DNA of 63,188 nucleotides, the filler included, from Collodictyon triciliatum (taxonomy: Eukaryota): the NCBI GenBank assembly GCA_043381765.1. It is 11 parts of 11 records of this genome, joined end to end, with 100 filler letters (N's around TTAATTAATTAA, not from the genome) between each part and the next. Parts side by side here need not be neighbours in the genome. Positions count along the whole stretch, not along the records: positions 12,471 to 18,613 come from JBHJMP010004685.1; 10 more parts are not named here. The stretch is one strand, 5' to 3'. Of the stretch, positions 1 to 63,188 are shown one piece after another. Positions within the stretch are counted from its first letter, which is position 1. The number at the start of each line of letters is the position of its first letter. The position numbers were made by a program, and so were the translations under genes. The notes under the pieces were generated by a model. It ran no database searches, had not been told where the DNA came from, and saw only the letters and a program-made list of their open reading frames with translations.

Positions 1-12900: not shown

Positions 12901-13533
12901 AAAAGAACGAATATGCCCGACGCAAACACGCCTGCCTGTCATAAAATCGCTATTTCGGTGCATGATGAAATATTCCTAAATCTTGTTTTTGTGCTCAGTT
13001 CCCTTTTTTTAAGATGGTTTTTTTAAGATGGTTTTTTTAAGAACAAATATTTTAATCACTGATTGCTCTTTAAACGTGCTGATGGAAAGTGAGATTCTCA
13101 AACAAGGGGTTTGCCGTTTTTCTGGGGTCGTGAATTTCGTCGTCAAAATGAAGACTGATTGTTATACTTTCTAAAAATTTGAACCATAACATGAACAGAC
13201 ACGTTTAGCCAAGGATAATATTTCGTGTGGGTATCAACATAATTCTAACTTAATGAAATAATTGTAAAAAAAATAAAAATAACATTCTCATTTCTTCTCT
13301 AAATTATCAAGTTTGCTTCAAATCTCGCAACATTCAATAATTGTGAAGCGGTTGATAGAAGAGGAATTAGAACTAAGAGATCACTTTTATGCGAGAACAT
13401 CTATTGAAGATATGTGAAACTCAATTATAACTCGTTCTTTATCCACAAGATGAGAGATCTTCTAATGTTTACAATATGAACAAGAAACATCTGTGAAATA
13501 GGATTGTTGCACAATGAAATTTTTGCATATGAA

Positions 13534-13585
13534 CTCCATGATATTATATTTATCTAATTATATAGATAAATATAGTATCACTCCA
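13534..13585. mobile_element. 42-bp TG...CA hairpin flanked by a 5-bp direct repeat (possible collapsed transposon or footprint)
   Basis: The sequence is CTCCA [TGATATTATATTTATCTA attata TAGATAAATATAGTATCA] CTCCA. The arms are 17/18 complementary. Confidence 0.45.
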
Positions 13586-14165
13586 ACTATAATATACTTT
13601 TATTTTAATTTTTTTTTTTAGTTTACTTTGGCTGCCCTAACAAATATCTCAGAAAAATATAACAAAGAAGGGTGTTTTTCAATTTAGCGCAGTGATTCGC
13701 AATAAGCCTTTCGTTTTTGCTTCGTTCTGTTGTGTCTTTTCGCTTCCGCGCGCCCATCTTTTGACAGACCGGCCCAATGATGACAATTCTGGAAAACAAT
13801 GATTTTACTCCACAAACACCACAGTTTATAAGCAGCCGAATGCGCCTTTGTCAGATCCAACCACAGAAACCAACGATCTGACTTTTTTTCACAGCCCCCT
13901 TTCGCCTCTACTGCTTAAAAGCTTCAGATTCTCAGCCTTCCAACAAAACAACAAAGCAACAAAACAACAAAACACAACAATAAAACACAACAGCAATAAT
14001 AACAAACTGTAGAAACAAGAATGAACAGATACGTGAGAAAACCAAAGCCCTTAATGCCCGACACATCCCCAGCTCACTAAAGCGACACCAGAGCCACTCA
14101 ACACACCATCCCAACAGGACTACCTCAAGAGCCAGAAAGAGAGTCAGAAAGAAAGAAAGAAAAAG

Positions 14166-14554
14166 ATGCTTTTCCGGTCACTCTTCAGAACACTGCTTCC
14201 CAAAACCCCGCTGCACCAGCAGACAACCTTCGCATCGGCGTTCTCCACCAGAGGCTCGGGCCTTTCTTCCGGAAACGGACACATCGACTATGAAAAGCAT
14301 CTGACTCAGCTGGGCTCAAAGGTCTCTGCGCCGTCCAACCCAGAAAACGCTGCGCTGGAAACCTGCCCGAATCCATATCTCTCAGACCCATATGTCATCC
14401 GCTTCACCTGCCCCGAATTCACCAGCCTTTGTCCCATCACGTCGCAACCGGTGCGGTTCCAGTTTTCTGAACGAAGCACAATCTATACTCTTTCCTACTC
14501 TGATATCTTCTCTTTCGTCGTCTTTCAGGCCTTTTTTTTTTCTTTCACCTCCCT

Positions 14555-14616
<62 letters not shown>

Positions 14617-15196
14617 TTGTTGTTTGCTCAAGTATGGCATTGCTGCTGCTTAGGACTTTGCGCACATTGTGATTGACTATGTACCCCGCAAACTGATTGT
14701 GGAGAGCAAGTCCCTCAAGTTGTACATGCAGTCCTTCCGCAATCATGGCTCGTTCCACGAGGCGTGCACTGTTTCGATCGGAAAGAAGCTTGTGGACCTG
14801 CTTGACCCTCACTTCCTTCGCATCGGCGGGTAAGAACGACCTTTTTTTTTCATTTGTACCCACATGTTTCTTCATTTCTTCATATCTTCATTTATTTATT
14901 TCCTTCTAATTCAGACACCAATCCAACATTTTTCTACTTATCTACTCATTCAATCGAACGATTTCTTTCTTTTCTCTGGTTCCATCGCGATGAATACCGA
15001 ATGTTCTAATTGGAGCAATTTCCTACTCGTTTGTCGTTGTTTTATCTTTATATATATATATATATATTCTATTTCGAATAGGTATTGGTACCCAAGAGGA
15101 GGAATCCCCATCGATGTGTTTTATCAAGCCGGCGAAGTGCCGAAAGGTGTTTGGCTCCCCGACCAAGGTGTGCCTGGATACAGAGGCCGCGGATGA
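14166..15196 (+). CDS. queF: NADPH-dependent 7-cyano-7-deazaguanine (preQ0) reductase QueF, type I, with an N-terminal mitochondrial-like presequence; 3 exons, 191 aa
   Basis: Exons 14166-14450, 14654-14829 and 15082-15196 are joined by GT-AG introns with matching phase. Motifs: [24 protein letters not shown], the QueF signature [23 protein letters not shown], and [18 protein letters not shown]. Confidence 0.95.
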
Positions 15197-15782
15197 AGCT
15201 TTAATGAAGCACTTTGCAAACGCACAGTTCTCATTTCCGCTTGGAACAAAACAAAATTAAAACAAAACCAACTAAATTTGCATGTTTTCCTACATAGTTT
15301 TTTATATTTTTTTCTTTCTTCTAAGCAAGCGTTGACATGAGAATTTAGATTTGATTTCACTTGTTGCTGAAGCACGAAAAAGAACCTTTATTCATTTACT
15401 ATTATGTGTATAGTCACTGTTTTGTAATGGCATGTGAATCAATACATCCCGTTCTCTCCTTCAGTCATGCGCTATAAAAAAGGCTTAGGCATCTTTCTTT
15501 TTCTTTTGTGCATAATATATCGACCTTTTTGGCCCACACGCCAAGCTAGACTTCAAGTTTCTTACTTTCACCCAAACAAACGCCCCCAAAGCAATTATTA
15601 TTACACTGCAGTGGCAAGCAAAACCCATAGCCATACGGATGATGATTTCTTTATTCATCTATGGATTTCCCCCTCACAAGGCCGGGCGAGTTTGGTGAGA
15701 AAACGGGGCGTTTGAGGCACAAATCCTCTCCCAGCTGGAATGCTACTGCATTCCCCGACCCCTTACAGATGCACACACGGGC

Positions 15783-18427
<2,645 letters not shown>

Positions 18428-18519
18428 CGTCTGCAGTCACACTACAAGGTCTGATGGCACATCGTGAGCGCCTCGCAAAGCTCCCCTTTCACCGCTCTTT
18501 TTTCCCTGCTTCCTTCTTC

Positions 18520-18571
<52 letters not shown>

Positions 18572-18713
18572 TCCCCCTCTCCCTCCCCCCCCCCCCCTTC
18601 CTCTTCTTCTCCCNNNNNNNNNNNNNNNNNNNNNNNNNNNNNNNNNNNNNNNNNNNNTTAATTAATTAANNNNNNNNNNNNNNNNNNNNNNNNNNNNNNN
18701 NNNNNNNNNNNNN

Positions 18714-18789
<76 letters not shown>

Positions 18790-19104
18790 GCCAACTTCTC
18801 ATTGACCCAGTAAACAAAGGCCTTCATCGCGCAAAGTTGCACTAAAAAACGCGGCATGAAAAAAAGAAAAAAGAAAAAAGAAAAAAGAAAAAAGAAAAAA
18901 GAAAAAAGAAAAAAGAAAAAAGAAAAAGGAAAACAAAATGACATGTCACTCCGCCCTGTCAGACAATTTCCAGATTTGAATCCACAAATCCGCACTGATC
19001 CGACGTGATCCGCACTGATTCGACAGGCTGAAACCCAAGACGTGTTTATTCAGAGCCCGTCCACGCTGCCCCTTAAAATCCCGACTCAAAAACGACACGA
19101 GCCA

Positions 19105-22100
19105 TCACAGGTGCGAGTCATACGCCGAAAGATAAGCCGCGGATCTGCGGTGATGGGACTGAGCAGACGCAGCCGGGGCGGAAAGCGGCGCAGAATCCAG
19201 GAGCGAAACAAGATTCTCGTTGAGGCAAACAAGACAAGCCTGTTCCGGCACGCAATCGGCGTGGAATGCGTGGCCGCACGGGAAGGCAACAAGATTCGAG
19301 CCCATGGTGTGATCTGCAAGGCCGACTTCGCAGACTGGGCAGAGACTCCGCATGTCCACCACGGCACCCCAATGCTGGGCGCTGGCTTCTTCCCACTGGA
19401 ATGCGATTCCGCGGCCGTATTCGAAGCCGAGCGAGTGGATGGCTCCAGGCGCGGCGTTTGCTGTGAGAAATGCGAGCGTGTCGAGTTCGCCGCGGGTCTC
19501 CTTGTCCAGCAGGCCGCGCAAGGGCGGCGCAAGAGTGAGCGTCTTGATGGACCACAGATGGCTGTCAAGCACTTCCATCATGTTGCGCACAACCACGCGC
19601 TGATGTCGGTAGAGTTGGTGCAGATGCAGCAGTTTGCGGCAGATCACACGGGCTTCCCAGCTTGGGAGCGAAGCCTCGGACTGGAGTAGTTCCATCACAT
19701 ATGCAACCCCAAATTGCAGGACAAGGACATTCACCACCCGCTCCCATGTGATTCCGCTGGCGGAGTCTGCGCTCGCTCCTTGCATCGCTTTCTCAGCCCT
19801 GCTCTCTTGTTCTGGCTTGGAATCTGACTCCGACTCCAACTCTGACTCTGTTTCAGTTCGTTTGCTCAGATGCGCAAGCACCAGTTGCCACTCGACCGGC
19901 GTTCCGCTCTGTGCAAGGAATGCAAGCAATCCGCTCCAGTCGTCTGCACAGAAGAACAGATCCACGAGATCCGCGTGACGGCCGGATCGCTGGTACAAAA
20001 GCACAAGTCCTGCGTAGTAGCCTGTCTCTGCACACACTCGGGTGGCGTGCTCTGCGCTGTAGAAAAAGACGCCCGGATTCCCAAGGATTTGCATGAGGAG
20101 AGGATGGTGCGGCCATTCTGCAGATGCGCACTTGGATGCATTCGTGTTGCGGTGTTTGCTGTCGCTGCTGTCGAGCGGGCCAATGTGCGGAGGCGGATTC
20201 TCATGCAGGAGCGCTTCAATCCAGCAGTGGACAATAAACGTGTCCTGTCGGCTCACTAGGCGTGTTTCCATCAGGCGCATCAGAAACGACAGGACATGTT
20301 GAGGCTTGTGCGTTTGGATCCAGTGGTATGACAGGTGCGGGTGCAGCTTGTTTGCGGATCGAATGGCAAAGTCCACCACCGCAGAGGCGCTGATTCCCAC
20401 GATCACACGCTTGGCAACGCTCAAAACAGTGCACTGGTCGTCCAGATCGTTGAAGTACTCTACGGCGCTGAGGATGCTTTCGGTTCGGATCAGCGCAAGT
20501 ATGGCTTCGATAGCAGCTGTGTGCTCACGCGTCTTTTCGGCCTGTGCTACGATGGCCTCGATGCTACTCCACCGATGCTCTCGAATACATACATCGACGA
20601 TTCGTGCGTGGTCCAATACGTGAAAGTGCTTGCCGATAAATATGTGCTCTGCGCTTTCTGAGTCCTCACGAAGCATCCCAGATACAGATTGGTAGTCTCT
20701 GCAGATGAATAGCTCTGTGAGTTGTTGGGATATCGCATAAGAGTTGGTCTGATCAACTGCATTTGAATTGGCTTTAATTTCAGGGCCGCTCTGGGCTGTG
20801 CTTGCAATTACGTGGGCCTTTTCCTTTCCGAAATTGACGATACTGTCACCCTGGGAAGTTGGATTTGTGATGACATCCTCCAGTGTCGATGCTGGTGTAT
20901 TTTCAGCAGTAACGCTCACGGCTGGCAGAGCAGAACCTGCTGTTGCTGAGGAAGGCGCAGGGATGTTTGAAAGATTTTGTGGGGGTGAATTTCCGATATT
21001 TGCCTCCGGTACGTTAGCTTTGCGTCCCTGGTTGCTGCCTCCCGAACTTGCTGTGTGATGTGGCTTCAGAACGTAATCACCAAATATTGAAAACTTTCTC
21101 GATGCAGCTTGAGCAATTCCTTTCATCTGTTGTTGGGGTTGTTGGAATTGTTGGAATTGTTGTGATTGTTGTGATTGTTGGGATTGTTGTGATTGTTGGG
21201 ATTGTTGTGATTGTTGTGATTGTTGAGATTGTTGTGGTTGTTGTGATTGTTGTGATTGTTGTGGTTGTTGTGATTGTTGTGGTTGTTGCAAACTTTCTAT
21301 CTCCGTGTTTATGTCTGTTCCATTCAATACGTTGACATTACTATTGGGTACCGATACCTTGGGTTGGTCTGGTGTTATCGAGCCCACTTTTTCAGTATCT
21401 GCAACAATCGCATTAATATCGCCACTAGTCAGATTAGAAGTTACACTTCGCTTAGAAAATACCGGCGATTCGATCTGATGCTCAGTTGTGAGTCTTCCTT
21501 CGCCTTCCATCATAGGCGAGATCTGTGCACCAGCAGCCGGCTTACTATTTACCATTTTTTCGGTTGAATTCAAGTTTCTCTTGGGTATCAAAGCGGTATC
21601 CTCTCTTGGCAAGGGGGGTGATAGGATTGTGTCATCTCCTTGGCTACGCTGCGAACTTGGACCGGAGCTCAAGCTCGATGGTTGCGTATAAATTGTGGAT
21701 ACATTTGATGGAAGTACGGCAAAGTTTTGAGGTGCAAAAGCTGTGTTTGAAGATCCAGCTTGTGAGCTTGCCCTCTCACTCTTTGATACGATGCCCGGGG
21801 GAAGGATGTCTGTGACTCGAGACTTTGTACGCTTGGCCCGAGGTTTTCTGGCAAATGTAATGGATTCCAGGTCAAAGCCATCTCCGTGCCCGCTTAAACC
21901 TGCTGCTGAAACTTCCATATTAGATTGGTCCAGACCTTCAGCTTTTGGTTGCAAAGATTGTAATCCTGATGTTTCTAGATGTGGCGTGGTTGAGATTTGG
22001 TCTTGTGCAGGAACTTCTGAGTTTCCGGTAGCTTCCTGAGAGGCCGTTTTTTGAGTCAGTACCTCATTTGAAGAGATGGCCAAAGTGGCTGGGTCAGCCT

Positions 22101-24098
22101 GTTCGTCATCAAAAATCATCGATGGCGGGGCAGGTTCGATGTTAAGGTTGTACTTCTGCGCTATTTGCTGGTTTTATTTACAAAAAGAATAGATTAATAC
22201 TCCATAGATTGATGAACCAAAGGGTAGGATGAACTCTCACATTAAGAGAGCAAGTAGTTGTTGTGACAAAACAGATTGAGAGAAAAAGTGCAATATTCCA
22301 TGGGTTAGCATCAAGATATGGATTCACCTGGATGTCATCTAGCAAAGGGGAAAGGGTTAGGTCTTTGACTCGGCAACGCTCCACCTCACGGTACAGAGAC
22401 GTAATTGCACTGGGATTTTTCAGCCTGTACCGATTCAGTAAAGTGACGCATTTTTGGAATTGCGCTGACCGGATGTAATCCACAGCCAGAAGCTCAGGGT
22501 CATATGCTTGGACATGGCATATGGAAAAGCCACTGCGATACAGAACATAGTAGGAGTTCCCAACAGTGCACAAATCGACAAAGTTTTGGAGACCGGAATG
22601 GAGGATATTGATTTCGATATTGTTTACGTCGATGATACTGACATAGTTGTCTCCATATACAAGCATGTTATCGCAGAATGGGGCTACTCGACCGAAGTTG
22701 AATCGTGGAGGCACAGTCACTTTGAGCCCGCTTTCATCCAGGATTGGTACGCGTTGGTCACTCGTCACTTTAAAATTCAGGGTGTTGAGGACACGGCCTG
22801 TAGAAAGCTCTGCTACCCACACACGGTTCCCTGGGCGACTACTGAATAACACGCCTGAGCGAGACGGATGGAAACAGGCTCCGAAGAACCCGTCTCGGGT
22901 CTTTGTCCCAACCTGAATGGCGATGAGCTTCGTCAGCTCGAGGATGAAACTGCGTGTCAAGGTGGAGACGACTAAACATTCTGCGTTGTAGTCAAGTTGC
23001 ACAACACGCGAGTCGGACTGGAAAAGAACTTCGGTGTGGTTGCCCGACGCAAGGGACAATATTTCCCCAGTCACATCCCGGCCGAGAAACTGCCTCATGC
23101 CAAACTTTTTCGACTTGGAGATGCGTGTGATGCAGATGACACCATTGCTATCTGCAGAGAAAAGCCTGCGCCCTGCGTCATCCCATACAATATCTGTGAT
23201 CTCAGCGTCCTTGTGCTCTTGCACTCGATATAATAGCTATGCGTGGGAATAATTATTCAGACATTTCGAGTTTAATCTATATATTTATGATTCATATAGG
23301 GAAATATAAACCAACCACACGTGGGTTCAAGCCACAGTAAATAAAGTGGACAAAAAACAAACAACAACCACGCATACTCACCCTGTCTTTGCTCTTCATA
23401 TCTTCGATGGCCATCAACATAATCACCACTTGACCGCCCTCTAATGCCATAGCAACGATGCGCTCGTCTAGAGCAAAACGAATGCAAGTTACTGCGCCTT
23501 TCGACTGAGGAATCGGACGCAAGTGCATAAACTTCATGTCGCTACGATTGAAGTAGTAAAGTGCTGCAGAGGAACCTCCCAACACAAGGTAGTTTTGCGA
23601 GCAAGCAACTGCAGAAAACTTGACCTTGGACGAGCTTATTGGCTCCGGATACACAGTCAATCTCATCACTGGCCCTGGAAGCAGAAGTCCGCCATCAGAC
23701 TCGGACGAATCGTCCCCATCAAAAGTCGACGTTGTGGTTGCGGTTGCTGAAATCGATGAACCGTAACTTTCGCTTTCTGTGTGCGTGTTCGTGCGTGCAG
23801 ATTGTGAATCGGTGGCGTCTGTTTCGGTTCCTGTTTCAGTTGTTGTAGTGGCGTCCGTGGTTTCATCGCCGTCGGCTGAGTCAGCATGTGTTTCAGCGTG
23901 TGTTTCTGTCTGGGTTTCTGTTTGTATTTCTGATTCGGACTCGGCTTGTGTTTCTGTCTGGGTTTCTGTTTGTATTTCTGATTCGGACTCGGCTTGCGTT
24001 TCTGTTTGTGAAGTACTTTGGGAGCCGCTCTCTGCTCTTGTCTCAGCTTGCGTTTCGGTCGCGGTGTGGCTCGTTGATTCGTCGTTGGATTCGTCCAT
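19105..24098 (-). CDS. HPS5/TECPR2-like protein: N-terminal WD40 propeller, long low-complexity linker, helical region and C-terminal RING-H2; 3 exons, about 1560 aa
   Basis: Exons 24098-23382, 23236-22328 and 22167-19105. Motifs include FSAVACSQNYLVLGGSSAALY, DSRVVQLDY..LVVSTLTRS, VGTKTRDGFFGACF and RPGNRVWVA, as in the HPS5/TECPR2 N-terminus. The C-terminus reads CPVC..FPCGHAFHADC..CLVC. Confidence 0.8.
21133..21290 (-). repeat. Coding 9-bp repeat giving (QQS/QQP)n in the HPS5-like protein
   Basis: TTGTTGTGA-type units on the + strand translate to QQPQQSQQPQQSQQS... Confidence 0.9.
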
Positions 24099-24199
24099 TC
24101 TGTTAGTTTGAAGATCGCTGTCTGGCGACCTTACGGAAAATGCCTTGTTTTATACACGACTGTTTTTGTTGTTTTTGTTTTTTTGTTTTTTTGTTTTTT

Positions 24200-24270
<71 letters not shown>

Positions 24271-24370
24271 NNNNNNNNNNNNNNNNNNNNNNNNNNNNNN
24301 NNNNNNNNNNNNNNTTAATTAATTAANNNNNNNNNNNNNNNNNNNNNNNNNNNNNNNNNNNNNNNNNNNN

Positions 24371-24550
24371 GTATGTATGTATGTATGTATGTATGTATGT
24401 ATGTATGTATGTATGTATGTATGTATGTATGTATGTATGTATGTATGTATGTATGTATGTATGTATGTATGTATGTATGTATGTATGTATGTATGTATTT
24501 ATGTATTTATGTATTTATGTATTTATGTATTTATGTATTTATGTATTATG
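24371..24550. repeat. (GTAT)n microsatellite at the contig start, inside an intron of the fusion gene
   Basis: Read directly. The same gene also has intronic (CAA)n at about 25238-25323 and (TAT)n at about 27273-27425. Confidence 0.95.
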
Positions 24551-24602
24551 TATTAAGTAAATTACATGCCTTTGATAGCGATTTTTTTATAAAAAAAAAA
24601 AG

Positions 24603-25234
24603 GAATTGACATTGCACCGATACTTTGGGGATGTGATGGACGATAGTCTCTTTTCCCTGGCAGAACCGTTAGAATCCGGCCAGACAAGCAGATTCTGCTC
24701 GAAAATGGCAGAGATTAATGGCGTTCACATTGTGGGATCTTTATTTGAGGTATCACGGAAATAATTTTTCCAGAATGCAGCAGAGTGGATTTTTTTTTTT
24801 TTGCTGTTGAATTATTCTTTTGTTGTAGTTATATGATTCATTTTATCTAATTTGTGCTATTTCATATCACGAAATTGAATGTCAAATGATATGTGTGAGA
24901 AATATTTAAATTTTCGTCTTAAAAAAGCAGGCATAATCCAGTGCAAGAATATAGATCAAAAAAATATTTAGATTATACGATTTCCCTCCCATAACTCATA
25001 TATAGGATGCCACGCATTTGAAGCCCAATCTACGCTTTAACACAGCTGTGATTTATGGTCCCGATGGGAAAATGGTTGGGTACACCCGTAAACAGCACAT
25101 CCCAAGAGGAACAGGTTATGAGGAAGAGTTCTACTTCCAACCTGGAGACTCTGATTATCCCGTACATGACCTTGGCTTTTTGAGAATAGGCATTCCAACG
25201 TGCTACGACCAGGTGATTTGTTTGCCGACACAAT

Positions 25235-25323
<89 letters not shown>

Positions 25324-27272
25324 CGAAACCCCAGTTACTCATTACATACCATTTATCCAAATCGGCTTATTGATTATGTTCATACACTTTTAATCACCAG
25401 AATCATAATAATAATTTTAAAATAAAAACGCCTTAATATAGTGGTTTCCCGAACTGGCACGAATCTACGCTATGAAAGGGGCCGAAGTACTTCTTTATCC
25501 TACAGCAATCGGGAGTGAACCTAATTATCCCGGCCTGAATACTCAACCCATGTGGCAGAATATGATGGTTTCTCATGCGATTGCAAATGGTGCATTTCAA
25601 AAATACTGTTTTTACTCCATTTTGATGACAAGAGTTACAATCATGGATTTCGCCCTCCATTGATGGATACTGCTCATGTTTTATGTTACTCAGCATTCTC
25701 CATATAAATTAAACAGGTCTCTTTGTCGGAGCAGTCAATAGGGTTGGAAAAGAAACCCTTATTGATTTTTATGGTTCCTCATTTGTATGTGAGCCTACAG
25801 GCAGGATAATTGCCCAGGTTTCGCATGGCCCATATATATTTTATGCTCATATCACAGTAAGAGCAGCAAATATTGCAAATACTATATTACTAGACATGAG
25901 TGTAATAACCTTTAGGCAGCACCTAACAAGTCCGAAGTGATTGTGGCTACCTTAGACTTCTCTGTCCAACGATTCTGGAGGGACTTGTTCCCATTAATCA
26001 ACCAAAGGAAACCTCATACTTATCAGGATTTAACACGAGTTTCATGTAATTTATTATTTAGGTGGTATTTTAAGACCTCACGCTATATCTCCTTGGTCAA
26101 AATCCGACAATAATAGTTTATTACTATATTTTATGTCTCCGGTAGTTAATTTTTAATTTTTTTTGTTTCTTTTTCTCAGTTGAAGGTCTACCTAAGGTGA
26201 AAGCTATTCTACTTGTTGCTGGACAAGGAACAAGGCTACGACCCTTAACTGATGAATGTCCAAAGTGCATGGTCCAGTATCAAGTGCGTTTAGGGCATCC
26301 AAGCCACGATTACTTCGACTCTGATATCAAATAATTACTGTTTTTATTTTCCTTTTGATATGACGAAACAAAATGAAAAGAAAAAAAAAGAGGCAGATGT
26401 AATGATTTGTGAGTGTTCTTAAGGGGAGAATGATAATCAACACAGAAGATGCTTCAGTAACATTAATATTATCTCCTTCATCTTCCTTAACTAATTCTTA
26501 TTTTCCCCTAATGTTTCCTTTTTTTTTTTCCCTCCCATTAATTATATAGACACGCCCTATTGTCGATTACATTCTTTCATCTTTAAGGCAGAACAATATT
26601 CATGATATCGTGATGATAAAAGGGTATTTCATTTTGGTTTACTATATTTATTGTGCGAGTTTTTTTTTTTTGTTTGCTATTTTCTGCTTACTTCAACTGA
26701 GAATCATTAGCCAAAGCCTCAAGAATTAAACTTCATTGATGAAATCACTATCTTATTTGATGAAAGCTATCGAGAAGATGTCCTCCACAGAGACGGAGTG
26801 AGGGAGAGAATCAACCCTCGGTATGCATTAACAAATATGGTTGGTACTCTTTTCTCTGCTGAAGAAGAGTTAATAACGACAAAGGTTGGGTTTTATTTAT
26901 ACTGACATGAAATTTCGAGAGGTGCTATTTCACTCCACTCGATCCATATGATTTTTGATTGAGAGTCTTTTAGCATAAACCGCGACGTTTACTCTCCACC
27001 CTCAAAACAGGATGTCGTTATGTCCTACGGAGACATTGTTTACCACCCAAGTATTGTAAAGAAACTGCTTGAATCGGATGCTGATGTGGCTGTGGTGGTT
27101 GATTTGAAATGGAGAGAGCTATGGGAAGGGCGAATGGAAGACCCGTTGCTCGATGCCGAGACCATGAAATTAAACGGGAACCGCATCATCGAACTAGGGA
27201 AAAAGCCAAAGTCATTCGAAGACATACAGGTATATCCATCATTTCGAAGCATATTATATATTATGAAAAGTA

Positions 27273-27367
<95 letters not shown>

Positions 27368-27815
27368 TATTATTACTATTATTATTACTATTATTATTAC
27401 TATTATTATTATTACTATTATTATTGCTATTTTATTAAATCTTTTGAAACAGGCCCATGAAATCTTAAATTATACACGCCTATCTTATCTCCTATCGCAT
27501 AATATCTGGTTAAATGAAAAACACCATTGCTCTTTAAAATCTAATCTTCCGCACATAAAATTCCAGGGTCAGTACATCGGGCTAGTTAAGTTCTCATCCA
27601 GGATTCTTCCCAAAATCCGTGCGTACTACCACTCTCTGGACCGCCACAAAACGTATGACGGGAAATCTTTCGACTTGATGTACATGACCTCGTTTCTGCA
27701 AAGTATTGCAGACAACCTCACCGACTTGACCGCCGTCTTTATCGAAGGAGGTTGGACAGAAGTGGACTCGGTCCAGGACCTTGAGTACAAAGTCGATGTC
27801 TCCTGGTTTAAATAA
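24603..27815 (+). CDS. Fusion of a nitrilase/C-N hydrolase (N-carbamoylputrescine amidase-like) domain and a Cj1416/LicC-like NTP (cytidylyl) transferase domain; at least 10 exons, 5' truncated
   Basis: Exons 24603-24749, 25006-25212, 25442-25589, 25717-25817, 25916-26045, 26180-26283, 26550-26623, 26767-26884, 27011-27229 and 27567-27815, all GT-AG and phase-compatible. Nitrilase triad: E(LTLHRYF), K(QHIP), C(YDQ|WFPE). Transferase motifs: KAILLVAGQGTRLRPLT..PKCMV, SYGDIVY, QYIGLVKFS, WTEVDSVQDL. Confidence 0.85.
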
Positions 27816-28232
27816 ACCAATTTTCTGATGCGAACTGCGCAATACCCCACCACAACACATGCGTCTAGTTTTTGTTTCTTTCTTCCCATGAGGATGTTCT
27901 CGATATGTTTGATGACCTGCTTTTATTCGCATTTCCTCTACACAGATTGCATCCAGTGTTTCACAGTAGGAAAAATAACAATATGGATTTTCATAGTTAC
28001 CGTCATAGATATCTAAATGATAGAGAACGTGTTCGCGAAGTGGCGATGATGGCGAACACAAGAGGATATTCCGATTGGCTGAATTCACGAACATAAAAAG
28101 TGATACCAGGAAAAGCAAAGTGCACAAAGCAAGCGCAGCGCCCTCTTTCTGCGCGTTTGGGGCGATTATGAGATAACCAAGCGTGTATTCCATAACAAAA
28201 AAAAGTGCCATTGGGTGGCAAAGCAATGCCAT
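27594..28232 (-). CDS. Possible membrane-protein exon or ORF, antisense-overlapping the end of the fusion gene
   Basis: 212-aa ORF with two hydrophobic segments at its start. No recognisable family; its last 74 codons are antisense to a real exon. Confidence 0.25.
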   Translation of the reverse strand: MALLCHPMALFFVMEYTLGYLIIAPNAQKEGAALALCTLLFLVSLFMFVNSANRNILLCSPSSPLREHVLYHLDIYDGNYENPYCYFSYCETLDAICVEEMRIKAGHQTYREHPHGKKETKTRRMCCGGVLRSSHQKIGLFKPGDIDFVLKVLDRVHFCPTSFDKDGGQVGEVVCNTLQKRGHVHQVERFPVIRFVAVQRVVVRTDFGKNPG

Positions 28233-28866
28233 ATATAAGCATCCGGTATCATCGGGAGGATAGCAGCGTCTGATGTTGCACCCATGAGTGCGTTTGCATT
28301 TTCTTCAGAGTTTTTTCCGCTTTTTTTTTTTAAAAGAAAAGAAATAAACTTGCAAAAAATATTGTTTTTAATAGTTAATAAGGAATAATAAAAACCATCA
28401 AACTTGATGCTAAGGGACCCTCGTCACCTGCGGCGATCTGTTATCGCATTGTTCTTTAGTTAATCGTAAGGGTTTTGATGCTAGGAGAATTATATGAAAA
28501 CTTCAGGCGCTTTTTATATTTCTCCTCTCGATATATGCAAGTTTGCAAGGGTTTGGCTTTGGTTTGCTGGCTTTCATTTATGTAACCGTGGCTGAAACCC
28601 TCTTTATTTTACTTTTTATTTCTTTTTATTAATCAATCGTTTTTTTCTGTTCATTCACTAGTTTTTTTGCACTAGTTTTTTGTGAAAGGTATATGAAATC
28701 CCTTTTGTTGTTTTTACACTGGGTCTCTAAAAGCTTAACTATCTACAACTATCACCATAAAGTTTTAGATATCAATGTTAACGACTTTTAAAATAATAGA
28801 GAAGTCACAGAAAGTATCTGGAAGGACGCGACTGTAATTACTAATTAGTTTGTATTAGGATAAAGG

Positions 28867-30311
28867 ATGTTTGTTGTCGTTGCTTTTGGGTTCGTTGCAT
28901 TAGGACTTTTCCTATGGTATTCTCTGCGTATGGGGAAGAGGCATAGAAAGACAACAGCTGATACACAATATCTGTTTAAAAGGTACTTACTCTTGCCAAA
29001 AAAAAAAAAATTATCAATCAAACACCTCCACTAATTCTTTTCTCCAGTTCTCTCTTACTGATATTTATATACTTATATTTCAAAATAGGCGTCCGATGAA
29101 CTCTCCATATATCCCCGCATTCGCTGTTGCTCGAGCAAAGGTAGACCAATAGAATCAAATAAAAGTGTAATTATGCCCACCCCCTCACCTTTGAAACTAC
29201 GTGAATAATCAGAATGTAAAGAATTATGAAAACTGCTGAAATAAAAGCGTTATCATTTTGAAGAAGTATCAAAAGAGTATTTATCTGTTTAATTTATGAT
29301 GCACAATTACCCACTTATCATCGAAGGGTCGACGGCCGACCATGGAAGATAATCATTCCATCGAAATCGCAGTGGACATAGGCGTTCCTGGTTTTCATGA
29401 AGTGTCTTTCGCAAGTGTCTTTGATGGCCATGCTGGCGAAGTACGAGTGCACTGAACACCATGACTTAAAAAAGAATGTTCACCTTTGGATGACATCATA
29501 TAGATAATGGAATCAATTCAGTTGTATCTCCCCTTTCCGATTTGTTTTTCATTGTCATGAATTATTTCGTTAATCGTGCATGATTATACCCCTTACATAG
29601 GAAGCATCGAAGTATGCGCAAGAAAATCTGCACCGAAACATAATAGCTGCATTTCAAAAACAACATTCACTTAAGGAATGCGTCGATGTTGAAAAAGCCA
29701 TCAAAGCCGGCTTTGCAAAGACCGATTCAGATTTTCTTGACTTTGCTCGACAGGCACAGTATGAATATTCCATATTTGCCTATTTCTTTTCTTTATTTTT
29801 CTTCTATGAATTTTCATATTTTTACAACATTTAACACTTAATACACATGACAGTAATATTTCCTCCTTTTTATTTATTCTCATGTCACATGAATCTAACA
29901 TGGGATACCATACAAATAGAATGATAGAAGAATTGAGAACCTATTCAAATAATCCAATTATCGACAAACTATTTCAGGATATCTAGCGGGTCGACATGTG
30001 TGTCTGCATTCATCACGCATAACAGACTTATCGTGGCAAACATAGGCGATTCGCGCTCCATCCTCTGCCTCGACCGAATGAGAGCACACACCCCTGGCGG
30101 TCATTCCCTCTCAGAAACAAACATCCCGTTTGTCGAAATGTCCATCGACCACAAGCCGAACCGGCCCGATGAGCAGGCCCGTATCGAACGTGACGGCGGA
30201 TTGGTCGTCCATTTCGGGTGTTGGCGTGTTCAAGGTGTGCTAGCCACAAGCCGCTCGTTCGGGGACAAAGACTTGAAGAAGTTTGTCATATCAGAGCCGG
30301 AGTTGATTGAG
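28867..30311 (+). CDS. PP2C/PPM-family Ser/Thr phosphatase with an N-terminal membrane anchor (PPM1L-like), 3' truncated
   Basis: Starts MFVVVAFGFVALGLFLWYSL. Spliced motifs are K|GRRPTMED, VFDGHAG, SGSTC, VANIGDSR, SIDHKP and RVQGVLATSRSFGD. Confidence 0.88.
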
Positions 30312-30739
30312 GTTAACTTTAAATTATATATGAGTGACTTTCTGATTCTCATGACAAATGATAATCATTCACGTGATGCTTTCTTCTTCTTTTTCCTTTC
30401 TTTTCTTCTTTTCTTCTTTTCTTCTTTTCTTCTTTTCTTCTTTTCTTCTTTTCTTCTTTTCTTCTTTTCTTCTTTTCTTCTTTTCTTCTTTTCTTCTTTT
30501 NNNNNNNNNNNNNNNNNNNNNNNNNNNNNNNNNNNNNNNNNNNNTTAATTAATTAANNNNNNNNNNNNNNNNNNNNNNNNNNNNNNNNNNNNNNNNNNNN
30601 AAAAAGAGAGAAAAAAAAAAGAGAAAAAAAAAGAGAGAAAAAAAAAAAGAGAGAAAAAAAAAAAGAGAGATAAAAAAAAGGGAGATAAAAAAAAAGATGA
30701 AAAGGAGAGCCCAAAGCTAATAAGTCTACACTCACCCAA

Positions 30740-33700
30740 TTAGTCATGGTAAATAGGAGGGTCAGCCAGCTGCCGTAGTAGAAATCTGTTGGGCTGAGAT
30801 GAATTTGCCATATCAGACGAGACTTTGTCGCCAATAAGCGTTGAATGGGACGTCCAAATAAGATGAAGAACAAACATATGTTTTTCATCATCTAATTTTG
30901 GAATCCAAACATAGATAAATCCATTTTCACCAGTGGTTATGAGTGTCTTGTAATCAGTGTTATATTTGACCGCACGCACTTGGTTATGAATCTGCTGCTC
31001 GAGTAGCATTCCATCTCCATGTTTCTTCACATTCAATATACGTAAAAATCCGTCACGACAACCAAAAACGACATATTCTTCGGAGTTGAGTGTCATCGTA
31101 TCATACGCATAGATAGGTGTTTCGCCTTCATACAGTATCACCTGATTTGACCGGAGTGCATCAAAAGAAAAATCAAACCGATAAAGGAGTCCAGCTTCAT
31201 CGCCTACAATCACAGAAAGGTTGTTATCACCATGGTATTTTGTAAAAATTGGTTCATTTGGACTTGTAAATCCGTCTTCTAGTTCATGTTGAATAATAAG
31301 GTCATCAGAAATTTCCAATCTTCCGTTTTGGTCGTTGTATTTGACCTCTTTGCACGTAATGCTTGATTCATCGCATATAAATATCATTTTTTTGTCGGAT
31401 AATATCTTCAGCCCAAATGAATTTACAGAATCATTCACTAACTTGGTCCTATCGTGCTGATATATTTTTGGATATTCATGACCCTCCAAATATTCCTCAT
31501 ACAACCTCACAGCATACAACCCCTTATTGGTGGAGTAAAGCATAAATTCCTCTACATCAGTGTGGAGGGTGAAGTGACGGATTCTATCGGTGTCTTCGAC
31601 AAATAAACACGGGTCGGTGTCATATTCAAGTGGAGTCAGTTCGAATATTTTTTTCTCTTCAGAGCTTAGTTGAAAATATACTTTAATTTTTGAGACTGCA
31701 ATGGTTGCGACAAGCGACCGAACCATCCCATCTACTACTACTGTTTTTAAACAATTGCCGGTAGAATATTCCCATACCTTGATTTTCCTATCGCTACTTC
31801 CAGTTACGATGACCTTTGATGATTCAAGTAGCCTGTCGATTTCGGACCCCCCTACAGAGGTACTTTTGTAACCCATTTCTGAATCGCATGTTGCTACCAG
31901 GGACAATGTATTGATAGCTTTTTGATGCCCAGAAGCCTTCTTCAGAAGCTCTCTTGAACTTATGCTCCAAATCCATGCCGACTTATCTTGACTACAACCC
32001 AGCAAGTAGTATTCTTTTTCATATTTGAATACATTCATGTGTGAGATCTCTCGGGCGTGTCCGTAAAAAGGTCTAATTATCACTCCCTCATTCACATTCC
32101 ACATATAAACCATGCGATCAGCTCCAGAGGAGATCAAATAATCCGAATTGCCTGTATCTGAGGGAACCCATTGGATGTCACGAATCCCCTTTTTGTGTTC
32201 ATCTTTCAATTTGATAGGCTTAGAATTTAAAAAGTCCGTGTCGAAGATTAAAACCTCGCGATCTATAGCAACTGCAATTTTATACCGATTTTGATAACTA
32301 ATAACCCGAATTGCTCGGACTTGCATGTTTTCGGAATTCAGGAGCAAAGGATCGCCTAGAGAAATGGTTTTTGTATTGGAATCAAAAAATATTTCATGAT
32401 ACTCAATATGCGGCAATGTACCTCCAAATATGATGTATATTTTGTCTTCTTTCTTGAAAAAATTGAGAGAGTTTATCGAGCCGCTATATTTGATTTGTTT
32501 AATCAGTAAATCTTCGATATTGTTATAAGATATCTTTGGGTCATACAAAAAGAAAGCCAAAGTTCCATCCATGGTGCTAACAGCAAAAAAGACTTCAGGA
32601 TTTTTGGTCAGTCCGAACAAGTCATCAATATTGTCGCTGCATTGTATTTCAAGAATTTGACCACCTTTCAAAAAGTCTGCTGGTATTACTATCTTTTTTG
32701 AACACATCGTGGCGTCCCATATGTAAATGGCACCCGTCTTATCTCCACTGATTATAAAAGTATCGTTCTCCTTCTTCACTAAAGATATTGCAGATATGAT
32801 TCCGCTGTCGTGGCTCATATTCACCAATGATTCGCAAGTATCCAAATCCCAAGCTAAAATCATATTATCAGATGCTGTGTAGAATTGCACAATCTCATCC
32901 GTTGCATATATTGCAGCGTAATTTACGGGGAATTTATGGACGAGTTTTGGAAGCTGCCCAAAATTCACCTTGTCGAGAACAGCCTTGTCAAATTTGCATC
33001 CTCGTAAATCAGCATCCTTAAATGTAGATCCAGTCAAATCAGAAAAAGAGAAGTCCACATATTGTAAAACAGACTGAGACAGATCAGCTTTCGGAATGCG
33101 TATATTTCGAAAGTCTTCTTTGTGAATTGGGATTCTAGCAAAATTCAGAATAGTAATGGCGGAACTAGCCGACTTTGCAGATTCGTTATGATGGCTTCTG
33201 CTTGAAGAATCTTTTATGATTCTTACCAACTTTTTTCTGAATGATTCATGTCTAGAGGCATAATCAGCAATAAACTGTTTTACAACGTGGTCTTTCTCAT
33301 CGAGCAAAGGGAGAATATTCAATTCTTTGGTTCCATTTTCTCCCCTAGCAGCATTAATTTCTTTAATAGCCAGTTTGGCGAGAAAGAATTCATGAATGGA
33401 GCGATGCACAAAGCCATAATTCTCTTGGGTGGCAGTGCTTTGAAATTTCCTTATCAGGACTCCCTTTCGGGTTTCATTTAACTCGAATGTGTTGCCAAAA
33501 AACATTGCCCACTTATCCCCACCACGGCCACCACCGCTCGACCTTTGAACTTGAGCCACAACAGCTCTATTTTCGAGGAGTTTTCTTGCAAAAAGCATGG
33601 AAAAATCCTCAAAGGTTGTAGTATTGAAGTATTTAGGGATTATCGAAGCATCAGACATCTTCTTGTGCCAAAAGTCAACAAATTTTTCGTAAATATCATA

Positions 33701-36502
33701 TCGAGATAGCTGCATGTGAGAGTCTAATTTTCTTTCGTGCATGTATTTTGGAAGAACTTTCATAATCAAGGATAGAATGAAGGGAGATTGCGAAGACTCC
33801 TTTAGACTTGGCGATCTAAATATCTGAGAAGTAATGGTTTCGGTGGAATATATAGTTTCAGGGTTGAGACCAACATACTGTCTCACATATTCTTCAATCT
33901 CAAAGTCTCCAAAGGGCTTCACTATGATATACTGAGTTGAACTCTGGTCCCATTCATTTCCAAGGCCAAATAATTCGTCCAAATCTCTTCTTGTCTCCTG
34001 AAGATTGTACCGATATGTGATAATAACATGATGCTTTTGAATGAATGATTTATTCTCACGAATTATCTTAAGTGCTCCCGCTTCATTTAGTTCGTCGTAA
34101 CCATCCATAATGAAAACGACTTTTCCATGCCTTTCAATCATTTCATATTCTGATGGAATGCTCTTTTTTAAATAATCCTTGATGTTTTTTGGATTTTCAA
34201 CAACCGGCAGGTTGATGAATATAGGGTAAGCCCCTGTCTGTTGCAAATAGAGCTTTCTTAGCCGATCTGTCTCTTTTTTAACAAACGTAGACTTTCCCGA
34301 CCCTGATTTACCCAGGACCACAAGCGTTCCAGGAGAGTCGTTCAGGAAGCTGTCGACCAATTTTTCAGCCACTTCAATGTTTTCATCATTAATGTTTCTA
34401 TATGCATTAATTTGTACATATACACTGTCCTCCTCAGCTTCATGTTGGTCATTAACGTTTGAGTTTTCAGAAGACGAGCTATGGGCTATCTCATGAGTTT
34501 TTATCTTGTTTTGGTAGTCTTCAGAACCTGTTTCAAATAAATTTGTGGGTATACTCTGCTCATCTGTTCTTGAATTAATAATGTATAACTTTTCGAGATT
34601 TCGACCAAAATCTCTTTCAACTAAGTCTATGAATTGATTTCTAGGCGATTTCGGTTGCATTTTGTAGGCCTTTTCATTACTCCTCTGCAGTATATTCTTT
34701 ACAGCTCTGGAATAGATGTCGTTGGTAATGAGCTTACGGAGATGGTGAATGACATGAGTGCCGTAATATGGCCTTTGCTTGCTGATAAAAAGGTCACTTG
34801 TCATTTCCTCAACAATAGAAAAGGAAAATTTAGAACAATCCCTGACAGGTAACTCAGCCAAGTGTATGAATTCCACCACAACAAACCATGCGAATTCGCT
34901 TGTCTTATCGGTCTCAAAAATATATTCAGCAAATACCTTGGCATCGTGTAATTTGTGGGCCAGAATCAAAGACCTAAAGAATATGAAATTATCGTACCAG
35001 ATTTCACGGTCACGCTCCTTAATAAACCTCCTTCTTGTAGAGTGATATACATCTATTACACTATTTGAGCTTGATGGTTGTTCTTCCTCGATTTCAGAGT
35101 AGTTTGTGTACTTATGATTCTTTCCTGGCATCTTTAATTTTTCTTCCTGGTATTTTATGTGAAAGGATTTCCCACCAAACAAGCGAATAAGGCCTTGATA
35201 AATCTTTTCAAAGACTGGATTCAGTTCCGGATTAAGATTGTGCGGTGACTGCACCAATGTCTTGCAGATGCGGTCATAATCATATTCTTCCTTGCCCTCT
35301 TGACTTAATTTTAAATGGAAATTTTTTATAGCGAGAGAGTCCAACAAAAACCCAAAAGCAATCATCATATCTGTACTGCTGTTGTCCCAGTAAGGGTTAA
35401 CACTGAGCATAACGACCTTTTTGATCGCACAATATATTAACTGTTTCAAGAACCGGTCGAAGACTGGTATATCAATGAAAAGAATAGACCGGGCTACTGA
35501 TTGCAGGAAATTAGGATCAGTTGATAGTAGTGTATACATCGCCCCGTCTTTATTATGATGTCTTTTTCCAGATTTTACCTCTGAAGTATCACGTTTCTCT
35601 TCTCTTTCTTTCTCTACTCCTTTTTTCCCACCTTCTGCATCGTCACCCATTTTCTCTATCTCAGATGCTTCGACTTTTTCCTTTGCTTGTCGAGCCAATA
35701 TTTTCCACAATTGAAAGCAAATGACCTTTTGATGACTTTCAGCTAAAATCCCGAGTTCAAAAACATCTCGGACAGCAACATCTTCGTTAGCTGCCTTCCT
35801 TAGGATATGAAGAACGAGTGGCATGTGACTAGCACCTTTGCCGAAGCGAATGAGATAAGCAATCTCTAGGAGGTTTCTGGGTGCGTGGGGTAAGATAAAA
35901 TTTTCCAATTCGAGGAAAGTTTCTCTAGTACTGAGTGATTTTTGCACAGGTCCTCCATCACTTTCTTTATCTGTCTTGGGGTCTTGTGTCTTCATTTCAT
36001 CTTCTCCTGAGATTCTTGTTTGTCGGCTATCAGAGGCGACAGCATCTTTATTATCAGGACTTTTTTTCTTATCTGATTCCTGCGTTTCTTTATCTCCTTC
36101 GTCCTTGTGGGATTTTTCTATTGCTTCGGATGATATAACAACATTGGGGCGGCCTGAAGAGAAAGTGTTTCCTCCTCCACGTATACGAGGGGATATGAGG
36201 ATGCAAGGTTGTCTATACACATCACCCTGACTTGTCAAATACGGAGTCTTTGCCCAATCCAACGAAACAAATGCGTGGTGGTGTATCATTTTGTATAAAA
36301 GGTGCTGGTAATTTGTAGATTCTTGCATATGAGCCCACAAGAAGGAGCTCAGATATGGTTCTATAATCACCTGTGCTGGAAGCCACTCACTCAGGTCAGT
36401 GGGGCTCCTCACTTCTGCCAGGATAGTACATTCGTCGCTGGTGTTTGGACCAGAGCCCAGACGAATTCGGACATAGTCTTGATCGTTGAGTTGGGTCTCC
36501 AT
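30740..36502 (-). CDS. Intronless STAND/NLR-like protein: unknown N-terminal region, NACHT NTPase, pentapeptide repeats and WD40 repeats (1920 aa)
   Basis: Walker A VLGKSGSGKST, Walker B VFIMDGYDEL, PFILSL, winged-helix YGFVHRSIHEFFLA, SAITILNFA, pentapeptides ADLSQSVLQYVDFSFSDLTGSTFKDADLRGCKFDKAVL, and WD motifs such as LISSGADRMVYMWN and VTGSSDRKIKVWE. Confidence 0.9.
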   Translation of the reverse strand: METQLNDQDYVRIRLGSGPNTSDECTILAEVRSPTDLSEWLPAQVIIEPYLSSFLWAHMQESTNYQHLLYKMIHHHAFVSLDWAKTPYLTSQGDVYRQPCILISPRIRGGGNTFSSGRPNVVISSEAIEKSHKDEGDKETQESDKKKSPDNKDAVASDSRQTRISGEDEMKTQDPKTDKESDGGPVQKSLSTRETFLELENFILPHAPRNLLEIAYLIRFGKGASHMPLVLHILRKAANEDVAVRDVFELGILAESHQKVICFQLWKILARQAKEKVEASEIEKMGDDAEGGKKGVEKEREEKRDTSEVKSGKRHHNKDGAMYTLLSTDPNFLQSVARSILFIDIPVFDRFLKQLIYCAIKKVVMLSVNPYWDNSSTDMMIAFGFLLDSLAIKNFHLKLSQEGKEEYDYDRICKTLVQSPHNLNPELNPVFEKIYQGLIRLFGGKSFHIKYQEEKLKMPGKNHKYTNYSEIEEEQPSSSNSVIDVYHSTRRRFIKERDREIWYDNFIFFRSLILAHKLHDAKVFAEYIFETDKTSEFAWFVVVEFIHLAELPVRDCSKFSFSIVEEMTSDLFISKQRPYYGTHVIHHLRKLITNDIYSRAVKNILQRSNEKAYKMQPKSPRNQFIDLVERDFGRNLEKLYIINSRTDEQSIPTNLFETGSEDYQNKIKTHEIAHSSSSENSNVNDQHEAEEDSVYVQINAYRNINDENIEVAEKLVDSFLNDSPGTLVVLGKSGSGKSTFVKKETDRLRKLYLQQTGAYPIFINLPVVENPKNIKDYLKKSIPSEYEMIERHGKVVFIMDGYDELNEAGALKIIRENKSFIQKHHVIITYRYNLQETRRDLDELFGLGNEWDQSSTQYIIVKPFGDFEIEEYVRQYVGLNPETIYSTETITSQIFRSPSLKESSQSPFILSLIMKVLPKYMHERKLDSHMQLSRYDIYEKFVDFWHKKMSDASIIPKYFNTTTFEDFSMLFARKLLENRAVVAQVQRSSGGGRGGDKWAMFFGNTFELNETRKGVLIRKFQSTATQENYGFVHRSIHEFFLAKLAIKEINAARGENGTKELNILPLLDEKDHVVKQFIADYASRHESFRKKLVRIIKDSSSRSHHNESAKSASSAITILNFARIPIHKEDFRNIRIPKADLSQSVLQYVDFSFSDLTGSTFKDADLRGCKFDKAVLDKVNFGQLPKLVHKFPVNYAAIYATDEIVQFYTASDNMILAWDLDTCESLVNMSHDSGIISAISLVKKENDTFIISGDKTGAIYIWDATMCSKKIVIPADFLKGGQILEIQCSDNIDDLFGLTKNPEVFFAVSTMDGTLAFFLYDPKISYNNIEDLLIKQIKYSGSINSLNFFKKEDKIYIIFGGTLPHIEYHEIFFDSNTKTISLGDPLLLNSENMQVRAIRVISYQNRYKIAVAIDREVLIFDTDFLNSKPIKLKDEHKKGIRDIQWVPSDTGNSDYLISSGADRMVYMWNVNEGVIIRPFYGHAREISHMNVFKYEKEYYLLGCSQDKSAWIWSISSRELLKKASGHQKAINTLSLVATCDSEMGYKSTSVGGSEIDRLLESSKVIVTGSSDRKIKVWEYSTGNCLKTVVVDGMVRSLVATIAVSKIKVYFQLSSEEKKIFELTPLEYDTDPCLFVEDTDRIRHFTLHTDVEEFMLYSTNKGLYAVRLYEEYLEGHEYPKIYQHDRTKLVNDSVNSFGLKILSDKKMIFICDESSITCKEVKYNDQNGRLEISDDLIIQHELEDGFTSPNEPIFTKYHGDNNLSVIVGDEAGLLYRFDFSFDALRSNQVILYEGETPIYAYDTMTLNSEEYVVFGCRDGFLRILNVKKHGDGMLLEQQIHNQVRAVKYNTDYKTLITTGENGFIYVWIPKLDDEKHMFVLHLIWTSHSTLIGDKVSSDMANSSQPNRFLLRQLADPPIYHD

Positions 36503-37776
36503 CCGAGGCCTTTACAAACTGGTTGGAGGTTGTTTTTTTTAAGAGGCAATCGTAAGTGTTTTTTTCTTTGGAGATATATGCGGCGGAATACGACTAGACG
36601 AAAATGAAAATTATGAATGAAGAAAAGAGAGAAGAAAAGAGAGAAGAAAAGAGAGAAGAAAAGAGAGAAGAAAAGAGAGAAGAAAAGAGAGAAGAAAAGA
36701 GAGAAGAAAAGAGAGAAGAAAAGAGAGAAGAANNNNNNNNNNNNNNNNNNNNNNNNNNNNNNNNNNNNNNNNNNNNTTAATTAATTAANNNNNNNNNNNN
36801 NNNNNNNNNNNNNNNNNNNNNNNNNNNNNNNNTAAAATCCGCCTTTCCTCTTGTATAAGGGCAAAGGTTAACAGGAGAAAAATTCCCGAAGAGCCGTGCC
36901 TCCCATGGCTCGGCTACTTCTTCTCCAAAAAAAAACCTTGAAAGGATGATGCGTCCTTTCTCGTAAAACTTCCTTCGTTGGCTACCAACAAAAAAAAAAT
37001 GAACCCCTCTTTCTTGCACAAAAAATCAACCCTTCACTATCAAAACAAACAACACAAAATCTCTTCCCCTGAACCGAATAATGGGGAACCCCCCAAAAAA
37101 GAATAAAGACAACCGAACCACGAAGCTCTTATGATAAGCGTTTATTACTTTTTTCTGCGTGTTTTTGTGCATGTTTTTGTGCATGTTTTTGTGTGTTCTT
37201 TGTACATTTTTGTGTATTTTGTGTTTTCGTGTGTTTTTGTCTATGTTTTTGTGGGATTTATATAAGTTTGCGCATGGGGTTATTGTTTCAAGTGAGAAGA
37301 CCCTGTTGGGTGCTGATTCACTTTTCCTTTATTCGATCCAAGGCACACATCTTCTAGAGTTGCAGGATGTTAGTATTTTATAACTCTCGCCATCATTAAT
37401 ACCTGCTTCAACTCGTGCAAGACAGCGGAGGTTTTTTCGTTGATTCGACGTTTCTACGAACGAACACGAATGCATCACGCGGGGTACGGTATTTCGTCCC
37501 TTTGTCGGGCGCAATCAACCGAGCCCAAATGCCATCTCATTCTGGCGTGCCCGCATTTTCGGCGAATGTTGAGGTGCAACTGGTTCCACATTTGAAAAAT
37601 CGTCTCGTGAGTTGCAAAACAGTATAAGTACACATGGTCTTTTGCCATTTTTCCAAACACTATTCTGAGTGTTGTTCACAAATCAGTCAATACTGGGGAA
37701 CAAGCAAACCGTGTCATGAAAATTAACTCAAACCTACCCGTGCCATTATGACCTTGAGCCGCACTGATACTAACTC

Positions 37777-38280
37777 ATGAGGAACCTCAAAGACTTGAGC
37801 CCCGAGCAAGCAACTAAACAAATGGCGATTGCGAGCAAACCTGCCGTATCCCAACCCGACACACCCCAGGTCAACCTGACTGCCGTCTTCAGCAACGAAG
37901 CAGCCCTTCGACGAGGATTCACGCTGCTGCTCTTCATCCAACTCGTGACGACGCTCCACCGCGAATACGACATCGTTCCTGTGGCAACCCGCACGAACGT
38001 CGTCTGTGCGATATGCTACATCGTTCGGCTGAAACGGAAGGGCTGCAGAATCGCACCAGATCAGATCAACTCTGCCTTCATCGGCGCCCTCGTCACTGCA
38101 TGCAGAACTTCCCACGAGCTGGGCTACGACTTCAGCGCTTTTGCTCTCCTGACTGGCCTAAGTCCCACGCGGGTTCAGGAGCTCTATGTGGACTTCTTCG
38201 ACCTCATAGGCCACGATCCTGTGATAACCCCTGAGGAAGAAGCTGAAGCCACCAAGTACTGCAGTTCTCTGGGTCTGTAA
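37777..38280 (+). CDS. Intronless, divergent PHO80/P-type cyclin-box-like protein (167 aa)
   Basis: VVCAICYIVRL...INSAFIGALVTACR...YDFSAFALLTGLSPTRVQELYVDFFDLIGHD follows the spacing of the PHO80-like cyclin box (A..Y.DRL...A.K...Y...A...G....LN.LE..FL). Several conserved residues are substituted. Confidence 0.5.
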   Translation: MRNLKDLSPEQATKQMAIASKPAVSQPDTPQVNLTAVFSNEAALRRGFTLLLFIQLVTTLHREYDIVPVATRTNVVCAICYIVRLKRKGCRIAPDQINSAFIGALVTACRTSHELGYDFSAFALLTGLSPTRVQELYVDFFDLIGHDPVITPEEEAEATKYCSSLGL

Positions 38281-52010: not shown

Positions 52011-52941
52011 NNNNNNNNNNNNNNNNNNNNNNNNNNNNNNNNNNNNNNNNNNNNTTAATTAATTAANNNNNNNNNNNNNNNNNNNNNNNNNNNNNNNNNN
52101 NNNNNNNNNNGTTTAGTGCGCCAAAGCCCTATTGAAGGCAGGGGGAAACCCAAACACGACGGATGTGAATGGCCTTTCGCCCATCGACTACATAGACAAC
52201 AAAAACGCGGGTCTCACAGAGGTTCTGACGGAAGGTACACTTATCACCCAGCGCCTTTGCCGTTGAGTATGGTTTCTGATTCTGACCGCTGTTTTTCCTG
52301 CAGCCATGAAGAACCCGCTTGCTTTCCAGAGTCGTCTCCCAGTGTCTGCATATTAATAAACATTCATCAACCTTGTACCACCTTCGTCATTATTTGCCAG
52401 CCAAATCCAAAGGAATATCGAGCTTGCGGACGATGCTAAATGTCATCAGTCCCGTGCATTGCGCCTTTGGCGCTTGGGATGGAGTATTTAGATAGATAGA
52501 TAGAATGGTGGATAGAAAGATAGATAGAAAAAAAAGCCAAGAAATGGATGTATAAAACCACGTGATAAATATCTCGCACAAGAAGCGATATCACACAATT
52601 AGGTAGCTAGATGATAGTAGCCATGATATATTTTGTGGTTCTCTTCATTTATTAAAGAATGTGCTTGTGACAGAAACGTGATGGACGCAACGACATTGCG
52701 ATTTGCAAAGTAAAGCTTCTGTTGCAAAGGCGTGGTTGAGGATGAGAAAAAAAAATATAAAACGAAGCTCCATATTGTGTCTTTCCCTTCTTATGGGCTT
52801 TTTTTTTCTGGTGGATTCAAGCGAAGAGAACACGACGGCAATCCTAAAAGCCAATATAGAAGAGTCGGACCAGGGAAGAAGCGCCGACAGTTCCAGTTGA
52901 TATCGTTGCAGACAGTCACACGGCGCGTTGGTCAGGCTGGC

Positions 52942-54231
52942 CTACTGGTTCTTGGGCTTTGGCTGAGCCGGCTGGGGCGGGCGGGAGAGTGAGGCTGAGG
53001 CTGGGGCGGCTTCCATAATGGCCATGCGCATTTTAGAGGCGGTGTCATTCCCACTTCCAGAGCTGCCCACAAAGACGGCGTTTCCGCGGGCGGTTTGAGA
53101 GACTTCTTTGAGGGTATCAAAGTACTGATTCATCATGACAAGCTAATGGTCACCAGAGGAAGAAAGAAAAAGAAAAAAAAGGGAGAAAAGTGTGTGAGTA
53201 AATCAAAAGTAAGGATTCAGATAAGTTATAATACCATATACCGGCCCAGAAATAAGGGTTTATTGGGTATGGTAGTTATCTCATAGGAATTGATCATAAT
53301 TGTTTGACCTGCATGATGCTATCAGGGTCGATGCCTTGGACGGTATGGGAAAACTCCATGATGCTGGAGCCGAGACCGTCAATAATAGCCTGGAAGAATA
53401 AAGGGCATTACATAACTCGCCTGAGGAGAGCAAGATAATATTCCATCAGCCACCGCACTCTCGCAACAGAAATCACTTGCCTTACGCTGACGAGCAAGAC
53501 CGACACCAGACAGATACTTGCTGTCTGCCTCTGCTTCGGCCTATTTTACGACAGACAGAGAGGCAATTAACCGCAGGGATTGGCAATCATGTTTATGGAC
53601 TATTGAATAACATGAAAGAAATATAGAAGAAAACCCAGGGAGTATATGTGCATAAGTTGTAAGGAAAAAGAAAAGGTACATTTTTGACGGTGCTGTACTT
53701 GTTTGCCTCAGCCTTGGAGACTGCGGCGACGCGGAGGCGCTCCTGGGTGTTGATCTCGTTCATGGCGCGCTTGACGTTTGCGTCGGGATCGATGTCGGAG
53801 ACAAGGGTCTGGTCGACAACATAGCCGGTCTCCTTCAGCTCGCGCTCGAGCTCTGTGCGGACGGAGACGGCGATCTTGTCCTTGTTGACAAAGACCTCGT
53901 CGAGAGACATGGACGGGACGGTGGAGCGGACGACGTTCTGGACGTAGGCCGAGATCTGGGCCATGGGGTCCTGCATGTTGTAGAAGGACTCGTAGACCTT
54001 GTCCTTGTCCACGTGGTAGCGGATGGCCACGTGGAGCGCAACAAAGACGTTGTCGTGGGTCTTTGTCTCCACACGCACAGACGCAACCTGCATGCGCAGA
54101 GACACGACGCGCACGGCATTGTCCACGCAGCAGATCAGGCAGTGGAACCCGGGCTGCGCGACGCGGTCGAACGCTCCGCACTTTTCGATGATGGCTGCGC
54201 TGTTTTCGCTCACGCTGTAGCAGACTCCCAT
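52942..54231 (-). CDS. SPFH/band-7 protein, HIR (hypersensitive-induced reaction) type, 4 exons including one GC-AG intron
   Basis: MGVCYSV..., VETKTHDNVFV, IDPDANVKRAMNEIN, N|AEAEADSKYLSGVGLARQRK|AIIDGL and Q|LVMMNQYFDTLKEV, matching the HIR subfamily pattern. Confidence 0.9.
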
Positions 54232-55221
54232 GTTGCTGGCTTCTTTGTCGGCTGTGGGGTGGGTGCTTCGGGGCTGCGTTTTGTGTTTTGTTAGCTTTAT
54301 ATATATGTTATTTTTGTTTTACTTCATCACATATATTTTTTTTCTCTTGATTATGGTGGTGGTTGCTTTGGAAAAAGAAGCTTCACTGGAAGTTGATCTG
54401 AGTGGGGCTGGTCTTAATGTTTTGTTTTGTTTTGTTTTGTTTTGTTTTGTTTTGTTTTGTTTTGTTTTGTTTTGTTTTGTTTTGTTTTGTTTTGTTTTGT
54501 TTTGTTTTGTTTTGTTTTGATTCTGTTTTTTGGCTGACTTTGTTTCCTTCGGCCTGCTTGGGAAAATTGTGCCCCCGACCAAACACTTGTCACAGCCTTC
54601 GCCCTTGTCTTGTGCCCGCCGATCGTGCCTCTGTTGTCGCCGAAGTGATCTACTAGTGGACTGTGCGGCCGTATTACCTGTGTCCGTGATAGGAAAGGCC
54701 GAGTGGTGAAAACATTCATTCAATTTATGCTCATGTGGAAATACTGTTTCTGCGCATACTTTCGAAAAACAAGGTTATTTTTGCCATATGCGTCTATTTT
54801 CTGTGAAGCCTGTCCGTTGGGTCGTTTCTCTCGCAGAACAGACAACCGCTTCAAGAAAATTCATGTGGGATACTATATACCGCATATTATATACCGCATT
54901 TCCACATATATATGAGTTTGTTTTGCGGGGGCTGTTTGACACTTTGTATTCTTTTGCGTTGATCTATGGCTATGTATCAGCTGAAAGGGCAGCAAACATG
55001 CGCAAATCCCACAACGAGCTTCACATCCGGGCTCATAAGAGTTTGACAAGAAGTGAACATCTGAAGTGTGCTGAACGAAGCTGAACTAAACTCTTTATGT
55101 TTCCTATCCCTTTTTTTTTTCCGTCATTCATCCTTTATGTCCACTATTCCTATTTCCAAACACGCCTTGAACAAACACAAGGGAAGAAAGTTAAAGAAAG
55201 AAGGTACGGCAGCTGAACACC

Positions 55222-57666
55222 ATGGAGACGACAAACTCCACGATTGACGAAGAGCCCGTCGGTTCAGTTTTGGCAACAGGACCAGAAGAAAGTGCCCAGA
55301 ATGCGCCCCGGGGCGACGAGCAAACACAAGACTCTATGGCCCAGATCAAAATCGGCTTTGTTGAGCCAGATAGTATTCTCTCCGACGAGTCGGTTCTGTC
55401 CGGGACAGCCTTGGTTCTGAATCATTTGGCAGAAGACTCAAATGTACAACCAACTTTGCGTCCTAGTGGCCCATCGTCCCCAATATTAGACGAACGCACT
55501 CTGAAGAACATAAAGACAACATCCAGTGAGCCAAGTACGGTTCTTCCTTTGTTTTTTTCTTTCAAAAAATAATTATTTCCCCAAAGCGTAATTAAGTATT
55601 TCCTTCTGGGCTGTACGGAAACAAGCAGTTCTTCTCTCTGTGTTTGCTAGATAAACATTCATTGCCCTTTTATAACCTGACTTAATTCTGCAACGCATAT
55701 AGATATGCACAAAATAGATATTCCCGCAGATAATCCGGGTATATCCCGTTCAGCCTCGGACCCTGGTGCCATGAGATATTCCCGCAGAAACATATTTTCC
55801 AGGTGCTTTTCAAACAAAAAATAAAGACTGTTTACATATTTACCATGTATGAACGAGTTCACTGTGGAAACAAGAAGATGGAGTACCGTAAAATTTTTGA
55901 TTAAAAAAAGAAAATCATTCCTGTAGCTTCACCAGAGGATCAGCCAATTCGTCATTTCTTCTAAAGACCATCGAAAAAGTTCGAAAGGCCGCCTCCCAGC
56001 TCTCTGTTTATGAGACTTTTTACTGCCAAATATGTCTCGAAAACGTGGATGTGAGTGAAGGATACGCTATGTCCCAATGCAGACATAGATTTTGTCGGCT
56101 ATGCGTCCAGTCCTATATCACCTCCCAAGTCACAGATGCTATTACCGTTATTAAGTAATATTTACACATCGAGGTCATAATATAATTTAAACATAACACC
56201 GTGTTTTTTCTCGTTTTTTTCTTCTTTTTTTTTTTGTCCGTCACATCACGTTTTTTTCTTTGTGGAGCCATATACCCTGTCACCATCTACGCATCTCATA
56301 ACATCTAACGCTTCCCAAACAGATGCCCTTGTATTGAATACAACGATAACGGAGGCGGCGTCGGAGGAACCTTGACTTCTGAGCAAGAAATTGAAAACGC
56401 ACGAGGAAAGGAGTGTACATTTGAGGTCATAATATATTATGATTTATATATATATATATATATATAATGTCATACATGGTTTCTTCATATTGCAAGGTGT
56501 TGAAAAATAACATTAACACGCGATTGTTACTCAATCGTGATGATTAATCTCCAAAGGAAAAAAAAATCCCTTACTGTATAATAATTAATAGATAAGTGAG
56601 TTAGATGTTAGAGCCCTTCTAGAGCCTGATATGATTTCCAAGTATGAGAGATTCAAACTACAAGCATCTGATAAAAACTACAGGCAATGTCCGAAGTGCT
56701 CTACAAGCATATTAGGAAATCCAAGAAAGCCTGCCATGACATGTTCAAGTTTGTAACATTCTAGACTTGCTTACAAACTAGTGTATGCCATACTTTATCA
56801 TCTCAAAATGTTGTTTTTTTTACTAGAATGTAGTCATGGATTCTGCATGTTCCATTCGGATGCTCATCCGGGTGTATCATGCAAAGTCTACGAACGCAAG
56901 AACAGAGAGGAGGAAAAGGCTAGTCGAGCCCTCATTAGCGAAACAAGCAAACGTTGTCCTGGTTGTAAAATGCCAGTGGAAAAATCAGGAGGTATCTTTT
57001 ATTTGATAAATACTGTCTCTATCCTCCTGAAACTAATTTTCTATGTGTGTAAATAATTCAAAGGCTGCAATCACATGTGCTGCTCCCGTTGCCACACAAG
57101 TTTTTGTTGGATTTGCGGCCGCAAAGTTTCTGGAGATACATATCCAACTCACTATAAATGGTTCAGTACTTCAAATAATTCTCTAATTTGGGTGCAATAT
57201 CTGTTTCATTCTAATTTGGAGATTATTTTAACTGCATTTGACCCTGTATATTGCACTTCTCTTAGGTGGAATGTATTTGGATGCCCAGGAACCCAGATGA
57301 ATGATTGGTATGGCGGGTCCTGGACAATGATTCTCTGGAGAATTCTCATGTTTCTGCTTATTTTTATCGGACCTGCCCTTGCCATCGCTCTGTTTTTGCT
57401 CATAATATCCATCTACCTTGCCTGCTGTCCGATTATCCTACCGTGTGCCATTTTTGGTGTAAGTCTCCTCCTCTTTTTTTTTTCCTTTCCTTCCAATCGA
57501 TTGAAAGGCTATTAATGAAAGTCTTAATCAAGTTTTACATCACCACACGCTCATCTTTTGTGCGGCCTAGGACTCTGACACAACTGAATGCATCTTCGCC
57601 CCAATCACCGGGCTATGTGAGATTTTTGGGGACATATGCTGTGAGGATTGCTGTGATGACGACTAG
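55222..57666 (+). CDS. RBR-type E3 ubiquitin ligase with C-terminal TM segments (RNF144/RNF217-like), multi-exon
   Basis: RING1 FYCQICLE..CRHRFCRLC, IBR CPKC..CSHGFCMFH..H, RING2 KRCPGCKMPVEKSG|GCNHMCCSRCHTSFCWIC, then a hydrophobic Cys-rich tail. Stop at 57666. Confidence 0.88.
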
Positions 57667-58525
57667 AATAGCTCTCTATAATTAGAAGCCGAACGAAAAA
57701 ATAAATATATTATGGCCCACATCCCATAAGGCATATGAAATAAGGGGGAGCATAGTTGGTTGTCCATGATCCTAATTCAAAGCGCGCCCTTGTGACGTAT
57801 TTGCTTTTGCGCCACAATAATCCGAGCAAAGCTTCCATGTCACACATTAATCATTATCCTTTTTGCTCATTGATGAATTTGAACACAAATCTATTCACGC
57901 TGCCTACTGCTTTCAGCGGAGCCCGTTTGGGCATATGTCCCGCACTATCCCCTGACGCTTTTGTTTTCTTTTGTTTTGTTTTCTTTTTTCTTTTTCTTTT
58001 TTCTTTTTCTTTTTTCTTTTTCTTTTTTCTTTTTCTTTTTTCTTTTTTCTTTTTCTTTTTTCTTTTTCTTTTTTTCTTTTTTTCTTTTTTTCTTTTTTTT
58101 CTTTTTTTTCTTTTTTTCTTTTTTTCTTTTTTTCTTTTTTTCTTTTTTCTTTTTCTTTTCTTTTCTTTTTCCTTTTCATTTTTGTTTTTATTATTGTTTT
58201 TTATTATTGTTTTTTATTATTGTTTTTTATTATNNNNNNNNNNNNNNNNNNNNNNNNNNNNNNNNNNNNNNNNNNNNTTAATTAATTAANNNNNNNNNNN
58301 NNNNNNNNNNNNNNNNNNNNNNNNNNNNNNNNNAAATAAATAAAACAAAATAAATAATAAATAATAAATAAAACAAAATAAATAAAACAAAATAAATAAA
58401 ACAAAATAAATAAAACAAAATAAATAAAACAAAATAAATAAAACAAAATAAATAAAACAAAATAAATAAAACAAAATAAATAAAACAAAATAAATAAAAC
58501 AAAATGAAACAAAACAGCAAGCTCA

Positions 58526-60460
58526 CCAAAGTCACAACCCGATACGTCAAATGCAGTACATCAACAAGACCAACCACTTTCTCCATTTTCATTTTAGTAT
58601 GGGCAGATGCAAAAAACCTTCGTCGTGCATTAGGTGGAGGGCATCAAGGATAGACGTCTTTAACGTAAGCACAATCAGGATTATGGGCTATAACCTACAA
58701 TAGAAGAAAGAAATGAAAAATAATATTAAGGTACACAGGACTAAATCTGAGACAGAAAACATTCAATACATTTTATAACAATCCCTTGTTTTCAAATGAT
58801 AGTTGAATACATATATTGTGATTATAAACAATGTTTCAAAGCAAATCATCCATAACAACAAACATCACCTTGGATATTTTTGTTGAATTAATCTTAGTTG
58901 TGGGGTGATGACCGAGATACAGCGTCTTTGGCGGTGAAGATGCCTGTAATTGCTGCGTATTCCCGAACGATGTCTTAGTAAAAACAAACAGCCATGTATT
59001 CCTCGGGGTTTTTTTTTCTTCATCAAAAAAATTGAAGCAAATATTACCAGTCTATTGCCTTGGAATTTAACATACTTTATTTCGCTTCAGTTAATAAGAA
59101 TAGCACAGCTTTCTGCTGGGCCATTATTTTGAGAAGCGTCTCTAATGAGATATAAACACGGATTGATTTAGTCCACACAGCCCTATGAACAGAAATTACA
59201 TGGTTCCTCTTTTAAATATCCAAAGAGAATCAAGTAAAAAAGCGGACGCACGATATATTTTTCACATTTTAAAAGAATTTAATTCATTTAATGACTTGGA
59301 CCAACTTTACACTCGATTGAGATGTCAGTTCAAGGAACATGAGATTTGAGACGGATGCTTGATAGGTAGCGAATCATCTTTCTTCTCAACACTTCGACGA
59401 GTTCCTTTTGCCGCCGGGGCGCCGGCGCGGGGCGGCGGGGGCGGCCGGGGCGGGGGGCGGCCGCGCGGGGCGGTCGGCGCGGCCGCGCGCGCGCCGGGCG
59501 CGGGGGCGGCGGCCGGGCGGCCGGGGCGCGGGGGGCCGCTGGGAAATAATTCAGAAAAACAAGTTAATCTAGAAAGAGAAATTAATCTAATAAATACTGC
59601 AGATACAGATTCAAAAAAAAAAACCATTTCAAATAGATGGTTACTTGCGACTGGAAATATCCAGCATTGGTTAAAATCGCTATATTTTTGCTCAATCTTG
59701 GAATACAGATGAGATGATGCGTGTATTAATTCTCCCAACTTTACAATTGCGTCATGAAACAATTTGTGATATCTAAGAGCCCAGCAATTTTTTCCTTCTT
59801 TAATAACAGGCAAATGCACGGAAATGTCCCTGACCCTAGTCTTCAAAGCTGGGGAAATGTCCATTTTTTTTTGATTATTTGAATGGTTACTCGTAAAATT
59901 AATTGATATAAAGTATGTATAGGGTTGTTTTTCCATGAAACACAAGTTATGGATTAGGCCCTACTTCTTTGTACGTAGTATCCGGGGTAGCACATGTTGA
60001 TTCTAGTCATGACCCCAGATGCCTCAACTGCGCATAAGTCAATCAGACGCTGGAATTATGCGACAATATCCTGCAGAGGAGATAAGAGACGACAAACGAG
60101 GCGATAAGTAGATAGTATATAGCCATTTTTTTGAATAACAAAAGAAAAAAAAGACATTATGCCAGAGTTTTGGACCTACCTTATCTGTTAGGATTCCTCG
60201 AAGAATCATATCATTACCATCAAAGTCAAAAGAACAGCGTCCACTCGATTCTCTGTCATAGCCACGCAACAGTTCGTATAGATCGCAGTCTCTGAGAGAC
60301 GAACGAATCTTTGCTGACCTCAGGAAGTTACGGTGCGCATGGAGCGGAGTTGAACTGCGTCGGGATGTGTTCAGTATTCCCAGCGATGGAGGAGGGCAGA
60401 GAAACTGTTCTGCAGTTGATTCGCCTGAACAGATGCGGTGAGATGTAGGCGTGTCCGTGT
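58526..60460 (-). other. Error-rich reverse-complement duplicate of the CBS-domain gene on the next contig
   Basis: Exons and introns match 61170-62945 in reverse orientation, with many 1-nt indels and a G/C-only insert. The same terminal microsatellite is present. Confidence 0.8.
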
Positions 60461-60861
60461 ATCTTATTTTTTTCTTCCTTTTTTTTCTTTTTTTCTTTTT
60501 TCTTTCTTTTTTTTCTTTTATAATTTTTTCTTTTTTTCTTTTTTTCTTTTTTCTTTTTTTCTTTTTTCTTTTTTTTTTTTTCTTTTTTNNNNNNNNNNNN
60601 NNNNNNNNNNNNNNNNNNNNNNNNNNNNNNNNTTAATTAATTAANNNNNNNNNNNNNNNNNNNNNNNNNNNNNNNNNNNNNNNNNNNNCTTTTTTTCTTT
60701 TTTCTTTTTTCTTTTTTCTTTTTTCTTTTTTCTTTTTTCTTTTTTCTTTTTTCTTTTCTTAATCTAAGGCAATCATGCTCATACGCACCAACTTAGTGCA
60801 CACAAGAGCAACTTTTGCTGCTGACGCTACGAACTGAGTCTTCAGAGAGCCACATAATTCA

Positions 60862-62945
60862 ATGAGTTCCTCTCAAGCACGACGCTCTCGACCCGGGTCA
60901 GCTGGGCGGTACCTTCTTTTCTATTTTACTGATTTTTTGTTACATAATATTGCCTCATTATTTTCACATGGCCTTCGTTACATTATTTTCAGTCCATCCC
61001 ATTTTTCCATGGTGCATCGCCAATTCTTTTGTCTTGATTTAATAATTTATAAGTTAATAAATAACCCCGCACTCACCATGCATAATTAGTCCACGACCAT
61101 CGTCAGTCGCCCGAGGCACGTCAGTAACTTCACAGGAAAAGAAAGTGGTGAATGGGAAAGAAAATATAGATACAGACACGCCTACATCTCACCCATCTGT
61201 TCAGACGACAACTGCAGCAACAGTTTCTCTGCCCTCCTCCATCGCTGGGAATACTGGAACACATCCCGACGCAGTTCACTCGCTCCATCGCACCGTAACT
61301 TCCTTGAGGTCAGCAAAGATTGTTCGTCTCTCAGAGACTGCGACTCTATACGACTGTTGCGTGGCTATGACAGAGAATCGAGTGGACGCTGTTCTTTTGA
61401 CTTTGGATGGTAATGATATGATTCTTCGAGGAATCCTAACAGATAAGGTAGGTCCAAAACTCTGGCATAATGTCTTTTTTTTTCTTTTTGTTATCAAAAA
61501 CATGGCTATATACTATCTACTTTATCGCCTCTTTGTCGTCTCTTTATCTCCTCTGCAGGATATTGTCCGCATAATTTCCACGTCTGATGATTATGCGAAG
61601 TTGAAGGCATCTGGGGTCATGACTAGAAATCCAACATGTGCTACCCCGGATACTACTGTACAAGAAGTAGGGCCTAATCCAATTAAACTTGTGTTTCATG
61701 GGAAACAACCCCTATACATACTTTATATCAATTAATTTACGAGTACAATTCAAATAATCAAAAAAATGGACATTTCCCAGGCTTTGAAGACTATGGTCAG
61801 GGGGCATTTCCGTCATTTGCCTGTTATTAAAGAAGGAAAAATTGCTGGGCTCTTAGATATCACAAAGTGTTTGCATGACGCAATTGTAAAGTTGGAGAGA
61901 ATTATACACGCATCATCCCATCTGTATTCCAAGATTGAGCAAAAATATAGCGATTTTAACCAAGCTGGATTTTCCAAGTCGCAAGTAAACCATCTATTTG
62001 AATGTTTTTTTTTTTGAATCTGTATCTGCTGGTATTTATTAGATTAATTTTCTCTTTCTAGATAACTATGTTTTCTGAATTAAATTTCCCACCAAGGAAC
62101 TCGTCGAAGTGTTGAGAGAAAAGATGATTCCTACCCTATCAAGCATCGTCTCCAATTCTCATGTTCCTGAACTGACATCTCAATCGAGTGTAAAGTTGGT
62201 CCAAGTCATTAAATGAATTAATTCTTTTAAAATGTGAAAATATATCGTGCGGTCCGCTTTTTACTTGAGTTCTCTTTGGATATTTTAAAGAGGAACATGT
62301 ATTTCTGTTCGTGGGTGTGGGTGACTAAAGCATCCGTGTCTATATCTCATTAGAGACGCTCTCAAAATAATGGCCCAGCAGAAAAGCTGTGCTATTCTTA
62401 TTACTGAAGGAAATAAAGTATGTTAAATTCCAAGGCAATAGACTGTATATTTGCTTCACTTTTAGAATGAGAAAAAAAAACCCCGACGAATACATGCTGT
62501 TTGTTTTACTAAGACATCGTTCGGGAATACGCAGCAAATTACAGGCATCTTCACCGCCAAAGACCTTGTATCTCGTGTCATCACCCCACAACTAGATTTA
62601 GATTCAACAAAAATATCCAAGGTGGCTATGGATGATTGCTTGAACTATTGTTATAATCACAATATATGTATTCACTATCATTTGAAACAAGGGATTGTTA
62701 TAAATGTATTGATGTTTTACATGTCTCAGATTTAGTCCTGTGTAATTATATTATTTTTCATTTTCTTTCTTCTATTGTAGGTTATGACCCATAATCCTGA
62801 TTGTGCTACAGTTAAGACGTCTATCCTTGATGCCCTCCACCTAATGCACGACGGAAGGTTTTTGCATCTGCCCATACTAAATGAAAATGGGAAAGTGGTT
62901 GGTCTTGTTGATGTACTGCATTTGACGTATCGGGTTGTGACTTTG
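60862..62945 (+). CDS. Multi-CBS-domain protein (CBSCBSPB/Mug70-like), multi-exon, 3' truncated, with apparent sequencing frameshifts
   Basis: Motifs RVDAVLL..LRGILTDK|DIV, VMTRNPTC, ALKTMVRGHFRHLPV..AGLLDITKCLHDAI, GIFTAKDL, VMTHNPDC and ALHLMHDGRFLHLPI..VVGLVDVLHLTY. Confidence 0.85.
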
Positions 62946-63188
62946 GTGAGCTTGCTGTTTTGTTTCATTTTGTTTTGTTTCATTTTGTTTTGTTTCATTT
63001 TGTTTTGTTTCATTTTGTTTTGTTTCATTTTGTTTTGTTTCATTTTGTTTTATTTATTTTGTTTTATTTATTTTGTTTTATTTATTTTGTTTTATTTATT
63101 TTGTTTTATTTATTTTGTTTTATTTATTTTGTTTTATTTATTTTGTTTTATTTATTATTTATTATTTATTTTGTTTTATTTTTTTTGT

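What the first reader, a model, noticed from the sequence alone, without database searches (positions are those of the whole stretch)
14166..15196. Intron-containing eukaryotic QueF: possible de novo (bacterial-type) queuosine pathway in a protist
Seen in sequence: three exons joined by two phase-consistent GT-AG introns (14451-14653, 14830-15081) give a complete 191-aa type I QueF. It keeps the catalytic Cys (PEFTSLC89P), the Asp96 right after intron 1, the ESKSLKLY signature and the FHEAC motif (substrate-binding Glu plus the second, protective Cys). The introns split conserved motifs and the neighbours on the same contig are spliced eukaryotic genes, so this is not bacterial contamination. 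Established: bacteria make Q via FolE-QueD-QueE-QueC-QueF-Tgt-QueA-QueG/H, whereas eukaryotes are generally regarded as queuine auxotrophs that salvage the base with QTRT1/QTRT2. Inference: this organism reduces preQ0 to preQ1 itself. That would need either de novo synthesis or preQ0 salvage from prey, plus a bacterial-type Tgt/QueA/QueG(H) route.
Basis: partly seen in the sequence, partly recalled or inferred. Interest (0 to 1): 0.92.

Follow-up and report, generated by a model that had tools for sequence, protein, structure and literature searches.

The report
Spliced QueF gene in a protist
A free-living protist related to Diphylleia carries and expresses an intron-containing gene for QueF, a bacterial enzyme of queuosine synthesis that eukaryotes are thought to lack, probably for use in its mitochondria.

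Summary
Three exons (14166-14450, 14654-14829, 15082-15196) joined across two GT-AG introns give a 191-aa unimodular QueF with every family-defining residue. RNA-derived contigs from two studies, one of them poly(A)-selected, carry both junctions exactly. An 80%-identical full-length transcript protein exists in Diphylleia rotans (CRuMs). A six-exon eukaryotic amino-acid transporter gene lies about 600 bp away on the same 6.1-kb contig. Contamination is therefore excluded.

The nearest bacterial relatives are alphaproteobacterial, about 70% identical, and the donor is unresolved. The protein carries an obligatory N-terminal extension of about 36 residues that looks like a mitochondrial presequence. 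This is a heuristic reading only.

A 2025 paper describes mitochondrion-targeted bacterial-type TGT, QueA, QueG and YhhQ in Chloropicon and red algae, but no QueF. I read this gene as an upstream preQ0-to-preQ1 step of such a route.

De novo synthesis is untested: no genome is held, and no other queuosine gene lies in the window. I found no report of a eukaryotic QueF.

The parts
14166..14450 (+). Exon 1 (codons 1-95). It holds the start ATG, the N-terminal extension, the start of the QueF core and the catalytic Cys89 in PEFTSLCP.
   Evidence: Searches give the frame and translation. TIGR03139 positions 3-37 match residues 61-95, E 8.1e-9. There is no in-frame ATG between the upstream stop (frame opens at 14055) and 14166, and no other Met before Met120. 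The last 30 letters before the final G of exon 1 are read as loose ends in the X3 and X10 contigs.
14166..14270 (+). Coding region of the N-terminal extension (about residues 1-35), a putative mitochondrial presequence. Its end is approximate.
   Evidence: The protein is 36 residues longer than the 155-aa bacterial homologue P0002. The first 35 residues hold 0 Asp/Glu, 3 Arg, 1 Lys, 1 His and 11 Ser/Thr. Residues 2-12 form an amphipathic 11-mer that 62 of 1000 shuffles equal. The extension is poorly conserved against D. rotans P0001, while the core is 89% identical. No dedicated targeting predictor was available, so this is an inference.
14451..14653 (+). Intron 1: 203 nt, GT..AG, phase 0, lying between Pro95 and Asp96 inside the conserved QPDFAH motif. 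It contains a 59-nt poly-T run (14557-14615).
   Evidence: GC is 0.305 against 0.549 for the coding sequence. Removal in RNA is shown by the loose ends at 14653 in X3 and X10. The profile and the D. rotans transcript protein run straight across it.
14654..14829 (+). Exon 2 (codons 96-153 plus two bases of codon 154). It holds Asp96, the NADPH-binding QueF motif ESKSLKLY (112-119), the substrate anchor Glu131 and the backdoor Cys133.
   Evidence: PF14489 E 5.6e-23 and TIGR03139 positions 38-94, E 2.2e-21. The three differences in the X3 contig (14683, 14689, 14692) all fall on third codon positions and leave Val, Arg and Lys unchanged (one search read).
14830..15081 (+). Intron 2: 252 nt, GT..AG, phase 2, splitting Gly154 in IGG|YWYPRGG.
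   Evidence: GC is 0.302. It is bridged without intervening letters by X3 record 4 (176 and 192 letters on the two sides) and X10 record 3 (69 and 75 letters) (table 8).
15082..15196 (+). Exon 3 (last base of codon 154 to codon 191, then TGA at 15194-15196). It encodes the C-terminal part of the T-fold and the tail ...PGYRGRG.
   Evidence: tblastn with a bacterial QueF hits 15083-15127 at E 1.3e-7. D. rotans P0001 residues 149-185 match 15083-15193 at 89% identity.
15197..15272 (+). Probable 3' UTR. The transcript end near 15272 is only weakly indicated.
   Evidence: Contigs of X1 and X3 both stop at 15272. X3 carries a 9-letter loose end there. Contigs cannot prove an RNA end.

Best explanation
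This is a real, expressed nuclear gene of a collodictyonid protist (CRuMs, a close relative of Diphylleia rotans). It encodes an active unimodular QueF of alphaproteobacterial type.

Mechanism, by homology to B. subtilis QueF: Glu131 anchors 7-cyano-7-deazaguanine (preQ0), and Cys89 attacks the nitrile to form a covalent thioimide. NADPH, bound at the ESKSLKLY helix, reduces this intermediate to 7-aminomethyl-7-deazaguanine (preQ1). Asp96 is a further family-defining active-site residue. Cys133 can form a protective disulfide with Cys89.

The gene was acquired from a bacterium, then gained two spliceosomal introns and an N-terminal extension of about 36 residues. I read that extension as a mitochondrial presequence.

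Inferred role: in the mitochondrion QueF supplies preQ1 to a bacterial-type route (bacterial-like TGT, then QueA, then QueG/QueH). That route would put queuosine on the mitochondrially encoded GUN-anticodon tRNAs, as proposed for Chloropicon and red algae. This organism would differ by also being able to use preQ0. The preQ0 is most likely salvaged from bacterial prey. Synthesis by the protist itself is the main alternative.

Shown: gene structure, splicing, expression, residue conservation and bacterial affinity. Inferred: enzyme activity, localisation, downstream partners and the source of preQ0.
For: Gene and splicing:
- The HMM match runs on across junction 1.
- RNA contigs from two studies, one of them poly(A)-selected, carry both junctions.

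Conservation:
- D. rotans transcript protein P0001 is collinear, with 147 of 183 aligned residues identical.
- The three exon-2 differences in the X3 contig are synonymous.

Family membership:
- P0001 scores 145.4 bits on TIGR03139 (cut-off 86.9).
- P0001 matches PDB 4f8b (B. subtilis QueF) at E 1.8e-34, with Cys, Asp, the QueF motif, Glu and the second Cys all aligned.
- All residues that PMC5372742 uses to define QueF are present.

Eukaryotic context:
- A PF01490 transporter gene of at least 6 exons lies 15786-18382(-) on the same contig piece.
- An SPFH gene elsewhere in the assembly is 91% identical to D. rotans, with the next hit at 55%.

Origin:
- 78 of the 80 best genome loci bear alphaproteobacterial or unspecified Proteobacteria labels.
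- Identity to four alphaproteobacterial proteins and one unnamed metagenome protein is 69-70%.

Mitochondrial reading:
- The extension cannot be skipped, because there is no alternative start.
- Its composition suits a presequence.
- D. rotans mtDNA encodes 27 tRNAs, enough for all amino acids.
- YhhQ carries preQ0 in E. coli, which gives a precedent for preQ0 salvage (abstract of PMC5372724 in the listing).
Against: - No enzyme assay exists, and no localisation predictor or experiment was available.
- The amphipathic-helix score is only in the top 6% of shuffles for the window protein (62 of 1000). It is not distinctive for D. rotans (312 of 1000).
- None of TGT, QueA, QueG, QueC, QueD or QueE could be sought in this organism, because no genome is held. 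None lies in the 63 kb available. YhhQ was not sought in the window: neither bacterial genome searched for query sequences gave a match.
- The Chloropicon paper never mentions QueF (0 occurrences), so the link to that route is an analogy.
- Free preQ0 is a minor metabolite compared with queuine or queuosine from prey tRNA. That makes a salvage-only role somewhat odd and leaves de novo supply open.
- The tree gives no supported sister group, so horizontal transfer and mitochondrial inheritance cannot be told apart.
Confidence: 0.45

Rival explanations
1. Full de novo pathway. The protist also encodes QueD, QueE and QueC (with GTP cyclohydrolase I) and makes queuosine from GTP, probably in the mitochondrion. 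It would then be a queuosine prototroph. QueF would be one visible piece of a complete bacterial-type pathway, either co-acquired or inherited from the mitochondrial ancestor.
For: - Keeping QueF under purifying selection in at least two diphylleid lineages argues for a steady supply of preQ0. Self-synthesis gives such a supply most simply.
- The affinity is alphaproteobacterial.
- The alphaproteobacterial genomes searched hold the whole set. QueC, QueE, QueD, QueA and Tgt were found in both of 2 genomes, and QueG in 1 of 2.
Against: - Nothing was seen directly. No other queuosine gene lies in the window, and no genome is held.
- A 2026 survey of the QueC family concluded that authentic QueC is absent from Eukarya. 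It judged the 43 eukaryotic entries in the canonical cluster to be contaminants or symbiont transfers (PMC13329287, passages read). That survey may not have included protist transcriptomes.
- The precedent in Chloropicon is a salvage route without preQ0 synthesis.
Confidence: 0.25
2. Cytosolic QueF. The N-terminal extension is not a targeting signal. preQ1 made in the cytosol is inserted into cytosolic tRNAs by the eukaryotic QTRT1/QTRT2 enzyme, or is exported or converted further.
For: - No predictor or experiment supports import, and the helix score is weak for D. rotans.
- Eukaryotic TGT can insert a preQ1 derivative in S. pombe and human cells (abstract of PMC9561289 in the listing).
Against: - The extension is obligatory, free of acidic residues, rich in Arg, Ser and Thr, and evolves fast while the core is 89% identical. 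That is the usual pattern for a cleaved presequence.
- All four bacterial-type queuosine proteins of Chloropicon are predicted to be mitochondrial.
- Without QueA and QueG, preQ1 in cytosolic tRNA would stay unfinished.
Confidence: 0.15
3. Orphan or repurposed enzyme. QueF is kept for something other than tRNA queuosine, for example removing preQ0 taken up with prey, or feeding another 7-deazaguanine product.
For: No partner gene has been seen. QueF relatives are known to have been recruited for other uses, for example the archaeosine enzyme QueF-L, which P0001 matches weakly (5jyx, E 4.9e-8).
Against: Every residue specific to preQ0 reduction and NADPH binding is kept. The protein is 69-70% identical to its bacterial relatives, those with a source name being called preQ1 synthases. 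It scores as an equivalog of TIGR03139 through its orthologue. Nothing in the sequence suggests a changed chemistry.
Confidence: 0.1
4. Artefact: a bacterial contaminant, a chimeric assembly or a dead gene.
For: The window is a chain of short contigs joined by linkers, so most 'neighbours' are not linked to QueF. The protein is 69-70% identical to bacterial enzymes.
Against: - Two AT-rich GT-AG introns interrupt conserved motifs.
- The spliced form is present in poly(A) RNA.
- The reading frame is intact, and a second species has a full-length transcript.
- A multi-exon eukaryotic gene lies on the same contig piece.
Confidence: 0.02

Closest known systems
Unimodular QueF (YkvM) of Bacillus subtilis, NADPH-dependent 7-cyano-7-deazaguanine reductase, PDB 4f8b, 4fgc, 5udg
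   Same: Single T-fold domain of under 200 residues. The catalytic Cys, Asp, the QueF motif E(S/L)K(S/A)hK(L/Y)(Y/F/W), the substrate-binding Glu and the backdoor Cys all align (via P0001).
   Different: The window gene is a eukaryotic nuclear gene with two spliceosomal introns and an N-terminal extension of about 36 residues. Its C-terminal tail is of the alphaproteobacterial kind (...YRGRG).
Alphaproteobacterial preQ1 synthases (for example Roseibium/Stappiaceae P0074, Filomicrobium P0006, Kaistia P0013, and the Brevundimonas loci L001-L006)
   Same: 69-70% identity over the whole bacterial length and 78-83% in exon 2. They are collinear with the window protein from the ...LTQLG motif to the C-terminus.
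   Different: The bacterial proteins have 150-157 residues, no introns and no presequence. The eukaryotic pair sits on its own 0.45-substitution stem with no supported sister order.
Diphylleia rotans transcript protein, EukProt EP00002 P006592 (P0001)
   Same: Orthologue. 147 of 183 aligned residues are identical, 89% over the 152 tree columns. It is collinear across both exon junctions and also has an N-terminal extension.
   Different: It comes from another species or strain and its extension sequence has diverged. It is known only as an unannotated transcriptome ORF. I found no paper that mentions both queuosine and Diphylleia.
Mitochondrial bacterial-type queuosine salvage and tRNA modification of Chloropicon and red algae (BL-TGT, QueA, QueG, YhhQ; PMC12301720)
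   Same: Bacterial queuosine enzymes that are encoded in the nucleus and predicted to act in mitochondria of a eukaryote. The window QueF fits as a further enzyme of this kind.
   Different: That route starts from imported preQ1 (or queuine) and includes no QueF (0 mentions). Here only QueF is seen, and the other four proteins could not be looked for. The lineage also differs (CRuMs, not Archaeplastida).
Bimodular QueF (YqcD type; Vibrio cholerae 3bp1, 3s19) and archaeal QueF-L (5jyx)
   Same: Same T-fold superfamily, with weak matches (E 5.1e-10 and 4.9e-8).
   Different: The bimodular form has two tandem T-folds and about 280-290 residues. TIGR03138 scores only 55.4 bits for P0001 against a cut-off of 293. 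QueF-L is named as an archaeosine synthase in its PDB entry. The window protein belongs to neither.

Membership tests
QueF, unimodular subfamily (criteria of PMC5372742, section 3.4, read) | Catalytic cysteine that forms the thioimide (B. subtilis Cys55) | tested here: met
   Cys89 in PEFTSLCP. The same column holds the Cys of 4f8b in the alignment of orthologue P0001.
QueF, unimodular subfamily | Active-site aspartate (B. subtilis Asp62) | tested here: met
   Asp96, the first codon of exon 2, in QPDFAH. It aligns with QPDFA of 4f8b.
QueF, unimodular subfamily | QueF motif E(S/L)K(S/A)hK(L/Y)(Y/F/W), the NADPH-binding helix (includes Glu78) | tested here: met
   ESKSLKLY at residues 112-119 fits the pattern letter for letter.
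QueF, unimodular subfamily | Substrate-anchoring glutamate (B. subtilis Glu97) | tested here: met
   Glu131 in FHEAC, aligned to FHEDC of 4f8b.
QueF, unimodular subfamily | [quoted passage not shown] | tested here: met
   The protein has 191 residues including the extension. There is one PF14489 or TIGR03139 stretch. The fold itself was not modelled.
QueF, unimodular subfamily | Profile score above the curated cut-off | tested here: met
   Pfam PF14489 scores 81.4 bits against 27.3 on exon 2 alone. For TIGR03139 the exons were scanned separately (35.4 and 75.9 bits, each below 86.9), because the joined protein was not handed to the tool. The 80%-identical orthologue P0001 scores 145.4 against 86.9.
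QueF, unimodular subfamily | Backdoor cysteine (Cys99). It is present in 61% of unimodular QueF, so it is typical rather than defining. | tested here: met
   Cys133 in FHEAC.
QueF, unimodular subfamily | NADPH-dependent reduction of preQ0 to preQ1 | not testable with these tools
   Needs an enzyme assay or complementation of a queF mutant.
Mitochondrial bacterial-type queuosine route of eukaryotes (PMC12301720) | Nuclear genes for bacterial-like TGT, QueA and QueG (with or without YhhQ) in the same organism | not testable with these tools
   No genome is held. Within the 63-kb window, alphaproteobacterial Tgt, QueA and QueG queries give no tblastn hit below E 0.2. That says nothing about the rest of the genome. 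YhhQ was not tried on the window, because neither bacterial genome used for queries had a PF02592 match.
Mitochondrial bacterial-type queuosine route of eukaryotes (PMC12301720) | Mitochondrial targeting of the enzyme | tested here: inconclusive
   The extension is obligatory, free of acidic residues and rich in Arg, Ser and Thr. The helix moment is reached by 62 of 1000 shuffles for the window protein but by 312 of 1000 for D. rotans. No TargetP or MitoFates-type predictor was available.
De novo preQ0 pathway (FolE, QueD, QueE, QueC) | QueC, QueE and QueD genes in the same organism | not testable with these tools
   No genome is held. There is no hit in the window.

The most novel reading that the evidence does not exclude
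Diphylleid protists (CRuMs) are the first known queuosine-prototrophic eukaryotes. On this reading QueF is the visible tip of a complete bacterial 7-deazaguanine pathway, from GTP through preQ0 and preQ1 to queuosine on tRNA. The pathway would be encoded in the nucleus and would run in the mitochondrion. It could even be a relic of the alphaproteobacterial ancestor of mitochondria that other eukaryotes trimmed down to TGT/QueA/QueG or lost entirely.
Probability: 0.2. Interest if true: 0.9.

Novelty: new member of a known kind. Interest (0 to 1): 0.62.

Why it matters
Reviews and recent papers state that eukaryotes cannot make queuosine and must salvage queuine. They also state that authentic QueC is absent from Eukarya. 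A 2025 study loosened this view by finding mitochondrial bacterial-type TGT, QueA, QueG and YhhQ in a few algae, but that route starts from preQ1.

A spliced, expressed and conserved QueF in a CRuMs protist pushes the eukaryotic toolkit one step further upstream, to preQ0. It widens the phenomenon to a deep-branching heterotrophic lineage. It also makes two questions directly testable. Do some eukaryotes make queuosine themselves? And is organellar queuosine metabolism an ancestral mitochondrial trait or a patchwork of transfers?

In 8 literature searches I found no paper that describes a eukaryotic QueF. Supplementary tables of the papers read could not be opened and might list such genes.

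Tried and rejected
- **Whole-genome search for the rest of the pathway.** Not possible, because no genome is held.
- **Window scan.** tblastn with alphaproteobacterial QueC, QueA, Tgt, QueG, QueE and QueD gave nothing below E 0.2. Two of the 13 query translations (Tgt and QueF of G002) were taken from the wrong strand by my script. The G001 versions were correct, and the QueF control found all three exons. No YhhQ query could be made, because PF02592 was absent from both bacterial genomes searched.
- **Metagenome scan with exon 1**. All 80 loci kept are bacterial-like (44-68% identity, mostly residues 40-95). No diphylleid genomic contig was found.
- **ESM Atlas**. Only bacterial QueF clusters came up, with scores of 0.89.
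- **Representative search**. It gave 4487 relatives at E <= 0.001. I read 20 of the 150 listed, mostly those with long N-terminal extensions. Most look like bacterial ORFs with upstream read-through or fused domains. Ten long ones were looked up, and none carried a taxon. Whether other eukaryotic QueFs exist therefore stays open.
- **Earlier findings of this scan**. None bears on a eukaryotic QueF.
- **Reads**. X2 laid no contig and X1 covered only 15119-15272. Table 5 of the tool listed no joints, so my junction evidence rests on the pieces in table 8 and the loose ends in table 7.
- **Codon composition.** GC3 of QueF is 0.64. That lies inside the wide range of other genes in the assembly (0.39-0.86) and below the bacterial median of 0.82, so it is not discriminating.
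- **Phylogeny**. This was a quick search of 102 rows and 152 columns. 50 of 95 inner branches were unresolved, several unnamed rows had long branches, and the tree was only midpoint-rooted. It cannot name a donor or separate horizontal transfer from mitochondrial inheritance.
- **Literature.** One search was wasted by a loose term setting. The Andalucia mitochondrial proteome paper has no queuosine terms.
Full report
**What is in the sequence.**
- Reading 13800-15600 and joining 14166-14450, 14654-14829 and 15082-15196 in a script gives 576 nt. That is 191 codons plus TGA.
- Both introns (203 and 252 nt) begin GT and end AG. Their GC is about 30%, against 55% for the exons.
- Intron 1 is phase 0 and lies between Pro95 and Asp96 inside the conserved QPDFAH motif. 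Intron 2 is phase 2 and splits Gly154 in IGG|YWYPRGG.
- ATG 14166 is the first in-frame ATG after the upstream stop. The next Met is residue 120. The N-terminal extension is therefore necessarily translated.

**Is it QueF?**
- Exon 2 alone hits Pfam PF14489 (QueF) at E 5.6e-23, 81.4 bits against a cut-off of 27.3.
- Against NCBIfam TIGR03139, exon 1 covers profile positions 3-37 and exon 2 covers 38-94. The profile thus runs on across the proposed junction. TIGR03139 is the short, B. subtilis-type preQ1 synthase, confusingly labelled 'QueF-II'. That it equals the 'type I' of the older literature is recalled, not checked here.
- The full-length orthologue P0001 scores 145.4 bits (cut-off 86.9). 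It scores only 55.4 bits on the bimodular model TIGR03138, whose cut-off is 293.
- P0001 matches B. subtilis QueF (PDB 4f8b) at E 1.8e-34.
- PMC5372742 (passages read) defines the family by Cys55, Asp62, Glu97 and the motif E(S/L)K(S/A)hK(L/Y)(Y/F/W). It notes the protective Cys99 in 61% of unimodular members.
- The window protein has all of these: Cys89, Asp96, ESKSLKLY at 112-119, Glu131 and Cys133. Nothing suggests a changed chemistry.

**Is it expressed and spliced?**
- A search of public runs with 14100-15400 found RNA-type holders with word shares of 0.28-0.32.
- I laid X1, X2, X3 and X10 on 14630-15500.
- X3 record 4 (690 nt, 95-99% alike) aligns 14653-14828 and then, with no letters between, 15081-15272.
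- X10 record 3, from a poly(A)-selected metatranscriptome of another study, does the same (14760-14828 joined to 15081-15155).
- Before 14653 both runs carry loose ends that read the 30 letters of window 14420-14449, the letters just before the final G of exon 1.
- The one-base shifts arise because a G stands on both sides of each joint. They fit the GT-AG borders.
- The three exon-2 differences in X3 are all synonymous third-position changes (one search read). This fits purifying selection in a related strain.
- Caveats: these are assembled contigs, not reads. X3 is only guessed to be RNA. X2 laid nothing and X1 covered only the 3' end. The tool's own joint table was empty, so I rely on its tables 7 and 8.

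**Whose gene is it?**
- The best database hit of exon 2 is P0001 (97% identity), a complete Trinity ORF of Diphylleia rotans in EukProt. D. rotans belongs to Collodictyonidae, CRuMs.
- Over the whole protein 147 of 183 aligned residues are identical. The core is nearly identical and the N-terminal extension has diverged.
- An SPFH gene elsewhere in the window is 91% identical to a D. rotans protein, with the next hit at 55%.
- The source is therefore a close relative of D. rotans, not that strain itself.

**The window is a chain of contigs.**
- Its ten paired N runs are N44-TTAATTAATTAA-N44 linkers.
- It is thus a chain of at least 11 contigs, most about 6.1 kb, each ending in simple repeats.
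- HPS5, PP2C, RING, NACHT-WD40 and the other genes I annotated lie on other pieces. They show only that the assembly is eukaryotic.
- On QueF's own piece (12471-18613) a PF01490 amino-acid transporter gene runs convergently from 18382 to 15786. Six blocks are collinear with residues 18-429 of a EukProt transcript protein.
- With the introns and the poly(A) RNA, this rules out contamination.

**Origin.**
- The window protein is 69-70% identical to alphaproteobacterial QueFs over their full length.
- 78 of the 80 best loci among 185,579 prokaryote species genomes bear alphaproteobacterial or unspecified Proteobacteria labels. The exceptions are two bins labelled Spirochaetales and Halopseudomonas.
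- In a quick maximum-likelihood tree (102 rows, 152 columns) the window protein and D. rotans form a clade (SH-aLRT 98) on a stem of 0.45. No sister is supported: the best is 81, with three uncultured bins.
- The donor order is unresolved, as is the choice between later horizontal transfer and inheritance from the mitochondrial ancestor.

**The N-terminal extension.**
- The protein is 36 residues longer than a 155-aa bacterial homologue.
- The first 35 residues have no Asp or Glu, three Arg, one Lys, one His and eleven Ser/Thr. Residues 2-12 form an amphipathic stretch that 62 of 1000 shuffles equal.
- The D. rotans extension has a similar make-up, but its helix score is not distinctive (312 of 1000).
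- Arg29-Gly-Ser in the window protein and Arg-Leu-Phe-Ala in D. rotans resemble the R-2 and R-3 cleavage motifs of the matrix peptidase. The rule is recalled, not tested.
- There is no hydrophobic core of the kind a signal peptide has.
- I read the extension as a mitochondrial presequence, with about two-in-three confidence. No predictor was available.

**Context from the literature.**
- Reviews and recent abstracts state that eukaryotes do not make queuosine and salvage queuine (PMC5699537, passages read; abstracts listed).
- A 2026 survey concludes that authentic QueC is absent from Eukarya (PMC13329287, passages read).
- PMC12301720 (passages read) reports nuclear genes in Chloropicon for a bacterial-like TGT, QueA, QueG and the preQ0/preQ1 transporter YhhQ. 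All four are predicted to be mitochondrial. TGT, QueA and QueG also occur in red algae such as Galdieria.
- The same paper cites earlier work for bacterial-like TGT of chlamydial origin in diverse algae and protozoa. It never mentions QueF.
- D. rotans mtDNA encodes 27 tRNAs, enough for all amino acids (PMC4779616, passage read). GUN-anticodon substrates should therefore exist in the organelle.
- E. coli YhhQ carries preQ0 (abstract of PMC5372724 in the listing), which gives a precedent for preQ0 salvage.
- I found no paper that holds both 'queuosine' and 'Diphylleia'. Searches turned up no paper that describes a eukaryotic QueF.

**Most likely function.**
- The enzyme should reduce preQ0 to preQ1 with NADPH through a Cys89 thioimide. 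The mechanism is taken from PMC5372742. That two NADPH are used per turnover is recalled.
- Given the presequence-like extension and the algal precedent, the best reading is a mitochondrial enzyme. It would feed preQ1 to a bacterial-type TGT/QueA/QueG route acting on organellar tRNAs.
- The source of preQ0 is open. Salvage from bacterial prey fits the known eukaryotic pattern. However, a conserved QueF is more easily explained by a steady internal supply, so I give the full de novo pathway about one chance in four or five.
- I could not test this. No genome is held. The window holds no other queuosine gene. The protein database shows only the 120 best hits, which for bacterial queries would all be bacterial.

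**Verdict.**
A real eukaryotic QueF exists and is expressed, a de novo pathway is not shown, and a published mitochondrial bacterial-type route offers a nearer frame.
- As an enzyme it is an ordinary QueF. As a eukaryotic, intron-bearing, probably organelle-targeted gene it appears to be undescribed.
- It turns the question of whether any eukaryote makes or finishes queuosine from preQ0 into a simple genome search plus a few assays.

Noticed in passing
window 6136-6235, 12371-12470, 18614-18713, 24271-24370, 30501-30600, 36733-36832, 45770-45869, 52011-52110, 58234-58333, 60589-60688: Each of these sites is N44 + TTAATTAATTAA + N44, a six-frame-stop joiner. The window is therefore a chain of at least 11 separate contigs, most about 6.1 kb (probably sorted by size), and each ends in simple repeats. 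Gene linkage can be read only within a piece.
   Followed up: yes
window 15786-18382 (-): A convergent neighbour on QueF's own contig. It is an amino-acid transporter gene (PF01490) with at least six exon blocks collinear with residues 18-429 of EukProt transcript protein P0396 (53-74% identity). One exon frame runs into a long poly-Ile or simple-repeat stretch.
   Followed up: partly
window 30740-36511 (-): An uninterrupted 1923-aa open frame fills almost a whole contig piece. It holds NACHT, pentapeptide-repeat and WD40 domains. It has no introns and a low GC3 of 0.385, against 0.51-0.86 for the other genes measured. It could be a STAND NTPase of the protist, or DNA of another organism in the assembly.
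   Followed up: no
window 19105-23236 (-): Two long exons encode the beta-propeller and TPR domains of an HPS5-like protein (BLOC-2 subunit), with E 1.1e-35 and 1.1e-7. A RING-like Cys-rich end is visible in the translation.
   Followed up: no
window 52981-54231 (-): A multi-exon SPFH/HIR-type gene. Its first exon is 91% identical to a Diphylleia rotans transcript protein, and the next best hit is 55% (Phalansterium). I used it to place the source organism.
   Followed up: yes
window 8425-9648 (-): A GC-rich (0.62) open frame of 407 aa with no Pfam match. Long open frames overlap it on both strands, as is usual for GC-rich DNA.
   Followed up: no
window 14557-14615: A 59-nt poly-T run inside intron 1 of QueF. 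Long homopolymer and short-unit repeats are common throughout the window's introns and spacers.
   Followed up: no
window 39825-39950 (+): First exon of a profilin gene (PF00235, E 9.2e-14).
   Followed up: no

What the first reader, a model, noticed from the sequence alone, without database searches (positions are those of the whole stretch)
14166..14300. QueF has a mitochondrial-type presequence and an alphaproteobacterial-like tail: candidate relic of the mitochondrial endosymbiont
Seen in sequence: about 40 extra N-terminal residues ([40 protein letters not shown]) with Arg4, Arg8, Lys13 and Arg29, rich in S/T/L/F and with no acidic residue before Asp41. This is the composition of a matrix-targeting peptide. 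The mature part starts LTQLG...P.NPE.A.LE and ends [30 protein letters not shown], which from memory is the form found in Alphaproteobacteria. Inference: the gene came by endosymbiotic transfer and is retargeted to modify mitochondrial tRNAs, i.e. an ancestral mitochondrial Q pathway lost in model eukaryotes.
Basis: partly seen in the sequence, partly recalled or inferred. Interest (0 to 1): 0.82.

Follow-up and report, generated by a model that had tools for sequence, protein, structure and literature searches.

The report
Protist QueF gene with mitochondrial-type leader
A freshwater protist carries an expressed, intron-bearing nuclear gene for the bacterial enzyme QueF, which makes a precursor of the tRNA base queuosine, with an added leader that looks like a mitochondrial import signal; eukaryotes are usually said to lack this enzyme.

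Summary
Window 14166-15196 (+) is a three-exon gene for a 191-aa unimodular QueF (preQ0 to preQ1 reductase). All family-defining residues are present. It has about 37 more N-terminal residues than bacterial QueFs. The leader has no acidic residue before Asp41 and four basic residues, and is S/T-rich. The gene is nuclear and active: GT..AG introns, eukaryotic neighbours, RNA contigs that splice intron 1, and one RNA contig that starts 49 nt upstream of the only usable ATG. The closest relative (130/146 identical in the mature part) is a Diphylleia rotans transcript protein with its own leader. Cyanidiophyte red algae also have N-extended QueFs. The best bacterial matches are alphaproteobacterial (74 of the best 80 species-genome loci, about 70-77% identity).

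The origin is not resolved. ML trees give an unresolved backbone. AU tests reject neither eukaryote monophyly (p 0.30-0.62) nor placement outside the bacterial crown (p 0.35). Endosymbiont relic and later transfer both remain open.

A 2025 paper describes mitochondrion-targeted YhhQ, bacterial-like TGT, QueA and QueG in Chloropicon and red algae, without QueF. The likeliest reading is that this QueF feeds preQ1 to such a mitochondrial pathway. Localisation and pathway partners in this organism are untested.

The parts
14117..14165 (+). minimum 5' untranslated region
   Evidence: A contig of an RNA library (X1) covers 14117-14425 with 0 differences. There is no in-frame ATG between an upstream in-frame stop and 14166.
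14166..14450 (+). exon 1, codons 1-95: leader plus the start of the QueF domain, including catalytic Cys89 (14430-14432)
   Evidence: Translation. TIGR03139 matches residues 61-95. Contigs of X2, X3 and X4 leave the window at 14450/14451 and run on with the first letters of exon 2.
14166..14276 (+). N-terminal extension, about residues 1-37: candidate mitochondrial presequence. Possible MPP site after Arg29-Gly30.
   Evidence: Four K/R and no D/E in residues 1-40. Hydrophobic moment 0.69 over residues 2-12 (reached by 10% of shuffles). Two phi-x-x-phi-phi motifs. R-2-type site at Arg29. Bacterial proteins start about 8 residues before LTQLG. The orthologue's residues 1-30 have pLDDT below 50.
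14451..14653 (+). intron 1 (203 nt, GT..AG, GC 0.30), holding a 59-nt T run at 14557-14615
   Evidence: Removal is seen in RNA contigs of 3 runs.
14654..14829 (+). exon 2: Asp96, QueF motif Glu112-Tyr119 (14702-14725), His130, Glu131 (14759-14761), Cys133
   Evidence: Pfam PF14489 at 5.6e-23. TIGR03139 at 2.2e-21. Residues mapped through B. subtilis QueF 4F8B.
14830..15081 (+). intron 2 (252 nt, GT..AG, GC 0.30)
   Evidence: Supported by homology only: the junction restores the GGYWYPRGG stretch, in which W150, P152, R153, G154 and G155 (orthologue numbering) are invariant and G148 and Y149 at least 90% conserved in 40 aligned relatives. No reads were laid here.
15082..15196 (+). exon 3: C-terminal tail of the long-tailed QueF type, with stop TGA at 15194-15196
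   Evidence: Translation and alignment A1.

Best explanation
This is a functional nuclear gene of a non-photosynthetic freshwater protist related to Diphylleia rotans (Diphyllatea, CRuMs). It encodes a unimodular QueF, the NADPH-dependent enzyme that reduces the nitrile of 7-cyano-7-deazaguanine (preQ0) to the amine preQ1 through a thioimide on Cys89.

The gene came from a bacterium with the long-tailed QueF type that is typical of Alphaproteobacteria. It has since gained two spliceosomal introns and an N-terminal extension of about 37 residues.

The extension most likely acts as a cleavable mitochondrial presequence. The enzyme would then work in the matrix and hand preQ1 to a bacterial-type tRNA pathway (bacterial-like TGT, QueA, QueG) acting on the mitochondrial tRNAs with GUN anticodons. 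Such a pathway has been proposed for Chloropicon and red algae. QueF would extend it one step upstream, so that preQ0 (taken from bacterial prey or made in the cell) can be used.

Shown here: gene structure, expression, splicing of intron 1, family membership, leader composition, alphaproteobacterial affinity.

Inferred: import, cleavage site, pathway partners, source of preQ0.

Whether the gene descends from the mitochondrial ancestor or from a later transfer is left open.
For: Gene model and start codon.

Expression. An RNA contig starts 49 nt upstream of the ATG. Three runs, one of them poly(A)-selected, join exon 1 to exon 2.

Nuclear context. Neighbours are UDPGP, RING, Aa_trans, HPS5, CN_hydrolase, profilin, PP2C, Band_7 and CBS. 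Introns have GC 0.30 and the CDS has GC3 0.64, inside the range of four neighbouring ORFs (0.38-0.79).

Family. PF14489 and TIGR03139 match the exons. The orthologue P0004 scores 145.4 bits against a cut-off of 86.9. B. subtilis QueF 4F8B matches at 1.8e-34. Cys55, Asp62, Glu78 with the QueF motif, Glu97 and Cys99 are all conserved.

Leader. There is no hydrophobic core, so it is not a signal peptide. Leader identity to the orthologue is 17/48 against 130/146 in the mature part. The leader region is unstructured in the model.

Leaders elsewhere. The named N-extended relatives are the Diphylleia protein P0004 and the cyanidiophyte proteins P0013 and P0011. P0093, P0059, P0007, P0054 and P0076 also carry N-terminal extensions but come from unnamed sources.

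Alphaproteobacterial affinity.

Published mitochondrial pathway: PMC12301720. D. rotans mtDNA encodes 27 tRNAs, enough for all amino acids (PMC4779616).
Against: No targeting predictor (TargetP, MitoFates) and no localisation data were available. My heuristics are weak: the hydrophobic moment is reached by 10% of shuffles.

No other queuosine gene lies in the 63-kb window (tblastn best E 0.076). The genome is not held. BL-TGT, QueA, QueG, YhhQ and QueC/D/E are therefore unknown for this organism.

The identity of the organism rests on one protein: 87% identity to a D. rotans transcriptome protein over the 157 aligned columns used for the trees.

Intron 2 has no read evidence.

The published pathway paper does not mention QueF (0 occurrences).
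Confidence: 0.6

Rival explanations
1. First reader's reading. The gene is a direct relic of the alphaproteobacterial ancestor of mitochondria, moved to the nucleus by endosymbiotic gene transfer, present in the last eukaryotic common ancestor and lost in most lineages.
For: The sequence is of alphaproteobacterial type. It is found in two distant eukaryotic groups, each with a leader. The AU test does not reject one eukaryotic clade: p 0.623 on 93 rows, where the held-together tree was 13.2 log-likelihood units better than the short free search. On 61 rows, p was 0.303 for six rows and 0.333 for nine rows. A position of all N-extended rows outside the 48 bacterial rows is not rejected either (p 0.352). 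PMC12301720 suggests an ancient origin for the downstream pathway.
Against: The careful ML tree does not recover a eukaryotic clade: 0 of 200 bootstrap trees. It puts the window pair beside two bacterial MAG rows (97/80, bootstrap not settled, correlation 0.928) and inside an 85/94 group of alphaproteobacterial rows. Only two named eukaryotic lineages were seen, which would need very many losses. According to Manna and Harman 2016, as cited in PMC12301720, the bacterial-like TGT of the pathway is chlamydial.
Confidence: 0.17
2. Later horizontal transfer. One or several alphaproteobacteria (prey or intracellular symbionts) gave QueF to eukaryotes after the mitochondrion was established. A leader and introns were gained afterwards. 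Red algae and diphyllateans may have acquired it separately or from each other.
For: The free trees separate the window pair from the red-algal clade. Both lie inside the alphaproteobacterial radiation. The eukaryotic distribution seen here is patchy. Identity to many alphaproteobacteria is a flat 70-72% with no basal position. In two of the four trees a Rickettsiales MAG row (L056) sits next to the red-algal clade (FastTree; 93-row quick tree with SH-aLRT 93). It does not in the other two.
Against: No close bacterial donor exists among 5.8 billion proteins: the best bacterial identity to the orthologue is 77%. The window pair has a long stem (0.58 changes per column). The transfer therefore predates the split from D. 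rotans and is not recent. AU tests do not reject a single eukaryotic clade.
Confidence: 0.55
3. The extension is not a mitochondrial signal. The enzyme is cytosolic (or dually located) and makes preQ1 for another use, for example for a promiscuous eukaryotic TGT. The N-terminus is a disordered appendage.
For: The amphipathicity score is not significant against shuffles (0.10 for the window, 0.18 for D. rotans). No predictor or experiment is available. The leader sequence is poorly conserved (17/48).
Against: A 40-residue stretch free of acidic residues has p 0.024 at the mature part's D+E frequency. All nine N-extended rows examined, eukaryotic or candidate, have leaders with more basic than acidic residues. 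Poor sequence conservation with kept composition is usual for presequences (established knowledge). The downstream enzymes in Chloropicon are predicted to be mitochondrial.
Confidence: 0.2
4. The gene is bacterial contamination or a dead insertion.
For: The protein is about 70% identical to bacterial proteins.
Against: There are two GT..AG introns of host-like composition. RNA is spliced, including in a poly(A)-selected library. Eukaryotic genes lie on both sides. The frame is intact and all catalytic residues are present.
Confidence: 0.01

Closest known systems
Diphylleia rotans transcript protein (EukProt EP00002 P006592; session id P0004)
   Same: Orthologue. The mature part is 130/146 identical. 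It has the same tail and active site, and its own leader of 39 residues before LTQLG, with an R-x-F-A site.
   Different: The leader is only 17/48 identical and 6 residues shorter. It is known only as an unannotated transcriptome ORF, with no gene structure.
Cyanidiophyte red-algal QueF-like proteins (Cyanidioschyzon merolae 10D 'hypothetical protein, conserved', P0013; Cyanidiococcus yangmingshanensis, P0011)
   Same: Eukaryotic, long-tailed QueF with a basic N-terminal extension of 39-53 residues. TIGR03139 scores 150.3 bits for P0013.
   Different: They are 58-63% identical to the D. rotans protein and form a separate clade in the free trees. The host has a plastid, so their leaders could also be plastid signals.
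Alphaproteobacterial long-tailed unimodular QueF (for example Brevundimonas vesicularis L001, Hyphomicrobiaceae MAG P0105, Govanella unica P0110)
   Same: About 70-77% identical over the whole mature part, including the C-terminal tail ending YRGRG.
   Different: No leader (a median of 8 residues before LTQLG) and no introns. In bacteria the gene often lies beside tgt or near queC.
Bacillus subtilis QueF (YkvM), PDB 4F8B / 4FGC / 5UDG
   Same: Same fold family and chemistry. Cys55, Asp62, Glu78 with the QueF motif, Glu97 and the protective Cys99 are all conserved.
   Different: The alignment ends at query residue 165 of 185, so the last 20 residues, the alpha-type tail, are unmatched. There is no leader.
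Mitochondrial bacterial-type queuosine salvage and tRNA modification pathway of Chloropicon and some red algae (YhhQ, BL-TGT, QueA, QueG; PMC12301720)
   Same: Nuclear genes of bacterial origin for queuosine steps, predicted to be mitochondrial, in a patchy set of eukaryotes that includes red algae.
   Different: That pathway starts from imported preQ1. QueF is not mentioned there (0 occurrences). It has not been reported from CRuMs. Its members were not found in this 63-kb window and could not be sought in the genome.

Membership tests
QueF, unimodular subfamily (preQ1 synthase, TIGR03139 / PF14489) | Match to the family profile above the curated cut-off | tested here: met
   PF14489 on exon 2 scores 81.4 bits against a cut-off of 27.3. 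TIGR03139 on exons 1 and 2 taken separately scores 35.4 and 75.9 bits against a cut-off of 86.9. The 87%-identical orthologue scores 145.4 bits as a whole. The spliced window protein itself could not be handed to the tool.
QueF, unimodular subfamily | Catalytic Cys55 and Asp62 (B. subtilis numbering; PMC5372742) | tested here: met
   Cys89 and Asp96 of the window protein align with them. Both columns are invariant in 40 relatives. The numbering was shifted by one between the PDB chain index and the published numbers, judged from residue identity.
QueF, unimodular subfamily | QueF motif E(S/L)K(S/A)hK(L/Y)(Y/F/W), including Glu78, for NADPH binding | tested here: met
   Residues 112-119 read ESKSLKLY.
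QueF, unimodular subfamily | Substrate-anchoring Glu97, and the protective Cys99 found in 61% of unimodular QueFs | tested here: met
   Glu131 and Cys133 (FHEAC).
QueF, unimodular subfamily | A single T-fold domain of fewer than 200 residues | tested here: met
   The protein is 191 aa. The AlphaFold2 model of the orthologue has one compact beta-alpha domain from about residue 35, with mean pLDDT 81.8. No fold search was run.
QueF, unimodular subfamily | NADPH-dependent reduction of preQ0 to preQ1 | not testable with these tools
   Needs an enzyme assay or complementation of a queF mutant.
Mitochondrial matrix-targeting presequence | N-terminal, net positive, no acidic residues, rich in hydroxylated and hydrophobic residues | tested here: met
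   Residues 1-40 hold 4 K/R and 0 D/E, with S+T 0.28.
Mitochondrial matrix-targeting presequence | Amphipathic helix, TOM20-binding motif and MPP cleavage motif | tested here: inconclusive
   The hydrophobic moment is 0.69 over residues 2-12, but 10% of shuffles reach it. Two phi-x-x-phi-phi matches and one R-2 site at Arg29 were found with simple patterns of my own. TargetP and MitoFates were not available.
Mitochondrial matrix-targeting presequence | Import into mitochondria and cleavage | not testable with these tools
   Needs localisation or proteomics.
Gene inherited from the mitochondrial endosymbiont (endosymbiotic gene transfer) | Closest bacterial relatives are Alphaproteobacteria | tested here: met
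The named best proteins are alphaproteobacterial except Steroidobacter. The scan patterns came from the query, so the sample is biased.
Gene inherited from the mitochondrial endosymbiont (endosymbiotic gene transfer) | Eukaryotic sequences form one clade | tested here: inconclusive
   Not recovered in four trees. Not rejected by AU: p 0.623, 0.303 and 0.333.
Gene inherited from the mitochondrial endosymbiont (endosymbiotic gene transfer) | Wide distribution over eukaryotic supergroups | tested here: inconclusive
   Named holders seen are the window organism plus D. rotans, and Cyanidiophyceae. Five further N-extended proteins are unnamed: P0093, P0059, P0007, P0054 and P0076. The searches listed only the best 88-150 hits, so absence elsewhere is not shown.
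Bacterial-type mitochondrial queuosine pathway (Chloropicon type) | Mitochondrion-targeted BL-TGT, QueA, QueG and YhhQ in the same organism | not testable with these tools
   No genome is held. None was found in the window with bacterial QueA, Tgt, QueC, QueE and QueG queries; YhhQ was not queried because no query sequence was obtained. A QueA search of the protein collection was swamped by bacteria.

The most novel reading that the evidence does not exclude
[quoted passage not shown] On this reading QueF is a genuine alphaproteobacterial heirloom that survives in diphyllateans and cyanidiophyte red algae. Some eukaryotes would then make preQ1 themselves, and perhaps queuosine de novo if QueC/D/E are also present, against the textbook rule that eukaryotes only salvage queuine.
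Probability: 0.13. Interest if true: 0.85.

Novelty: new variant of a known kind. Interest (0 to 1): 0.55.

Why it matters
Reviews and primary papers state that only bacteria make queuosine and that eukaryotes salvage queuine. I read this in passages of PMC5372724 and PMC12301720, and in abstracts listed.

A 2025 study moved the line by proposing that Chloropicon and some red algae import preQ1 into mitochondria and finish the modification there. An expressed nuclear QueF with a mitochondrial-type leader, in a deep-branching heterotrophic lineage and in red algae, would push eukaryotic capability one step further back, to preQ0. It would also add a third eukaryotic group to the pathway.

It gives a concrete test. 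Are mitochondrial tRNAs of these protists modified from preQ0, and does the cell make preQ0 itself?

In the ten full-text searches I ran, no listed paper dealt with a eukaryotic QueF. The proteins are already in public databases under automatic names. Supplementary files of PMC12301720 (Fig. S5 trees) were not readable and may bear on the origins of QueA and QueG.

Tried and rejected
- **Whole-genome search.** No genome is held for this window.
- **Earlier findings of this scan.** Nothing by place, words or sequence.
- **Rfam on the window.** 0 matches at gathering score.
- **Eukaryotic QueA.** I searched the protein collection with a 220-aa piece of a Rickettsiales-MAG QueA, longer proteins only. 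8000 bacterial candidates swamped the answer and the 120 listed held no EukProt or red-algal entry. This is uninformative, not evidence of absence.
- **Other queuosine genes in the window.** tblastn with bacterial QueA, Tgt, two QueC types, QueE and QueG gave a best E of 0.076, so nothing was found. No YhhQ query could be obtained from the three bacterial genomes tried.
- **Metagenome scans.** Two degenerate DNA patterns for peptide stretches specific to the window and Diphylleia gave 0 hits each.
- **Exhaustive HMMER search of 1.84 billion representatives.** 4487 hits at E up to 0.001. I fetched 16 of the 150 listed: 15 whose match starts well inside the protein and one (P0352) with an insertion near its C-terminus. 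They look like bacterial proteins with start codons called too far upstream, or poor sequences. No further clearly eukaryotic lineage emerged.
- **Apparent QueF-TGT 'fusions'.** These hits are high-GC frameshifted bacterial calls.
- **Read laying.** Nothing covers 13700-14116 apart from short low-complexity contigs at 13941-13992 in X2 and X3, which I take for repeats. No conclusion is drawn about where the transcript starts.
- **Signal peptide.** Rejected: no hydrophobic core, and the longest run of purely hydrophobic residues is 3.
- **Plastid transit peptide.** Set aside for this organism, because diphyllateans are non-photosynthetic (recalled knowledge; the organism's identity is inferred). 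It stays open for the red-algal proteins.
- **A shared Asp two residues before FHE.** It occurs in 14 of 284 rows. Eight are N-extended rows outside the window pair and six are bacterial. The window pair lacks it, so it is not a clean shared marker.

Full report
**The observation**

Arg4, Arg8, Lys13 and Arg29 are present and the first acidic residue is Asp41. The open frame breaks after codon 95. Joining 14166-14450, 14654-14829 and 15082-15196 across two GT..AG introns of 203 and 252 nt gives a 576-nt coding sequence and a 191-aa product.

The ATG at 14166 is the first in-frame ATG after an in-frame stop. The next Met is residue 120, beyond the catalytic cysteine, so no shorter functional product can start at an ATG.

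**Is the gene real, nuclear and used?**

One call laid contigs of four public RNA or probable-RNA runs on 13700-14520.
- A metatranscriptome contig covers 14117-14425 without a difference, starting 49 nt upstream of the ATG.
- Contigs of two further runs (981 and 690 nt, 4 differences over 14172-14451) and of a poly(A)-selected metatranscriptome leave the window at 14450/14451. They continue with the first letters of exon 2, so intron 1 is removed as modelled.

I gave the tool only this stretch because intron 1 holds a 59-nt T run, and the tool says it turns long repeats away. Intron 2 therefore rests on homology. The junction restores the GGYWYPRGG stretch, five of whose nine residues are invariant and two more at least 90% conserved in 40 aligned relatives.

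The neighbouring genes are ordinary eukaryotic ones: UDPGP, a RING finger, an amino-acid transporter, HPS5, a CN-hydrolase, profilin, PP2C, Band_7 and CBS. Intron GC is 0.30 and coding GC3 is 0.64, within the 0.38-0.79 range of four neighbouring frames. Contamination is excluded.

**What the protein is**

Exon 2 matches Pfam QueF (PF14489, 5.6e-23). Exons 1 and 2 match the NCBIfam equivalog for unimodular preQ1 synthase, TIGR03139. The spliced protein could not be handed to the tools, but its close orthologue scores 145.4 bits against a cut-off of 86.9.

The nearest solved structure is B. subtilis QueF (4F8B, 1.8e-34). The features that its authors use to define the family are Cys55, Asp62, Glu97 and the QueF motif with Glu78, plus the protective Cys99 (PMC5372742, passages read). 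All are present: Cys89, Asp96, ESKSLKLY at 112-119, Glu131 and Cys133. I therefore file it as a QueF. Catalysis itself is untested.

**The extension**

Among the 119 best near-length relatives other than the query, 109 carry the LTQLG-type motif. They have a median of 8 residues before it (range 2-57). The window has 45, so about 37 residues are extra.

- They hold four basic and no acidic residues. At the acidic frequency of the mature part, a 40-residue acid-free run has probability 0.024.
- S+T is 0.28 against 0.12 in the mature part.
- There is no hydrophobic core, so it is not a signal peptide.
- My own simple measures give a hydrophobic moment of 0.69 over residues 2-12 (reached by 10% of shuffles), two phi-x-x-phi-phi matches and an R-2 site at Arg29. 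These agree with a presequence but do not prove one.
- An AlphaFold2 model of the orthologue, built with a 40-row alignment, leaves residues 1-30 below pLDDT 50. The domain is confident, with mean pLDDT 81.8.

**Relatives**

The best hit is a 185-aa transcriptome protein of Diphylleia rotans (EukProt), with its own leader. Identity is 130/146 in the mature part but 17/48 in the leader. That is the pattern expected of a targeting peptide kept for composition rather than sequence.

I infer that the window comes from a relative of D. rotans. This rests on one protein. Diphyllateans have no plastid (recalled knowledge), which leaves the mitochondrion as the natural target.

N-extended QueFs also occur in Cyanidioschyzon merolae and Cyanidiococcus. 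They occur as well in five unnamed proteins: P0093, which clusters at 90% identity with P0010, plus P0059, P0007, P0054 and P0076. All nine leaders examined have more basic than acidic residues.

**Bacterial affinity**

With the D. rotans protein as query, the named best hits (70-77% identity) are Hyphomicrobiaceae, Govanella, Rhodospirillum, Tepidicaulis, Benzoatithermus, Filomicrobium and Brevundimonas, plus the gammaproteobacterium Steroidobacter.

By title, 74 are Alphaproteobacteria, 4 are unclassified Pseudomonadota, 1 is a Halopseudomonas MAG and 1 is a Spirochaetales MAG. The patterns came from the query, so this sample is biased.

An even draw of 151 Pseudomonadota genomes gave the following. 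No names were given for these genomes.

| Genomes (of 151) | Type of match |
|---|---|
| 30 | Long-tailed type, E 4.2e-61 or better |
| 77 | Shorter match without the tail |
| 31 | Weak matches, nearly all in frames of about 280-340 aa |
| 13 | None |

The 'alphaproteobacterial-like tail' is thus a fair description of a subfamily. It is not an exclusive marker.

**Origin**

Four trees were built:
- FastTree on 311 rows.
- IQ-TREE with LG+C20 on 93 rows, quick search.
- IQ-TREE on 61 rows, quick search.
- IQ-TREE on 61 rows and 157 columns, careful search.

Rows left out were frameshifted or truncated proteins, redundant genera and two very long outgroup rows.

The window pair is solid (100/100), and so is the red-algal clade with P0059 (100/93). 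The backbone is a polytomy. The two eukaryotic groups are not joined: 0 of 200 bootstrap trees join them. The window pair sits beside two MAG rows at 97/80, but the bootstrap had not settled (correlation 0.928).

AU tests do not reject any of the arrangements tried.

| Arrangement held together | Rows in tree | p-AU |
|---|---|---|
| Five named eukaryotic rows as one clade | 93 | 0.623 |
| Six eukaryotic rows as one clade | 61 | 0.303 |
| All nine N-extended rows as one clade | 61 | 0.333 |
| All 48 bacterial rows as one clade, excluding every N-extended row | 61 | 0.352 |

In the first test the held-together tree was 13.2 log-likelihood units better than the short free search.

The gene is too short and too conserved to tell an endosymbiont relic from later transfer. 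Three things can be said:
- There is no close modern donor. Identities are a flat 70-72% and the best bacterial identity to the orthologue is 77%.
- The acquisition predates the split from D. rotans.
- The named eukaryotic holders are few.

**Function in context**

Passages of PMC12301720 (Genome Biol Evol 2025) report nuclear genes for YhhQ, a bacterial-like TGT, QueA and QueG in Chloropicon, all predicted to be mitochondrial. Red-algal relatives, notably Galdieria, are reported too. [quoted passage not shown] Citing Manna and Harman 2016, they give a chlamydial origin for the TGT. QueF does not occur in that text.

D. rotans mtDNA encodes 27 tRNAs, enough for all amino acids (PMC4779616), so substrates exist.

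The best-supported mechanism is as follows. The precursor is imported and cleaved near residue 30. The T-fold enzyme reduces preQ0 to preQ1 with NADPH in the matrix. preQ1 is then inserted into mitochondrial tRNAs and matured. preQ0 could come from bacterial prey or from the cell's own QueC/D/E.

None of these partners could be sought in this organism. No genome is held and none lies in the window. A QueA search of the protein collection was swamped by bacteria.

**Novelty and verdict**

In the ten full-text searches I ran, no listed paper dealt with a eukaryotic QueF. Database entries exist under automatic names.

The enzyme itself is an ordinary QueF. What is new is the setting: a eukaryotic nucleus, introns, a mitochondrial-type leader, a CRuMs protist, and a step upstream of the published mitochondrial pathway.

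I rate it a new variant of a known kind, with interest 0.55. Its targeting idea is plausible and now has a precedent. Its endosymbiont-relic claim is undecided, and I give it about 0.17.

Noticed in passing
window 14557-14615: Intron 1 of the QueF gene holds an uninterrupted run of 59 T. Long homopolymer and microsatellite tracts are common across the window, for example poly-Q, poly-N, poly-Y and poly-I stretches inside open frames at about 16100-16400, 25300 and 27250.
   Followed up: no
window 19105-24098 (-): Three consecutive open frames carry HPS5 beta-propeller and HPS5 TPR domains (1e-34, 6.6e-14, 1.1e-07). This is probably one multi-exon gene for a BLOC-2-type subunit with long Q/S/T-rich inserts.
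   Followed up: partly
window 30740-36502 (-): A single open frame of 1920 aa lies in a 37-39% GC region. By eye it has a P-loop (GKSGSGKS) followed by WD-like repeats. It was not run against Pfam.
   Followed up: no
window 50641-52066 (+) and about 12400, 30540, 52060, 58280: A CT-rich low-complexity block of about 1.4 kb (AT skew -0.69, GC skew -0.47) ends in a run of N. Several other short runs of N (assembly gaps) sit next to simple repeats.
   Followed up: no
window 14021 and 14054 (+): Two upstream ATGs lie in another frame and open 19- and 8-codon ORFs. They would matter only if the 5' UTR reaches that far. RNA cover was seen only from 14117.
   Followed up: partly
protein P0218: A 675-aa QueA-TGT fusion is labelled 'tgt [Symbiodinium microadriaticum]' on an 822-kb contig. 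It is 72% identical to the QueA piece of a Rickettsiales MAG. It is either bacterial DNA in that assembly or another eukaryote with bacterial-type queuosine genes.
   Followed up: no
proteins P0006, P0008, P0009, P0026 and about 40 more: Many metagenomic bacteria encode a QueF of about 231 aa fused behind an HTH domain (PF01381, PF13560, PF13443). This architecture is not part of this finding.
   Followed up: no
proteins P0086-P0091: A set of AT-rich, probably marine QueFs has a Lys/Asn-rich N-terminal extension of about 45 residues and a tail ending NYKAR or NYKPR. Two of them (P0087, P0090) branch at the base of the long-tailed subfamily.
   Followed up: partly
L123 818-2178; L126 1501-3659 (genome G005, titled Rickettsiales MAG): queE and queC overlap by 4 nt, and queA and tgt overlap by 4 nt. 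In the Hyphomicrobium genome G002, queC lies about 4 kb from queF.
   Followed up: no

Follow-up and report, generated by a model that had tools for sequence, protein, structure and literature searches.

The window analysed here is a stretch of 63,188 nucleotides from Collodictyon triciliatum (GCA_043381765.1), filler included, made of 11 parts joined end to end. The part from JBHJMP010004687.1 (positions 24,371 to 30,500) carries a gene in which a nitrilase-family (CN hydrolase) amidase domain is followed by a cytidylyltransferase domain. Its ten exons give a single open frame of 498 codons (1497 nt) on the + strand, from 24603 to 27815, that ends in TAA, and all nine introns are GT..AG (Table 1). 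Exons B, C, and D each score above the Pfam gathering score of PF00795 (23.2 bits). Exon A, which is 69% identical by tblastn to residues 44-92 of P0001, a transcript ORF labelled Diphylleia rotans, opens with the catalytic Glu codon in ELTLHRYFGD. About 43 codons are absent 5′ of this exon, and P0001 residues 1-43 had no tblastn match anywhere in the window. Exon J is 58-68% identical to bacterial members of the transferase family.

Table 1. Exons of the amidase-cytidylyltransferase gene and the intron at the domain junction
Feature	Position	Strand	Content
Exon A	24603..24749	+	CN hydrolase; first exon on contig piece; acceptor AG 24601-02
Exon B	25006..25212	+	CN hydrolase core; PF00795 41.4 bits; 86% identity to P0001 93-161
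Exon C	25442..25589	+	CN hydrolase; PF00795 26.9 bits; contains TAIGSEP
Exon D	25717..25817	+	CN hydrolase; PF00795 23.5 bits
Exon E	25916..26045	+	CN hydrolase C-terminal tail; phase 1 end at fusion junction
Intron 5	26046..26179	+	134 nt junction intron, GTAATT...TCTCAG
Exon F	26180..26283	+	linker FEGLPKV and cytidylyltransferase start LVAGQGTRLRP; PF00483 25.3 bits
Exon G	26550..26623	+	cytidylyltransferase; 80% identity to P0001 323-347
Exon H	26767..26884	+	cytidylyltransferase; matches P0001
Exon I	27011..27229	+	cytidylyltransferase; matches P0001
Exon J	27567..27815	+	cytidylyltransferase end; stop TAA 27813-15; 80% identity to P0001 456-538

The initial annotation had read the two domains as one polypeptide from the arrangement at the exon E/F junction, and the sequence there is as it described: a phase-1 donor at 26046, an acceptor ...TCTCAG ending at 26179, and an intron of 134 nt between them. 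Exon E ends ...TCA T, followed by GTAATT (donor GT at 26046-47), and the phase-1 join translates as ...DLTRVS-F-EGLPKVKAILLVAGQGTRLRPLT. The frame of exon F, followed back from the GxGxRL motif to the preceding stop, contains no ATG. The in-frame TAA at 26111, which read-through of the intron would meet, is also present.

Transcripts and a homologue from Diphylleia rotans

The amidase and the cytidylyltransferase are joined in one spliced, in-frame message. The check proposed for the fusion was RNA across the E/F junction, and assembled cDNA contigs of two runs, X1 and X2, join 26045 straight to 26180, more than chance would account for. In X1 (record 4, 252 nt), 132 letters up to 26045 run without a gap into 104 letters that start at 26180. 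The X2 contig (record 6, 725 nt) runs through exons E-F-G-H-I (25924-26045, 26180-26283, 26550-26622, 26766-26882, and 27009-27230). The E/F joint was taken from contig coordinates; the joint table omits rows at the 26146-26177 repeat. Runs X1 and X2 are from one study, X20 from another, and X8 from a third, and runs X3-X7 and X9-X19 held only small shares of the stretch.

Contigs also cross other joints of the gene: C/D in X1 and X20 (sides of 65 and 47 letters), F/G in X2, G/H in X1 and X2, and H/I in X1, X2, and X8 (X8 side of 36 letters). The D/E joint, found in one X1 contig, is weak because the 27 letters on its shorter side fall below the 31-letter rule. In X1 and X20 contigs, the loose ends at 25440 read as the last letters of exon B.

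The amidase-transferase architecture is expressed in a second organism. P0001 is a 540-aa ORF (ORF type: complete) with the same two-domain layout, matching PF00795 at 7-266 (172.7 bits) and PF12804 and PF00483 at 295-417. Its residues 44-538 align in order to all ten exons, and over 492 residues its identity to the window protein is 76.6%. The idea that more domains might lie beyond the contig edge lost ground, as further upstream domains are unlikely because the complete P0001 ORF starts 43 residues before exon A. The architecture was found nowhere else among 1.84 billion representative proteins, and an ESM Atlas search with P0001 returned no usable match. P0318, which appeared to match query residues 259-537, was rejected as a third CN hydrolase fusion, since pairwise alignment shows similarity in the transferase only; it is a transferase-kinase fragment.

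The cytidylyltransferase domain and its gene neighbourhoods

The window transferase keeps all 49 columns that are invariant in an alignment of 24 family members and has the GxGxRL nucleotide-binding motif in exon F. P0001 is 53% identical to P0002. Members of this family are named L-glutamine-phosphate cytidylyltransferase by JGI, after Cj1416 of C. jejuni (COG1213 / PF12804-PF00483), and the likeness to Cj1416 runs through the family, not through direct alignment; no solved C. jejuni Cj1416 structure was among the PDB search matches. Unlike Cj1416, the window transferase is eukaryotic, has four introns within the domain, and is fused to a CN hydrolase.

Examination of 80 metagenome loci of the transferase family revealed a Cj1417-like GATase beside 62 and a Cj1418-like kinase beside 59. 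Among the 18 loci without the GATase, 12 have less than 1.1 kb of upstream sequence. The invariant columns and these neighbourhoods bear out the placement in the Cj1416 family made in the initial annotation. Assignment of the C-terminal domain as a predicted Cj1416-type CTP:phosphoglutamine cytidylyltransferase, from family membership and cassette context, is well supported, and we hold both this family assignment and the fusion itself with very high confidence.

In the transferase tree, the window protein and P0001 are sister (99/90) to a clade with GATase-transferase-kinase fusions, a placement with starred support. The top transferase match among the 1.84 billion representatives was P0310 (GATase-transferase-PPDK_N, 58% identity), one of ten proteins with a GATase N-terminal to this transferase (P0017, P0064, P0065, P0310, P0321, P0322, P0385, P0426, P0406, and P0423). 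The GATase-cytidylyltransferase(-glutamine kinase) fusions share with the window protein the transferase clade, the order of hydrolase then transferase, and a short linker, but their hydrolase is a GATase where the window protein has a CN hydrolase. Many of them also include the kinase, which is separate in Diphylleia. This stand-alone Cj1418-like kinase (P0193), from the same Diphylleia transcriptome as P0001, scores 852 bits on NF004508 (cut-off 501), the model also matched by the kinase part of the triple fusion P0017, and is 5th of 4428 matches to that part.

Other fusion partners of the transferase include glycosyltransferase, inositol monophosphatase, epimerase, and GST-like domains. In one eukaryote-like contig, the transferase is fused to a GST-like domain instead of a hydrolase; thus, the N-terminal partner is not always the pathway hydrolase.

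The CN hydrolase domain and its relatives

The N-terminal domain belongs to PF00795 (nitrilase / CN_hydrolase superfamily) by profile score and by its Glu-Lys-Cys triad and second Glu. The triad is intact, as had been noted before (codons Glu 24603-05, Lys 25090-92, and Cys 25201-03), and the second Glu lies at 25123-25. In sequence order, these E, K, E, and C residues occupy the MtCPA columns of Glu48, Lys121, Glu132, and Cys158, catalytic residues whose roles are given in passages of PMC4812014.

Comparison with MtCPA revealed identical pocket residues at Tyr54, Pro125, Tyr130, Trp162, Ala183, Ile184, and the amine-binding Glu187 (codon 25517-19 in exon C), together with three differences: Trp159 is Tyr, Asp126 is Arg/Lys, and Asp190 is Tyr. 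Of the pocket residues named in the MtCPA paper, Trp159 alone is altered. Passages of that paper (PMC4812014) describe a narrow MtCPA pocket from whose bottom the ammonia departs. The pocket of the window amidase looks shaped for a small amide, and by our inference it is not evident how a narrow AguB-like pocket would take a leaving group the size of CDP.

Among solved structures in the PDB search, the Medicago N-carbamoylputrescine amidohydrolase came closest (E 8e-50); among NCBIfam models, TIGR03381 aguB was the best for P0001, at 242 bits against an equivalog cut-off of 410.25 bits. Legionella proteins encoded in a CN_hydrolase-SpeA-AguA operon score 226-229 bits on this model, also below the cut-off, which is therefore too strict for this branch. 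The window domain has the catalytic Glu-Lys-Cys and second Glu, the hydrophobic channel, and Glu187 of AguB and plant CPA (PDB 5H8I; TIGR03381). It differs from them in its fused transferase, in Arg49, Lys/Arg126, and Tyr190 at the pocket mouth, in a P0001 score (242 bits) under the 410-bit equivalog cut-off, and in belonging to a subclade with few agmatine deiminase neighbours. At the pocket mouth, this subclade has Arg49 and Lys/Arg126, whereas AguA-linked relatives have Pro and Ser.

Gene neighbourhoods set the subclade apart. Agmatine deiminase adjoins 1 of the 23 loci of the close subclade, compared with 40 of 57 other loci; arginine decarboxylase adjoins none of the 23. PF04371 is present in one of five genomes of the nearest bacterial subclade, all of them MAGs that may be incomplete. 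For relatives at 42-53% identity, an operon or, in P0364, a fusion provides a tie to agmatine deiminase. Since the subclade is rarely beside agmatine deiminase and has an altered pocket mouth, its substrate need not be N-carbamoylputrescine. The same rarity weakens, without overturning, the alternative first offered for the fusion, a link between polyamine metabolism and CDP activation.

The closest stand-alone amidases, in Chloroflexota, are 62-67% identical. A true Cj1416 homologue was absent from all five of these Chloroflexota genomes, the best match covering residues 3-68 at 50 bits. Between the fused domain and the Chloroflexota clade there are about nine shared differences in 169 conserved columns, all conservative, and the pocket is the same in the fused domain and in stand-alone relatives from genomes that lack the transferase. 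Stand-alone eukaryotic relatives occur in Clastostelium (64% identity) and Willaertia (56%), with weak support (81/94) for the Clastostelium amidase as sister of the fused pair.

A proposed function and its alternatives

The steps of the pathway are described in passages of PMC11800397, PMC6429109, and bioRxiv 10.1101/2024.11.05.622173, and the last, in the part concerned, has an amide hydrolase as a requirement after the transferase step. The relevant part of a review reports finished phosphoramidate decoration of sugars from Campylobacter only (PMC6429109). The literature searched places the glutamine-kinase/cytidylyltransferase route in Campylobacter only, plus a prediction in Borg elements of archaea.

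We propose that this eukaryotic gene, with its nine introns, encodes one two-domain enzyme. A separate Cj1418-type glutamine kinase and the transferase domain would convert L-glutamine phosphate and CTP to CDP-L-glutamine, and the AguB-like CN hydrolase, through its Glu-Lys-Cys triad, may catalyse the next step. Cleavage of the carboxamide C-N bond would yield L-glutamate and cytidine diphosphoramidate, an activated P-N donor. The CN hydrolase would have displaced a class-I GATase of the Cj1417 type, which is N-terminal in the sister fusion proteins. Taken as a whole, the statement that a CN hydrolase stands in Cj1417's place after a Cj1416-type transferase in a two-domain enzyme is tentative, falling just short of an even chance.

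Cj1417 (gamma-glutamyl-CDP-amidate hydrolase; class I GATase / Peptidase_C26, NF045546) and the window amidase would share a pathway slot, and they share an N-terminal position in the fusions. In both families, a Cys nucleophile hydrolyses a carboxamide C-N bond. The folds are unrelated, however, and GATase/C26 enzymes handle gamma-glutamyl amides with large leaving groups. The window protein has no class I GATase / Peptidase_C26 domain: PF07722/PF00117 gave no signal on any window exon, and the GATase part of P0017 found nothing in the window by tblastn. The window amidase may work like the Cj1417 class, of which it is not a member.

Observations fall on both sides of displacement. The CN hydrolase occupies the position of the Cj1417-like GATase in ten related fusions, its transferase is sister to GATase fusions (99/90), and the transcriptome of the sole other carrier contains the Cj1418-like kinase. 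Against displacement, the pocket is unchanged from stand-alone relatives in genomes without the transferase, and bacterial neighbourhoods, which the initial annotation had proposed to check for the same pair, did not contain it. No Cj1416/1417/1418-like gene lay within 10 kb of the amidase at any of 80 amidase loci, and no CN hydrolase was detected by tblastn or a clade HMM at any of 80 transferase loci, so amidase and transferase were paired at none of 160 bacterial loci.

The results hint that some eukaryotes use the rare phosphoramidate (P-N) pathway with a different hydrolase. That diphylleid-like, free-living protists make cytidine diphosphoramidate via a nitrilase-superfamily amidase replacing the GATase-type hydrolase is conceivable, with the balance leaning somewhat against it. 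In a bolder variant, the amide nitrogen would come not from glutamine but from a ureide or amide suited to the AguB-like pocket, and Arg49 and Lys/Arg126 would hold its anionic end. If the proposal is true, it would provide the first evidence that the glutamine-kinase/cytidylyltransferase route to P-N donors is encoded and expressed in eukaryotes, and would represent a non-homologous replacement of one Cys-amidase fold by another at a fixed position of a multi-domain enzyme. It would also draw attention to an uncharacterised subclade of 'N-carbamoylputrescine amidase' annotations, a name that is probably wrong because the agmatine deiminase partner is missing. As its halves come from different sources, the fusion could help to trace gene transfer and fusion events in a poorly sampled group of protists.

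We considered whether there might be no fusion protein at all, with two adjacent genes or an assembly or cDNA chimera and an amidase that stops at TAA 26111 in a retained intron. The E/F joint does come from two runs of a single study, the X2 contig starts 8 nt into exon E after adaptor-like loose letters, and one X1 contig (depth 4.5) is unspliced through intron 4. Yet the frame is kept across the junction, where the intron is a canonical GT..AG one; ahead of its nucleotide-binding motif, exon F offers no start codon; and in an independent transcriptome, that of another species, the 540-aa ORF is likewise unbroken and its linker similarly long. In four runs, no contig covered 26062-26123 of intron 5, where depth was zero, a measure that cannot prove read-through transcripts absent. 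We consider this explanation highly improbable. Also unlikely, if less so, is that the transferase has drifted to another phospho-substrate and that the product of the two domains is another CDP-activated head group, with the amidase freeing an amine before or after cytidylylation. COG1213-type enzymes take phosphosugars, phosphocholine, and phosphoglutamine, and Cj1416 is promiscuous with Mn2+, according to passages of PMC12275187. The varied fusion partners of the transferase would fit such drift, as might the basic residues at the pocket mouth, which would suit an anionic, phosphate-bearing substrate. Retention of every family-invariant column, nesting within a clade with GATase- and kinase-carrying members, and expression of a Cj1418-type kinase in the sole other carrier argue against such drift.

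A weightier alternative, which we think a real possibility but not the probable one, is that the fusion is real and its N-terminal domain is an ordinary small-substrate amidase of the N-carbamoylputrescine-amidase type that releases ammonia, while another protein hydrolyses CDP-glutamine. Its substrate would be N-carbamoylputrescine or a related ureide or amide with an anionic group, e.g. citrulline-like, and its link to the transferase would be regulatory, structural, or an accident of gene fusion; CN hydrolases form oligomers. The best structure and profile matches, to N-carbamoylputrescine amidases (Medicago; TIGR03381 aguB), point this way, as do the pocket residues of MtCPA, the specificity-determining Glu187 among them, which are common to all 14 sequences compared, the Legionella operon proteins and the AguA-fused P0364 included. 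The sub-threshold TIGR03381 score is not contrary, given the similar Legionella scores; substitutions specific to the fusion are few, with no long branch; and stand-alone relatives exist in eukaryotes (Clastostelium and Willaertia). Against it, of 23 loci of the domain's own subclade only one adjoins agmatine deiminase and none arginine decarboxylase, and basic residues have replaced acidic or neutral ones at the pocket mouth, with Arg49 and Lys/Arg126 gained and Asp190 lost. Conserved fusions usually unite steps of one pathway, and this pathway needs an amide hydrolase exactly here. No pathway linking polyamine synthesis with a Cj1416-type enzyme was found in the literature searched. Even as a small-substrate amidase, the protein would be a rare, expressed fusion.

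The PDB matches to glutamine-dependent NAD+ synthetase and Nit-Fhit provide precedents for a nitrilase-superfamily amidase joined to a nucleotide-handling enzyme. They differ from the window protein in that they belong to other CN hydrolase branches, have other partner folds, and contain no COG1213 cytidylyltransferase. In NAD+ synthetase, the amidase domain feeds amide nitrogen to its partner domain.

Gene model and amidase-transferase join

The amidase-transferase join is real, the gene is expressed and the fusion is very rare. Three-frame translation and splice-site inspection gave a model of ten exons on the + strand, with all nine introns GT..AG and 98-337 nt long. Joined, exons A-J make up 1497 nt, in which the sole stop is the terminal one.

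Exons of the fusion gene, in window coordinates
Exon	Position	Strand	Remarks
A	24603-24749	+	
B	25006-25212	+	CN_hydrolase (Pfam), above gathering score
C	25442-25589	+	CN_hydrolase (Pfam), above gathering score
D	25717-25817	+	CN_hydrolase (Pfam), above gathering score
E	25916-26045	+	ends in phase 1
F	26180-26283	+	NTP_transferase (Pfam), above gathering score
G	26550-26623	+	
H	26767-26884	+	
I	27011-27229	+	
J	27567-27815	+	

The initial annotation had described a phase-1 donor after 26045, a 134-nt gap (intron 5), an acceptor before 26180, an in-frame TAA at 26111 and a transferase exon without its own ATG, and all of these match. Exon F completes a Phe codon at the join (...DLTRVS-F-EGLPKVKAILLVAGQGTRLRPLT), translation through intron 5 runs into the TAA, and no ATG is present in the exon F frame upstream of the nucleotide-binding motif. 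When contigs from four public RNA runs were placed on 25380-27230, the E/F join, for which RNA had been proposed as the check, was present in two: in X1 record 4, 132 letters up to 26045 directly abut 104 letters from 26180, and X2 record 6 (725 nt) connects exons E through I. These two runs belong to one study; their contigs lack five introns and thus represent cDNA. Their loose ends carry adaptor-like letters, presumably a template-switch oligo. Two metatranscriptome runs from other studies add further joints, C/D in X20 and H/I in X8. The D/E joint is found in one contig and is weak under the tool's criterion, its shorter side having 27 letters. Intron 4 was unspliced in one low-depth X1 contig. 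Positions 26062-26123 are covered by no contig, although contigs cannot prove absence. At 26582 in exon G, the window has T and both the X1 and X2 contigs have A, a synonymous change in a Ser codon that is probably a strain or allele difference.

About eleven contig pieces, linked by N44-TTAATTAATTAA-N44 spacers (6136-6235, 12371-12470, 18614-18713, 24271-24370, 30501-30600 and further), make up the window, so pieces that adjoin here may lie apart in the genome. The gene lies on the AT-rich piece 24371-30500 (~34% G+C). Long simple repeats occur at 24180-24270, 24372-24540, 25235-25325, about 27275-27420 and about 30400-30500: a poly-T run closes the preceding piece, a (GTAT)n microsatellite opens that of the fusion gene and a (TTCTTTTTCTTCAGT-like)n repeat closes it, and introns 2 and 9 contain (CAA)n and (ATT)n, respectively. 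Assembly breaks seem to fall at repeats of this kind, which would account for the absence of a 5′ exon. Downstream on the same piece is an intron-containing PP2C protein phosphatase gene (29300-30330, +; PF00481, 103.9 bits on one exon), an ordinary eukaryotic neighbor with no evident tie to the fusion gene.

A second carrier and the rarity of the architecture

An exon J search among longer proteins returned 66 matches, one of which also contains PF00795. This protein, P0001, is a Trinity ORF of 540 aa, marked 'complete' and listed in EukProt as Diphylleia rotans. Its residues 44-538 align to all ten exons in order, with 76.6% identity to the window protein over 492 residues. With just 43 residues of P0001 preceding the part that matches exon A, the further upstream domains that the initial annotation had envisaged are unlikely.

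Searches for the CN_hydrolase-transferase architecture, which had been suggested as a check, recovered no other carrier. A 5.8-billion-cluster collection gave 2806 matches to P0001; of the best 120, none but P0001 itself combines the two domains. The best 150 matches of an exhaustive HMMER scan of 1.84 billion representatives (top score 334 bits) each cover one half only; PF00795 with a transferase was present in none of the 18 scanned with Pfam, those longer than a single domain needs. A P0001 search of the ESM Atlas gave no usable match. Full-text literature searches, covering few subscription papers, yielded no description of an amidase-transferase fusion or of the Cj1416 pathway in a eukaryote. 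A 2019 review gives O-methyl phosphoramidate sugar decoration as identified in Campylobacter only (PMC6429109).

The transferase half and its pathway

According to one study, Cj1415-Cj1418 convert glutamine, ATP and CTP to CDP-phosphoramidate 3′-phosphate (PMC11800397). The route set out in a preprint begins with phosphorylation of the amide nitrogen by glutamine kinase; the transferase product is CDP-L-glutamine, and the hydrolase step then releases glutamate and cytidine diphosphoramidate (bioRxiv 10.1101/2024.11.05.622173).

The C-terminal domain of P0001 is well within a bacterial family (53% identity to P0002, from Spirochaetaceae), several members of which JGI labels L-glutamine-phosphate cytidylyltransferase. 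Among 80 metagenome loci of this family, the transferase adjoins a Cj1417-like GATase in 62 and a Cj1418-like kinase in 59, and the gene order is usually kinase-GATase-transferase; a CN hydrolase was found in none (tblastn with two queries; clade HMM over 2937 ORFs). Twelve of the 18 loci without a GATase match have <1.1 kb upstream. The kinase abuts the transferase in three GATase-less loci (L129, L135, L152), and L142, L157 and L158 show other contexts. L135:1876-10250 and L129:176-4574 are bacterial phosphoramidate-type cassettes with no GATase near the abutting pair; they also hold an APS-kinase-like gene, methyltransferases and sulfotransferases, and L129 encodes a 360-aa ORF without a Pfam match. 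In these cassettes too, something else may fill the hydrolase step.

Ten fusion proteins carry a GATase N-terminal to a family transferase, many with a kinase at the C-terminus. In one of these, P0017, the kinase part scores 862 bits on NCBIfam NF004508, and the GATase part scores 118 bits on NF045546 (gamma-glutamyl-CDP-amidate hydrolase), below the 250-bit cut-off. P0310, which gave the top transferase match of the exhaustive scan (58% identity), has a GATase-transferase-PPDK_N layout. Maximum-likelihood analysis of 67 transferase domains unites the two CN-hydrolase fusions (100/100) and places beside them, as sister (99/90), a clade with P0066, the GATase fusions P0017, P0064 and P0065, the transferase-kinase fragment P0033, and P0190. 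The last is an intron-less 485-aa ORF (L142:4677-6131, +) with a GST-like N-terminal domain (GST_C_3, 22.9 bits) and a Cj1416-type transferase 80% identical to that of P0017. Because its contig also encodes Vps26, an EF-hand metacaspase and an LRR protein, it looks eukaryotic, and P0190 looks like a second unusual eukaryotic(-like) fusion of this transferase. The Diphylleia rotans transcriptome that yielded P0001 also includes P0193, a complete ORF of 852 aa, which ranks 5 of 4428 matches to the P0017 kinase part and scores 852 bits on NF004508 (cut-off 501). The only other known fusion carrier therefore also expresses the first pathway enzyme, as assigned by profile.

The amidase half and its possible role

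The resemblance to N-carbamoylputrescine amidase noted in the initial annotation was borne out: the best solved relative is the Medicago enzyme (5H8I, E 8e-50) and the best NCBIfam model is aguB (242 bits, cut-off 410). This sub-cut-off score is uninformative, as Legionella proteins in a CN_hydrolase-SpeA-AguA operon (arginine decarboxylase, agmatine deiminase) score 226-229 bits. Fourteen sequences were compared at the pocket residues named in the Medicago paper (PMC4812014). The catalytic tetrad, Tyr54, Pro125, Tyr130, Trp162, Ala183, Ile184 and the amine-binding Glu187 are common to the window protein and P0001, and recur in stand-alone eukaryotic and Chloroflexota relatives, the Legionella operon proteins and P0364; in these MtCPA columns the catalytic triad of the window protein is intact, as first read. 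P0364 (Acidimicrobiia MAG, 678 aa) is an agmatine deiminase (PF04371)-CN hydrolase fusion with 42% identity to the P0001 domain, which ties its CN-hydrolase branch to N-carbamoylputrescine.

The pocket mouth differs: Arg49 and Lys/Arg126 are shared by the fused proteins and their closest relatives, all without Asp190; AguA-linked proteins have Pro at 49 and Ser at 126. Across 80 bacterial loci, AguA was missing from 23 of the 24 with Arg49 and present in 40 of the 56 with Pro, Ala or Thr49, an association that mostly reflects a single split between clades and not repeated independent changes. Loci of close relatives (at least 64% identity to P0067) contained AguA in 1 of 23 cases and SpeA in none, compared to 40 and 38 of the 57 others. 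The pairing sought in bacterial neighborhoods did not appear here either: a Cj1416/1417/1418-like gene occurs in 0 of 80 amidase loci. Five Chloroflexota genomes with close amidase relatives include one with PF04371 and none with a real Cj1416 homologue. Three of the five loci examined there (L002, L008, L010; ~9900-15000 each) share a downstream set of a metallo-beta-lactamase-fold protein, a fused PTS IIC-IID protein and an MFS transporter. The fused proteins share about nine differences, all conservative, from 22 stand-alone close relatives in 169 conserved columns. Their branches are not long in a tree of 40 sequences, where a weakly supported grouping (81/94) joins them to a stand-alone Clastostelium protein, within a clade (100/99) that also holds Chloroflexota and heterolobosean proteins.

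Judging from sequence comparison, we tentatively propose that the CN hydrolase domain could replace the Cj1417-type hydrolase. A carboxamide hydrolase is needed exactly after the transferase step, such an enzyme occupies the same N-terminal position in the sister proteins, and the other carrier has the kinase. Enzymes joined in conserved fusions usually act in the same pathway. Bacterial members of the amidase subclade rarely lie near agmatine deiminase, and the mouth of its pocket has become basic, which would suit a carboxylate- or phosphate-bearing substrate. However, the domain looks unmodified and stand-alone family members occur in genomes without the transferase. An unaltered small-amide amidase joined to the transferase is possible, if somewhat less likely. 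The pocket is of the narrow, ammonia-releasing N-carbamoylputrescine-amidase type, in which a CDP-sized leaving group would be hard to place, going by the Medicago description (PMC4812014). Replacement is also disfavored by the absence of the pair from all 160 prokaryotic loci (80 amidase, 80 transferase) and by P0190, where a non-hydrolase, GST-like partner takes the same N-terminal position.

A changed transferase substrate is unlikely; the window protein keeps 49/49 invariant family columns. That no fusion protein exists is highly improbable, with exons E and F joined in cDNA. In P0001, Leu268 and Phe269 of the swapped C-terminal tail lie ~16-25 residues before the transferase domain; as these residues are predicted to line the pocket entrance of the dimer mate, the transferase would be tethered close to an amidase active site.

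Follow-up and report, generated by a model that had tools for sequence, protein, structure and literature searches.

The gene at positions 26180 to 27815 of a 63,188-nucleotide stretch of joined Collodictyon triciliatum contigs (the whole stretch is called the window here) raises the question of whether a eukaryote activates phosphoramidate groups. Amide N-phosphorylation and the decoration of sugars with phosphoramidate have so far been characterised in Campylobacter. There, CDP-phosphoramidate 3'-phosphate is reported to be formed from glutamine, ATP and CTP (PMC11800397), with Cj1418 described as a glutamine kinase (PMC10971088), and the available portion of a 2019 review gives the glutamine-kinase route for this genus only (PMC6429109). 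A first-pass annotation, made from the window alone, had read the gene as a five-exon homologue of the cytidylyltransferase Cj1416 and had proposed phosphoramidate-type groups on surface glycans or lipids.

Gene structure and transcription

The five exons between 26180 and 27815 hold, together with their peptides. Spliced at four GT..AG introns, they read as a single open frame with 254 codons before the stop, and cDNA joints agree with the model. The first-pass annotation had missed, however, that these exons make up just the 3' half of a larger nitrilase-cytidylyltransferase fusion gene. Five nitrilase exons lie upstream on the same strand, from about 24603, and are in frame with the transferase via a phase-1 intron (Table 1). 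A standalone transferase with its own start was considered and rejected, as exon 1 opens at a splice acceptor (26180) and no in-frame ATG precedes it. The fusion gene probably begins inside the gap at 24271-24370. Exons have a GC content of 0.45 and the AT-rich introns one of 0.28.

Table 1. Features of the fusion gene in window positions.
Feature	Position	Strand	Remarks
Gap	24271..24370	none	Judging from the paralogue and Diphylleia, probably hides 1-2 initial nitrilase exons (about 43 codons)
Nitrilase exon, earliest visible	24603..24749	+	Catalytic Glu 24603-24605; acceptor site inferred from the paralogue
Nitrilase exon	25006..25212	+	Catalytic Lys 25090-25092, Cys 25201-25203; PF00795, TIGR03381-like
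Nitrilase exon	25442..25589	+	Equivalent of putrescine-binding Glu187 at 25517-25519
Nitrilase exon	25717..25817	+	Open frame, profile match, cDNA contigs
Final nitrilase exon	25916..26045	+	Phase 1 at 3' end; open frame, cDNA contigs
Fusion intron between nitrilase and cytidylyltransferase halves	26046..26179	+	GT..AG, 134 nt, phase 1; removed in cDNA contigs of X1 and X2
Linker and cytidylyltransferase exon 1	26180..26283	+	PF00483; glycine-rich NTP-binding loop, conserved Lys
Cytidylyltransferase exon 2	26550..26623	+	Open frame, cDNA contigs
Cytidylyltransferase exon 3	26767..26884	+	Open frame, cDNA contigs
Cytidylyltransferase exon 4	27011..27229	+	First conserved Asp 27032-27034; Cj1416-type signature block from 27110
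Cytidylyltransferase exon 5	27567..27815	+	Second conserved Asp 27765-27767; eukaryote/virus-type tail; stop codon

Splicing was followed in cDNA contigs from four runs (X1 to X4) aligned to 25330-27270; X1 and X2 belong to one study, and their RNA nature is a guess, with GT..AG at the joints. The direct joint from 26045 to 26180, by which the fusion intron is spliced out, occurs in two of the four runs, in one contig each of X1 and X2. The X2 contig runs on through transferase exons 1 to 4, with a loose end that corresponds to the beginning of exon 5. Three of the four transferase introns are thus seen as GT..AG joints, and the fourth is supported by the loose end. X3 covers one joint only and X4 none.

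With exon 4 as sole query, 174 of 256 candidate proteins were matched at E<=0.001, and on the basis of these matches the gene is far beyond chance. The top match, P0001 from Diphylleia rotans, is a transcript ORF of 540 aa, complete and with both domains. It is identical to the window protein at 369 of 488 positions (76%), with one gap, located at the linker. Among the best matches listed, the amidase-cytidylyltransferase pairing was found only in the window gene and in Diphylleia. No further fusion appeared in the best 120 of 1317 matches, nor in the best 150 of 21,046, the latter being a weak negative since the Diphylleia protein itself is absent from that list. A search of the ESM Atlas with the fusion gave no usable match, and a phage collection gave none. 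The neighbouring genes are eukaryotic, namely a PP2C gene on the same contig, a NACHT-WD40 gene, and a divergent HPS5-like gene upstream across the gap.

Family of the cytidylyltransferase domain

A profile of close relatives was used to fetch 80 prokaryotic loci, of which 70 score above 195 bits (high-scoring) and 10 below (low-scoring). A PPDK_N/PEP-utiliser kinase is encoded at 61 of the high-scoring loci, a peptidase C26 at 64, and both at 60; an APS-kinase-like gene is present at 31 and a methyltransferase at 16. At the low-scoring loci, kinase or C26 occurs in 0 of 10. The gene set beside the high-scoring transferases is the Cj1418-Cj1417-Cj1416(-Cj1415) set.

Campylobacterales genomes served as stand-ins for the Cj proteins; eight of 151 matched and four were fetched. 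The window domain shares 40.7-46.6% identity over 220-254 aa with all four fetched cassette transferases, a comparison with stand-ins and not with Cj1416 itself. Likewise, relative to these stand-ins rather than Cj1416, it exceeds the values used for calling orthologues in PMC3907429 (>35% similarity, >75% coverage). The locus L234 is arranged as methyltransferase-methyltransferase-kinase-C26-transferase-x-APS-kinase-like. The Collodictyon proteins are identical to those of L234 at 40.7% over 253 aa (transferase), 48.7% over 341 aa (kinase core), and 28.9% over 235 aa (hydrolase). Moreover, all 33 invariant columns of the family are kept by the window domain. As a Cj1418-like kinase and a Cj1417-like hydrolase both adjoin 60 of the 70 close prokaryotic relatives, the window transferase is by family a Cj1416-type enzyme, not LicC or PntC.

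The transferase domain is not bound to the nitrilase. It is a standalone protein in Copromyxa protea (P0009), and in P0209/P0367, from EukProt, a glutathione S-transferase is the fused domain. This suggests that fusion partners are interchangeable.

Partner enzymes in the same genome

The first-pass annotation had made its reading depend on a glutamine-kinase homologue, and one is present. It was detected with a cassette kinase query at an E-value of 5e-40 on contigs C7436 and C6215, with a profile score of 755 bits. Five exons on C7436 encode 645 residues without a stop, and the His domain with its His motif lies on C6215. The protein thus carries the PPDK_N and phospho-His domains required of a Cj1418-like glutamine kinase. 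Among the covered invariant columns, 85 of 89 are kept, and three of the four differences are misalignments in the missing region. About 90-100 residues between the two contigs are absent from the assembly, so that the gene is only putatively intact. In Diphylleia the orthologue, P0245, is complete, with 88 of 90 invariant columns unchanged.

The second partner is a Cj1417-like hydrolase of the class I amidotransferase/C26 type on C1177, encoded by three exons, with Cys and His-Pro-Glu motifs and 10 of 10 invariant columns. This gene was recovered with P0384, a query from a lineage of C26-transferase-kinase ("three-in-one") proteins described below; the Pfam family and a bacterial query had both missed it. 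Since a spliced gene was overlooked twice by family searches, negative results from this genome are weak. The partners are encoded by separate, unlinked, intron-containing genes, and all three pathway genes have GT..AG introns. Because they are unlinked, their co-function rests on homology.

Of the enzymes listed for a genome search in the first-pass annotation, the Cj1415-like 3'-kinase was not recovered; the cassette query reached an E-value of 0.018, a weak negative in a fragmented, spliced genome. The sole APS-kinase gene found lies on C53, and by its motifs we take it to be an ATP-sulfurylase/APS-kinase fusion. PEP mutase, named there as the mark of an alternative chemistry, was not found either, the sole PF13714 candidate being an isocitrate lyase (again a weak negative). 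As to acceptor transferases, a search for TagF-like PF04464 proteins gave no candidates in the genome. LicD genes are common in eukaryotes, and a spliced LicD-family gene is present on C5212. A giant-virus LicD query had no match in the genome and missed the C5212 gene too. None of the pathway proteins contains a strong transmembrane stretch.

Three-in-one proteins and giant viruses

Fusions of C26, transferase, and kinase domains, 1265-1288 aa in length, were found among cluster representatives together with partial forms. The set comprises L190, L191, P0389, P0390, and P0453 and originates from giant-virus MAGs and marine contigs. Two of the genes are located on giant-virus MAG contigs amid glycosyltransferase, nucleotide-sugar-transporter, and LicD genes, and one of them directly precedes a LicD gene. 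The prokaryotic cassettes are situated among glycan genes as well. In the ESM Atlas, a three-in-one query recovered only bacterial or unrecorded clusters, under 0.9.

For a concatenated three-domain tree, 16 near-redundant loci were removed from 64, and 30 of the resulting 48 rows were chosen; the Diphylleia row lacks C26. The two protists and six three-in-one proteins are grouped at 100/100 (LG+G4, 30 rows), and FastTree on 48 rows supports the grouping with 99. Single-domain support is 96 SH-aLRT for the kinase and 78 for C26. Trees of the transferase only leave its origin unresolved and do not place protists and three-in-one proteins together. Composition is uneven in many rows, and long-branch attraction may contribute. 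A C-terminal tail motif, defined after inspection of the eukaryote and virus rows, is present in 10 of these 12 rows and in none of the 64 named prokaryotic loci whose tail could be read. The pathway enzymes likely belong to a shared eukaryote/giant-virus lineage.

Proposed pathway and fate of the product

The Cj1418-like kinase would convert glutamine and ATP to glutamine phosphate. The window transferase domain would then use CTP to form CDP-glutamine, which the C26 hydrolase is predicted to cleave to cytidine diphosphoramidate and glutamate. The order of the single steps in the Cj1418/1417/1416 route is given in a preprint on Borg elements (bioRxiv 10.1101/2024.11.05.622173, in its available part). 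Finally, a further transferase would move the P-NH2 group, probably unmethylated, to a glycan or lipid. Unmethylated phosphoramidates are reported from the LPS of Xanthomonas and Shewanella, a form to which a methyl-dependent HSQC is blind (PMC3907429).

Gene structure, splicing, family membership, and partner genes being established, the cell likely makes cytidine diphosphoramidate, and a surface glycan or lipid is the most likely acceptor. We give a probability of roughly 0.6 to the full reading, in which the spliced fusion and the separate Cj1418- and Cj1417-like genes make a cytidine diphosphoramidate donor for P-NH2 groups on such acceptors; the chemistry and the acceptor are extrapolated from homologues. 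Two reports bear on how far genes predict the product. No MeOPN signal was reported for four of 13 Campylobacter strains with cj1416-1418 orthologues (PMC3907429), and Cj1416 is described as promiscuous in the presence of Mn2+ (PMC12275187).

The same three enzymes could instead serve a cytosolic purpose, with cytidine diphosphoramidate or CDP-glutamine acting as a small molecule, in protein modification, or as a P-N energy store. The enzymes look cytosolic, and a donor made by proteins without a strong transmembrane stretch would need a transporter to reach a surface acceptor. Furthermore, neither an acceptor transferase nor the Cj1415-like kinase was found in the genome searches, and P-N phosphagens are already in use by eukaryotes, as the review cited above states (PMC6429109). 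Against this stand the glycan genes around the prokaryotic cassettes and around both giant-virus fusions, one of which lies just before LicD, as well as the spliced LicD-family gene in this genome. A purely cytosolic product is therefore considered unlikely.

Role of the nitrilase half

The best solved-structure match of the nitrilase half is the N-carbamoylputrescine amidohydrolase of Medicago (CPA, PDB 5H8I), with an E-value of 8e-50. As in this enzyme, a member of the AguB family (TIGR03381), the Glu-Lys-Cys triad is kept, as are the pocket equivalents of Glu132, Glu187, Tyr54, Tyr130, Pro125, and Trp162. In the plant enzyme, Glu187 is reported to fix charge and length of the substrate (PMC4812014). 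Unlike AguB, the protein is fused to a nucleotidyltransferase and stays below the curated TIGR03381 cut-off (242 vs 410 bits for the Diphylleia orthologue). Substitutions in the Diphylleia protein are Trp159 to Tyr, Asp190 to Tyr, and Trp277 to Phe. Agmatine deiminase is encoded in the genome (C1247 and C8113). At related metagenome nitrilase loci, many of them short, arginine decarboxylase or agmatine deiminase is present in 27 of 80, and a cassette gene in 0 of 80.

A second, standalone amidase paralogue on C2991 has the same intron positions as the fused copy. Identity of the nitrilase domains is 76% between window and paralogue, 76% between window and Diphylleia, and 81% between paralogue and Diphylleia. 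In the best nitrilase tree, the standalone copy and the Diphylleia fusion form a group (94/89), but neither alternative is rejected by the AU test (p 0.07 and 0.09). If the standalone copy is nested in this way, the fusion would be ancestral.

The nitrilase half probably still hydrolyses N-carbamoylputrescine and is a passenger in the gene, as the putrescine pocket is kept and the Cj1417 role is already filled by the C26 gene. The idea that the nitrilase replaces Cj1417 was dropped once the three-in-one query P0384 had revealed that gene, after two empty searches. A role of the fused nitrilase within the pathway is quite improbable. It could deacylate the CDP-amide, or supply putrescine or another amide and so give a polyamine-linked phosphoramidate. 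The fusion has been retained across a protein divergence of 24% between two species, and its order of hydrolase and transferase repeats that of the three-in-one proteins, with the nitrilase at the place of C26. The standalone amidase would also free the fused copy for another task, and the branch of the fused copy is longer (0.26 vs 0.17). A genuine Cj1417-like hydrolase is nevertheless present, the narrow putrescine pocket is kept, no prokaryotic nitrilase of the clade was found beside the cassette among the 80 loci, and the transferase in Copromyxa and the GST fusions manages without a nitrilase.

Other cytidylyltransferase substrates and contamination

An enzyme akin to LicC, PntC, or CpgD that activates phosphocholine, a phosphonate, or phosphoglycerate would be a very unlikely reading of the domain. 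LicC is its best solved-structure match (PDB 1JYK; PntC, PDB 6PD1, belongs to the same NTP-transferase superfamily), and many relatives bear database labels such as "choline kinase" or "phosphocholine cytidylyltransferase family". In the Carin-5 phage paper, as far as available, the enzyme name stands only as an HHpred label that the paper itself rejects. The LicC alignment is limited to profile positions 1-100, the N-terminal part, with no full-length match; in PntC, 10 residues are missing where the signature block should lie. Applied strictly, the signature pattern matches the window protein as well as 27 of 70 cassette transferases, but 0 of 60 low-scoring NTP transferases. In addition, the kinase and C26 partners in the genome are of another kind than those of LicC and PntC, and the only match to the PEP-mutase family is the isocitrate lyase. 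The domain hence does not group with LicC or PntC, and the closer kinship to Cj1416 than to LicC, asserted in the first-pass annotation, is supported by the 40.7% identity to the Campylobacterales stand-in.

Bacterial contamination or a false gene model can practically be dismissed: the relatives are almost all prokaryotic, and the assembly is broken into 14,576 contigs, but all three genes have GT..AG introns, AT-rich in the window gene, spliced cDNA exists, the PP2C and HPS5-like genes lie alongside, and Diphylleia has orthologues.

Relation to known systems

Seen from sequence comparison, a variant of a known route would here occur in another domain of life and with a novel fusion. The Campylobacter jejuni MeOPN pathway comprises the L-glutamine kinase Cj1418, the CTP:phosphoglutamine cytidylyltransferase Cj1416, the hydrolase Cj1417, and the 3'-kinase Cj1415. 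The protist set resembles it in that the enzymes for its first three steps have homologues here, and their catalytic columns are conserved. It differs in that the genes are nuclear, spliced, and unlinked, the transferase is fused behind a nitrilase, and the Cj1415-like kinase was not found. Like the author of the first-pass annotation, who knew of no eukaryotic case, we found neither a eukaryotic Cj1416-1418 route nor a nitrilase-transferase fusion in a search of mainly open-access literature. The nearest case is a predicted Cj1418/1417/1416 set outside bacteria, located amid glycoconjugate genes on Borg archaeal elements (bioRxiv 10.1101/2024.11.05.622173, as far as available). In contrast to the protist genes, the Borg genes are clustered on an archaeal extrachromosomal element; both sets are predictions.

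If the proposed pathway is correct, phosphoramidate chemistry would reach into the eukaryotes through a complete, spliced, and transcribed core in a deep-branching protist. Surface modifications of host and giant virus would be linked through shared genes; in Campylobacter, the phosphoramidate group is said to be a phage receptor. Culturable Diphylleia would offer a concrete target for 31P/15N NMR. More speculative, and given little chance, is the idea of an old phosphoramidate-donor lineage common to scattered protists (collodictyonid relatives, a dictyostelid, and probably picoeukaryotes) and giant viruses. P-N glycans or lipids would then have gone unrecognised in eukaryotic surface chemistry, and the fused amidase would here be wired in to yield a phosphoramidate linked to putrescine, which as a charged head group would be undescribed so far.

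The three-in-one proteins are joined to the protist enzymes by the tree grouping given above, and most of them share the C-terminal tail motif. In the Collodictyon genome, by contrast, the activities are split over three genes, and the N-terminal place is taken by a nitrilase.

Putative polyamine genes

A standalone paralogue of the N-carbamoylputrescine-amidase-like nitrilase is encoded elsewhere in the genome. Its intron positions are identical to those of the copy fused to the Cj1416-type cytidylyltransferase, and its splice sites include one GC donor. Because agmatine deiminase and the amidase are both present, the gene content suggests that putrescine is made via the agmatine route in a protist. 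Plants are called unique among eukaryotes for this three-step route in a passage of PMC6447857.

The bacterial nitrilases nearest to the protist domain (loci L090, L094, L098, L100, L101, L103–L105, L109, and L126) lie 5' of a metallo-beta-lactamase-fold gene and of a PTS IIC/IID fusion, not of polyamine genes, so their substrate may be different.

Features in the window and in the genome of the window organism (G000; C, contig; L, fetched locus)
Feature	Location	Strand	Remarks
N-carbamoylputrescine amidase paralogue	C2991:1809-3890 (L169)		standalone; eight exons
Second copy of its last exon	C14005:706-822 (L170)		
Agmatine deiminase	C1247:363-1505 and C8113:2243-2425		
LicD-family gene	C5212 (L221)		spliced
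HPS5-like gene	window 19105-24149	-	beta-propeller, TPR, RING
PP2C phosphatase gene	window 28870-30300	+	immediately 3' of fusion gene, same contig
1923-aa ORF	window 30740-36511	-	no introns; NACHT, pentapeptide repeats, WD40 propellers
UDP-glucose pyrophosphorylase family piece	window 1362-1817		
RING finger piece	window 10776-11375		
Amino-acid transporter piece	window 16104-16700		
Profilin piece	window 39708-40322		
Band-7 piece	window 53593-54318		
CBS piece	window 61061-61735		

Transferases and domain fusions

The LicD-family gene may encode a phosphoramidate transferase. In the P0209/P0367 protein cluster, from EukProt and metagenomes, a Cj1416-type transferase and a glutathione S-transferase are joined in one protein. 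At prokaryotic loci including L009, L013, and L043, kinases of approximately 1000–1060 aa have an additional NTP-transferase domain at the N terminus.

The fusion gene and its surroundings

Both cDNA runs (X1 and X2) differ from the window at position 26582 (T>A), a synonymous change at a third codon position in cytidylyltransferase exon 2. The HPS5-like gene and the fusion gene lie in head-to-head orientation, and the N-terminal part of the HPS5-like product contains tandem Thr/Glu/Gln-rich repeats. The architecture of the 1923-aa ORF is NLR-like. The six pieces tabulated last are ordinary eukaryotic gene fragments.
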